Below are positions 1 through 64,000 of a DNA stretch of 64,000 bases, piece by piece. The stretch is from the NCBI RefSeq assembly GCF_001194135.2, contig NC_068991.1, forward strand, positions 51,286,522 to 51,350,521, in the 5' to 3' direction. The stretch comes from Octopus bimaculoides. Its lineage: Eukaryota. Position numbers and translations under genes: made by a program. The notes under the pieces are model-generated. The model ran no database searches. It was not told the DNA's origin and saw only the letters and a program-made list of their open reading frames with translations. Within the stretch, counting starts at the first letter, position 1, and every line of letters begins with the position of its first letter.

Positions 1-69
1 TAATAGTAATAAAACCATGTTTTATTTATGTCTTAGTAAATAATAATAAGAAACCAAGAATAAACAATA

Positions 70-840
70 TAATAATTAAAATAAGCATGTAAATCCCGTG
101 AGTTTGGCAGGCATGAGGTTCGCAATGTAAAGTTGGCAAAATTTCACCGTTTTACCCATTTCTTTGGGCTTCCTTCATTTCTTCAAAACAACAATGACAT
201 GGTGCAACATTTTCTTCTTCATATAAAAGGCCATTTCTTCTTACAAAAGCAACTGCCTTCATCTCATCGCTGATCACATTGTAAAAGTCTTTAGCCAACA
301 TTTGGGTTTTTAGAAATTGAAAAGTAAACTAAAAAGTAACCTAAAGTAATCTCCCTTTAAGTTGTAGATCACATGCCAAAGTAGCACCTTTTGTTGTATA
401 TTTCTTTGATGAATGGTGAACCATGATTGATCTTTAGAATAAATGGTGAAGTGTGATTGATCTCTAGAAGACTTCTGCCAAACCCACAAATTCCAGACAC
501 AGTGTAACTAGTTATTTTGTACTTTCACTCAAGATGAACTCATATCCTACTTCCTACTTCTTTTTACACTGAATTCCAATGTATATTAAATGCATTTCAA
601 TATTTCTGACAATAACATGAACCTGTTCAGAAGTAAACCCTATATTTCACTGGTGAACTGATGTGTATTTGTATACTAGTTGAAACATTAATGGGTTATG
701 GCCGCTCATTGCTACCTGGTCCATGTGACATGGCCTGTAACATGCCCTGTGACTGCCTGTAATGTATCCTGTGACGCGGCCTATCATTGCTACCTGACTC
801 ATCTCATTGGCTCAGTTCAGAAAGTAACTGTAAATAACTG
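70..840 (-). mobile_element. Probable Merlin (IS1016/ISXO2-like) DNA transposon relic: transposase N-terminus at 152-301 plus subterminal repeats
   Basis: Minus ORF 301->152 MLAKDFYNVISDEMKAVAFVRRNGLLYEEENVAPCHCCFEEMKEAQRNG*, continuing in frame NGEILPTLHCEPHACQTHG. This fits the Merlin F...DE..A..F....GLL...C..C...M....L.C....C zinc-ribbon start. Short direct repeats at 413-470 and 700-830. Confidence 0.55.
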
Positions 841-1102
841 CCATTGGCTGCTCAGATAATTGCTTGGAGACATAATCAACAGAACCTCTGTATAATTAGT
901 GAAGGATTTGTTAGCATGCAGTGCTAAGTTAAGTTCCTCTTATAGATAAAAAAAAAATGGTGACTAGAAATCACTCAACATTCACCTTTAAAATAGACTA
1001 CCTGATTGTCTTAGTTTAATTTATTACTGGGTCCATGCTTTGGATTTGATTCAAAACACATGGAATGTCTAATACATAGCAGTCTACCCCATAATATATT
1101 GA

Positions 1103-1310
1103 TTTTAAATTTTTGCACCAGGCCAGCAATTTCAGGAGAGTGGGTAAGTGAATCATATCAACCCCAGAACTCAACTGATATTTAATTTATTGACCCTGAA
1201 AGGACGAGAGGCAAAGTTGGTCTCAGTGGAATTTGAACTCAGAATATGAAGATGGATGAAATGCTGCTAAGAATTTTTAGCTGCTGTGCTAATGATTCTG
1301 CCAGTTCAAC
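1103..1310 (-). mobile_element. Family-A SINE copy
   Basis: gaccctgaaaggacgagaggcaaagttgg...ggaatttgaactcagaa is the reverse complement of the family-A core. Confidence 0.75.
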
Positions 1311-3848
1311 ATTCCATAATATATTAATCCTGCAAAGACATCCACTAGTGGGAAGATGGATATCTTCCTCATTTCTAAGGAACTCCCTGATCATGCTGAC
1401 AATGATGATGAAAGTGATGATGATGCTATTGTCTTGTATGTCACCTTATTGTCAATAAGAGGAGAACACATTGGAGCTTTATCCATCAGAAAAAGTGTAG
1501 GTGTGTGAGTGTGACAGTGTGTGAATATCAAAAGGTTAAATAGCTCAATAGCACATTCTGTTTTGCTGTTTATTACTCACATTCAGATCAGTGTTGAAAT
1601 CTACCCAACTATCTCTCTACTGACATGATAATCTGTTAGCTGGCTCCTGTTGTCTGCTTCCATTGACCAGTAAACCAGATCAAATTACTCACTCATCACA
1701 ATAATCCTTTGATCTATATTTGCTATAATAAATTGTCAGTCATGATGATCATGGTGGTGGTGGTGGTGGTAGCCTGCTTAAGTAAAGTATTCTGCACAGT
1801 GCAATTCGACCGGATTAAGAAACAGCAATATAGCCAGAGTTTGGCAAAATAGCCATTTATAACACATTTTAGGTCTTAGTATCTAGTCTAACCTGAATTG
1901 ATTAGTTCAGGGTTTATTTTGATTGTTTTAATGGCATTGAAGTCTGTATATATGTGTGTGTGTGTGTATTTCTGTTTTCATTGGCATTTGTTGTGTGTGT
2001 GTGTGTGTGTTTGTGTTATCTATCTGTTGTGTGTATTTATATGAGTGTATGTTTTGTTTTGTGAATTGTTTGTGTAGTTGAGTTTATTTTTGAATAACAC
2101 TCATTAATTTATAACACAGACACATCTGAAAGGTTAAGAAGTTTATTTCGTAATTATGGAGTTGTGCTGGGTTTGATCCTACTGCATCACAATTTGGGCT
2201 AGTAATTTCTCTCATTGTCTTGAGTCGACCTACGCCTTGTGAGCAAAATTGTGGAGATGGAAACTGTCTGGAAGCCCACCAAATAGGTCGTACACTATGT
2301 CATGCTGTATTTGCTTGAGAATTACAATAAGATTGTATCTGTCTGTGGAGCACTCAGTCACTTAATGCTAATGCGATAAACTGACAGCTCAGTTGATAAA
2401 GCAATTGGTAAGCTTATCATCAAAACTGACGGATATTTTTTTACCGTTTCTGTGTGTGTGTGTGTTTGTTTTTATGCCTGATTGTGTGTTTTTCTGATTC
2501 TAAATGTGTATGTGCATGTATAGAAGTGTGTAAAGTGCTGATTAAAATGTGTGTACAATTAAACAACTAAATATAAACTGGGAACGACATAATCTATTTA
2601 GAAAGGTGTGTGTAAAATAAATATCTGCAGGATAGTCCAGATTCAGAGAGCTTAAAGTTTCATGTGTTACATGTTCAATCATCAGTGGAGGAAAAGAAGT
2701 TATATAATTACACATATCCAATGTATAATGCAAATTCAGTGACAGTCAAGTCGGTCTGCATCAGATATAATTACAAGTAAAATCAATATTTTGGACTGTG
2801 GTTCATCAGGAACAACCCCCACCCCCACCCCACCCCACCCAAAAAAGATCAAAGAGGGTTACATGTAAAGCAGACAAAGCAAAAAAAAAAACCAAAACAT
2901 GGTGAATAAAGACTGAAGGTGAGAAAGGGCAACATATGTAGGTCATTAGGTGGGTGTGGGTATGTGTGTATATGGAAGTATGTGAGCATTTTATGTGAGT
3001 ATAGGTGTGTGTGTGTGTGTGTATAAATATATATATATGTTGATAGGTAGATAGGTAGATAAACACACAGACAAACAAACAGATACACAGTTGTCATCAT
3101 CATTTTGATATTCACTTTTCCATGCTTGCATGGATCAGACAGAATTTGTTGAACCAGATTTTCTGTGACTGGATGCTCTTCCTGTCACTAACCCACGTCT
3201 GTTTCCAAGTAAGGAAATATTTCCCTCTGGCCATACATATTTTTCATAGAAGACAAGAAATGAGCAACCCTCTCACACACATGCACACAACAGGTTTTCC
3301 TTTCAGTTTCCATCTACCAAATCTACTCTCAAGGCTTTGATTGGCTTGCAGCTATAAATGAAGATACTTACTCAAGGTGCTCTACATTGGGACTAAACCA
3401 CAAGCCAGATGGTTGAGAAGTAAGCTTCTTAACCACGCAGCCATGCTTGTGCCTAAGCCCCAGATCATACACACATCTGTACCCACTCACATAACATGTT
3501 CATACAAACACATTCCCTTATACATATACACACACACTCACTTACACACATATGCACACACATACATAACTCTCCCCACTTCTCACTTAATTCCCTTCCC
3601 TATTCACTCTTCTGACTACCAAACACCATTCAGCCCACATTCCCTCTTTCACTCCTATTCTTTATTCTTCCACCATGTTATTTTTGTTTTGACAGCTTTG
3701 TACTTAAAACTTCTTTTCTTGTTTTTTGTGTCCCTACTGTTTTTGTTCTTGTCAAAAGACCACTGTCTGAAACGTTGAATTTTCCTCACAACATAATTAT
3801 ATACTTTCTATTCCTGCTCATTGTTTTGTTGTTTTACCAGGAGACATT

Positions 3849-3925
3849 TTGGATATTTAATATATAGTAGTACAATGTTGGATATCTAATATATAATAGT
3901 ATGATGTTGGATATCTAATTTATAA
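3849..3925. repeat. 29-bp tandem repeat (ttggatatctaatatataatagtatgatg), about 2.6 copies
   Basis: Directly visible at 3849, 3878, 3907. Confidence 0.75.
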
Positions 3926-4559
3926 TATCTAGTATATGATTTTCATAAAAGAAATGAAATACAAGAGAATAAGCAGAATGACCAAAACTTAATGTAATGT
4001 ATGCATACTGACAATATCTCAGATATTTTATGTTCATTTACAAAAATGTAAATGAATTACCACTATAAAATGTTCTACTTTGTGAAGAAGAGACTAAATA
4101 TTAAATAATATATTGTAATATATACAATATATCTGTTTGATATAGGAATGTATACAATATAGCATATTCATATAGGAATTCTTTTACTTATTTCAATCTT
4201 CAAATCTGAGACACTACCCAGGGTTTTAGTCAATGAAATCAACCTCAGTACTTTATTATTATTTTTTTTTAAAGTCTTGTACTTATTCTTTTGGTCTCTT
4301 TTTGCTAAACACACAGGATGAGGTTCCATGTAGCTTCCAGCTACCAAATTCACTCTCAATACATTGGTTAGACCCTGACCCAAACAGTTCTTAAACTGAC
4401 AAAAAGATTCTTACCAAAAAATATTTAATGAAATCCTCCTTCTCCTCTGTATTATGAAGACAACATGAAATTTACATCCATTTAATGATTCTTCTTTCTT
4501 TACTCTTTACTACAATGTTGACAAGTTTAAAAAGTTGATAAGCATCTTAATTTTATTAA

Positions 4560-4779
4560 CCCTTTCATTACTGTATCTATTTTGTGATGCTCTGTGTTTC
4601 TTTCAATTACTTTAAATATAACAAAGAATTTAGTAAAATAACTTAGTTATCATTCAGCTAGTGTTAGGAGCATAAACTGTGACTAAGGTTTGATGGAAGA
4701 TTTTAGTTCAAAACTTAAGGAAACATGACATTTGTACTCAGAGCCAGAGCTGGTTTCAGCCAGGTTGGTAACAAAAGGG
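4560..4779. mobile_element. piggyBac-type MITE (220 bp), copy 1
   Basis: TTAA TSD at 4556-4559 and 4780-4783; TIRs CCCTTTCATTAC / GTAACAAAAGGG. Confidence 0.8.
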
Positions 4780-6416
4780 TTAAACAAACCAATTTATCTT
4801 CTCCCTTTTCAAATCTCACCAGTGCCATCTGGGGGGATTCTTGAAGAGGGGTCGGATCCCTTCACTCACAAGAAGAATTCCTTCCTATCCGATCAAACAT
4901 CATTGCTACTGAAAATAAAGCAAAGAAGATCAAATCTCCATGTCTAGTTTAAACAGATCACATCTTGATAATGAGATTGTAGCTTTTCCATTATCCAGCT
5001 ACCACTAAATCCATAGGGTCTTTCTTTGTATTATTCTACGAGCATAGTAACTGAAATATTGTAGAACCATGCCTATACAAATATGTATGGCTTGGTATGT
5101 AAATGGTAATTTTCCAACAACCTCTGTTACATACCAACACCTCCTTTTATTCTTCACACTTTCACCTGTTTCAGTCATTGGACTGTGACCTGGCTGAATC
5201 ATTCACTACTTTGGGATTTGCACAAAAAATGCACACACACACACACACACACATCTATAGAAAGATATATATATATATATACTTATCCAGAAACATAAAA
5301 ACATCAACACAAATACAATCACACCAATACATATGACAGTATTTGAACTGATAACACAGAAGCTGTTAGCCATGGGTCTTAGTAATAACATTACTTCTCG
5401 CCACATCCATTGTGAACCAGACGAACAAATCAATCCTCTATAGATTTATCAAACAGTCTATTATACATTTGATAACCATATTATCTGTCCACTGAATGTA
5501 GATGTATATAGTTCTGATAAATTGCTTCAATATTTAATGCTGATATACTTAAGTCAGACATAAAGTTTTTGTCATACTTTTGTAATTTTTGTTTTCCAAA
5601 TTCTCATTATCAAACAAGAATTACATTTAATTTCCATGGAATTAAAATTTAAAGTTGAATTGATATTTGTTGTTCAAAAAGTTATTTGCTGTGATTTTTT
5701 TCTTTAACTAAAAACATTTAGTGTTGACATCTAAGAAACTCATCCTGGGAGACATTTTGAGATTAGTTGTAAACTTATAAATGTCTGCTTGACTTAGTAA
5801 AATGTCTGACTGTAGTTTGCAAAATCTCACTTTATCTATTTTGTATTTTCTCTCAAATACACTTCATGACTGCCAGAATTCTCACTGGTTTAGGGCTTAA
5901 TCTTCTAACTTAATGTTTGTTTTCATGAGTCATTAAGAATATATGAAACTTAGTGTTACTTTATTGAAATTTATAGAAAAGTAAAATAGTGAATTTTTAC
6001 AAAAAGTGCCAAAATTTCAGCCTGGAAGTATGAAACCCCCAAACAAATACTGACATATTTCAAGAACTAACTCATTAAATTGTAGCTGAAGAATATATGC
6101 AGAAGTTTGCCATATGTTTGTGTATGTCATTCTTTTACTGATATACATCAATAAAGATTGTAAACATAAGCAAGGAAACCAAAAATCTGCTGCTTTAGAA
6201 ATGATGTCTTTTGCAATATTGCTTTCGCACAGACTTAGCTGAAGAGTATGCTTTTTTTTTTTTTATAATTTTTAAGAAATATTGGTCTATGTCAAAATTG
6301 CAATCTTCATTACAAGAAACCTTGCAATTGATTCAATACTGAATCTTCCATTTCAATACAAGCTTGCCCAGTTTCATTATATTTATAAATACATACTTAC
6401 ATATTTTGTTTAGGCA

Positions 6417-6762
6417 TTACTCTTTTACTTGTTTCAGTCATTTGACTGCGGCCATGCTGGAGCACCGCCTTTAGTCGAGCAAATCGATCCCAGGACTTAT
6501 TCTTTGGAAGCCTAGTACTTATTCTATCGGTCTCTNNNNNNNNNNNNNNNNNNNNNNNNNNNNNNNNNNNNNNNNNNNTATATATATATACACATATATA
6601 CAACGGGCTTCTTTTCAGTTTCCATCTACCAAATCCACTCACAAGGCTTTGGTCAGCCTGAGGCTATAGTAGACGACACTTGCCCAAGGTGCCATGCAGT
6701 GGGACTGAACCCAGAACCATGTGGTTGTTAAGCAAGCTACTTACCACACAGCCACTCCTGCA
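6417..6762 (-). mobile_element. Family-B SINE copy (spans an N-gap)
   Basis: Same body and head as 48581-48964. Confidence 0.85.
6536..6578. other. Assembly gap (43 N)
   Basis: N run inside a family-B SINE, abutting (TA)n. Confidence 1.
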
Positions 6763-6789
6763 CCCATTTATGCACACTTATGCATACTT

Positions 6790-6841
<52 letters not shown>

Positions 6842-7226
6842 ATTTGCACATGCACACCTATGTATGTGTGTATGTGTGTCTAATCAGAGGAATAAATATT
6901 TATAAATTCAGCACATGGAACACAGTTACTTTGTTCCTGTTGAGAATGATTGCACAGCTCTTAAACAAAACCGTTTTCCAGATAGAGAACCTAGACACAT
7001 TATTTTACTAATAAAACTGTAGAATTCACAGAAATATTTCAAAGCCTGTGTTAGTCTTTCTAATCTCCCTATCTTACAATACCAATAAACATTTAATCTT
7101 TCTCCAATGAAATTTCTGCTTTAAGCATTAGGTACGTTTTCTTCCTCACAGCTCCATTGCTTAATTTCTTTATTTTCTTCATCCTTTTAACTGACACAAA
7201 AACATCTATTTTAGAACTGATGTTAT

Positions 7227-7269
<43 letters not shown>

Positions 7270-7497
7270 ATGTGTGCACACACTGACTTCTTTAGTGACA
7301 TTTGCTGAGCATTGAATTTGGGACTCCCTGGTTACTGTCACTGCCAGAAATACAGTGAACAGGGAATGGCCCATTGGAAAGCTTATATCCAAAGACACTA
7401 TTCTTCACAAAATGCAATATAAAATAGATAGAAAAAAAAACTGCCTAATAATGTTATATTGAAACTAATAATGTTACTAATTTGCTTTGTTGTACAG

Positions 7498-7625
7498 AGT
7501 ATATATATATATACACATGCCTATATATATATATATATATATATGTGTGTATGTATGTATTTATATATACATGCACATATACATACATACATATATATAT
7601 ATATATACACACACACACAAATATA

Positions 7626-7676
<51 letters not shown>

Positions 7677-7880
7677 CTATGCATATATATACACATATAT
7701 ATACACACGCACACATATATACATATATATACATATATGTACATACATATACATACATACATATACATACATACATATATATATACATACATACACACAC
7801 ACACACACATATATCACACTTTGTGAATGTGTGTGTGCACATGCACACACACACACATTTGTGTATGTATACACACACAG
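7498..7880. repeat. Compound (TA)n/(CA)n/(TACA)n microsatellite just upstream of exon 1
   Basis: Directly visible; source of the YIYI/HTHT pseudo-ORFs. Confidence 0.95.
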
Positions 7881-7977
7881 ATACTTGTATATACTTGTGT
7901 CTGTTGTATGCATTTTCTATTGTGAATTTGATTTTGTTGAGATATTCATTCTGGTCTGTTTTTGTTCCTTTCACCAG

Positions 7978-8091
7978 GATCTCCTCTCCAAGGATGAAAT
8001 GCTTCGCTACAATAAAACTGGAAGCATCACAACATCACATATCCATCTCCATGATGCTGACAATATTCAGTTGGCATGTACTTTATTTAAG
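7978..8091 (+). CDS. Exon 1 (in window): pre-/N-terminal MyTH4, [38 protein letters not shown]
   Basis: Acceptor tttgttcctttcaccAG, donor AAG|GTAAGA; 114 nt, phase 0/0. Joins exon 2 to give [15 protein letters not shown], matching the MyTH4 A..IF..I.KYMGD helix. Confidence 0.85.
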
Positions 8092-8214
8092 GTAAGATTA
8101 TTTACTTTCAAACTGGATTCACTCAATATATAAACTTTTCAAAGACCACTAATTGCAAGAATTTTGTTATCATCATAATCATCCTCATCCTCATCATCAT
8201 TATCATCACCATTA

Positions 8215-8264
<50 letters not shown>

Positions 8265-10905
8265 TAGTCTTATTTTTATCGCATGTTTTCACTGCACTAC
8301 CAAGCACAGCTCTGTATGCCTTGGGTATTATTATCATCATCATTTGAATCATTAGCACGCTGGATAAAATGCTTAGCAATATTTCTTCTGTTCTCACGTT
8401 CTGAGTTCAAATTCCTCCAAAGTCAACTTTACCTTTCATCCTTTCAGGGTTGATAAAATAAGCATCAGTTGAATACAAGGGTCAATGTATCATTATTATT
8501 ATTATTGAGTGAGAGAGCAGTGCATGTGGTATTGAGCAGAATATTTGCTGTAGCCCATCTTCTATACCAAGACAAAACACTGTACATGATTACACTTCCA
8601 ATCAATTTAGATCAAAAGCCATGATAGCCACTGCCTAGTATCATCATCATCATCATTATCATTTATGGTTTCCATTCATTATAACTTTATTTCAGTTGCC
8701 TTAGTACTGGTCATCTTCTGGAGGACAAGAGTAGCAAGGGCACTTTTGTTTTGCTATGCATGCTAAAATTATCACCACATTAATTCATCTTAAATGGAGA
8801 GTGTTCTCTGTAGTATATGTGCTGTACCCATCAAGGTTATCTTTTGTAGTTCATGGAGATTGTAGTTACCAGGGAGTTGCTTAATATACTTCTCAGCTCC
8901 CTTCCTTATCATTCCTATGCACCAATTACAACTGGTAATATAATAGTATTAAGCTTCCACATTTTTGTGATTTCAATTTGCATATCTTTATAGTAAGAAA
9001 GCTTTTCCTATTCCTTTCTCAAGACATTTTGATCTTGTGGGATAGACATATCTTTTAACAGACAAGTTCCTCTGTTATAGTCCTTGATCACAATGTCTGG
9101 TTGATTGGAATCAATTTTTCTGTCTGTTTGGGGGCCCAATTAGAACTTTCTTCAGGTCAAGCAGCCCATTGTGCTCAAAAGATCTCTGAATAAAGTTTGT
9201 TTAAGGATGATAAATGAAACATCCATGTATCCAGAGGTGAATTATTCAAACCCCAAAGAATTCCTCACAACACATGGCTATGATACCCCCCCCCCCACAC
9301 TTCTCCTGCTCATGATCAGAGATGCACATATTGTTAGCCATGAAGTGACAAGCTCAACTGGTTAAGATAAAGATACTGACAAGTAAGTCTGTGGTATTGA
9401 GCAGAATATTTGTTATAGCCCATCTTTTTATACCAAGAAAAAACATGTACAGGATAACACTTTCAATTAATTAAGATCAGAAGCCATGAAACCCAGCGTC
9501 TGATACTGCAACAGGGCATATGGCCTTATTATTATTATTATTTATATTTTTAGGGTCAGTGGTATCAATTAACTCCCTCTCCTTTTGGTATCAATAAAAT
9601 GAGTACCAGTTGAGCCCTTGGGTCAATGTAATCAACTAGCTCTCTCCTCACAAAATTTCAGGCCTTGTGCTTATTGGAGAAAGGATTATTATTGTTGTTA
9701 TTGGCTCTCAAAAGGAACAATCAATTCTTTTTTATTGATTTTTAATCATAGATCTACTAAATCAAAGCTGATTAAGAGCTAAACAACTTAATTAGTCAAA
9801 TTATTTTGGCCAAAATTTACATCAATTAAAATTTAAATGGAGACATGCAAAAGGATTTGATCTTCATCTTTGGTACTTATTGTTAATAGGAATTATCTCT
9901 CTTTCATTATGGCTGCTAGCAGAAATGCTACCCTCTTTTACAGCTTTTTGCTAGTATATGTTGAATAAAAAAAATTCTAATGTGTAAATAACTTGTGCAT
10001 TTTATATCTTACACATTTGTATGTAACTGAATGAACTTGAAGTATAAAATTTCTATGTAACTTTGATATGATAAATATAATGTGAAAATTTTCATAAATA
10101 TTCTCAAAGTATCTCAAAGAAAAACTTTATAATCATGTATTTTTAATGAATTGAATAGTTAATTGAGAAAGAGCGAGAGAGTATTGCAAGGAAAAAAACT
10201 GAACCAAAGAATAAGAGAGAAAGGTTATAAGAATAGAGAAACAGAAAGACTAAGAGAAATAGAAGTGACAAATAAAGAAATGGAAAGAGAAAGAGAGAGA
10301 AGGGAGTAAGACATTAAAAACAATATTTCACAGAAGATTTTATCTTGTAGTGAATTAAAATTGAATCCTATATTTAAAATCTTCCATAATACAAGGAGCT
10401 TGAAAACCACATTTCAAGAATTTTTTTACACAATGTAGACTTTAATTATTACTTTTTCTTTTAGTCAATGTGCATACTTCTAACTAATTAATAAACAGCT
10501 TTCGTCATTATTTTATAGAGAATTCCAATGATTAACAATTTTTTTCCTCACTACATTATGTTAACATGTATGTGACTGTGTATTCTTGAAGTAAAAGCAT
10601 CCTTGAGAAATTTTCTAGCCCGTTTTCAGTCACCTCTACTTCTTATTGTTGAAACTCTGTAAAGCAGTTGGCATTAGGAAAGGCAATCAGCCATAAAGAC
10701 CACACCAAAGCAGGTCTCACCAGTGCTGGGGCCATGTGAGAAGCATCCAGTCCACTCTGCAAAGTGGTTGGCATTAGGAAGGGTATCCAACCATAAAAAC
10801 CATGCCAAAACAGACTGTGGAACTTGGTGCAGTACTTTGGCTTTCAGGCTCTGTCAAGCAACCCAATCCATGGCAGCATGGAAAATGGACATTAAATGAT
10901 AATGA

Positions 10906-10936
<31 letters not shown>

Positions 10937-12822
10937 CAACTTCAGTTCTTCACATATATGTTCTCTTTCAATCGATCACATCATCATACAATACCTATAC
11001 ACCATTCTCTGTTTGAAATAGTTTAAAATGTTTTCCTAATATTTCAAATGATGCTCAGTCTCCTTCAATCTCATAGCCACATTGAACTATGTTTCATTTG
11101 TCAAGCCAATAAAGGAACCTTGAGGGAGTTGCTCAACCTTCTAGAAATTGCAATTAAGTTTACCTTGTCACGCACTACTGTCTTAAAAAATATGGAGGTG
11201 ACATTAAGTAGTATTAGATATAGTGAATAAAAGACAAGATGGTCACAGTTGGAATATTTTTGATCATAGGCTTGTCTGCTTTATCACTTCTATCCTGGGG
11301 TTAAATAAACAAAATCCACTGTTTTGTGGTTTATTTAGCTGAACAAATAAAGAAAATGTTCCACTTGTTAATATCATGATAGAAAAGAAAGCAACCTCTC
11401 TCTCCCTCCCTCTCTGTCTCTCTCCCTCCCTCTCTGTCCCTCTCCCTCCCTCTCTTTATATATAATGTTTGTAGGGAGGGGATATGGTTTATGATTTTTC
11501 TTGGGGAAGATGAAGGTAGTTGCCTTCTGTCAGTTCATTTAAAGTTTACCCTGTTAGTTTCCTGTTCTCCCGAGCTTACTCTTCATCCACAAGTTCTGTT
11601 TAACCTTTAGGGAAGGGAGATAATTCACATGATATCAGGATATGTCTACACACCTGTGGACTTACGTGATAGGTGCACAGGGCCAAGTCCACCTTTGAAT
11701 TCTGTACATATCAGTCACAACCTAATTGTTTTATTGTACATGATGATCTTTAGGTTTTTTTAACCCAAACCCTTGAACACCTTATCAGCTGGGTGGAGAA
11801 AATTAACCCAATAAGTCATGCAGGAACAAGAAGAGATAGAAGTATGTATAATGCATGAAGAAGAAGAAAAAATATTCCAATGATTAGAGAAGAGAAACTA
11901 CTAACTTCACACAATATTTTGTCATTTATTTTACCTTTACTTTGCATTGCTTCGCTGCTTTTATTTGTATCCCCCAGTAATGAAACCTGAAGCCTTGTTC
12001 TGGGAAAGGTGTCTGTGTGTCCCCACACCTCCTTGGTCCATGAACTCCATAAACTGTCCTTTGAATGAAGAACTTTCCTTTCATCAAAACACTTTCTATT
12101 CATCAATAACTTCTCATTTTCTGTAAAAGCTTTTTTTTTTTCATGTTATTTTGTCCTTTTCTGTTTTAACACTAAATCTATAGTTTTGGAATAGCATATC
12201 AATAAACCTCTTTAATACCTTGAGCAGATCAATCACTCAATAATGTTTGAAAAAGTTGGCTGAACTTAAATGGAGATAGAAAAATATAATTGATGTAATT
12301 TCTTAGTTTGTCTCCAACCAAAATAATTGGTTAGTTAAAGACAAAGCATGGGAAAAGTGTCTTGTGATGCTGCTTGTTAGGAAATCAAAGATTTATTCCT
12401 TCATAATTGAAATTTCTGGTCAATAGTCATGGCAACCACAACAGTAATAAGTACAACAACAAAACAATGATGATAATGATAATGATAAAGATAATGATAA
12501 TGACAATAATTTTTGACATTAATAATGATCTGATGATAAAAATTATAATTCTAATCACAAATAATGTTGGTAACATTAAGAAAATATGTTTAACAATATT
12601 TATTTCTTGTTGGTTTGGAATCATTGAAAGGAAATGGAATATTCCATCAAAATATTGGAAAATTACTGTGCTGTGAATCAGGTGCTATAGAAAACTGTAC
12701 AAGGTGAAATGATTGAATTTGACATACTTTTATTATTGAAAAGTTTTTGCTGAACACGAGAATATGTTGGCAAGGGATTTTCATTGACGTCAGAGAGGTT
12801 GTTTCCCTATATGGAAAAAATG

Positions 12823-12873
<51 letters not shown>

Positions 12874-15585
12874 GTTATTATTATTATTATTATTATTTCC
12901 TGTGGCTAAACATAAGACTGCCTTCAGGAAATGAGGAGGACTATGTTCAATTAAATTAACCCTAGTATATTACTGATTATTATTTCATTAACCCTGGCAT
13001 GACAAGAAATAAAGTCAGCCCTAACAGTTGTATTTATTTTTAATTTTACTTCAAATGGTGGGCACTAGTGTTGTTGCAAGTTTTCCATCAGGCAAATCAG
13101 AGGCTCATTGTATTTATGATAGCAATGCTGGCAGGAAGTTTCTGCAAGTTGGTGAAGAACAAACATCACAATGGAATTGCTTATGAATATATCATCCACC
13201 TATATCATCAGTAAATGATATTAATGCACACAAGTCTTGGTTTTTACACAGTTTCTGTCTCAGAAATTAGTCAAACCAAGGCTATAATAGACATGTGTAG
13301 ACTAAAGGCTATGTGTAATGTGTTTGAACTTGGAGCCATGTGGTTGTGAACAAAATTTCTTTACTGCACATCAATGCTCTTTAGTGTCTGCATAATCTCC
13401 ACTGTTATCTATTGTAAACTAATGAGTAAAGGGATAAAGACCCCCTTCAATCATAAATGACCATGGAATTGCACCTAGAAAGTTCCCCTCTGAGGCACAA
13501 GTCCAGGCAAAGTTGTTTGTGGAAGACCTGAAGTCACCTGTGCATACCAGCTCGCGTCTCCCCACCGCTGATGTTATTTAAGGAAAAGGCAAAAACTGAT
13601 ACAGATTGGCACCAGTGATGTCATAACTCATTTCTACAGCTGAGTGAACTGGAGCAATGTGAAATAAAGTGTCTTGCTCAAGAACACAACACAGAGCCTG
13701 ATCTGGAAATTGAACTCACTACTTGATGATTGTGGGCCCAACACTCTTACCACTGAGCCATGCACCTTCACACTTGAAAGAGACTAATGAAAAAACTCAA
13801 TAAAAAGCATGAAATTTCACCAGAAATGAAAAATAAAGAATTTCTGGTGTTCTTTAAGAATTTGCTTAACTTAACATTTGGTGATTGTCCAGGTGTCATG
13901 ACCTAATTGCATTCAGTAATATGATAATCCTAGGAACAGTTTTTGTAAAATAATCATTGATTCTTTAAGAGGCATTGTTTAGTTGGTAAATAACTTTGGT
14001 TTAGCTCCTCCAGTCAAGCAATGAGTATAATCTAGCAGGTATTCAGTTTGTAGGGATGCTACATCATGACAACATGCCTGGTCATGCATCACTCCTTGTC
14101 AATGACATTTTGGTAAAGCACAAGGCAACTGTCATACTTCACCTGTTCTCTCTGGATTTGACCCCTACAGAATTAATTTGTTCCCAAACTTGAAATCCAC
14201 ATTAAAAGGTCATTAATTTCAGACAATGGAAATTTTTAAGCAAGTTTGCCCTAACCTTGAAAATATATTTCAGTGCAGATTCCAAAACTTCAATGACATT
14301 GGGAGGAGTGATATCATCAGTGGAGGGACCTATTTTAGAGGAGGGGACAAAGTTGAATAAATTTTTGTTTTTTAAAAAACTTGAATCCTTTTTTGTTTTG
14401 TTCCCCCTCCCTCTCTCACACACACTCGCTCTCTCGCTCTCTCTCTCTCTCTATATATATATCCTGTCCATCTTTGTATCATCTATCTGCCCAGATGTTT
14501 TATTGTCTGTTGCATTCTTGTTCTATTTTTTTCATTTATATACATATATATGTGTGTGTGTGTGTGTGTGATGAGAAACCAATGGTAATTTTCTGACCAA
14601 CCATAACCAATGACTTCATACAGTCTTGTATTCATTCACAAGATGTGGATCTTGCCAAGGTGTAGTGAAAGTGACTCTTCCCCTGCTCCAGAGTAGAACT
14701 GAAAAGTGAACTTCTTAATTATTAAGCTATACTGTATCCCAGGGCCAATGAAAGCCTTATGAGTGGTTTTGGTAGATCAAGCTTGAAGAAACCTATTTTA
14801 TAAGTTTGTGTGTTTGTGTGTGTCACATCATAACAATTGTAAACAAGCATCACCATTATACATGCAGCAGTGCTTTTGTCTCCAATCTTCTGTGAAAGCC
14901 TGTTCAGCTATTGGAAATAGGTGAAGATTGGTGACATGAAAGGTATCCAGCTGTAAAAAATCTGCCTCAATGCATTCCATCTGACCCATGCAAGCATACA
15001 AAATTGGACATTACACATGATGACGATGCTTTTCTGCACTGTTGTTCCATCCAGTCAAAGGTGATCATAGTCTTTCAGATTGCATGAAGACCTCACAAGT
15101 TTAGCACCACAAAAAAGAAAAAGCACCCAAAGCATGATGTAAAGTGGTTAGCTTTAAAGAAGAGCATCCAGCCATAGAAACTATGCCAAAACTGACATTG
15201 AGGCATGTTGTAGTCTTCAGATCTTTTCAGATTCTGTCAAACCATCCAACTCATGCTATAGTCAATGACACTTGCCCAACATGCAGTGGGACTGAACCCC
15301 AAACACCGTGATTACAAAGCAAGTGTCTTAATCACACAACCATGTTTGCACTTATATATATATTTTCTCTTTCTCTTCTCTTTTACTTGTTTCAGTCATT
15401 TGACTGTGGCCATGCTGGAGCACCGCCTTTTAGTCGAGAAAATCGACCCTAGGACTTATTCTTTAGAAGCCTGGTACTTATTCTATCGTTCTCTTTTGCC
15501 GAACCGCTAAGTTACAGGGACGTAAACATACCACCATCGGTTGTCAAGCGATGTTAGGGGGACAAACACAGACACACAAACATAT

Positions 15586-15654
<69 letters not shown>

Positions 15655-18134
15655 TATATATTACGGGCTTCTTTCAGTTTCCGTCTACCAAATCCACTCA
15701 CCAGACTTTGGTTGGCCCGAGGCTATAGTAGAAGACACTTGCCCAAGGTGCCATGCAGTGGGACTGAACCCACTGAGTGACATATAGATATATATACATA
15801 ATGTCATAAATGACAGAGAAATAATTTGTTAAAATTGTATTTAACGATAAGAAAATTCTAATATCGCAACAAATTGTTTCGTAACTTAAAAACATGCAAA
15901 TAATTTATATTATTATATTTAATAATAAATTACTTACATATCTGCATTAATGCAAAATGCAAAAATCCTTCAAAATAATGTAAAATTTAAGCTACGTCCT
16001 CAGGTGAGAGAAAGTCTTTGCTAAATACTAAATTACACACACACACACACACACACCACACACACACACACAGACACACACACACACACACACGCGCACA
16101 CACAAAATGCAATTCTAATGTCCTTTAGCCTCAATATAATCCCCTTCCCTATCCCCCACTGACAATCAAGGTTGGTTGAGATTTGCCTGATATATGTCTC
16201 ACATCTTCCCCCTCTGCCTTTCTTTTCCCCTCCCACCTGTATTCATTGACACTCTTACCCATCCAACCCTAACCACCTCTGACCTGAGATTTCAGGTGAA
16301 CTGTTTCACTTGCCAAAACATTCAAATGGTCACCTGCCTGGACCAGACCTGATGTCATTTTGGTAAAACTGTATAAAACAATATCAAAAGAATTTTTTGT
16401 ACAAAATATAAGGAAAATGAAATTTTCAGTATGGATGTAATATAGATATAACAATGAAACTGTAACAAAATATAAAATATTTTATATATCATCGAAAAGG
16501 GAAGAGATTTCTGAATTACCCTGTATACACACACACACACACACACACACATGCATACATATACATATCTGCATGCACACACATATATCTGTTTGCACAT
16601 ATATATATGTGTGTGTATGTGCATGTATATATATATATATATATTTCTATATATATATGTATGTGTGTATATATGTATATATATATATACATGTGTGTGT
16701 GTATGTTTATATACACACACACGCACATATATTGTTTCTGGTAAATTAACAGATTTATATAAATATGTATCTAAATATATATATAAATCTATACACATAT
16801 AATGTATACATACACACACACACACATACATATACATATTTATATATCAAATTATACATCAAAATAGCTTGTATTCATTATTTGTATATGTATGCCTAGA
16901 TGTACATGTGTGCATACCTGTATAAGATTTCGTGTGTGTGTATGTATGTGTATGCATCCGTCTTTAATAGATTTCAGTGATGCTTCTACTAGAACAATGT
17001 TAGTGAAGCTGCTATTAACAATCTTTGGATGTGATGTGTGTAGAGGGGAGAAAGGTTAACTAAATATGTGGATGCAATCGAGCATTGTGAAAGTGCCATG
17101 AGTGAGTGGAGGTGAAGTGAAATGTTCTCAAGGTAGTTTTCAGCATTGATTTGCTTACTACAAGGCTGAACCAGTCGATATAGCAGAGAAAGAGAGAGAG
17201 AAGAGCATCAATAAGTAGATTACTGCTGCTGCTGGATCTTCTCCATACAGTGAATAAACATTCATCATGTTGGTGACATATATTAATAGAACCAGAATGT
17301 TGCATAGGCCTTCGAACTAGGACATAAATGCAATAGCACTAGGAAGTTGTCATGTTGTAATTAGAACATTAGTGTGGTACTGTAGTAGTAAAACTATAGT
17401 ATGATTGGGTCTGAGATGGGAAAATACTAATGATTGGGATTTAATACTTTCCACATAGCTGTGTCTTTTGCATGTTTAGGGAATTTTATACATGAGTAGC
17501 AACACTATTTTTTGATTGCATGCTCTTTTTCCATTACATAAACAGATATTCATGTCAGGTTCATCTTTTTGCTTCTTGAGAATATAGCTTTATATATTAC
17601 ACACATATATACATATGCATGCATATATATATATATATGCAGTCACATATGCATACATATGTACATACTTACTGCACACACATATATATCATATATATAT
17701 ATCGTTAATCTTTTACTTGTTTCAGTCATTAGACTGTGGCCATACTGGGGCATTGCATTGAAGAAGTTTTAGTTGAACGAATCAACCCCAGTAACTTTTT
17801 TTTTTTTAAACTCTCATACTTATTCTATTGGTCATTTTTGCTGAACTGCTAAGTTACAGGGACATAAATGCACCAACACTGGTTGTCAAGTGGTAATGAG
17901 GACAAACACAGACATGATTACGCACACACACAAATGGATTTTTTTTTCAATTTCTGTCAATGAATCCTCTCACAAGCCTTTGGTTGACCAGTGGATATAG
18001 TGGAAAACACTTGCCTAAGTGCCACACAATTGGACTGAACCCAGAACTATATGGTATAGAAATAAGCCTCTTACTACACTGCCATGTCTGTGCCTATATA
18101 TGTATACATGCACACACATGCGCGCGCACACACA

Positions 18135-18177
<43 letters not shown>

Positions 18178-19214
18178 TATTCGGTAGTATTTTTTGTCTT
18201 CATGCAATGTGTAGTACTTATAACTAGAACTCTTATAATCTGTTAATAATGTGTAGAATAAAAATATTTCAATTAGTTGTGGTTAACAATTCTTTTTGTC
18301 CTTCAGATTTGCTAACTAAAACCTCTGTTTAACAAAAATTTTTGAGATAATGTAACTTTTAATCATGGACTGATAAAGATTATTAGCAAAGGCTGTAAAA
18401 CAACTATAGATAAATAAAAGTATGGAAACTTAAGCGTCAAAGGAACCTCTACATGATTGCTCAACTTTCAGAAAAAGCAGCCAAAGTTCCCTCAACTTGC
18501 ATCATAATATCTTAAATACTGGAATGTTATCTTGGTTAATGTAGTCCGAGGCATATTGCTGAAAAGACAGGATGCTCTTGGCTGAAATGCCATTGATAAA
18601 TCAGCTTAAATTGATCTGATTAAGGTTAACAACAACAGTTAGAAAATCAATTGCTGCTCAGCATTTATTATTATTATGATAGTCATCGTCATCATCATCG
18701 TCATTTAACGTCCGCTTTCCATGCTTGCATGGGTTGGACTGCACCAATCTCCTGTCTGATCTGGCAGAGTTTCTACAGCTGGATGTCCTTCCTAACGCCA
18801 CCAGCACGAAGGCCAGTCAGGCGGTACTGGCAATGGCCATGCTCGAATGGTGTTTTTTACATGCCACCTGCACAGGAGCCAGTCCTGCAGCACTGACAAC
18901 AACCTCGCTCAAATGTTGTTTTTCATGTGCCACCGGCACAAGTGCCAGTAAGGCGACGCTGGTAACGATCACACTTGAATGGTGCTTTTCATGTGCCACT
19001 GGTATGGGAGCCAGTCAGCGGCCCTGGCAATGATCCTGCTTGGATGGTGCTCTTAACATTCCACTAGCACGGATGCCAGTTGGGCAGTGCTGTCATCGGC
19101 CACGTCAGCAAATTTGATTTCGATTTCACTTGCCTCAGCAGGTCTTTGCAAGCAGAGTTTAGTGTCCAATGAAAGAAAGGTATGCATAAGTTACACCACT
19201 GGTATAGCCCACAG

Positions 19215-19264
<50 letters not shown>

Positions 19265-22200
19265 CTTCATCAGCATCATCATCATCATTATTTATTATTA
19301 TTATCAGTTCAAAATTTTATTTCCTCTAAGTGAAAGAGTCGGTCCTGACATGTTGGGTGTTTCCTCCTTGTACCAATGGGCTCAAGTTCATTAATTTCAC
19401 TGAAAGAGGTTGATTGATAGATGAGCCTAAAAGGATTGAAGATGCTTTCCTCTTTGATCAATCTTCCACCTTCCTTTCTAAATTCCAGTTGAAAGGAATC
19501 TGTAAGTAGAAAGGGAAGTGCTCTCCACCAGTAAATTTGTTAAGAGTTGGGTGACAGTGGTAAAAATGGCAAGAGTGAATGGCTCTATTCTCAGTTTCTT
19601 TAAAGGAACTATGATACTCTTCTTGAAGTAAATAACAAGATAAGTGAGAATGAAGAAGAATTAAGATTCACCATCCTTCAAAAATCAAACAACTAAGTGA
19701 CAAAATTATGCTTCTATAGTGCCACAGACTTTCTGGAGTAGTAAGAACAGCACAAGGTATAGAGTATCAACTACATACAAAAGATAGCCTACTAGTAAAA
19801 ATGAATCTGAGACATTAAAACGAAGTTTAAAAAGTATATCTCAAAGATGTTACAGTTTTTCAACACTAGATGTCTAAAACAATACTTAACTGATGTATTT
19901 GATTGTACTCATATGCAATTCAAGAATTGGTTAATGGCTGCAGTTGTGGAATGCCCAAACCCAACCTTATAGTAGATTAGTGTTTAGCAACAAGGTAATA
20001 GTAGATATTTAGTAGACAAGTACATTTTTTTTTAATGACACAAGTGTATTTCTGTATGTCTCTAGAAATAAATTTTGAAAAAGTAGTAGATTTATAACTG
20101 AGATATAACAATGTATAATAGATATATATATAGTGTGGACTTGAAACAAGTTGAGTATGAATAAGCTCAGAAAATGACTGGGTATCAGGACTATTGATCA
20201 ATGAATTTAAGAAGAATGATTGTGTTGCTATGGGCTTTTAATGGGAAAGAAGAAAATTGATTTTTAAATAAATATAGAACTATAAACTTTGGTTATAAGA
20301 GTTAGCAGTGGCAGGAAGAGATCATAACAAGGTAGATATCTTAGATTAGAAATCAACAGATCATATTGCAAAGAATAGTGACCAAGGCATTAAACTTATC
20401 CTATTGTTACTACAACTGCTATTCAGGACAATAATGATGATGATGATGATGACACTGACGATGCCACTAATGATGTTTGTGACAATGAATGCAATAGTAA
20501 TTGACAATATTGACTGGTATATGATAGTTCCATTGACATACTAAATACAATGGTCATTTAAGTCTACATTGGTTATATAAAACAACAGTTTAATTATGAT
20601 ATTGGTTACAGAAGTTAGATTGGAATATACTTTGGTTATTGAAAATCTTTATTAGTGCTATGGAATTACATTTAGCCAACATGATTGTTTTATTAACAAC
20701 TAGATCAAACAGCTAAAACAGTTGATTATTTAAATTCATTTTTCTATCTTGTTGCAGCTCAACTCCATGAACAACTTTAAACATTAAATACTGTAAAGCA
20801 TTTTAGTCTCTCTCCAATTTTAAATATCAACTGCTTGAATCTGACATTCTCTCTAATTACACAAAGATTTCTGTAATGTCTGTCTCTTCAATCAATTAAT
20901 CACTTGATTGTAATGCTTCTTTATAATATTTTCAGTTAATTCTATTTTGTGTTAATATGTGAATATTATTTCATCTGCTTACTATTGAACATTCCACATA
21001 TAAGTGACCCTGAGAGAAATTGTGACTCAAAATTAAAATTGACTCCTTTAAGAGATCAATGTTGATGTTTCTGACTTCACTGTAGTCTCTTAATAAACTG
21101 ATAGGAAGAACTGCTCCATATTTGTTTCATTGATTCTTGCTAAAACTATCCTCACTGCACTTCAACTCTTGCAATATTAGTTTTGCAGAGCTTGTTTCAC
21201 AATATTTTAAATATCTGGAAGTTATACAGCAGTTCAGTTGTCAAACAAAAAAGACTGGAGACTTTAGATATTTGGTCCTTTATATAGTTAATAGGCAAAA
21301 CATTACTTGACCTGAGCAGTCTGAATAATGATTTATATGAATCAGAATTGGTAGGAATGTTTGATAATGTAACAATAAACATTAAGACAGAGAACTGGCA
21401 GAATTGTTAGCATGTTGGGAAAATTACTTAGCAGCATCTCTTCTGATTTGACATACTGTGTTCAAATGCTGTTAAGGTCAACTTTGCCTTTCATCCTTTC
21501 AGGATCGATAAAATAAGTACCAGTTGAACACTAGGCTAAATGTAACCGACTCTCTCGCACTGAAATTGCTGGTCATGTGCCAAAATTTGAAACCAATATA
21601 ACATTAAATATTACAAAAAAAAATGGGAATTAAGACCAATGCATGTGACATGAAGTTTCAGTGTTTCATTTTATCTCTTGAGATTTGAATGCATTTTCAT
21701 TCAAGAAATACCATCTGAAAATAAAATGTGGAAGCAAAATAATGTTGCAATATTCATAAAAATGATAAAAGCACTGTGGAAAATGTGTGTATATAAGAAA
21801 AATATGTGGCACAGTAATAACATGTGCCACCTGGGACAACCCTTGAGTTTTGTAACCTCCCTCACCGGAGCCCAAGTCTATACAAGCTTATATAGTGCCC
21901 CCAAAAAGGCATCACCCAGAGTGGACTGTCCCCAGTGCCATCCTCCTAAGCTGCACTACTTGAGTGCTAAATTTACTTAAGTAGAATAATAATGTTCTCC
22001 TCACAAATTGAGTCATTGTATTCATTAGAAAGATGGTGTTTATCTTTTCTTTTAACTGTACAAAGGCTGATGATTATGAAGACATGAGCATTGCCATTTG
22101 ACTAAAAGGTTTGTTTCACAACTTCATGGGACTAGGTCTAATCCTATTACAGGATACTTTGAGCTAGTGTCTTCTGCAACTGCTTTGTGCATGGAATTTC

Positions 22201-25200
22201 ATAAACAAAAACAAAGTTTACCCTGGCAAAATTTGGATTCAGAATTTCAAGATGGACAAAATGCTGATAAGCATTTTACCTGGTGTAGTAACAATTCTTT
22301 TCTCCTCTAGGCACAATGCTCGAAATTTTGGGAGAGGGGACCAATCAATTAGATCAACCCCAATATGCAACTGGTACTTAATTTATCGACCCCGAAAGGA
22401 TGAACGGCAAAGTGGACTTCGGTGGAATTTGAACTCAGAACGTAAAGACAGACGATATACTGCTAAGCATTTCACCTGGTGTGCTAGCAATTCTGCTAGC
22501 TCACTGCCTTATTCCATACATGCTTACTAATATTGATAGTATTCTCCACATTGAGTGTTTGTAATTGCCGTTATAGTGTACCCATACCAAAATTTATACT
22601 TCTTAGTTCACTGTTGCATTTACTACAATTAATCAACCGAAATGTTAAGTAGTTGGCATTAAGTTGGAGTAAATAATTCCTGAATATATTCAAATATAAA
22701 GAGGCTGCAATTCATGGAAATATAAAATCTTTTATTCCTTTACTGGATATAGTCATTGGACTGGAACAATCCTGGGACAATTCCTTCAAGAGGATTTTGA
22801 TATTTTAAGCAATTGTAGTGACCTCCAATATTTATTTTATCAATCCTGGAAGAATCAAAGACTAAATTTTCCTGGGTAACAGAGTGATAACTGTGTCAGA
22901 GCAAAATGCTACAATGTCTTTTTGTTTCACTGCACCACTTTTGTTTACCTGAAATTAATACATACACACACACATATGTGTATGTGTATACATTCATTCA
23001 TACATACATACATACATAGAAGAAAAGAAGTGATGATTTTTAAGAAGTGAAGATTTGTCAGACATTCCAAAGATTCTCCATCTGAGATTCTCTAGGTGAA
23101 TAGATTCACACACTCGAGTGTGTGAATCAACAGCTTAACCAACACAACACCTCAACCACATATTTACAAACACTGGGAACTTTTTTGACTGGAAAAGTCT
23201 TGTCACTTTGTTAGCAACTGGCTTGAACTCTCTTAAAAAGAACTTAAGAAAAGCATACATGCATACATACATATATTCATGCATACATACATATGTTCAT
23301 GCATACATACATATGTTCATGCATACATACATATGTTCATGCATACATACATGATGGCTATCCATTCATGACTGAGGAAGACCATTGCTGACCTTTAGGA
23401 ACATTGTGCGTTCTAGGACAAACTTATATTTTGCATTTGCAGCTCCATTGGTGGCTAATGAGTCCTGCTCTTGACAAGCATACATGACTACAATCATTGC
23501 AAACCAAGCTTTCCCCATTCACTATGCTAGCAGTACGCTTTCGAGCAGCACGCTTAAATTCCTCATGCAGAATACATGCCCTTTCAAAACTGTTGACCCC
23601 CTTCTTAACCTGCTTCCTCCATCTGTGACGATGACAGGCATTGCACTCCTAGTTGGTCTCCTGTTGGGCTCTCTTTCCACTAACAAGTTCCCCATGTAGC
23701 ATCTGTTTAGGGATCCTGCTATCCTTCATTCTAATAAGGTGTCCCAGTCAACGTTACTGGTGCTTGTGTACCATCACCTCAATACTCAAGATATCAGCTC
23801 TCCTCAGGACCTGTGTGCCTGGAGTTTTTAAGGACCAGCCAATATTCAGAATGTGTCCCAGGATGCTCTCTGCAGCCTGGAAGATATTTCATCATCCAGG
23901 AAGCAAGAACAGCTGAGTGTGCTACCCAAATAGACACACTTGCCTACCACTTTCAGTATTGTTCCTTCAACCAAGATAGGTGGTTCCACATATGGATTTC
24001 CTGCTGCAGGCTGGAATATTACAACAGTCTTGTCCAGGATAATGCTGAGTCCAAATGCCTTTTGATTTAGTAAATAGAGTTAGAAGACTCCTTGGAAAGC
24101 AAATGAGCTGATGCAGAGCTCTTAGGCCCATAAACTTGCTTCATAAGATGGTAAAGCTTCTTGCTGTTATTTGCATCAGCAACAGCCTGAACATCATGTG
24201 AAAAATCCTCCCACCAAGTGTTCTGCATCTTCCTGAGAGATCGCTGCAGTAGTGATTTTACACTGGTATAGTGGGCAAGTGCTAGATGTTTCTGCATACA
24301 TACATACATACACACACGCACATATCTTATGAGGTTCTGCACAGTTTCCAAGTTTCCCTCACAAAGTAGTGATCAACTTTTAGGTAGAAACACTTGCCCA
24401 ATATGTCATGTCTTGGGATCAAACTAGAGCCCTATAACATCAGCCCTAAACACCTTTTCATTTACTTATTTACTTGATACCTAAATGTCAATATTTTTAT
24501 ATAATATTCTATATTATTTACACAAATCTATCTCTGAAATATTTTTACTACTACTCAAGCAAATTACTTTTCTAATTATCTTTTGGTTTGTAATTGTTTT
24601 ATTTGTACTGATTTCACAAGTAAGTGGCTAATCAGTAAATGTATCTCTATTCTTATTAAGAAATTGCTCTTAATCTATATGTAAAACAATTTATCTTTCA
24701 TTAAGTTAAATTAAATAATAGATTTAAACAAGATACCAGTTTAAAAAGATTGAAGGTGAAAATACTTTCTTTATAAATATATTCTATCACTAGATTTGAG
24801 TCTCCTAATTTGGTGTTCAAATTTATGATGAGTTAGCATATTATTTAATTAGATATCATCTAATTCTGAACCAAAGTATTAAATATTGATTTAAGTTTGC
24901 TATAATTTTATTCCTTTTAGGTTTATGGGCAAATAATCAAAATTCATCTTTTAATCTTAAACATGTGTAGGGTTTTTTTTAGTGAAGGAGTGAGTAAATA
25001 TAGCACTAACTATATTGAACTAATACAAATATGCCATAATTGGCAATTTTATTGATAACTATGAAAGTATTTTTCTATTAGTTTAGCATATTACTTAAAA
25101 GGTAAAGGTTATTGAATTTCTAACATGGTTTATCTTTACTTTTAAGGAAATGCAATGAAATATTATTGGACAATTTGAAAATCAAGAATACACATTTGTA

Positions 25201-26685
25201 ATTTTCAATGTACAGGCCTTCACTTTATTTTACCCTCTGCAAAAACAGATACCTGGTTTTCATCTCATCCTTGAAAAAGATTGATATATTTGCATCTTCT
25301 TAAGTTAGGCTTTTATTTCACACAGACAAACAGTTAACTAAGTTGTAATATCTCATATAATAATTACCTTCAATGATGATGATAACCTTGATTGAAATAA
25401 TGAAAATTATTTTATCATGGACAGGCCCACTGAAGAAATCAACACTGGAAACTAAAAAAAACATTTTTCAGTTATAAATCACTAGAGTATCCCCTCAAAA
25501 TGTTCCTATTTACATAGCACTGACAAGGCAAAGGTGTACATAATATTTTGGTCATGGACTCTGTGTCGTGTCAGTCTTCAGATACAAGCCATCCGTGGTC
25601 TGTTTGCAAGTCTAATGTAATTTTACAAAAGTAATTATTATCAGTGTTAATTGGCCATAAAATATTCCCTTGTCCTATTTAGTTGAGTGCTCATTCACTT
25701 TGATTATTTCTTATACTGCAAGCAAGATCTTAAATTCTAAATTCCCATAACCATTTGTGTTCTAATATCTTCATTTTCTTTTCTTATCATGAAATTTGAT
25801 TTGAATACATTGAGCAGAAAATATCCAAAATTCAGTAAATTCACCTATTAATGGCTTGCTTAAATGTTATGCTTAAAAAAGCCACTCACCATGTTGCTTT
25901 TACTGCAGCTCGCTTTGCTGCCTTGTAATAATGTCCTTTGTTTTTATGAATGATGTTTCTAAGATTTTTGCCTCTCACAAAGTGATCAAAGCTAAATTTC
26001 AATGTGAAGAATTCCATTTAGATTTTGTAAAATAAGAAAAAGTATTTGCTTTCTAAAGTAGATATAGTGGCCATAAATATGCAATGTTTACTGGAGAAAA
26101 TTTGCAGGAAATATATTGATTACCTCTTCATTATAAAACAATATGTTTAATGGTTAGATTTAATCATCAGCTGCTGAAATATATTTCTGTTCTTCCTAAC
26201 TTTCTTTTTCTAAGGTTTTGGGAAATATTAAAAGTATAAATTATTGAAAAAAAAAAGTAGGGTTTTTATGCAAGATGATTTATAATTATTGAATGAAATA
26301 TATTGGTTTTTCCAAACAACATATCTTTTAAATAAATTTGCAGTTTTAGCATAATTATCATTGTTTATTTTGTCTAGCTCTGAATTTTAAGTAACATTTT
26401 AAATGAAATACCATTCCAAATGTGACAGTATTTCTATGTGGAATGTCAGTTGTTTCCTCATTGAGCAAAATGTCAGGTTGCAGATGTAACAACTGATTAA
26501 TAAGACAAATATCTATGATATTTGATGGTTATTTAGAAGTCAGTGTTTCTTGTATAATCTGCTGGACTGTTAATTAATAATGTCCATTTTTGCAATATAG
26601 CACCTTTTGACTGAATTGAACTTTAAATACTCTTATACTTACTATCTAAACAAATAAACTTGTCATCATCATCGTTATCATTATT

Positions 26686-26721
<36 letters not shown>

Positions 26722-29700
26722 GCAATGCTTTCAGCAATTTTGTGCAATTTTCTGCTGCTCTCCCAAGTGCGCTTCCATGCTTTTAAAGTGTGTGTAAAAT
26801 AGACTTGTGAAAATGTAGACTTGCTCCCTTTCCTGCTGGGGTAGCCATGTATTTCCACTTCAACAAGACACCCGTTCTTGTCCCTCTATCTTACATTAGC
26901 CTCTCAAAAGCTAGCACAAAGTCACCTCTTTTAATGCTACTCTCCCACTCCATCAAGGGGTCTTGTCTTGCAAATTACTTGATGATCCAACTAGTGCCAT
27001 TCTTACAAAAGAAATGCACCCAGTAGTGGTTTGTGCTAAGAAAGACATCCAACATGTAGAAATCATCCTGAAACATTGGTTTGTTGGATGTTATCAAACC
27101 ATCCTACCCTTGCCAACCAGGAATGTGGGTATTAAATGATGTGGATGATGATCATCGTCATTATGAATAGCAATAATAATTCTGCATTGTTGTGGGATGT
27201 TGTTTGTTATTTCTCTATTTTGTGATAGATTGCATTTTGAGGTGCTGTTTGCATTTTGTATGATGCTGAGTGACTGGTGCAGTGTATTTTAGTGTTGGAT
27301 GATGACAGCTATGTGTTTTGTTATATATTGTGGATGGCATCTGTGTACAGTGGGATTCTTATGAGTTGTTGTTCTTATAGTGTTGGGTATCAGTGATGTA
27401 AGAGTATGTATTGTATTATTTTATCAGCTGGTGATTGCATAGGGTAAATGTTGTGTTATACGATCTAGTGGGGATTCTGTAGAGTGTGTAGTGTGTCAAT
27501 TTATTGACTGGTTATCTTATACGGTATGTGTTGTGTATTGAGAATGTAATGATAGTTATACTTTAGACTTGAAAGTGTTCTGCATAAAATGTAGGCTGTA
27601 CCTAACAGGACTGTCTTTTGGGCTGTGCACAATATGGTCTCTGATTTTCTATTTATGTTATTGGTTACATTTTTTTACCTTGATCTCCATTTATTTCTGA
27701 TTTCACTTTCACTTTCACACTCCACCACATTTCTTGCTTGTTTTAGTTTCAAAACATTTCTATTTTGACAATTTCTTCTCTCAACAATATTTTGGGGTTA
27801 CAAGGATCAAAATTTCTACAGATGGGCTGCGTTGCTATTCTTGTCACTCTGAACAGTCATGTCTCTGATGATTGTGGTCAGTTTATTATTGTGTATTATG
27901 TTTAGTGCTACATGTTTATACAACTTCTTATCCATTTTCCCATTAAAGTCTCCACATATTGCTCAGTGGACATAGTTGCTGACTCATTTGTCTGTGAACA
28001 TGTTTGGACTTGTCAAGGACTAGGCTGCTGGAAATGATGTAATCAATCATCTCATTGTAGTAGTTATATAGTCTACACTTGATTTTAGGTTCTGTGGGAT
28101 TTTTTCTCTTTTTTTTTTAAGTAATCCAAGCAAGATACTGGTCTTGTGCAGCTAAAGTCAGAAAATCAAACTTTCTGTTTCTGTTTTTAGCCTGTTACTT
28201 ATGGTCAGTCTAGTTTATTTTCTCTCTGTCAAATCTTGTGGCTATGGAGTGTTTTTTCTATCTTTTGTTTTTCTTTTGTATACTCGGAATTTTGTTTTGA
28301 TTTTCTTTCTTTCTTTTCTGCTTTCTAACTATTATTTTTTTTTATCTACATCTTTTTCTCCATAGTACTTAGTCTTCACTTTGTACTTTATTGTTTTCTT
28401 TTAGAAATAAAAATGTTTTTGTTTTCTTCATGTTTCCTTATAACATTAATTAGTATTTTTATGGTCCCACTGTTGTTATTTTGTAGTAGTTTTCTATTTC
28501 TATCAAAACCTGTTCTCCTTGTCTATGAAGTTTGTATAGTCTGTTTCTATCAGCTTTGGGGTGATGGCTTCAGAATGTTGTTAGCAGTTTCCTGGGTTTT
28601 TTTGTCCAAGCCCTTCAATCCACTTAACATTTAGTTTTTCTTTTTTTTTCTTTTTTCATGTTGAAGCTACAATTTATAATGAAATGGCTGGTGTATTTAT
28701 ACTAATTTTCTCTTTGAATTCTATGTTAAATATTATGAGTATTTATCCCCAAATATCTATATGAGTAATTTAGGCCTAATTTGCTAATTTCAATCTGTGT
28801 CTAATTTAATGTCCTGTTTTAATTAATTTTCCTCACTTTTAATTGTAGTTTTTCCCACAGTTGTCTAACCCTGTATTTCTAAGTTGTGGCTGAATTTATG
28901 AATGATTTTTTTTGTAGGCTTTTCCATTTGGGTGTCATCTCTTGTATTTCAAGTCATCCATGTAGAAGTGATGGCTTATCTGTAACAACTATAACTATTG
29001 GTAGTTTCATTCTACAGATTTGTCTTTGGGGTTAGTTGATAGATCAAAGAGGATAATAGCTCCTTATATGAATATAAAAATTCTTTGTCTTCTCTTTGCT
29101 TTATATTAACATTTTTTTTATATTTTGACATGATTTCCTTGATGTCTTTTGTTAGTTTTGAGGCTCCTTTGTGTGATGGGGTGTATTTCCATTGACCAAA
29201 AGTGGTATACATTATTATCAGATATTTTTCATGAATCAATTTAGGTTATTCTAAGGCTTGTTCACTGTTCACTAGTAGCTGCTGTTGTTGTTGTTGTTGT
29301 TATTATTATTATTATTATTAGTAGTAGTAGTAGTAGTAGTATTGTTATTAAGGTAGTGAGCTGGCAGTATCATTAGCACACCAGGTGAAATGCTTAGTGG
29401 TGTTTCGTCTGCAGCTGCATTCTGAGTTGAAATTCTGCTGATGTTGACTCTGCCTGTCATCTTTTTGGGTTCGATGAATTAAATACCACTAAAACATGGG
29501 TCAATCTAATCAACTAGTCCCCTCCCCACCAAATTTCAGGTCTTTTGCCTTCAATAGAAGGGATTATTATTATTATCAAGGTAAGAAGCTGGCAAAATTA
29601 TTAACATGCTAGGCAAAATGCTTAGCAGTATTTCGTTCTTCTTTATGTTCTGAGTTGAAAATCCCCTGAAGTCAACTTTGCCTTTCATCCTTTCAGGGTT

Positions 29701-29985
29701 GATAAAATAAGTACTAGTTGAGCACGAGTTGATGTAATCAATTAGTCCCCTCCACTAAATTTGCTACCCTGTTCCAAAATTTGAAACTCTTCTTCTTCTT
29801 CTTCTTCTTCTTCTTCTTCTTCTTCTTCTTCTCCTCCTCCTCCCCTTCTTCTTCTTCTTCTCCTTCTCCTCCTCCTCCTCCCCTTCTTCTTCTTCTTCTT
29901 CTCCTCCTCCTCCTCCCCTTCTTCTTCTCCTTCTCCTTCTCCTCCTCCTCCTCCTCCACCCCTTCTTCTTCTTCTTCTTCTTCTT

Positions 29986-30016
<31 letters not shown>

Positions 30017-33000
30017 TTATTATTATTATTATTAAGGCAACAAACTGGCAGAGTCATTAGTGCATTGGACAAAATACTTTGTGGAATTTCTTCTGGTTTC
30101 ATATTCCGAGTACAAATTTTGTTAAGGTCAACTTTGCCTTTCATCCTTTCAGGGTTGATAAAATAACTACCGGTCATATACTGGAGTCAAAGTCATTGNN
30201 NNNNNNNNNNNNNNNNNNNNNNNNNNNNNNNNNNNNNNNNNNNNNNNNNNNNNNNNNNNNNNNNNNNNNNNNNNNNNNNNNNNNNNNNNNNNNNNNNNNN
30301 NNNNNNNNNNNNNNNNNNNNNNNNNNNNNNNNNNNNNGGAAACTTCTGGTCTCACATTACATCCACACACCCATTGGAAACAGATGCAGCTTCTTTTACT
30401 TTTTAATCCTTTTTGCTTTCATAAATCCTTTCCTTCAAACATTCATATGTCTAAATTAATATAGGTGTCTAAATTAATATAGGTGTCATCATCATCATCC
30501 ACAATCACACAATATGGATATCAAATACTGGGTTTTATTGTTTTCTTCTTTGTGCATACTGTGAATCCTTACCAAAATTACCTTTCTTATTTCTTTACTG
30601 CCCACAAGGGTCTAAACATAGAGGGGACAAACAAGGAAACACAACGGATTAAGTTGATTATATCGACCCTAGTGCGTAACTGGTACTTATTTAATCGACC
30701 CCGAAAGGATGAAAGGCAAAGTCGACCTCGGCGGAATTTGAACTCAGAACGTAACGGCAGACGAAATACCACTAAGCATTTCGCCCGGCGTGCTGACGTT
30801 TCTGCGAGTTCACCACCAAAATTAACTTTCTAAGACAATAAAGTATTCAAAGGAAGGAACATTTCTGGAGTACTTACATATCTGTTTTGATATCCAACCA
30901 TTCCAGCTGGAAGTTTTGGAGAACTGAATCCAATACTCCATTGATAGCTGGTTCTATTTTATTTTTGTTGGTAGGCATTCCACTCACTTCTTATTTCTAC
31001 TTTTAAATTAGCATATTTCAACATCTTTTCTACTTCCTTGTTTGAAACGGTTTAGTCTAAAGGAATTACATAATCTATCATGAGGCATTACCTTCTTTCT
31101 ATGTCTTGCATAATGATATCTAATTTGCAGTGTTCAATTGTTCTAGATGTCTGGATGTCAAAATCCTATAGAATTTTTGGTTTATCTAGTACAGGCTTGT
31201 ATCACTTGTCTGGCATGTTGTATTCACATATAATACAAAGTGACTGGTGTCAGTTGTGATAAACTGTGACAAACATTATCATGATGTTGTTTATATTTCT
31301 TTCTGTGTTAACATTTAGGTATCTTCAATATTTTTCACTCACTGTTTACATAGGCACTGCTTGTTCATTGAATCAGTAGAATAGATACTATTCCTCACTG
31401 AACTAATGTTTAGAACTCTATAAATCTCTACTTCAGAGACTTTCCTATGATAAGTTGTAATTTTTTGTGGTGTCTCTGAGAAACTGTTCAAGTAACTGCA
31501 TTTCTTTTAACTCTTCCTTTTGCAAATTATCATGCATTCATATATTTTCTTCTCTTTAAGTATGACACAAGTAAATCCTAGTTCCATTGCAACTCATTCC
31601 AGTAGTTCTTCTTCCACTCTTTGCAATGTTGGGATCTACTAACTTTTGTTCTTTATTCACACAATCAGAAATACTAATAAATCCTTTCTCGCCAATCTTC
31701 CATTCCATGTATAAATGACTGATATTGGCCCTTGGATGAAGTACTCCATGCATAATTAAGGCTTTTTTCATTTTTCTGCTTAATGCATCTATTTTATTTC
31801 CCATCCAATTCACTATTCCAGCACTTATATAATGCATGGCTACAACAACCCAGGCATTGATCAGATTTAACTGATTCCTTGAATTAGATTTGGACTTCAA
31901 TACAAGCTTTAATCTCTTCAAATATATTGTTTTCACTTTTTCCTTCATTTCCATATACATAATATTACTGAGTTCTAGAATTCCTAGATACTTGTATCCA
32001 TTGTCATCAGTTTCTGAAATCCATTCTTCCAGTAAGTTTATTCCATTAAAATGCTCTCTCATTGCTCTCTTCATGGCTTAAGTTGCACATTTTAATGTAC
32101 CAAACTCCTTTCCAACATCTCTGCAACACACATTTACTGTTTTAACAAGTGAATTGATCTCTTCTTTTAGACTTTAGGCTTTCCATGAAGGCTAGCTGAT
32201 TCAGAGAAGATGTGTTTCTTCCTAGTTTGTTGTTCCTATTGATTTTCCTATGTGTCATTGAAATTGTTAGTAACGCAATAGCAAATAAGGGAGAGAAAGA
32301 ATCTCCCTCTAGAAGACACCTCTTTTAACAGTTACACTTCCCAGCGATTTCATGCTCACTATCAAGTCCATTGTACAATGCATAGTGCTATCACTGAAGA
32401 TGTCGGTTAGGTTTTCTGCTCTGCCAAACATTCTAAGTGACCTCCACAATCCAAGAATGGTGCACAATGTTGTAAGCATTTTTGAAGATGACCCATGCTC
32501 TCTGTCATCTCTTGCACTATTCATTGCTATTTTGTCAATGATCCGATGGTCATTGGAGCCTTTGGGTGTATTCTTCCCCCGCTTCTGTTGAATAAATAGT
32601 AATATGTTCTGCATTAAATGAAAATATGTTTTCTTGTATCATTAGCATATGCTCCCAACATATATTTAGTTTTATCAATCCCATCATTATTGCTTATGTT
32701 GTAATAAGAGGAAATCTATTGATTTCAACTTTACCTTTTATCATTCTGTAGTTGATGAAGCACTACAAGTCATCTACTGCTCAACTGTTACTATTTAACT
32801 GTTATTACTCAACTAAATGTTGTGCAGTATTTAGTTATGGGCCTTTATATTCTGATTTCAAATCCTAGTGGGATTTACTTTGCTTTTCATCCTTCTACAG
32901 TCATCAATAAAATTAGTGTAAAGAATCAATTAAATCAATCATATCCACCTCCAAAAATCTGTGAACTGATGCCAAACAGAGAAATCATTATTATCCTTTT

Positions 33001-36000
33001 TTGGCAAATAAAATTTTAAAATCATTCTAGTAATAGTAGCAGTAGTAGAAGCAGCAGTTGTAGTAAATGTGCCCTTTCATAGCAGAATGAATTTTTGAAT
33101 TTGTTTTTGCTCTTTTTCCTGACAATATCTGTTGATTTTTTTACAGTCCTTTTTAACTGTCATAAAGCAGATTTGTCGGGTTAAAAAGAAAAAAAAGATT
33201 GCTGTTTCTTTTACTGTCAAACATTGCAAGGAACAGGTGTGAACCATCTTATTCTATTTAAACTTATTAGATGCAAAAAAAAATATGGTTAAACTTTACT
33301 TTTTGTAAGTCTAAAGCTGGTTGCCACACCCAGGACTTAGTCTACAGGAAAATCCTCCAAAGATAGTTTGAAACAAATCTACTTGCTTTTAACTCTAATT
33401 AGAATTATTTGTTGTGACTAACATTTATTTCACTTGTTTTGATGTGGAAGAGAAATTATAATTCTGTTGGTCTGAGCTCAAATTCCAGAACTCAAACAGC
33501 TTTTTTACTGTTTTTGTTGAGTAAAGCTCAATTAGCTATTCTCTAATAGATTTGTGAAATAAACTGATTGAAGGTTTACTTATGATCCTTAGAGAAGATA
33601 CACTAATATGTCTAACTCCAGACTGGAATAATACTTAGTACCACATTCATGCAGTAACTGATAATGTGGTGTGTAGCTTAATAATTGAGGTACATTGCAT
33701 TCAGTTTGCTATAATATGTCCAAAGTTTGAGATAAGAATTCATTGTGTAGCACCAACTAGCTGTTCTTAAGTAAGTTTTTCATATAGAAACTGCAATTTA
33801 ATGCTTAGGACAATCTTTTCACCTGAGCAACACATTTTAAAACTAAAATTTTGGGGGAGACATTAAGATCTGTTAGTATTTAAATATAATGTGTTACTAG
33901 TCACATATCTAATTATATGTAAAGTTGTCAAAACAAATATATTTTACAACTAACTATTCATAAAAATTGATAACATTTGAGTTAATTTCTTGTTACATGT
34001 AGAGATTATCAACACACTCAAGTGTCATGACTCACATTTTGGAAATATCTGGCTTAGAAGCAGTTCTGGGTCAAGCTATCTTTGTTTTTGAGGAATGTTT
34101 TACTAAGATTTATGGACTCCAAACATACAGTCCTTGCTTCAAAGACAATTGGAAGTTTATTGAGGTAGGTTTAGCTGCTACACCAGGCAGGTTAGGCCAT
34201 CTTATAGACGCTTCCTCCCAAACTTGTTTTGATGATTCAGCTGAAGTGGAAGAAGTGGCCTTGATGCATGATTTTTTCTATTTCCTTGTGATATGCAATT
34301 AATATGTTGCTACTATACAAAATATACCAATGTTACGATGTGATTTGGGGGAGATTTGGTTGCTATTTCCAGGATGCTTAGTAATATGTAGAAGCTCTTT
34401 TGTTGGCTTCTTGAGATCCCTAAAATGATGGGGGGATCATGCTTGCTCCACCTTTGGTAATAGTTTTACTTAATCAGGATTAACTTTGAACTAGATAACA
34501 TGAGTTTCATTAAGCTTGGCTGTGAAATTTATGTCAATGTTAGTTTACAATTATTATGGTTGTGTTCTAGTTGTATGTCAGAGATTTATGTTGAAGGTTC
34601 TAATATAACCATCAGATGTAGACATTAAAATGTAAAATATATCATAGGAAAATTTATGTAGAATAACCTAGCATGAGAATAAAAGATAGTGGTATCCTTT
34701 TAATGGTGAATATATCAATGGTGTTATTAAGCCAAAATAGCTGGGTCCTGAGTGTCTGAATCAATATAATGTTTGTTGGATTTTAATGGAAAACAGTAGA
34801 CAGGACAAAAGGGTTATCTCTTCTAATAATTAGGATTAACTTGATTTTTACTATCCTGAATTGAACATAGTGATTAGATTGAGTTGATATTTGCTAAACA
34901 AATTTGATATCAATGAGATTAAGCATGTGTGTGTGTTTTGTGTGTGTGTAAGTGACATCATGTTAATCAGTTGCCTGGCCTTATTAAATTAGATTAGGAT
35001 GTTGTTAACTATATTAGGCAGATCTTGACTAAGTTAATATTGAATAAACTAAGGTAAATCACAGCCAATATTGCAGTACAATTTTACCAACAAATTTAAA
35101 ATCCAACAAGATACTGCAACAGTGTTAGACACATTGCTGCTTTGAAGACATTAACAAACTAGTATTTAATTGTCAATGAAATTTCAAGATTATGGCTAAT
35201 ACTTATTACTTTTACTAACATGATAAATCAAACTGTTTTAAATTTTTCATGAGATTCCATTTCTCACTGTTCCCTATTATCTGCTCCTTCAAACTATTAT
35301 TTATCAAAATTTGAAATAGTTCTGTAAAGTCACTAATCTCATTTTCCAAAAACAAAACAGAATTATTTAACCACAATAAAATATTAAGTTAGTCACTGGA
35401 GCATCAGATTCACAATCATGAGGTACTGAGTGCAATTCCTGGACCAGGCTGTGTGTTGTATTCTTGAGCAAGACACTTCATTTCACATTGCTCCTGTTCA
35501 CTCAGCTGTAGAAATGAGTTGCAATGTCTCAGGTGCTAAACTGTGCTGGCCTTTGCCTTTCTCTTGGATAACATCACTGGCGTGGAAAGGGGAGGCTGGT
35601 ATGCATGGACAACTGCTGGTCTTCCATAAAGAACCTTGCCTGAACTTGTGCCTCAGAGAGTAACTTTCTTGGTGCAATCCCATGGTCATTCATAACCAAA
35701 AGGGGTCTTTGCCTTTACCATTATTTTAGAAATACTATGTTAGGAAGTAGTTGTTTATTCCTTAGAACAATTGATATTATGACAATTTTCTCATCCTTGG
35801 CACCATAGCTGTAGTCTGATTGAATTATTTGAGCATAAGAAATAGTGCCTGACAGTAGTTACAATCCTTTATGTTCTGATTTCAAATCTTGCCAAGGTCA
35901 ATTTTGTCTTCTTTCTTTCCAGGATAAATAGATAAAGTAGCGATCAAGTACTGGGAGTGATGTATATTATTATAAAGTTTCTAAGATATCGATGGAATTA

Positions 36001-39000
36001 TATAACACAAGACATGCCAGGCTATTATTAGTAAGTTTCAGGAATATGGTAAAAACACTACATTGGATTGATTTAAAAGAAGAAAAAATGTGTAAAGTCT
36101 CAAAAGAAAAAAGGTTAGAATACATAAATTATTGTAGATAACCATTCTGTGGAGTATTTGACTTAGTGGAGCCTCTAATAAGATATAGGTCCTTTCCAAT
36201 ATCTGAGAATTAATTCAAGATAAAGACCAGAGAAAAAATCTCTCTGACATTGAATGTTTATCGTATCTTGATTTCTCTGAATTGTCTGACATTTAAGCTT
36301 CTCAATTCCATTCATTTCTGTATAGTTTACGGAGACAAAAATATATTGATTTTAATGTTCCGTTATTATCATCTGTACAGTAATGGCCCATGTATACCAG
36401 TTTTCGTAGTCAACAGAAATAAAAAGAACTTAGAATTGATATCATGTATGGTAATTTCTTTTTAGCTGAGTTTTATTTTGAGGGTTAAAAACAGACGTCA
36501 TTTGATCTACTCCTTTTGGTTGAGAAAACAGCAATATTTGCTATTGAAATCTCAGTATTGATTCTACCATATTGGCCACTGATTGTATGAAGGAAAGAAA
36601 CCTCAACCCTTCCTACAGACTATTGATCTTGGATTCCTAGCTTTCGGCTTTGGTGCTAGGAAAATTACCCAGTAAGATATACAAATAAATAGCACTGTTT
36701 CTGATAGAATCAGGAATCAGAGAGGAAAGCAAACCAATAAGAGGTGGATATTGATTTCTTCTACCCAACACTACAAATGGTCAATATATTTCTGCTGTTG
36801 GTGTCATTATTGTTGTTGTTGTAACTGCTGCTGCTGCTGCTATTATTATTATTAGACTCTTTGAATTTAAAAGATCATATATATTAAAGGGAAAATGAAA
36901 CGTTAAGTGGAATGAGAGGTGGGAATGTATAGAAAACTGTTTTCTTTTGCTTTGTTTGTTTGTTTGTGGGGAACTAAAAAGATCGGATTGATACCCTCTG
37001 TCTGAGAATCTATTGATTCTTACTTGAGAAAGAAAAGGAAAACAAAAGATGAACCAGACTATTTTTATAATCTTGTTTTTGTTACTGCACACTTTAAAAT
37101 TATATTTTACAAATGTACCAAGAACACAGGTTCAATTCAGAATTGGGATTTCAAAGTAATTCTTGAGTTTGTTAACTGTTGATTATGTTACCTGCCTTTG
37201 TCACTTGTGACAACTAGAATAATTGGTTGATTTTCGATATAATTGCCATTGTCTGCAAATCTAAGTTTATAGTGTCTTATATTTTAGAGAACAGACAACT
37301 TTAATAGTATGGTATAGCAGAGATTCCAATTCACTTCTCATCAAAAATATATCATTAACTCAATGATATGAGCTATAATTCTGTTGTAGTAGGAAAGTAT
37401 AAATGCTAAAGTTATTAACTAGACTTCTGCTACCTGGAAAGGTGAAATTTATCTTATTCCACTCGTTAAGAATCTTAACTAATCAATCCAAAATACTGTC
37501 CATTAATGTATTGTGTTGTTCATGAATTGCATTGTGTTGTTCAGTCAATTATTTCAAATCTTAGATTATATTTAATCCATTTATCTTTAAATCATTACAC
37601 TTGTTTCTTGGAGAAAATATTCACAAATTCCATGTGGATAAGGTAAAAAGGTTAAAGCATGTAATGTTTTAGATTTCAAATGTGATAACTTTGTTTCCAG
37701 ACTTGTTTGTATGAGTCAACTATTAAAAACTATTTGGAATCATGTTTCTTTTCTTTCAACAGGAACTAACAAAATACATTCGAGGAGAGGAAACCAATTC
37801 TGATTCTGTGATACAATTTCTGCAGAACTTTGTGAGATATGGGCTGGAACGGATTGAATTAAGGGACGAATTATATTGCCAGATAGTTCGTCAGACTCAT
37901 AGGAACCCAGATACTGATGCTTTGATAAAGGCCTGGGGTGTGATGAGTTTTTGTTCTGCTGCTTTCTCAGCCAGCAAAACATTACAGAAGGTAATATTAG
38001 TAACCAGTTCATGTTACGATGCTGTTAAAATATTGCTCTTATTTATTTGTTATCTTTATTTTTATTTTTTTCTTTTGTAAATTGGTAGAATTTAAATCTT
38101 TTTTCTGTATTAAGTTACTAATATTCACTGAATCATTTGTCATATTACAAACTGACATCAAATACATAGCATCTACTGTAATAATATGATACTGCATAAA
38201 GATAAGCGATATAATCTTGCTTACATATGTGCTCAGACTTTGAGATAGCTGTACTCATTGATTACATTCTAGGAAATGTCTTGTTTTAAATGTAAAATTT
38301 TATACTTAACAGCCTGTTGTTAAAGTTAACATGCATTTGCATTTCCTGCACACCTGTAATTGCTTTTATACTTTTTTTGTTTGCTGTTTTTTGTAGTATT
38401 TAGTCTCATATGTAAAGAAACATATTGGTGATGAAACAGTTGGTAAATATGCAAAAATTTGTTACTCGCAATTACGAAAACCAAGAGTAATGGCTCGAAA
38501 ATTTCCACCATCTGCAAGTGAGATTTTAGTAAGTACCTGATTTATTATTCAAAAGTTTGTAGGATTATTTTTACTTATCATAGAATGGTTGTTTAAATAA
38601 TAACTTACCGAGCTAACAAGGAATTATAGAAGTTGATGATGACGACGATGATGATAATGATATTAACCAAGCTTTGAAGTCAATGAGAGACAACAAACTC
38701 TAAAACCAAAACTAAAGATGAACAATATAGATTTTTTAATATACAATGCATAAAGATGTATGATTATTAGGACTCAGACCACATAAGTATCATAATCTAA
38801 GTGACTACATTATCAATTACTCCTGAGAAACCCTGCTGCATCTCCTTTTTAGGATATATGTTTTGCTGGTAACACACACACACACACACACATGTATGGT
38901 CAAAACACTGGAAAAAAAACTATAATTGATGACAGAGATGAAAAATTAAGGTATAATTTTTATGATAAACTAAAACAGCTCGAGAACGTATAACTATCAA

Positions 39001-40973
39001 TGTACAGCATTCTGGGATTATCTCTTCTGTCCAAACTTGTAGTAGCTTTTCTTTTTAATTTTGAAATTGATGAGGCATTATAAGCTACTATATTCTTTCT
39101 CATATGATTCTATACATTTTCTATAGGATCCAGGTTGGAGATGATCCTGACCATTTATTGGATTAGATTTAAGCCAGCTCCTTTATACATTTTGCGGAAT
39201 GGAAGGGTGCACTTTCCTGTAGGGATATAGTGAGATTATAGATCATTATATGATTAGGTAAATTCTTGTTGAGTGTATGGTTGTATTTTTAGTTATAATT
39301 CAAATTGTTGCTCTTTCCCTGACAGAAATATTCTATTTATCACATAGGGTGGTCATTAATTAACTCCTGCAAATTTATATTTTGGATTGCATTTTGAGTT
39401 TAATCCTTTTAATAACAGCCTGTCCAAGGCTGCCCTGGCTGTATGATATAAACTCCTTGTTTTAAAGTTATCCAAATTAAAACCTTCCATCAGAATTCCT
39501 TGGTAATTTATGTTCCAGATCACGATTTAATAATGACAAGGTTATTTTTCTAAATACTGCATTCTTTTCGAAATTAACTGAAACAAGGTAGTGTGTTGCA
39601 AGAGAAATTTGGTAATGAAAGGGTTAATGAATGACAGATGAAAGAAATCATAGATACTAATTGCTTAATAAATCATTTGTCACAAAACAGACTTTAAGCT
39701 AACTCTAATTAGATCCCAGCATAATTGCAGATGATCCAGATGTTTTTTTTTTTTTTTTTCAATGTAAACTTTGCTGGATGCCTTGCAACTAAATTGAAGT
39801 CATTCTGCAATCAATATCTCATTGTCTTGGTGCTGCATTTTACTGTTGCTGGCATTTGTGCTTGTATGGAACTGCTAGTTGTAAATAAGGATGCTGGCAT
39901 GTGACCAGTTTTGAAGAGTTGTGCCACAAAGTTTGATTAATCTTCCAAGTGATTTATCTCTGCTTTTCTTGACTGTCCCTACAGTATTAGCTGAGATGAC
40001 ATCTTCAGGAAGAGCTGAGTAAATTCGATATGAAATGGAAGTTGAAATTCAAAAATTATATTTCATCATAATCATGTGATCACATAATTCAGGGGTTTTC
40101 AAACTTTTTGATTTGCGGACCCCTTTATATTTCAGGCTTTACCTTAGGGACCCCCTTATAAACACTTATGAAATTTATACATAAATATTTGCTTAAAATA
40201 ACATATTTTTACATTTATTTATTTAACAGTATTTAGCAAATAGGTTTATTGTCAGTTATACACACAGGATTTTTTAATACATACTTAGTGAGAAGGATGT
40301 GCTTGCTTGGCTCTGCATGGACCCCCTGTCTTGGCTTTCCACGGACCCCTGTCTTGTCCTTGCGGACCCCCTGTGGTCCGTGGACCACAGTTTGAAAAAC
40401 CCTGACATAATTGATCAGACTATTGGGTGTTTCTATATGTCACTGGTCACAATGCACTTTGCATTGTTTTAGCTTCTGAATGATGCTGTCTCACTGGCTA
40501 GATGAGCAGGTGAACATCTCCCCTAATTGGAAGGCCAGCCCATCATGGGGTTATCCATTTACAGCTGAGTTAACTGGAGCAATATAAATTCACAGCCTGC
40601 CTGGGAACTGAAACCGCAATCTTATGATCTTGAGTGCAACACATTTAATCACTAGGCCACATGCCTTTACATTCCATCATAATACATCATCATCATTGTC
40701 AGCATTAACTCGCATCTGAGTAGCAGATCTGTAGCCAATGAGTGAGCCTCTTCATCTTGATCAGTGCAAAATTTACTGGTGACTGACATATAACCGAAAT
40801 TAATTAACTTCGTTACTTGAAAATATCTAATTGATAATTAGTTATAAGAAAAATAATAAATTTCATCTTTTGTTTTTCAATCTTTTGTCCAGGAGTATAT
40901 TTAGGTTATTTGTGGAATCTTATGGAAAGTTTCCTCTAATACATATGCATACATATGTGTATGTGTATGTGTG

Positions 40974-41004
<31 letters not shown>

Positions 41005-41707
41005 GAGATTTTCTTCTTTCAATTTTGTTTCCATCTTCTTGATATTTAGGGCAAAGAAACTCACTTTATTCAATGATAGACCATTGAAATAATCACACCA
41101 GATTAGAGTTGTTGCTGTTCTTGTTATTATTATTATTATTATTATTATTGAGGTGGTGAGGTGGCAGAATGATTAGTGTGCCAGACAAAATGTTTAGCAG
41201 CATTTCATATGTCTTTATGTTCTGGGTTCAAATTCCACCAAGGTCAACTTTCAGGGTCAAAAAAATAATACCAGTTGAACACTGGGTTGATGTAATCAAC
41301 TTACCCCCTCCACATTACGTGTCCATACCAGCATGGCATCTATCACTCTTGTTACTTTACATTTGATTTCTCTTTTGCCTAGTTCTTCTCTCATCTCATC
41401 TATGCTTCATCGTTCATACACATTAAAATTATACATCCAGGAGAACATGCTCTCTACAATCCTCTCTAACCTTCAACATCCTCTGCATTCAGTGTCCTCA
41501 TCTCACAACTATGCAGCATCCCAGTTTGTTCACATGCATCATAAAATTTACCCTTTGCTCAGAGAGAGAGAACTCCCCACCCCGTCTACAGAGGTAATAG
41601 CTCTTTGAAGTTTACCTACTCTAATGTAACTCTAGCAGCTGTGCTTTCGGTATACTCTCCCTCACTGCTGTGAGGAGTCACAACTGTCAGAGGCAAAGTC
41701 TAGATAA

Positions 41708-41766
<59 letters not shown>

Positions 41767-43234
41767 TAGAGAGAGATGGAGGAGGGGAGAAAAGTAGGGG
41801 AGAGAGAGAGAAGCAGAAAGAACAATTTAAAGTTAAACTAGAGTAGAACAGCAAATTTTTCTTCTCTTAAAGGGATTTTATCCTTTATATATGCTGTTCA
41901 GTATTTATGTGTTGAAAAAATTTATCTTTCTACTTGTTCTACAATACATTTCAACACTTCAAAAACAAACTTGTGTTAGTATACATATGACTTAAACTAG
42001 AGTATTTTTAAAAGCTTTTGGTGTTAAAATTTGAACAGTTATAAATATATGTTACTATCTTCTTCACATACAGAAGTCCCCCTTCAAACATTAGCATATG
42101 AAGTAAACTTATAGCAGTCACTATTTGTATAAAATACAAATCAGAACTTAATCATACTTACTAAGCCCACTTGCATACCGTACATTTGTAAGTCACATGA
42201 TAAAACAATATATATATTTATGTACAATACATCGAGGATTAGAGAACCTAGAATATGTTTAAAATGGTTCAACAAGAGTTTTGCCAACCTTTGCTTTGGA
42301 ATTTTAAACAGATCTGAATACATCTTGTTATTCTCTTCATGCACAAGCCAAATAACAATGCAATAGTATTAAAATATTCCTTCAGGGGCATCTTTGTAAC
42401 TTTTATTTTGAAGCCTGTCTGTTATAGTGGCCAGCAGAGGGTTTGTCATACAGCAAAACTGTGGGCAGTCTTTGAATGTCCATCATAGAAACTTGCCCTG
42501 TCTAAAACAGTTCCAACTTTAATGACATGGCCTTGACACTGTTGACTTTCGCCTGTTTAAAGACTTCAAAGTTGGTAACAAGCTTACCCTAGCGGTTCTT
42601 GTTGATGGTGGAAATACCCAAGGAGTCATATATGATGATAGAAGGTGACAAATGGCTCAAGAACCAGTCAGTTCTACAGCTTTGTGTCTTTTTTTTTTCC
42701 AGATCTTTATAGACTTCCTGAGATGTTTCAGTTCCAGATTTTTTTGGACCAAATGTTTGCCAAATGGTCTGGTTTCTTCTACTAGTCTGTTGTTAACCCC
42801 ACAGTTTATTTTAGTCTCTGATGTGATGGTGCACCGTGCACCAGGTAGCTGAATTAGTGGACTGACTTCATCTTGTCTCACCTGTGGTGATGCAGGAAAG
42901 GTGGTAATCTTTCAGAGATGGAATCCTGGTGGAAAATTTCTTTCCTCTTCAAGCTGATATCCATCCTGAAGAGATCATCCAATACACACCTCAGTCAGCA
43001 AAATTTTATTGGTTACATATGCAATTCAATATTTTTTATTTTGTCTTGTGATGCTGAAAGGAACATTAATGTCTCCAGTTCTTGAAGTGGTGACATAAAA
43101 TTGAACTTGTAAAAAGACAGAATCCACTTGGGTCAGTTCAACAATTTATCAATGAATTTGATCTTGAAATTTATTGATGACATGGCACTTCTTTACACAG
43201 CTGTCTTCTCTCTCTCTTTCTCTCTCTCTCTCCC

Positions 43235-43291
<57 letters not shown>

Positions 43292-44370
43292 ATATCATCA
43301 TCATCGTTTACCGTCCACTTTCCATGCTAGCATGGGTTGGACGATTTGACTGAGAACTGGTGGACCAGGAGGCGACACCAGGCTCCAATCTGATATATAT
43401 ATATATANNNNNNNNNNNNNNNNNNNNNNNNNNNNNNNNNNNNNNNNNNNNNNNNNNNNNNNNNNNNNNNNNNNNNNNNNNNNNNNNNNNNNNNNNNNNN
43501 NNNNNNNNNNNNNNNNNNNNNNNNNNNNNNNNNNNNNNNNNNNNNNNNNNNNNNNNNNNNNNNNNNNNNNNNNNNNNNNNNNNNNNNNNNNNNNNNNNNN
43601 NNNNNNNNNNNNNNNNNNNNNNNNNNNNNNNNNNNNNNNNNNNNNNNNNNNNNNNNNNNNNNNNNNNNNNNNNNNNNNNNNNNNNNNNNNNNNNNNNNNN
43701 NNNNNNNNNNNNNNNNNNNNNNNNNNNNNNNNNNNNNNNNNNNNNNNNNNNNNNNNNNNNNNNNNNNNNNNNNNNNNNNNNNNNNNNNNNNNNNNNNNNN
43801 NNNNNNNNNNNNNNNNNNNNNNNNNNNNNNNNNNNTATATATATATATATATGCATGTATACATTGTGTGAATGTATGTATGGATATGTATGCAACGGGA
43901 AGGGCATCCAGTCATACAAAAATCTGCCTCAACGAACTCTGTCCAACCCATGTAGGCATGAAAAAGTGGACATATGGCTACTACACTTAGATCTCCAGCA
44001 CTGGTTCATACCTATAAACATATATAAAACCACAATTAGTAGTAGATTTGTCTCCCACTTCAATCATGTCCATCAACCTTCTAGTGTCTTCCTTACTACT
44101 GCATTAATCCAGAGAAAAAACTTTCAATTAAAAACACCAAACATTAATGAATTTATTCAAGTTCTAGAGAGCAGTGAAAGGGAGATAATTTGAAAAAACC
44201 ATTTTTTTTCATAAGAATATGGAAATTTTAAAAACTGAAATCAGATTTCGGCTTTATATCTGGAAATAATTATTAATCCAACTTCTCAGTAAGATAGTAA
44301 ATAACAATATACTTACTTTTGTAAATGTTCAATTTGTTGCTTTGCTTTTGTAAAATGTATGGACTAATGG

Positions 44371-44401
<31 letters not shown>

Positions 44402-44979
44402 CAAAACCTGTACAAATTCCATGGATTCCCTTCGTAGAAAGAGACATCGTGAAAGTGAGGGAGGGTTGACTCCCACTCTTACTTAGTTTCTTACTTCATA
44501 GAAACCTCTTACTTTCACTCTGTCTGTCCCTTTGTATCTTTCTACATTCAACAATGTCAGTGCTAAGATGTATGCACACATACATACAAATACACAAACA
44601 TATACACACACATACACATACACAAGTTTACTAATTCCATTATGTTATACATACATGTATATATATAATTAGATATTAGATAATAAAACCATTTGTTGAG
44701 TATCCCACCCATGATGGGTCGAAACAATTGTAGTGATTAATAAAAACTCTCATATCTTCTATCTTTCGTCTCACATTAACCAAACACACACACACACACC
44801 ATTAACCACGAAACATTTTTCTTTTACTCTCTCTCCAGTTTTTTCCTCCAATCCTTTTCTGTCAAAGAGCATAGGCTCAAAACATCAAAGACTTTTCCAT
44901 TTTTCCCAAGCATCAAACTATTACACTTGTTTGTTGTTCTGTCACCTGTCTCTGTCTTTTGTTTTTTCTACATTCAAAC

Positions 44980-45015
<36 letters not shown>

Positions 45016-45621
45016 ATTTATATAAATTATAAATTAAATTATATATATTTATGGAAAAATTGATGGGTTTTTTTCCTTATGAGGTTTTTTCACGCTGTCT
45101 ACTTGATAAATTCTTATAAAGATTTTATCCTTACATTATATATATAGATAATATATAATTTGATTTTTGCTTATTTACTAATACATATTTTTGTTTAATT
45201 TTGTTTATTTGTCTCTTATTTTTCAGAGTGTACAAAGTTTAAGTCCTTTAGTTTGTAAAATACATTTTATGGATGGTAAAACTAAAGCAGTTCATGCAAT
45301 GCCCTGTGATACAACTGCCGAAATTCTGGATAAGGTCGCCCACAAAATTGGTCTTCAATCTGTTGAGGGCTGGGCTCTTTATGAGGTGAGTTGATTGAAG
45401 AGAATTATTTTGGATTTCATTTCCTGGATCTATATTCTTATTTCCTTTGTACTGGTTTCAATAGAAAAATGGTAGGGCACTGCCACCAGTAGTTTTAGAT
45501 AATTCTTTATTTCAGTTATGAACTTATTTTCTTGAATCATAAATAACTAATCACTAAGTTATTCTTTTTAACTCAACAATGGATTTACACCTCTAAACAT
45601 GACACCAGTTCTAACAGAATG

Positions 45622-45660
<39 letters not shown>

Positions 45661-46385
45661 TGCACATACAGGTTTCTGTCAAATGTATTAGAGAGGAATG
45701 CTCAGTAAATGCTCAGTGGAATGAAACTCAATTTGCAAAACAGACTTTCAATCGTCAGTTTCAATAAAACAAACATGTGTGTGAGTGTATGATTATTATT
45801 ATTATTATTATTATTATAATTATTATTATTGAGTGAGAAAGCAGTGCATGCCATCAAAGTGACACTGGGGTAAAATATACGAAGCCCATTATACCCATCA
45901 TGACTACCTGTCTGATAAGGGTACACCAGGCACATGCATCACAACCATATGTGCGCAACATGGTGATCTCATATCAAGATAAACAGTGCATGACCTTGGA
46001 GGTGGGGGCCCAGTTAGAATTTTCTTCAGGTTGAGTAGCCCATCCTCCTCAAAAGGTCCCTGAATAAGGTTTGTTTAAGGATGTTGAGCAAAACACCCAT
46101 GTTTCCAAAAGTGAATTATTCAAACCCCAAAGAATTCCTCTCAATACATGGCTATGATGCTCCCCCACTACTTCTGCTCATGATCAGAGATGCACATATC
46201 ATCAGCCACCAAGGGACATGCTCAACTGGTTATGGTCAAACAACTGACAAGCAAATCCGTGGTGTTGAACAGAATATTTGCTGTAGCCCATCTTTTATAC
46301 CAAAACAAAACAATGTACATGATAACACTTCCAATCAATTAAGATCAGGAGCCATGAGAGCCACTGCCTGGTACTGCATCAGGGC

Positions 46386-46419
<34 letters not shown>

Positions 46420-49400
46420 TAAAACAGTTTGATCTGGCCCCATGCAACTTAAACTTTTGTTGGCTCCTCACAGGAACCTACAAAACTTTAAGATGCATGA
46501 AGCTGAATCAAACTGTTTCAATTGATACTATATGAACCTTCTACAAAATGTGTGGAGTACCTCTTTGTTTTGTTTACCCACTCATATATATTCATTTATT
46601 TATATACGAGTTAAATTTTGGCTCTCATTTCTAGCAATTGTAGGTGCTATTTTGCACCCACATTTATCAATTTTACCTTTTGGGTTTTCATTTGCTATAG
46701 ACACATATATTATAATGTATTTAATATATCAATATATTATTATATCTTATTGTATGTTACTATATATATANNNNNNNNNNCATTATTACAACTATATATA
46801 TATAGTTGTAATAATGAAGTCAAACTAAATAGTGATATGTTCCAGGTTTGTATAATATATAATAGGAAATGAATCCATTATGTAAACCTTCCTCAGTTAA
46901 AGCATTTTAAAAATGTGAAGAAATTGATGGAAATGTTTCAATCACACACACCCATGTGTGTGATTTATCATCTAAGGGGGTAACAACATATCAAATTCTG
47001 ATGACTGATCATATTCTAATGTGTTTATGAATAACTTTGCTTATCTGTTGACACAACACTGCTTTTGTACATCAATTGTTTGGACAAGTAGGTATTTGAA
47101 AATCACTTAGCTTCAAGGTGCTTATATATAATTGGCACTCTGTTGGTTCTAACAATGAGGGTTCCAGTTGATCTGATCAACAGAACAGCCTGCTCATGAA
47201 ATTAATGTGCAAGTGGCTGAGCACTCCACAGACATGCATATCACAGAATGTGACATGGCTGGCTCTTTGAAGTACAGGTACTACTCACTTTGCCAGTAGT
47301 ACCTATATATATATGATTAAATTATTTAATTGTTCAATTTATTGTTTGGGTTTCCATTTCTAATTTATATATATGACTATGTGTGTACATGTATGTATGT
47401 ATGTATCCTAATATAGGAATGTAGTGTTTATTACAATAGATATGCTTTTATTCTTTTACTCGTTTCAGTTATTTGGCTGTGGCTGGAGTACCACCTTACA
47501 AATAGTTCAGATCCTTTCCTGCCCTTGTCATATCTATCGTATTCTACTCTCACAATACATTCACAGCATTTAAAATTGAGCTTATCTCCATACAAGCAAT
47601 TTCTATGTTTTTAATATTTTTTCATCTATATTTACACTTCTTTTACCTTTGATTTTGTAATATCCCAACACATGACTAGATACTCCTTAAGACATGGTGC
47701 TCCCTAACACAGGGTACTCCTTGACACATGGCACCCTGGTCAATGACCCAAGTTTCCATTACATTCTGAAAGTACAGAAGTTGTCACTGGTTGAATGCTT
47801 TTCCTGTTACCAGCACTCTCTTGTTTCCGACTAATGTATTATTAAACAATGCAAGGTAATGAGCTGGTAGAATCATTAGCAGGCTGGGGAAAATGCTGTG
47901 GCATTTTCTCTGTCTTTATGTTCTGAGTTCAAATACCACCAAGGCAAACTTTGCCTTTCATCCTTTTGGGGTCAATAAAATGAGTATTAGGTTATGCATT
48001 GGCAGGGAGGGCAGTTGATGTAATCAATTTACCTTCCCCTTTGAAATTGCTGCCAAAATTTGAAACCATTATTAAGCAATGTACAAAAAATATCAAGACA
48101 ATAGCCAAGACATTAACACACATATATACACTTACACATACATATATACCTGTGTGTATGTATCCATTTGATTTATGTCTGTTTTTCCATGCTAGCATGG
48201 ATCAGGTGATTATTTCATTGAGACATTGTTTGATGCCTTTCCTATTGCTAACCCTTACCTGTTTTTTTCATGTATGGAATCTCTTATTTCACACCTCTTC
48301 AAAGACATGAAGCAAGTGACCAATTACTTGATAGAAGTTATACCAACAACACTATCCATATGCAACATTTGTACAGCACAAATGTAAACAAACAAAAAAA
48401 AAACACATGCCTATAACAAGTGCCTTTCAGTTTCCATCTACCAAATCCTCTCACAAGCTTTGGCTGACCTAGGGCTGTAGAAGAAGACATTTGCTCAAGG
48501 TGCCACACAGTGGGACTGAATCTGAAACCACATGATTGCCAAGCAAAGCATCTTTATTAGCACAACCATGTTTATACATATTCTTTTATTCTTTTATTTG
48601 TTTCAGTCATTTGACTGCGGCCATGCTGGAGCACTGCCTTTAGTCGAGCAAATCGACCCCAGGACTTATTCTTTGTAAGCCTCTTTTGCAGAACCGCTAA
48701 GTGACGGGGACATAAACACACCAGCATCGGTTGTCAAGCAACGCTAGGGAGACAAACACAGACACACAAACACACACACATACATACATATATATACATA
48801 TATACGAAGGGCTTCTTTCAGTTTCCGTCTACCAAATCCACTCACAAGGCTTTAGTCGGCCCAAGGCTATAGTAGAAGACACTTGCCCAAGGTGCCACGC
48901 AGTGGGACTGAACCCGGAACCATGTGGTTGGTAAGCAAGCTACTTACCACACAGCCACTCCTGCACCTATTTGAACAATGATAGGTTTCCTTCAATGTAA
49001 TTGACTTATCCCCTCCCCTGAAATTGCTGGCCTTGTAGCAAAATCTGAAATTAGTTTTATGACCCAAAGTTCACGAATCACATGAAAAATTCTGTTTTGT
49101 GAAATTGATAATATTTTACCAACATATCTCTTTTCATGTAGGATCATGTAATTAATATTTTCTGGTTGTTTGTATATTATTCTGAGTACTTTTATATGCA
49201 TGTGAGTGTGGGTGTATAAAAGTTGTTTTTTTTGTAAGTATGTATATATAAATATGTATATGTGTGTGCGTGTTTTTGTGTATGCATACATGTGTGTGTG
49301 TGTATATTTGCGCGTATGTGTGTATGCATACATGTGTGTGTGTATGTATGCATGTATGCATGTACGCAAGAGTGACAGTTATTTTTTATCCTGGTGATAA

Positions 49401-50160
49401 TGACATATCCAGATATATAGATTTGGTATTTTCATGGTTTTTGTTTTCTTTTATTTCATTTAGCTTTTTTTTTTTGTAACTCTGTTGTGTGTGTGTGTGG
49501 AGAGAGGGAGAAGGGAGGAGGAAGATGAAGATTAAATAGAGAACAGAAACAAACAAATCAAGGAGATCATAAGAAAATCTCCACATAGCATGGTCTTCTT
49601 TGATAACAATGTGTGAATTGTTTTACAAGTGTTCTTTGCTGTTTAATGATATTGTTATTCATGTCTTCTTTTTTCCTCTTCTTTCTGTTTCATTTCTCAT
49701 TCACCTCTCCACGCATGCACCCACAANNNNNNNNNNNNNNNNNNNNNNNNNNNNNNNNNNNNNNNNNNNNNNNNNNNNNNNNNNNNNNNNNNNNNNNNNN
49801 NNNNNNNNNNNNNNNNNNNNNNNNNNNNNNNNNNNNNNNNNNNNNNNNNNNNNNNNNNNNNNNNNNNNNNNNNNNNNNNNNNNNNNNNNNNNNNNNNNNN
49901 NNNNNNNNNNNNNNNNNNNNNNNNNNNNNNNNNNNNNNNNNNNNNNNNNNNNNNNNNNNNNNNNNNNNNNNNNNNNNNNNNNNNNNNNNNNNNNNNNNNN
50001 NNNNNNNNNNNNNNNNNNNNNNNNNNNNNNNNNNNNNNNNNNNNNNNNNNNNNNNNNNNNNNNNNNNNNNNNNNNNNNNNNNNNNNNNNNNNNNNNNNNN
50101 NNNNNNNNNNNNNNNNNNNNNNNNNNNNNNNNNNNNNNNNNNNNNNNNNNNNNNNNNNNN

Positions 50161-50197
<37 letters not shown>

Positions 50198-50460
50198 TTA
50201 TATATATATTTGTATATGTATACATACATAGATGTGTGTATGTGTATATATATATATATATATGTATTCATATATAGATGTAAGTGTATATATATATATA
50301 TGTATGTATGTATACATATATGTAGATTGTATATGTGCATATATATGTATATATGTGTCTGTGTGTATATATGTGTATACATGCATACATATATATATAT
50401 ATATATATACACGCACACACACACATATGAGAGAGAAAGAGAAAGACAGACAGAGAGAGG

Positions 50461-50494
<34 letters not shown>

Positions 50495-51256
50495 AAGAGA
50501 GAGAGAGAGAGAGAGGAGGCAACATTCACTTGATGTTAAATCATAAGAAAAACGTTTCATGATGACTTGCATTCAATTATTATGTATCTTATTGCCTAAG
50601 AAAAGTTTTGCCCCATTTATTCACATTTTCTGTCGGCATTCAAATATGTTTTCCTCCAAATCTAATCTTTGGCACGTTATCTGTCATTCTAGTTGGGGGT
50701 AAATTTGATGCAATGTAGTTCAAACAATTTCAATTGGAGAAAGACCAAGCTCTCCATTAAAAACAGCCAACCTGAGAAACTGAATATTGATTTTTTTATG
50801 GGGAGTTTTTTTGCGGTTTTTTTTTTTTGCTTCAAATGTTTAAATAATCTTTTGTTTTTCTATGTATTTAGCAAAAGTGGTGGTAGGAAAGTGTATACTT
50901 CTGTGTATGTGTGTGTGTGTTTGTATGCATACACGTGTGTGTGTACATGCATGCACATACACGTGCACATGTACAAGAATGGTTGAGAGTATTATGCAGG
51001 AAACAGCAGCAATATGTATTAGTTTTTTTAATTTTTTCATATATGCGTGTGTGTGTGTGTGTGCATGCATGCATGTGTGCCTGTGTGTCTATGTATGTAT
51101 AAGTGTATGTATGTATGGTAGCTGCAGCTAAATAAATTATTGTAGTTTATAGTATGTATTGAGTAAATGTTTTTTCATTTGTGAAACAGTAAACATATAT
51201 GTTCCTATATATCAACATGTGTATGTGGTGAATCTGTGTATGTGCATATGCATAAA

Positions 51257-51302
<46 letters not shown>

Positions 51303-52123
51303 AAAGTGAGAGAGACAGTTGTATGTGTGCGTAATATATGCTTTATAAGAGGTTTATAAAGTGTCCTGTGAAGAGTCTTGGAACTTTATAGAAATCTGTT
51401 GTGGCTATGAAAGAGAGAAATGGAAGTTTGATGTATTGATAGAGAGGAGATCAGATAAGGAGGTCAGTTATGTTTATGGAATATACATAACTTGTATAAA
51501 CACATGTTAACAATTGCTTCAGGCTCTTTCTTTGATAAATTTTAATAATGAAACAGAGTAGAACATGCATTTGAAATTAATGTCAACTTAACTGTGTTTG
51601 TTTAGAAACAAATATTGGTTGAATCACTTTACACAAACTTTGAGTAAGATGACTAGCTTTGATATCTTTCCAACAGAAATTACCTTCAGTATTTAGCTCT
51701 CTGTCTATTACACCCAGTATTTATATAATCTGTGTCGGTGCTGTATGGCTATAAAGATGGCATTGCAATCATAAGGTCCCAGTTTCTATCTCACTGCATG
51801 ATATCTTGAATAAATGTCATTTTCTATAACTGCAACTAAACTCATGCTTTGTGAAAGAAATTTGATTGATGGAAACTATATACAAACCGGTTGGGTGGAT
51901 TGTCTAAAACTGACATATCATTAAGGAAAAAGATTGTCTGATTGTCTAGAGACAAGTGCGTTGCTGTTGAAATATGTTTCTGTCTCTATAGGCATCATCA
52001 GCACAGCACTTGTCCTAAATGAAAATGAGTTTGGAGAAATAACTCAGTAGCCAGATATATGTAGATACATACATTTAACTTATACACATGTATGTATGAA
52101 TGAATGGATGAATACATACATGT

Positions 52124-52190
<67 letters not shown>

Positions 52191-54957
52191 GACAGAGAGA
52201 GGGAGAGAGAGAGAGAGGAAAAATAAAACTGAAAAGTTGGTTCATAAATTATTTAGTTACATTATCATAAACATGTTTCAATGAAGATAAAAGATTAATT
52301 ATACAATCTGGGTGAGATAAGTTTCCTAGGTCTTTGCTTCTTCAGAGATTCATATGAAAAGACGTGTGATGTTAATCAGCACCATCTATGGTTAGTGATC
52401 CTGCGAATAAAAGTGGAATTGTAACATATCCTCCTTAAATATTCAACCTAAATGTAAAGGTATGGAAAAAGCTAGACATAGTAATGCTAACCATTCAAAG
52501 AATAAAGGTTAGAATGATATAATCTTTACTCATACAAACCCAAGCTTTTGGAATAGTAACATAGATCCTTTCTCAGTCACAGGTTTTCTTGCTTCCTATA
52601 ACAACAATAATAACAAAAATAGGGGAAAAAATAATACTAAGGATGCTAACATTAGAAAAAACATAATAGTACAAAAAGTATAAACAATATGAATAACAGC
52701 AGGGGTAAATAAAGGTTTACTAAGGTTTCTTAGACTTCCTGTGATTAACTCACTTATATGTAATTGTAGATTAGCCTCTTAATGTCCTCTTGAAGATAAT
52801 TACCTTATAAGTAATGCAATATACAAATGCAATGTTATTACACTAAATTCTATATAAGAAATCTGGTACTTAAAACTAATGGCAATACACGATTAACAAA
52901 TTATATAACATCTTGTTTCCAAAGTAGAAGATAATTGTGAATTTTAACATTCATCAAACATAATGTAATGTTGTTCAATGGAAATTATTATTCTCTAATT
53001 ACAGCTGATGTTAGTTGTTTTTTCTTCCTTTTTTTTACAAAGTGTATACACATATACGTACATTCATGTGTACATGTGTGGCTATAGGAACCAAGATATG
53101 TGTCTATATATACACATGCATGTGTATGTATTCATTATATGTTTGCATATACATATATGTGCATATAAGCATATATGCATGAATGTATGTTTACATATGT
53201 GTGTATATATGCATGTGTGTGTATAATTGTCTTCAGTTCTTCTGATTTACATAAAATAGATATATATTTAAATGAATCTTTCATTTTGAATTCTTTTTCC
53301 TATTCTCTCAGGTTACAGCTGAACATGAACGGTTCATACGAGGCTATGAGTATGTTGCTGATATCCTGGCCCAATGGGAACAGTGAGTTCTTGTTTTGTT
53401 TTAAACTTCCAAATTTGGTTCATATGCATGATGTTTGGAGGAAAATTCTGGTTAACTTCTTTAGGTTCAGATACTTGCAAATATTTTCCTTTCTCTAACT
53501 AAAGCAGCTATGTTTCTCTTCTAACGCAAGACACCTTTTCCAGCCATTGATACTACTTCCTATCAGTTGAGGGGTCTTGTGCTATTAGTTAGTTGGTGAT
53601 CTCACTGATGCCAGTGCCAAAAAGGCACCCAGTACACTCTGTAAAGTGGTTGTGTTAGGAAGGGTATCCAGCCATAGAAACCAGCCAAAACAAACAGCAA
53701 AGCTTGGTGCAGTCTTTGCACTTGCCTTTTCTTGTCAAACCATCCTACTTGTGCCAGCATGGAAAATGGATGTTAAATGATGATGGTGGTGGACATAATA
53801 ATCATTGAATATTGGGCTCTATTGCTGTTCTCAAACTTTCTAGTTTACCGTGTGTGTGTGTGTGTGTGGAGGCGAAATGGCCCAGTGGTTAGGGCAGCGG
53901 ATTCGCGGTCATAGGATCGGGGTTTCGATTCCCAGATCGGGTGTTGTGAGTGTTTATTGAGCGAAAACACCTAAAGCTCCACGAGGCTCCGGCAGGGGAT
54001 GGTGATGAACCCTGCTGTACTCTTCCACCACAACTTTCTCTCACTCTTACTTCCTGTTTCTGTTGTGCCTGTAATTCAAAGGGTCAGCCTTGTCACACTG
54101 TGTCACGCTGAATATCTCTGAAAACTACGTTAAGGGTACACGTGTCTGTGGAGTGCTCAGCCACTTGCACCTTAATTTCACTAGCAGGCTATTCCGTTGA
54201 TCGGATCAACTGGAACTCTCGACGTCGTAAGCGACGGGGTGCCAACAAACAACGTGTGTGTGTGTAGTGTGTTAGAATAGTGAAATATTCTTTTTTTCCT
54301 TTGCATGTTATTTATTTTTCCCTCCATATCTTCCATTTATTCTATTTCCAGGCAAAAGCATTTAACAAACACACCAAACAAAAGTGATTCGTTATCAAAG
54401 AAAGGCAACAAGATAGTCCTCGATGGTTCTGACTGCCGATTTGTGTTTCGAAAACGTGTCTATCGTCATGTGCATGATATTCCCAAAGATCCTGTAGAAT
54501 ATCATTTACTCTTCGCTGAAGCTGTTCACAAAGTGGTTGAAGTAAGTTCTGCTAAACAGTCAGGTCCAGGATTTGGATTTATAATAAATACCTTGTTTCT
54601 CATTTATATTTCTTTTGATTCATCTTAAAACAAAGAAAATATGATTATGATGAGTTACATATTTCCTATTACACAAATATCTAAAGAAATAGGTATGAAA
54701 ATGTTATTTGGGGATGTCGAATTCAGAAAATTATTGTTAGTAGATGTAAAGAAAAGTGTTAGATGCATATATTGACAGAGGGCCAACAAATTTAGCAATT
54801 AAACTGAGGATACAGTCTAGTTGATAGCTTGTTACTATTACATCTGTTAGCAACACAGTATTGTTAATAACTCATTGTGATTCTATAAAGCAAGTATTTA
54901 GTTTTAAAGCTGTTTCTTTGTTCCTTTATAACATTTGTTTTTCATTTAGTGAACGTA

Positions 54958-54999
<42 letters not shown>

Positions 55000-56772
55000 T
55001 TAGTTTCTCTTTCTTTAGTGTGATGTTATTGCCAGTGTCTTTATCCATTATAATGCTAATATTGTTATGCCTGGATAATGTAGCAAATGTAAATCTACCC
55101 CTAAAATATTGCTGCTTTGTTTGAGAGTAATATTTACACATTTCATACAAATTTCATAATTTTCCTAAAAGCATAAGTAATGTTAATGAAGTTGTTCTCA
55201 CTTGGAATCAACTCCAGATTAGCAGGCAAAAGAAAAAAAAAAGCGTGAAATTCTAATATTCATACTTCCTATAAAAAGAATTTTAACTACAGAAGTGGTG
55301 TTTTTTTTTTTATCTGGGAATCAAATGTCAGTAAAAGACTTAAGCTCACAAAAACCATCTACTTGACCAAGGTATTCATAATAATTAGTACATATTCATT
55401 GGCTACTGTATACGTTTGTGTTTTATAACATTAATGAAAGCTTGTCTTTAATACATTCCACTTCAATCACTTTGAATGATAAGCAATGGTTTGACGAGGG
55501 TTCCAGTTGATCTGATCAACCGAACTACCTGCTAGTGAAATTAACGTTTTAGTGGCTGAGCACACCACAGACACGCATATCCTTAAAGTAGTTCTCAGGG
55601 AGATTCGGCACAACATAAAATGTGAAAAGGCTGTCCCTTTGAATTACTGATATAACTCACTTTTGCCAGCTGAGTGGACTAGAATAATGTGAAATAAAGA
55701 CACAACACACCGCCGAGAATTGAACGCACATTCGTAAGCTGAATGTCCTAATCACTAAGTTATATGCTTTCACATTAAGCAATAAAATCCATTTAAAATG
55801 CGACTTCATTATCAAATTATGTTCTAATGATATTCTTATAATTCCATGACAATACTTCAGCTATAAAGTCTTATAAGGTTCAGAGATTTTATTACTAAAT
55901 AATATATCAAATGAACAGATCGAACAATTAAAAACTAAATTTAAAAACATATCTTACAGTTAGAAACGTGTATATTTCTCAAATGTGTATGCAATCTTTG
56001 TTAATGTAGACTTAATAATATATATGTTGTTTTTCAGTTGGATGAATTTTCTGTATCAGAGAAAGTCGCCCTTCAACTTGCTGGTTTACAAGCACAGGTT
56101 ATATGGGGAGATTACCATGAAAACAAAGATTTTCGGTAAACACTTTCATTTTATTTTTCTATTTGAGTTATCTCCCTTGATATGTTTTGGCTCAAAGCCA
56201 AAGACAACAATTTGTTACTGGTCCCAAGTAGTTAACTTTAAATGTATCTAACTGTACCAGTCTGTTTTGTGAATGCTTTAGTAATATAATTCCTACCTTT
56301 ACTCATATTTTTTCTTTAATAATCTCTACTTCTCTATGACACCAGTGCCTATCTAATAGAATTCTGATTAAATACAAGCCCTATGCTATTGACGAACATT
56401 ATATGATTGATATTTTTAAAATCGGTTTTCTGCATAATTGGTAAACGAATTGTATGTCTTAACTTTCTTACAAAGCAACACACGCAAACACTCACTCATA
56501 TACATTAAACATATTACAAACACAGACACACATAAGTAAAAAAATAAATAATTCTACAATTTGTAGCAATGTATATCCTTAACAAGTTGAATGTCTCTTT
56601 CCATCCCTCCTTCTCTCTCTCTCTCCCTATATATATATTGTGTTAAGCTAAGAAGTTGTGCATGGTACCAGAATTTTCCACTTGAGTCAAATGTAACAAA
56701 CTACACAAAATTGTTGTTAGAGTCTCCACATAAGTGGAGTCAAGACCAGTTAGTTTGTGCTGGCATTGAGTC

Positions 56773-56817
<45 letters not shown>

Positions 56818-59800
56818 GGAGTGACAAATAAAGAAATATAAATTAGAGGTAAGGGCTTCCAAAAGGAACTGTTCGAATTAATTAAGAATTTGATGTTTAT
56901 GCAAAATGTCGGATGAGAGTTCAAAATTTTAAAATTCATGGGTAAATAGGTAGATAAAATAAATATATACAGATTCGGGTGAATTCAGGTAAAGGATATC
57001 ATCTACAGCTGTTTCAGAGGTACAATGAATGTATAAATTTCCCTTATCCTTCGATTTAACTCACAATGAGCTCTTCTTAATATAGTCCATATATTGTGAA
57101 GTATACTTAAAAACATACTTTATAAGAAAATTTAACTTTATATATATACATATATATATATATGGCACCTGTGCCCAGCGTCACCTTTCTGGCACTTGTG
57201 CCCGTGACACCTGTGTAAGGATTTTCAAGCGACATCGTTGCCAGTGCCCCTGGACTGGCTCTTATGCGGGTGGCACATAAAATACACCATTTTGAGCGTG
57301 GCCGTTGCCAGTACCGCCTGACTGGCCTTCATGCGAGTGACACGTAAAAGCACCCACTACACTCTCGGAGTGGTTGGCGTTAGGAAGGACATCCAGCTGT
57401 AGAAACTCTGCCAAATCAGATTGGAGCCTGGTGTAGCCATCTGGTTTCACCAGTCCTCAGTCAAATCGTCCAACCCATGCTAACATGGAAAGCGGATGTT
57501 AAACGATGATGATGATGATGATATATATGTATGAGCTGTTACTTAAAGATGACAGAAGAGAAATTGTTAGAGACTGGAGTGAGTACAGAGAAAGGAGCTC
57601 TGTAATACAAACATGCCAACGAACTTATAATAGATGAAGTTATAGAGAACAACATTGCTGCATTGGTTTTTTTCAGCTACAAGCAACACTGTTTGTTAAT
57701 GAGTAAACATTTTTCAAGTCTTTTTCTTTTTACTAATAATAAACTTTTACTTTTAGTTATGGAGAAGCGAAACAGTACCTGTGTGAACGCATATTAGAGG
57801 CTGATATGAGTAAAGACTGGGGAAATTCTATTGCAGAAGCCCACGAAGTAAGCCATATTTAGTTTCTGATAATCTTCTTTTTAGACATAGGATAGTAGGT
57901 CACATCTTGTACATTTTGTACATAGTTATGACTCTACTAAATAATATCAATAACAAACCATTTTTGCATGTTTTTGACTTTGTATTTATAAATGATAAGA
58001 TAAAGAGATGACAAAGGAATAAACGATTTATCTTATGAACTTCATTAATCATTTATTCCTTTGTCATCTCTCTTTCTTATTACCGCTCTATACTTAGCCA
58101 ACATACTGTTCTGAAACATTATATATATTGAGTTCTACACCAGGGTATTAGTCTTGCAATGCCTAAGCAAAATATTTGTGGATGACATATATTTTCAAAA
58201 GACTACAAAAAATTTCAAATTGGTACAGTCTCGATGACAAATGTGTAGTATGCACTTATAAACAGTGGTTTTCGTAAAATTTGTATAAGACAAAAAAAAA
58301 AAAAATCTGAAATAAAAGCACCAAAGGTGAAGCAAATGGTTAACAATGATGAATAAATGATAAGAAAAAGAAAATTAATCAATACAATTTTATTTTTCAA
58401 TTTTCTTTTGAAATCACAACTTTATGCAGTTTTTTTCACAAAGTGAGATATCATATGATATAAGACCATGGTTACTACTCGAGTTTACATGCTTTGTCTT
58501 CTCTACACAAACAATTCAATATTTATTATCATTAACTTACAGCTGGCACCTATAAAGATAAGCTGTCGTGTGACCACAGTTCTAAATATATTGGGTTGGC
58601 AACTAAGTTCCTGCGGTTTTTTTAAATTTAAATTTTTTAAAAGGTTTAATAAAAAATAACAACTAATTAATCAATAATGTATTCACCTTTGTTGTTTACA
58701 ACTTCTTCTCAGCGTTCAACAAGATTTTCAGTACCTCGTTGGTAGAAATCACCCGATTTCGACTCGAAAATTTGATCCAACCAAGCTCTCAATTTTGCAT
58801 CAGTATTCAACAAAACTTCGCGCATAGCATTTGAAAGGGATCAAATGAGGTGGAAATCCGTTGATACCAAATCAGGAGAGTATGGCGGGTGTGGCAGCAC
58901 TTCCCAGCCATGCATTTGAATGGCTTCCTTAGTCATATTGGCGATATGAGGCGGATGTTGTTGTGCAGCAGAAGAACTCCATGCTGCCAATTAAGTCTTT
59001 TCTCTTGAATAGCCATGTTGAGTCGTTCCATCTGTTGAACATAGAGTTCCGCGTTGACTGTTTGGTTCCATTCAAGCAATTCGTAATGGATAATCCCTTC
59101 CCAGTCCCACCATATGCACAACATCATTTTATGCAGATGAAGATCTTGTTTCATGTGCGGTGTCGCTTGTTTACCGGGGCTAAGCCATTCCTTATACTGC
59201 TTCATATTGATGTACAAGCACCATTTTTCGTCACCAGTAACAATTCAGTAAAGAAATCATTGCTTGTGTCCATGAGTTGATTAGTGATGAGCAAGCAAAC
59301 CAGCAGAGATTGTGGCTCGTTGATTTTTGTTGTTGTCACTTAAAGTATGCAGAACCCATGCTCCATACTTCTGAACCTTTCCCATCGACTGAAGATGCTT
59401 CTCTGTAGCAGTGTGGGAGCATTCCACTTTCTCTGCCAGTTCCCTTGTCATTTGACGAGAATTTTTGTGCAAAAGTTAGTTTAATAACTCTTCAGCCAGA
59501 ACGAGGTGCGTCTATGAGGTCAAAATTTCTATTTTTGAACTTGGCATACCCATCACGAGCAGTTCTTTCAGCTATGGCACCCTCTCCATACACAGCACAA
59601 ATGTCGTGAGCAGCTTTTGTGGCCTTAGAACCTTGATTAAAAGCAAAAAGAAGGAGGTGTCGAAAATGCTCATTTTTCTTAACTTGACATTCCATTTTAA
59701 CGATCTGAAAATAAACAAAAATTAACTAAAATTAACTAGAAAAAGAAACGAAATAGATTCCAAAATTTGAAAACGCAATACATTCCAAAATTTATAAAAA

Positions 59801-62800
59801 TGGCAGGAACTTAGTTGCCAGCCCAATATGATACAACAATAGAACTGAAGTCTGCATTTAGATAAAATGCTATATCATTTCTCCATCATATAGAGTTTAT
59901 TGTATTATAATGGACTATATCATTAACTTTCTAGACATGATATTCACACTTAAGTTGTCTGAAGAATTAAGACTTGTAACATTTAATCCCAATACTTGTG
60001 AGGATAAGTATTTATTTGACATAAGACATTTGTATCAGACTAATAGAAACTTCTCTTATTTACTATTCTTATCTGCTTTCTTCAATCCTGATGTGGGAAA
60101 ATAAGTAACTATTTGTCAGCTTTTTATAATAACTAAACTGCTCTTGTTACACTAAATTCACGATCCATTCAAGACCTTAAATTAGCCACAAAAACTAGAA
60201 TTGTATTCTGTTAGATAGTTTACTTGTGTTCGTTGAGTTTGCTATTTTTCAGTTGTCATTTTTTTCTCCTTTTTCTAGCATTATGGTTTGGGAAAGTCAG
60301 AAATTGAAGCAAACGTCTGGTATTTGACGTGTGTAAAACAGTTTCCTCTTTATGGCTGTACATTGTTCTCAATAGTGCATAAAGGACTTTGGTCACACAC
60401 CAGTGACTCCTTACTTGCTGTCAACATGGATGGAATCAAATTTATTCGTTCTCGGGATAAATCTATTATTCATGACTTTAAGTATTCTGACATCGAGACT
60501 ATTACATTAGATCCAAATGATAACTACATCACATTGGAGCTGTTTAATGACACAGGTATAGGATGTACACAACGCTGTTTCATGTTTGAAACTCTTTACA
60601 AAGAAGATATTGGCCATCTTATTGAAAGTTATTCTCCAGCACATGCAACTTGGCTCCGGCCAGAATATGACAACTGGAAAAAGGTACGCACCATTTTTCT
60701 TCAAATTAATCTGCATATCCTCCTTATTAATAACAACTGAGACTGCTATCATGCAATTAAGAAAGCAAAATGTATTTTCATATAACATACGAATAAAAGC
60801 CTCCCACCATCTCTTCTTCACCATGTTTCCTGATTTGCTATGTGTCCTGTGTCCACTTTACTAAATACATTTCCATCAGATTTGACCAATATTTCCCCTC
60901 TTTGCTATCAGAACCTTACTCTCCACATAAACCAATACCCTTGCTATTAACTTTGTTCCTTTACTCTCAATACTTTCAATAATAATGATCAGTTCTTCCT
61001 TCTTCTTTTACATTGTCTTCAGTCATTAATTTCTGCAACCATTGTCTTAAGTAAATATTCAGGTTTGTAGCAAGGCAAGGAGTGAATTCCATTTTCAGTC
61101 TCCAGAAAATTTGCAAAGAACTTTATTGCTTTGGAAGCAATAAAACAACATTTTAAAAAATAGCTAAAGACTTAAAACTTCACTTGTAAAAATATTGGTT
61201 TCAAAGTTTGTTCATAAGGCCAGCAGTTTTGGAGGAGTGGGTAAGTTGATTACATAAATCCCAATGTTCAACTGGTACTTATAAAAATATTGACATTTGA
61301 CACTTTGGTAACTTTATCTGTTGCAAAAATCATTAAGATTTAAGTGAAAATCTTGGTATGCTGTTCTTTGTCTGGATTGCTTTCTCAAGATCCCTTTTAC
61401 ATGTCAGTGGCTACCAATGGAAGAGCATTGCCAGTGAAACCTTCCTACCAGATACTTTTACACGGGAATATAAGAAAAATGGTTTAAATCAAAGGTTTTC
61501 AACCATTTTTTACCTATGGATCCCTTTAATTCCTACCTTACTCTGGTAGACCCTCATAGCCATTTGCTGTTTAAAAAATCATATTATATTTTTATACTTG
61601 GATATCATAAGGAATTGTATTCAACAAATTGTAAAAGTATTTTGAGTATTTTAGTAGCATAATCAATTTCATGCACATAAATTTTAACAACAAAATTTTA
61701 TGTGGACCTCAGTTGAGAACTACTGGTTTAAATGGTTATCTCTTCAGTTTGTGTGTGTACCATATCTTTTTCAATTAATATCAAATACTTCTCCTCAAAA
61801 ACAAAAAAACAAGCCATTGAAAGTCAGTAGCAGAAAGTAACTCGGACTCTGAATAGATTATGGAATTATTCTGTGGCAGTCATCGTCATCATTTTAATGT
61901 CCACTTTTCCATGCCTGCATAAGTCAGACAATTTCAACAAGGAAATTATGAAGCAAAACCATAAAATATAAATCATGTCTTTAACCCACCTTATTTCCAT
62001 GTCTTCTTTGATACTATCCATCTTCCAACTAATGTGCTGTTTCACATCTTCTGAAAGAAAGGTTTTCTATCTTGCAGTAAAAATTCTTTCTATAGCAGTT
62101 ACAGCCCTGCATCCTCTCTAGCTGAATGAGACTCTGCTAATTTTATGCTTGTTTAAGTCTAATAAGTTATAGAAACAGTCCTTATAAATATGCTTTTTTG
62201 AATACCATTTGCCACTAAATTCCATAAAACAGTAATGCTTGAAGTCTGTCAAATAGTTGGTACTACATCACTTTTAACTCCTCAGATGTATTCAATTCCT
62301 ATTGTACCACTTTTTATTTATCTCTCAGCAGATACAACACAAATTGTGTGACATGATGTACTTAGAATTTTTCTTTTAAAATCATGTCGCACAAACATGT
62401 TGAGGACATCCAGACAATGATTTTTATAATCACAGCTCACCACAATGCGATCAGTTTTTGTCATCATTGAAGATTGCTGAGATTTAGGATCATTCTTATC
62501 AATTTGAAATACTGGTACAACTTGTAATATTTTGTACAGTTCTACATTTGGAGTTAAAATTCCACTGAGGTTGACTTTGCCTTTCATCCCTTCGAGATCA
62601 ATAAAATAAGTACCAGCTGAGTACTGGGGTCAATGTAATCAATTAGCCCCCTTCCCCCAAATTGCTGGCCTTGTGCTATTCTTCATAGACTTCTTCCACT
62701 TTTTTCATTCAAGACATTAGTAAATATTTTATTATTGCAACATATGTACTTATATTTTAACACTTTATTCTCATTTGCTTCCTCTAATAGATGCGTATGT

Positions 62801-62927
62801 CAGACGAAGAGAAATTAAAATTATATGAGGAGGTTGTCAGAACTCGAAGAAAACTTGTTGAAAGTAACATTCTCCAGCGACCCTCACCAGAAGGTGGAGC
62901 TAACTTTTTCCGTTCAACACTGCGCAA
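7978..62927 (+). CDS. Partial multi-exon gene: MyTH4-FERM domain protein, probably an unconventional myosin tail. Join 7978-8091, 37763-37990, 38397-38528, 45227-45385, 53312-53382, 54352-54541, 56038-56135, 57757-57847, 60279-60683, 62791-62927
   Basis: All ten exons have pyrimidine-tract AG acceptors and GT donors with compatible phases (0,0,0,0,2,0,2,0,0). The spliced frame has no stop over 1625 nt. MyTH4 motifs: [29 protein letters not shown] motifs: [48 protein letters not shown]. Myosin class cannot be fixed without a search. Confidence 0.93.
8345..8490 (+). mobile_element. Family-A SINE copy
   Basis: cattagcacgctggataaaatgcttagc...gttctgagttcaaattcc...ctttcatcctttcagggttgataaaataag. 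Confidence 0.75.
8507..8640 (-). mobile_element. Family F copy, internally deleted (both ends retained)
   Basis: gagtgagagagcagtgcatg fused directly to tggtattgagcagaatatttgctgtagccc...agccactgcctag; left flank (ATT)n. Confidence 0.7.
9130..9518 (-). mobile_element. Family F copy, truncated at one end
   Basis: Colinear with 46005-46387; (ATT)n begins at ~9526. Confidence 0.75.
13430..13772 (-). mobile_element. Family-C SINE copy
   Basis: ctcatttctacagctgagtgaactggagcaatgtgaaataaagtgtcttgctcaagaacacaac is the reverse complement of the family-C body. Confidence 0.78.
15378..15772 (-). mobile_element. Family-B SINE copy (head truncated); another head fragment at 15260-15350
   Basis: ttttacttgtttcagtcatttgactgtggccatgctggagcaccgcc...gacacttgcccaaggtgccatgcagtgggactgaaccc. 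Confidence 0.82.
16525..16850. repeat. Compound (CA)n/(TA)n/(TG)n microsatellite
   Basis: Directly visible. Confidence 0.9.
17708..18090 (-). mobile_element. Family-B SINE copy (diverged)
   Basis: cttttacttgtttcagtcattagactgtggccatactgg...ggactgaacccagaac. Confidence 0.75.
18680..19205 (-). mobile_element. Family-E copy with an expanded ~66-bp tandem unit (about 4.3 copies, 18811-19105)
   Basis: Repeated gccagt...actggcaa.gat..cgct.gaatggtg.ttt.a.gtgccac units. More decayed family-E fragments at ~3095-3290, 10655-10925, 14935-15260, 26990-27155, 43295-43392, 43890-43975, 48165-48300, 53540-53790, 61880-61930. Confidence 0.8.
19330..19625 (+). mobile_element. Probable 3' end of a Tx1/L1-clade LINE
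   Basis: Translates with frameshift to ...[13 protein letters not shown] / [31 protein letters not shown], resembling ORF2 C-termini of mollusc Tx1-like elements (recalled, not searched). Confidence 0.45.
21392..21600 (+). mobile_element. Family-A SINE copy (internally deleted)
   Basis: gaactggcagaattgttagc...ggtcaactttgcctttcatcctttcaggatcgataaaataagtaccag...caaaatttgaaacc. Confidence 0.72.
22235..22505 (-). mobile_element. Family-A SINE copy plus adjacent partial head
   Basis: atcgaccccgaaaggatgaacggcaaagtggacttcggtggaatttgaactcagaacg is the reverse complement of the core. Confidence 0.8.
23261..23352. repeat. 20-bp minisatellite (GCATACATACATATGTTCAT), about 4.6 copies
   Basis: Units start at 23261, 23281, 23301, 23321, 23341 (partial). 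Confidence 0.92.
23355..24292 (-). mobile_element. RTE-clade LINE relic with internal deletions
   Basis: [52 protein letters not shown]; [20 protein letters not shown]; [10 protein letters not shown]...[12 protein letters not shown]; [21 protein letters not shown]. These are RTE/BovB-like ORF motifs; (CATA)n on both flanks. Confidence 0.82.
27560..29260 (-). mobile_element. Decayed R4/Dong-clade non-LTR retrotransposon, copy 1 (5'-truncated RT-RLE ORF); C/A-rich putative 3' UTR may extend to ~27185
   Basis: Manual minus-strand translation across frameshifts gives, in order: [11 protein letters not shown] (YMDD 28953-28964), [20 protein letters not shown]...[45 protein letters not shown] (degenerate CCHC), [11 protein letters not shown], and C-terminal [18 protein letters not shown]. 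All are typical of R4-clade ORFs. Confidence 0.8.
29347..30198 (+). mobile_element. Three head-to-tail family-A SINE copies (29347-29565, 29578-29787, 30034-30198) separated by microsatellites
   Basis: Each has gctggca..a..attag, gttctgagtt.aaat and caactttgcctttcatcctttcag; each is preceded by (ATT)n. Confidence 0.8.
29788..30033. repeat. Compound (CTT)n/(CTC)n polypyrimidine tract ending in (ATT)n
   Basis: About 225 nt of pure C/T with a higher-order (ctt)n-(ctc)n-cccc unit. Confidence 0.95.
30199..30337. other. Assembly gap (139 N)
   Basis: N run. Confidence 1.
30590..30815 (-). mobile_element. tRNA-derived SINE 'family A', least-decayed copy
   Basis: Sense strand has A-box-like T(C)GCAGAAACGT and B-box GAGTTCAAATTCC, body gaggtcgactttgcctttcatcctttcggggtcg; CpGs retained. 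Confidence 0.85.
30860..32625 (-). mobile_element. Decayed R4/Dong-clade non-LTR retrotransposon, copy 2 (RT plus restriction-like endonuclease)
   Basis: [24 protein letters not shown](*)[50 protein letters not shown] (ORF 31556-32074). RLE region [20 protein letters not shown]...ID...P...KE.EK..KY..LK.EI at ~30900-31200. Confidence 0.85.
35396..35712 (+). mobile_element. tRNA-derived SINE 'family C'
   Basis: tgttgtattcttgagcaagacacttcatttcacattgctcctgttcactcagctgtagaaatgag; inverse copy at 13430-13772. Confidence 0.75.
37763..37990 (+). CDS. Exon 2: MyTH4 core, ELTKYIRGE...[44 protein letters not shown]
   Basis: tttcttttctttcaacAG acceptor, AAG|GTAATA donor; 228 nt, phase 0/0; canonical MyTH4 signature. 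Confidence 0.95.
38397..38528 (+). CDS. Exon 3: MyTH4 C-terminus, [44 protein letters not shown] (missed by ORF track)
   Basis: ttgctgttttttgtAG acceptor, TTA|GTAAGT donor; 132 nt, phase 0/0; MyTH4 R..PPS..E motif. Confidence 0.93.
39404..39623. mobile_element. piggyBac-type MITE (220 bp), copy 2, inverted relative to copy 1
   Basis: TTAA at 39400-39403 and 39624-39627; right end GTAATGAAAGGG is the exact reverse complement of copy 1's left TIR; same length; internal blocks align (aaaa(t/c)cttccatca; ttatttt.ctaaat). Confidence 0.75.
40090..40404. mobile_element. hAT (Charlie-like) MITE, 315 bp
   Basis: TIRs CAGGGGTTTTCAAACT / AGTTTGAAAAACCCTG; perfect 8-bp TSD ACATAATT (40082-40089, 40405-40412); repeated subterminal (c/t)GGACCCC motifs. 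Confidence 0.9.
41150..41310 (+). mobile_element. Family-A SINE copy after (ATT)n
   Basis: gtggcagaatgattag...gttctgggttcaaattccaccaaggtcaactttcaggg. Confidence 0.72.
41708..41768. repeat. (GATA)n microsatellite
   Basis: Directly visible. Confidence 0.95.
43408..43835. other. Assembly gap (428 N)
   Basis: N run flanked by (TA)n. Confidence 1.
45227..45385 (+). CDS. Exon 4: FERM F1 start, [53 protein letters not shown]
   Basis: ctcttatttttcAG acceptor, GAG|GTGAGT donor; 159 nt, phase 0/0. Confidence 0.94.
45831..46387 (-). mobile_element. ~557-bp non-coding interspersed element ('family F') embedded in (ATT)n; longest copy in the window; strand inferred
   Basis: (ATT)n on both flanks (45792-45830, 46388-46420); homologous copies at 8507-8640 and 9130-9518; no TIRs or Pol III B-box seen. 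Confidence 0.75.
46771..46780. other. Assembly gap (10 N)
   Basis: N run. Confidence 1.
47130..47295 (-). mobile_element. Family-D 3' tail fragment
   Basis: ggttccagttgatctgatcaacagaacagcctgctcatgaaattaatgtgcaagtggctgagcactccacagac is the reverse complement of the D tail. Confidence 0.7.
47852..48070 (+). mobile_element. Family-A SINE copy
   Basis: gagctggtagaatcattagc...gttctgagttcaaatacc...ctttgcctttcatcc...caaaatttgaaacc. Confidence 0.72.
48581..48964 (-). mobile_element. tRNA-derived SINE 'family B' with central (CA)/(TA) microsatellite
   Basis: Sense head gcaggagtggctgtgtggtaag (A-box) ... ggttcagtcccac (B-box), then ggcaccttgggcaagtgtc (CORE-like ACCTTGGGCAAGT). Confidence 0.85.
49727..50160. 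other. Assembly gap (434 N)
   Basis: N run abutting (TA)n. Confidence 1.
50161..50515. repeat. Compound (TA)n/(TG)n/(GA)n microsatellite next to a gap
   Basis: Directly visible. Confidence 0.9.
53312..53382 (+). CDS. Exon 5: FERM F1, [23 protein letters not shown](Q) (missed by ORF track)
   Basis: ttctttttcctattctctcAG acceptor, CA|GTGAGT donor; 71 nt, phase 0/2; FERM F1 ER....E...D.L..WE pattern. Confidence 0.9.
53868..54253 (+). mobile_element. tRNA-derived SINE ('family D'), near full length, inserted in (GT)n
   Basis: A-box TGGCCCAGTGG, B-box GTTTCGATTCC (53922-53932), CpG-rich, (CAA)-type tail, (GT)n on both sides. Confidence 0.85.
54352..54541 (+). CDS. Exon 6: FERM F1 loop to F2 start, [63 protein letters not shown]
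   Basis: ttctatttccAG acceptor, GAA|GTAAGT donor; 190 nt, phase 2/0. Confidence 0.93.
55487..55775 (-). mobile_element. SINE with family-C-like head and family-D 3' tail
   Basis: Reverse complement contains gtgtctgtggtgtgctcagccac...gttgatcagatcaactggaaccctcgtc (D tail) and cagctggcaaaagtgag / tttatttcacatt (C body). Confidence 0.7.
56038..56135 (+). CDS. Exon 7: FERM F2, [32 protein letters not shown](R) (not in ORF-track frame)
   Basis: gttgtttttcAG acceptor, CG|GTAAAC donor; 98 nt, phase 0/2; FERM LA.LQ.Q...GDY motif. Confidence 0.92.
57165..57522 (+). mobile_element. SINE-like 'family E' with (GAT)n tail, young copy 235 nt upstream of exon 8
   Basis: gagtggttggcgttaggaagg.catccagctgtagaaac...ccaacccatgct..catggaaagcgga.gttaaac(gat)n; internal ~66-bp repeat units. 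Confidence 0.85.
57757..57847 (+). CDS. Exon 8: FERM F2, (R)[30 protein letters not shown]
   Basis: aaacttttacttttAG acceptor, GAA|GTAAGC donor; 91 nt, phase 2/0; FERM Y(L/I)P...W...I...H pattern. Confidence 0.88.
58591..59826 (-). mobile_element. Full-length, inactivated mariner (Tc1/mariner, D,D34D type) DNA transposon in intron 8
   Basis: 31-bp TIRs TTGGGTTGGCAACTAAGTTCCTGCGGTTTTT / AAAAATGGCAGGAACTTAGTTGCCAGCCCAA; TA duplication at 58589-58590 and 59827-59828; 1236 bp. Confidence 0.95.
58667..59695 (-). pseudogene. Mariner transposase pseudogene
   Basis: [25 protein letters not shown] start; AWVLH (WVPHEL-like); [11 protein letters not shown] (D1); LHNN (degenerate HDNA, D2); [13 protein letters not shown] (YSPDLAP, D3); GEYIID*. 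Several in-frame stops and frameshifts. Confidence 0.93.
60279..60683 (+). CDS. Exon 9: end of FERM F2 plus F3 (PH/PTB-like) lobe, [30 protein letters not shown]...[12 protein letters not shown]...[33 protein letters not shown]
   Basis: tttttctcctttttctAG acceptor, AAG|GTACGC donor; 405 nt, phase 0/0. Confidence 0.95.
61490..61725. mobile_element. hAT (Charlie-like) MITE, 236 bp, older
   Basis: Degenerate TIRs CAAAGGTTTTCAACC / AGTTGAGAACTACTG; 8-bp TSD GTTTAAAT (61482-61489, 61726-61733). Confidence 0.78.
62530..62675 (+). mobile_element. Family-A SINE copy, ~115 nt upstream of exon 10
   Basis: gagttaaaattccactgaggttgactttgcctttcatcccttcgagatcaataaaataagtaccag...ggccttgtgc. Confidence 0.75.
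62791..62927 (+). CDS. Exon 10: post-FERM segment, [45 protein letters not shown](K/N)
   Basis: catttgcttcctctaatAG acceptor; open 45-codon frame in phase 0; perfect AA|GTAAGT donor (read-through gives AAG TAA). Below the ORF-track length cut-off. Confidence 0.8.
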
Positions 62928-63766
62928 GTAAGTGGTACACAAATATTTCGTTTCCATTAACATAGCAAACTTATCTCAGAAACAATAACAGTTGTATAAC
63001 CTAAACAGAGTTTGGTTCTGGAATATGTTAAGATTGATCTAAAACTGCTGCAACTAACAAATAAAATTGAACAGTTCAGACCTGCTCAAAGATATTTTAT
63101 AGAAGTCTTGTTAAAAGACAATGCCAAGTCTTTCAATGATTTTCATCTTTTGGCCCAAATATATATTTTTTTCTTTTAAAGACGTTGGAGTGTTTTTCTT
63201 ACAGCTGAAATAGGAGTGATAACAGTTTTTGATATGATAGACATGAAAGAGAAGTCCAGCATTTGAACTTTCTCAGCCATAACTATTGAATCAATGAAAT
63301 ATCTACTAAGATGAAATTATAGCTTGGTAACTTACACCAAACTCAATCTCTCTCATCAAATATTCTGGCTTGGCCATGTTGACTTTATAAGATGAATGTA
63401 TTTGGCTGATATTACCAAAAATTCTTATATCTCCAAAGTCAAATGATGGAAATTATTTTGCTGATTCTTTTATTTTTTTATTTGTTAAGCATGTTAAGCA
63501 TTGTTAATTTAGAATCAAAGTCTGTTTCACCCTTATATTAATAATCAGTAAATTAATTTCAAAAATTGCCTTGTTTATGACTGTTTAAAGAAAACATAAT
63601 ATCAATATAGTGTTTTTGTGAAATACAAGTAAATATGAGGATTATTTTATCTCCAAAAATGTTAAATGTCATATTTTTCTTTTGTCTACCTGTTATATAT
63701 GTATATATCACATACATACACATATACATGTGTGTGTGTGTGTGTGTGTATGTGTGCATATATGAA

Positions 63767-64000
63767 TCATCATCATCATCATCATCGTTTAACGTCCGCT
63801 TTCCATGCTAGCATGGGTTGGACGATTTGACTGAGGACTGGTGAAACCGGATGGCAACACCAGGCTCCAGTCTAATTTGGCAGAGTTTCTACAGCTGGAT
63901 GCCCTTCCTAACGCCAACCACTCAGAGAGTGTAGTGGGTGCTTTTACGTGTCACCCGCACGAAAACGGCCACGCTCGAAATGGTGTCTTTTATGTGCCAC
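63767..64000 (-). mobile_element. Family-E copy, young, runs off the window end
   Basis: (cat)n cgtttaacgtccgctttccatgctagcatgggttggacg...; 8 mismatches in 186 nt against 57337-57522. Confidence 0.88.

What the first reader, a model, noticed from the sequence alone, without database searches (positions are those of the whole stretch)
57270..64000. Near-identical inverted SINE pair brackets exons 8-10, which would back-splice into a 633-nt stop-free in-frame circle
Seen: family-E copies at 57165-57522 (+) and 63767-64000 (-) are reverse complements, with 8 mismatches over 186 nt by manual count plus a further 37-nt arm with 2 mismatches. They sit 235 nt before exon 8 and 840 nt after exon 10. 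Exons 8+9+10 = 91+405+137 = 633 nt = 211 codons. Exon 10 ends in phase 2 (AA|) and exon 8 starts in phase 2 (|T), so the back-splice junction reads CGC-AAT-TAT (R-N-Y) with no stop anywhere; AUGs lie in frame (e.g. MRMSDEEK). Established: reverse-complementary intronic repeats promote back-splicing, and long dsRNA is an ADAR substrate; coleoid cephalopods edit RNA heavily. Inference: a SINE-driven circRNA with an endless ORF encoding tandem FERM F2-F3 plus tail units, possibly gated by A-to-I editing of the stem.
Basis: partly seen in the sequence, partly recalled or inferred. Interest (0 to 1): 0.7.

Follow-up and report, generated by a model that had tools for sequence, protein, structure and literature searches.

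The report
Inverted SINE pair flanking myosin exons
Two young copies of a common mobile element sit in opposite orientation in the introns on either side of three exons of a myosin gene; they could pair in the pre-mRNA, but nothing shows that a circular RNA is made, and the "endless reading frame" follows automatically from the gene's intron phases.

Summary
A SINE-like repeat at 57165-57522 (+) and a copy at 63769-64000 (-, cut by the window end) are reverse complements: 195 nt with 10 mismatches, plus 37 nt with 2, separated by a 21-nt indel. They could form about 224 bp of dsRNA and are the strongest inverted pair in the 64-kb window. They lie 234 nt before exon 8 and 841 nt after exon 10. 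Exons 8-10 total 633 nt and read stop-free around the circle (junction R-N-Y).

- **Frame:** 31 of the 55 possible runs of adjacent exons in this window are multiples of three, and all 31 are stop-free circles.
- **Other pairs:** ten of the twelve inverted pairs of this one repeat family bracket exons.
- **Published base rate:** in Octopus vulgaris, SINEs are 11.6% of the genome, yet total RNA-seq of 18 tissues gave only 296 confident circRNAs. The authors attributed this to ADAR antagonism.

The gene is an unconventional myosin with two MyTH4-FERM units. Exon 10 is not terminal.

The most likely reading is two neutral intronic insertions. They may form an edited intronic duplex and allow, at most, rare back-splicing. 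No RNA data could be searched.

The parts
57165..57522 (+). SINE-like interspersed repeat ('family E'), apparently full insertion, in intron 7. It has a (GAT)n tail, an internal ~67-nt duplicated unit, and a possible 9-bp target duplication ATATATATG.
   Evidence: blastn family hits; alignment of 6 copies; flanks
57270..57522 (+). Upstream arm of the inverted pair (37 nt + 21-nt bulge + 195 nt). It ends 234 nt before exon 8.
63769..64000 (-). Second family-E copy in intron 10, in the opposite orientation. It starts 841 nt after exon 10 and is truncated by the window end.
56038..56135 (+). Exon 7 (FERM F2), ends in phase 2 (CG|)
   Evidence: tblastn to P0001/P0026/P0027; splice sites
57757..57847 (+). 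Exon 8, 91 nt, end of FERM F2 lobe; starts in phase 2
60279..60683 (+). Exon 9, 405 nt, FERM F3 (PH/PTB-like) lobe; 62-78% identical to fragments from many animals
62791..62927 (+). Exon 10, 137 nt, conserved linker after the first FERM. Donor CAA|gtaagt. Not terminal.
   Evidence: 61% identity to Patella P0026 residues 972-1017, which continue 'LTKSKM...'
43294..43394 (-). Competing family-E copy in intron 3, 90% complementary to 57415-57516 and cut by assembly gap 43408-43835. Pairing here would bracket exons 4-7.
53608..53791 (+). Older family-E copy in intron 5, 72% complementary to the 63769 copy. Pairing here would bracket exons 6-10 (921 nt, also in frame).
58588..59829 (-). Decayed mariner-type DNA transposon inside intron 8 (42-nt terminal inverted repeats, broken transposase)
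   Evidence: I4; Pfam HTH_48 1.8e-17 and Transposase_1 8.6e-23 in different frames

Best explanation
Two copies of a young, abundant SINE-like retroposon inserted independently, in opposite orientations, into intron 7 and intron 10 of a gene for an unconventional myosin with two MyTH4-FERM units. The window covers the first MyTH4-FERM.

Shown: the repeats, their orientation, the exon structure, the frame arithmetic, and the predicted ability of the two arms to form about 224 bp of nearly perfect duplex in the pre-mRNA.

Inferred: the pair is selectively neutral. Its most likely molecular consequence is an intronic dsRNA that ADAR edits and that is discarded with the introns. Back-splicing of exons 8-10 is possible but, if it happens, probably rare. 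The stop-free circular frame is a by-product of introns 7 and 10 both being phase 2 in a gene made of coding exons. It is not a designed feature.
For: The repeat is real and the flanks are non-homologous. Similarity stops at the (GAT)n tail.

The 12 differences are ordinary decay: 9 are transitions, and 4 are at CpG sites.

The family is dispersed through the window in both orientations: 7 copies of 62 nt or more, plus a 19-nt tail match. Ten of the 12 inverted pairs bracket exons.

31 of 55 contiguous exon sets are multiples of 3, and all 31 are stop-free when circularised.

The gene and exon borders are confirmed by mollusc orthologues.

Literature: SINEs are 11.6% of the O. vulgaris genome, with a burst at JC distance 0.065 (PMC13282606). 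Total RNA-seq of 18 octopus tissues gave 296 confident circRNAs, 'overall low levels', which the authors attributed to ADAR. Most editing is in introns and 3'UTR hairpins (PMC9699675).
Against: The pair is the strongest inverted match in 64 kb. The predicted duplex is -430 to -440 kcal/mol, about -298 net of self-folding, against about -109 and -106 for the two nearest competitors.

The arms lie within 234 and 841 nt of strong splice sites, and there is no within-intron partner in the visible sequence. This is the geometry that favours circularisation in mammalian minigenes (my own knowledge: Zhang et al. 2014; Liang and Wilusz 2014). A low-level circle therefore cannot be excluded.

That the organism is an octopod rests on my recollection of the repeat's sequence and on the mollusc orthologues. 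It was not tested.
Confidence: 0.8

Rival explanations
1. One reading: the duplex brings the exon 10 donor next to the exon 8 acceptor, so a 633-nt circRNA of exons 8-10 is made at detectable levels. With no stop codon, it is translated round and round into concatenated FERM-F3/linker units, and ADAR editing of the stem tunes the output.
For: A strong, close complementary pair with no same-family copy between the arms. Canonical AG and GT at the two sites. Exon 10 is internal. The frame is open with in-frame AUGs. Rolling-circle ORFs are translated from some human circRNAs (PMC9242994).
Against: No RNA evidence of any kind. The base rate is very low in octopus (296 circRNAs in 18 tissues). ADAR is reported to oppose, not gate, back-splicing. 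The frame property is the majority outcome here (31/55). Rolling-circle products tend to be degraded. The rest of intron 10 is unseen and may hold a nearer competitor. A 90% copy at 43294 lies next to an assembly gap.
Confidence: 0.1
2. The looped-out structure mainly affects linear splicing. It would promote skipping of exons 8-10, which also keeps the frame because introns 7 and 10 are both phase 2. The result would be a myosin isoform lacking the end of F2, the F3 lobe and the linker of the first FERM.
For: Intron phases. Exon skipping and circularisation are mechanistically linked (established knowledge; not tested here).
Against: No transcript evidence. Exon 9 is the most conserved piece of the region, so an isoform without it would lack the F3 lobe of the first FERM.
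Confidence: 0.05
3. The pair is not two insertions but a local inverted duplication or an assembly artefact at a scaffold with gaps.
For: The window contains five N gaps, and the second copy touches the window end.
Against: Homology is confined to the repeat and stops at its (GAT)n tail. The flanks are unrelated. The copies differ by 12 substitutions and a 21-nt indel, which fits separate copies. The same family occurs elsewhere in the window.
Confidence: 0.02

Closest known systems
Inverted Alu/B1 pairs (reverse-complementary matches) flanking circularised exons in mammals
   Same: Oppositely oriented SINE copies in the two flanking introns, close to the back-splice acceptor and donor. They are long enough to form an ADAR-substrate duplex (review PMC11724312).
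   Different: No back-splice product is documented here. The repeat is an unrelated, apparently cephalopod-type element with a (GAT)n tail and no recognisable tRNA or 7SL head. The host lineage is reported to have few circRNAs.
Rolling-circle (infinite) ORF circRNAs, e.g. human circPSAP, circPFAS, circABHD12, circTau 12->10
   Same: Circle length is a multiple of three, with no stop in the host frame and in-frame AUGs.
   Different: Those have junction peptides or reporter evidence. This one is a prediction only. The property is common: 14% of human circRNAs and 56% of possible circles in this gene.
Tandem MyTH4-FERM unconventional myosins (class VII/XV/XXII-like); nearest named relatives are Patella vulgata XP_055956825 and Crassostrea virginica XP_078315383
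   Same: MyTH4, RA-like F1, FERM_M and a PH-like F3 in the window's exons. 47-75% identity exon by exon, with the same exon borders.
   Different: Only the first MyTH4-FERM lies in the window. The motor domain and second MyTH4-FERM were not seen. The myosin class was not assigned. PDB matches to myosin VII FERM domains are weak (E about 1e-3).

Membership tests
Repeat-flanked (RCM-driven) circRNA locus | Reverse-complementary sequences in the introns flanking the circularised exons | tested here: met
   232 nt at 95% with one 21-nt bulge; 224 predicted intermolecular bp
Repeat-flanked (RCM-driven) circRNA locus | Usable upstream acceptor and downstream donor (internal exons) | tested here: met
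   ttttag|T at 57757 and CAA|gtaagt at 62927. Orthologues continue beyond exon 10.
Repeat-flanked (RCM-driven) circRNA locus | Cross-intron pairing not outcompeted by within-intron or nearer pairs | tested here: inconclusive
   None in the visible sequence. However, intron 10 beyond 64000 is unseen, and the 43294 copy abuts a 428-nt gap.
Repeat-flanked (RCM-driven) circRNA locus | Back-splice junction reads; RNase R resistance | not testable with these tools
   No RNA-seq access. No same-species sequences in the protein collections. The list of 296 octopus circRNAs is not in the held supplements.
Rolling-circle ORF circRNA | Length divisible by 3, no stop in any lap, in-frame start codon | tested here: met
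   633 nt, 0 stops, several in-frame AUGs. The same is true of 31 of 55 exon sets.
Rolling-circle ORF circRNA | Cap-independent initiation and junction-spanning peptide | not testable with these tools
   Needs ribosome profiling or mass spectrometry
SINE | Short, non-coding, many dispersed copies with a simple-repeat 3' tail | tested here: met
   About 358 bp. Seven copies of 62 nt or more in 64 kb, on both strands, at 67-100% identity. Five of the six aligned copies carry a clear (GAT)n tail; the sixth shows a degraded one.
SINE | Pol III-type head (tRNA, 7SL or 5S derived) | tested here: not met
   ARAGORN finds no tRNA-like sequence in the window. No Rfam family reaches its threshold in 56500-64000. 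A/B boxes were not searched specifically, so I call the element 'SINE-like'.
SINE | Target-site duplication | tested here: inconclusive
   ATATATATG lies on both sides of the + copy, but inside a TA microsatellite. The far end of the - copy is outside the window.
MyTH4-FERM myosin | MyTH4 followed by a three-lobed FERM | tested here: met
   Pfam on the spliced 541-aa product: MyTH4 6e-27, RA_2 2.6e-27, FERM_M 1.6e-16, and weak FERM C-lobe families
MyTH4-FERM myosin | Myosin motor domain in the same protein | not tested
   No motor-domain exon was looked for in the window. The motor is present in the full-length relatives P0027, P0032 and P0034. P0026 starts at the IQ region.

The most novel reading that the evidence does not exclude
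The pair really does drive a cephalopod circRNA of exons 8-10. That circle would be translated by rolling-circle reading into concatenated FERM-F3/linker units of a MyTH4-FERM myosin, with output set by ADAR editing of the 224-bp SINE stem. This would be a species-young, transposon-created protein isoform in a lineage where circRNAs are otherwise scarce.
Probability: 0.02. Interest if true: 0.55.

Novelty: new member of a known kind. Interest (0 to 1): 0.15.

Why it matters
If a circle were made, it would be one more example of transposon-created, lineage-specific back-splicing. It would come from an animal group where heavy ADAR activity is thought to suppress circRNAs, and could serve as a test case for that antagonism. 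As it stands, the locus is an ordinary product of a SINE-rich genome with long introns. The most useful result here is negative: stop-free circular frames and exon-bracketing inverted repeats are the expected background in such genes. On their own they should not be flagged as evidence for a coding circRNA.

Tried and rejected
1. **Same-species transcripts or proteins.** I looked for any that could reveal a back-splice or linear junction. The best hits were 75-77% identical fragments from other animals, and the full HMMER scan gave mollusc orthologues only. I therefore did not spend a second large search on the junction peptide. Without the species in the collection it could not be informative.
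2. **The published octopus circRNA list.** The held supplements of PMC9699675 give only the count of 296, not the loci.
3. **Rfam and ARAGORN on the repeat and region.** Nothing reached threshold, so the repeat's RNA ancestry is unresolved.
4. **PLEKHH/MAX-1 as the gene's identity.** This was my first guess from MyTH4 + FERM. I rejected it because full-length relatives carry a myosin head and two MyTH4-FERM units.
5. **Exon 10 as the terminal exon.** I rejected it because orthologues continue for about 520 residues and the donor position is conserved.
6. **Inverted segmental duplication.** Rejected because homology ends at the repeat borders.
7. **The intron-8 hairpin as a published octopus miRNA.** The arm was not found in the held, truncated supplement tables.
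Full report
**Observation**

The stretch 57000-64000 was read directly and scanned for inverted repeats.
- The two arms are 57328-57522 / 63769-63963 (195 nt, 95% complementary) and 57270-57306 / 63964-64000 (37 nt, 95%).
- An exact comparison gives 10 and 2 mismatches. A 21-nt segment (GCCAGTACCGCCTGACTGGCC, 57307-57327) is present only in the + copy.
- The second copy runs into the window end, so its 5' part is unseen.
- A self-comparison of the whole window against its reverse complement ranks this pair first (323 bits; the next is an unrelated 324-nt pair at 80%, 278 bits).
- ViennaRNA predicts 224 intermolecular base pairs. The cofold energy is -439.5 kcal/mol, about -298 after subtracting each arm's self-folding.
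- The arm ends 234 nt before exon 8, and the other arm begins 841 nt after exon 10.

**The repeat**

The + copy (57165-57522) was used as a blastn query against the window. Hits, with their introns assigned from the exon map:

| Position | Strand | Identity | Location |
|---|---|---|---|
| 10741-10915 | + | 73% | intron 1 |
| 18685-19042 | - | 68-72% | intron 1 |
| 26704-26722 | - | 100% (19 nt) | intron 1; tail repeat only |
| 27094-27155 | + | 76% | intron 1 |
| 43294-43394 | - | 90% | intron 3; abuts N gap 43408-43835 |
| 53608-53791 | + | 72% | intron 5 |
| 57165-57522 | + | query | intron 7 |
| 63769-64000 | - | 87% with the gap, 95% gap-free | intron 10 |

- The six aligned copies share a conserved 3' half. 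Five end in a clear (GAT)n tail, and the 53608 copy shows a degraded one.
- Similarity between the two focal copies stops at that tail, and the flanks are unrelated microsatellite-rich DNA. These are separate insertions, not a duplicated segment.
- Nine of the 12 differences are transitions, and four sit at CpG sites. This is what ordinary decay produces.
- ARAGORN finds no tRNA-like sequence in the window, and no Rfam family reaches its gathering score in 56500-64000. I therefore call the element SINE-like: it is short, non-coding, dispersed and tailed, but its Pol III head was not demonstrated.

**The gene**

- Exons 8-10 translate to a FERM_M/F3 segment. Exon 9 is 62-78% identical to fragments from many animals.
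- A full HMMER scan of 1.84 billion representatives found long relatives whose Pfam architecture includes two sets of MyTH4, RA-like F1, FERM_M and PH-like F3. Three of the four checked (P0027, P0032, P0034) also carry a myosin head, and all four have IQ motifs.
- The two best relatives are Patella vulgata XP_055956825 and Crassostrea virginica XP_078315383.
- tblastn of these against the window places ten exons: 7978-8091, 37763-37990, 38397-38528, 45227-45385, 53312-53382, 54352-54541, 56038-56135, 57757-57847, 60279-60683 and 62791-62927.
- The spliced product scores MyTH4 6e-27, RA_2 2.6e-27 and FERM_M 1.6e-16.
- The window thus holds the first MyTH4-FERM of an unconventional myosin. Exons 8-10 encode the end of F2, the F3 lobe and the conserved linker that follows.
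- Exon 10 is 61% identical to Patella residues 972-1017. That protein continues 'LTKSKM...' for a further ~520 residues, including the second MyTH4-FERM. Exon 10 is therefore internal and its donor (CAA|gtaagt) is needed for the linear mRNA.

**The 'endless ORF'**

- 91 + 405 + 137 = 633 nt. Read in the gene's frame, the circle has no stop and the junction codon is AAT.
- The intron phases along the ten exons are 0,0,0,0,0,2,0,2,0,0,2.
- Of the 55 possible runs of adjacent exons, 31 (56%) are multiples of three, and every one of the 31 is stop-free when circularised.
- Any circle made of coding exons whose flanking introns share a phase has this property.
- In humans, 14% of full-length circRNAs can be translated in the host-gene frame in rolling-circle fashion. 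Their products tend to be degraded (PMC9242994).
- The frame property therefore carries almost no information.

**The arrangement**

- Using family E alone, there are four + and three - copies of 62 nt or more. Ten of the twelve inverted pairs lie in different introns and bracket exons: 2-3 and 2-10 (each bracketed by two pairs), 2-5, 4-5, 6-10, 2-7, 4-7 and 8-10.
- A second repeat family with at least eleven copies adds many more pairs.
- The 8-10 pair stands out only by strength and proximity. Its net duplex energy is about -298 kcal/mol. The 43294 x 57415 pair gives about -109 and the 53608 x 63769 pair about -106. The older full-length pair 18685 x 57165 gives -233 but spans 38 kb.
- If repeat pairing makes any circle from this part of the gene, exons 8-10 is the best candidate.
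- Two unknowns remain. The rest of intron 10 lies outside the window, and the 90% copy at 43294 is cut by a 428-nt assembly gap.

**Prior from the literature**

- Orthologues place the window in a mollusc. Its repeat and microsatellite-rich long introns match what I recall of octopus genomes, but that identification was not tested.
- In O. vulgaris, SINEs are 11.6% of the genome, with a burst at Jukes-Cantor distance 0.065 (PMC13282606). I therefore expect exon-bracketing inverted pairs to be very numerous.
- Total RNA-seq of 18 tissues gave only 296 high-confidence circRNAs, 200 of them in a single tissue. The authors describe circRNAs as expressed at overall low levels, in line with ADAR melting intronic duplexes. 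They note that most editing lies in introns and 3'UTR hairpins (PMC9699675 main text and supplement).
- This makes intronic editing the likeliest fate of the duplex. It also makes ADAR an antagonist rather than a 'gate' for the circle.
- I put the chance of a detectable exon 8-10 circle at about 10%. The chance of a translated, functional one is about 2%.

**What could not be done**

- No RNA-seq could be searched.
- The protein collections, which include assembled sequencing runs, contained nothing from this species for this gene. A junction-peptide search would have been uninformative and was not run.
- The list of published octopus circRNAs is not among the held supplements.

**Verdict**

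The feature is real and accurately described. It is an ordinary consequence of a SINE-rich genome with long introns. The circRNA, its translation and its editing control remain an untested prediction with a low prior.

Noticed in passing
window 58003-58075 (wider 57974-58101), intron 8: Strong hairpin with two perfect 20-nt arms, AGAGATGACAAAGGAATAAA, and further imperfect pairing beyond them. The MFE structure has an 18-nt terminal loop. RNA MFE is -44.5 kcal/mol and z = -7.9 against shuffles. It is unique in the window. Rfam gives only sub-threshold miRNA-like hits. The arm was not found in the held (truncated) miRNA supplement tables of PMC9699675. It could be a pre-miRNA-like element or a palindromic MITE.
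   Followed up: partly
window 58588-59829, minus strand, intron 8: Decayed mariner-type transposon: 42-nt terminal inverted repeats (90%), with the Mos1-type HTH_48 and Transposase_1 domains in different reading frames.
   Followed up: yes
window 1095-1330, 8346-8489, 21383-21600, 22309-22511, 29349-29789, 30043-30179, 30646-30817, 41135-41310, 47838-47990, 61192-61282, 62543-62676: A second, more numerous interspersed repeat family occurs on both strands throughout the gene's introns. One inverted pair lies wholly inside intron 9 (61213-61282 / 62606-62675, 77%) and ends about 115 nt before exon 10.
   Followed up: no
window 43408-43835 and four other N runs (6536-6578, 30199-30337, 46771-46780, 49727-50160): Assembly gaps. 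The one at 43408 truncates a 90%-identical family-E copy that could compete for pairing with the intron-7 copy.
   Followed up: no
window introns 7 and 10 (phases), exons 8-10: Both flanking introns are phase 2, so skipping exons 8-10 in the linear mRNA would also keep the frame. It would remove 211 residues: the end of F2, the F3 lobe and the linker.
   Followed up: no
window 13412-13734 and 35411-35731, intron 1: The second-strongest inverted pair in the window (about 324 nt, 80%), from a different repeat. Both copies lie inside the 29.7-kb intron 1.
   Followed up: no
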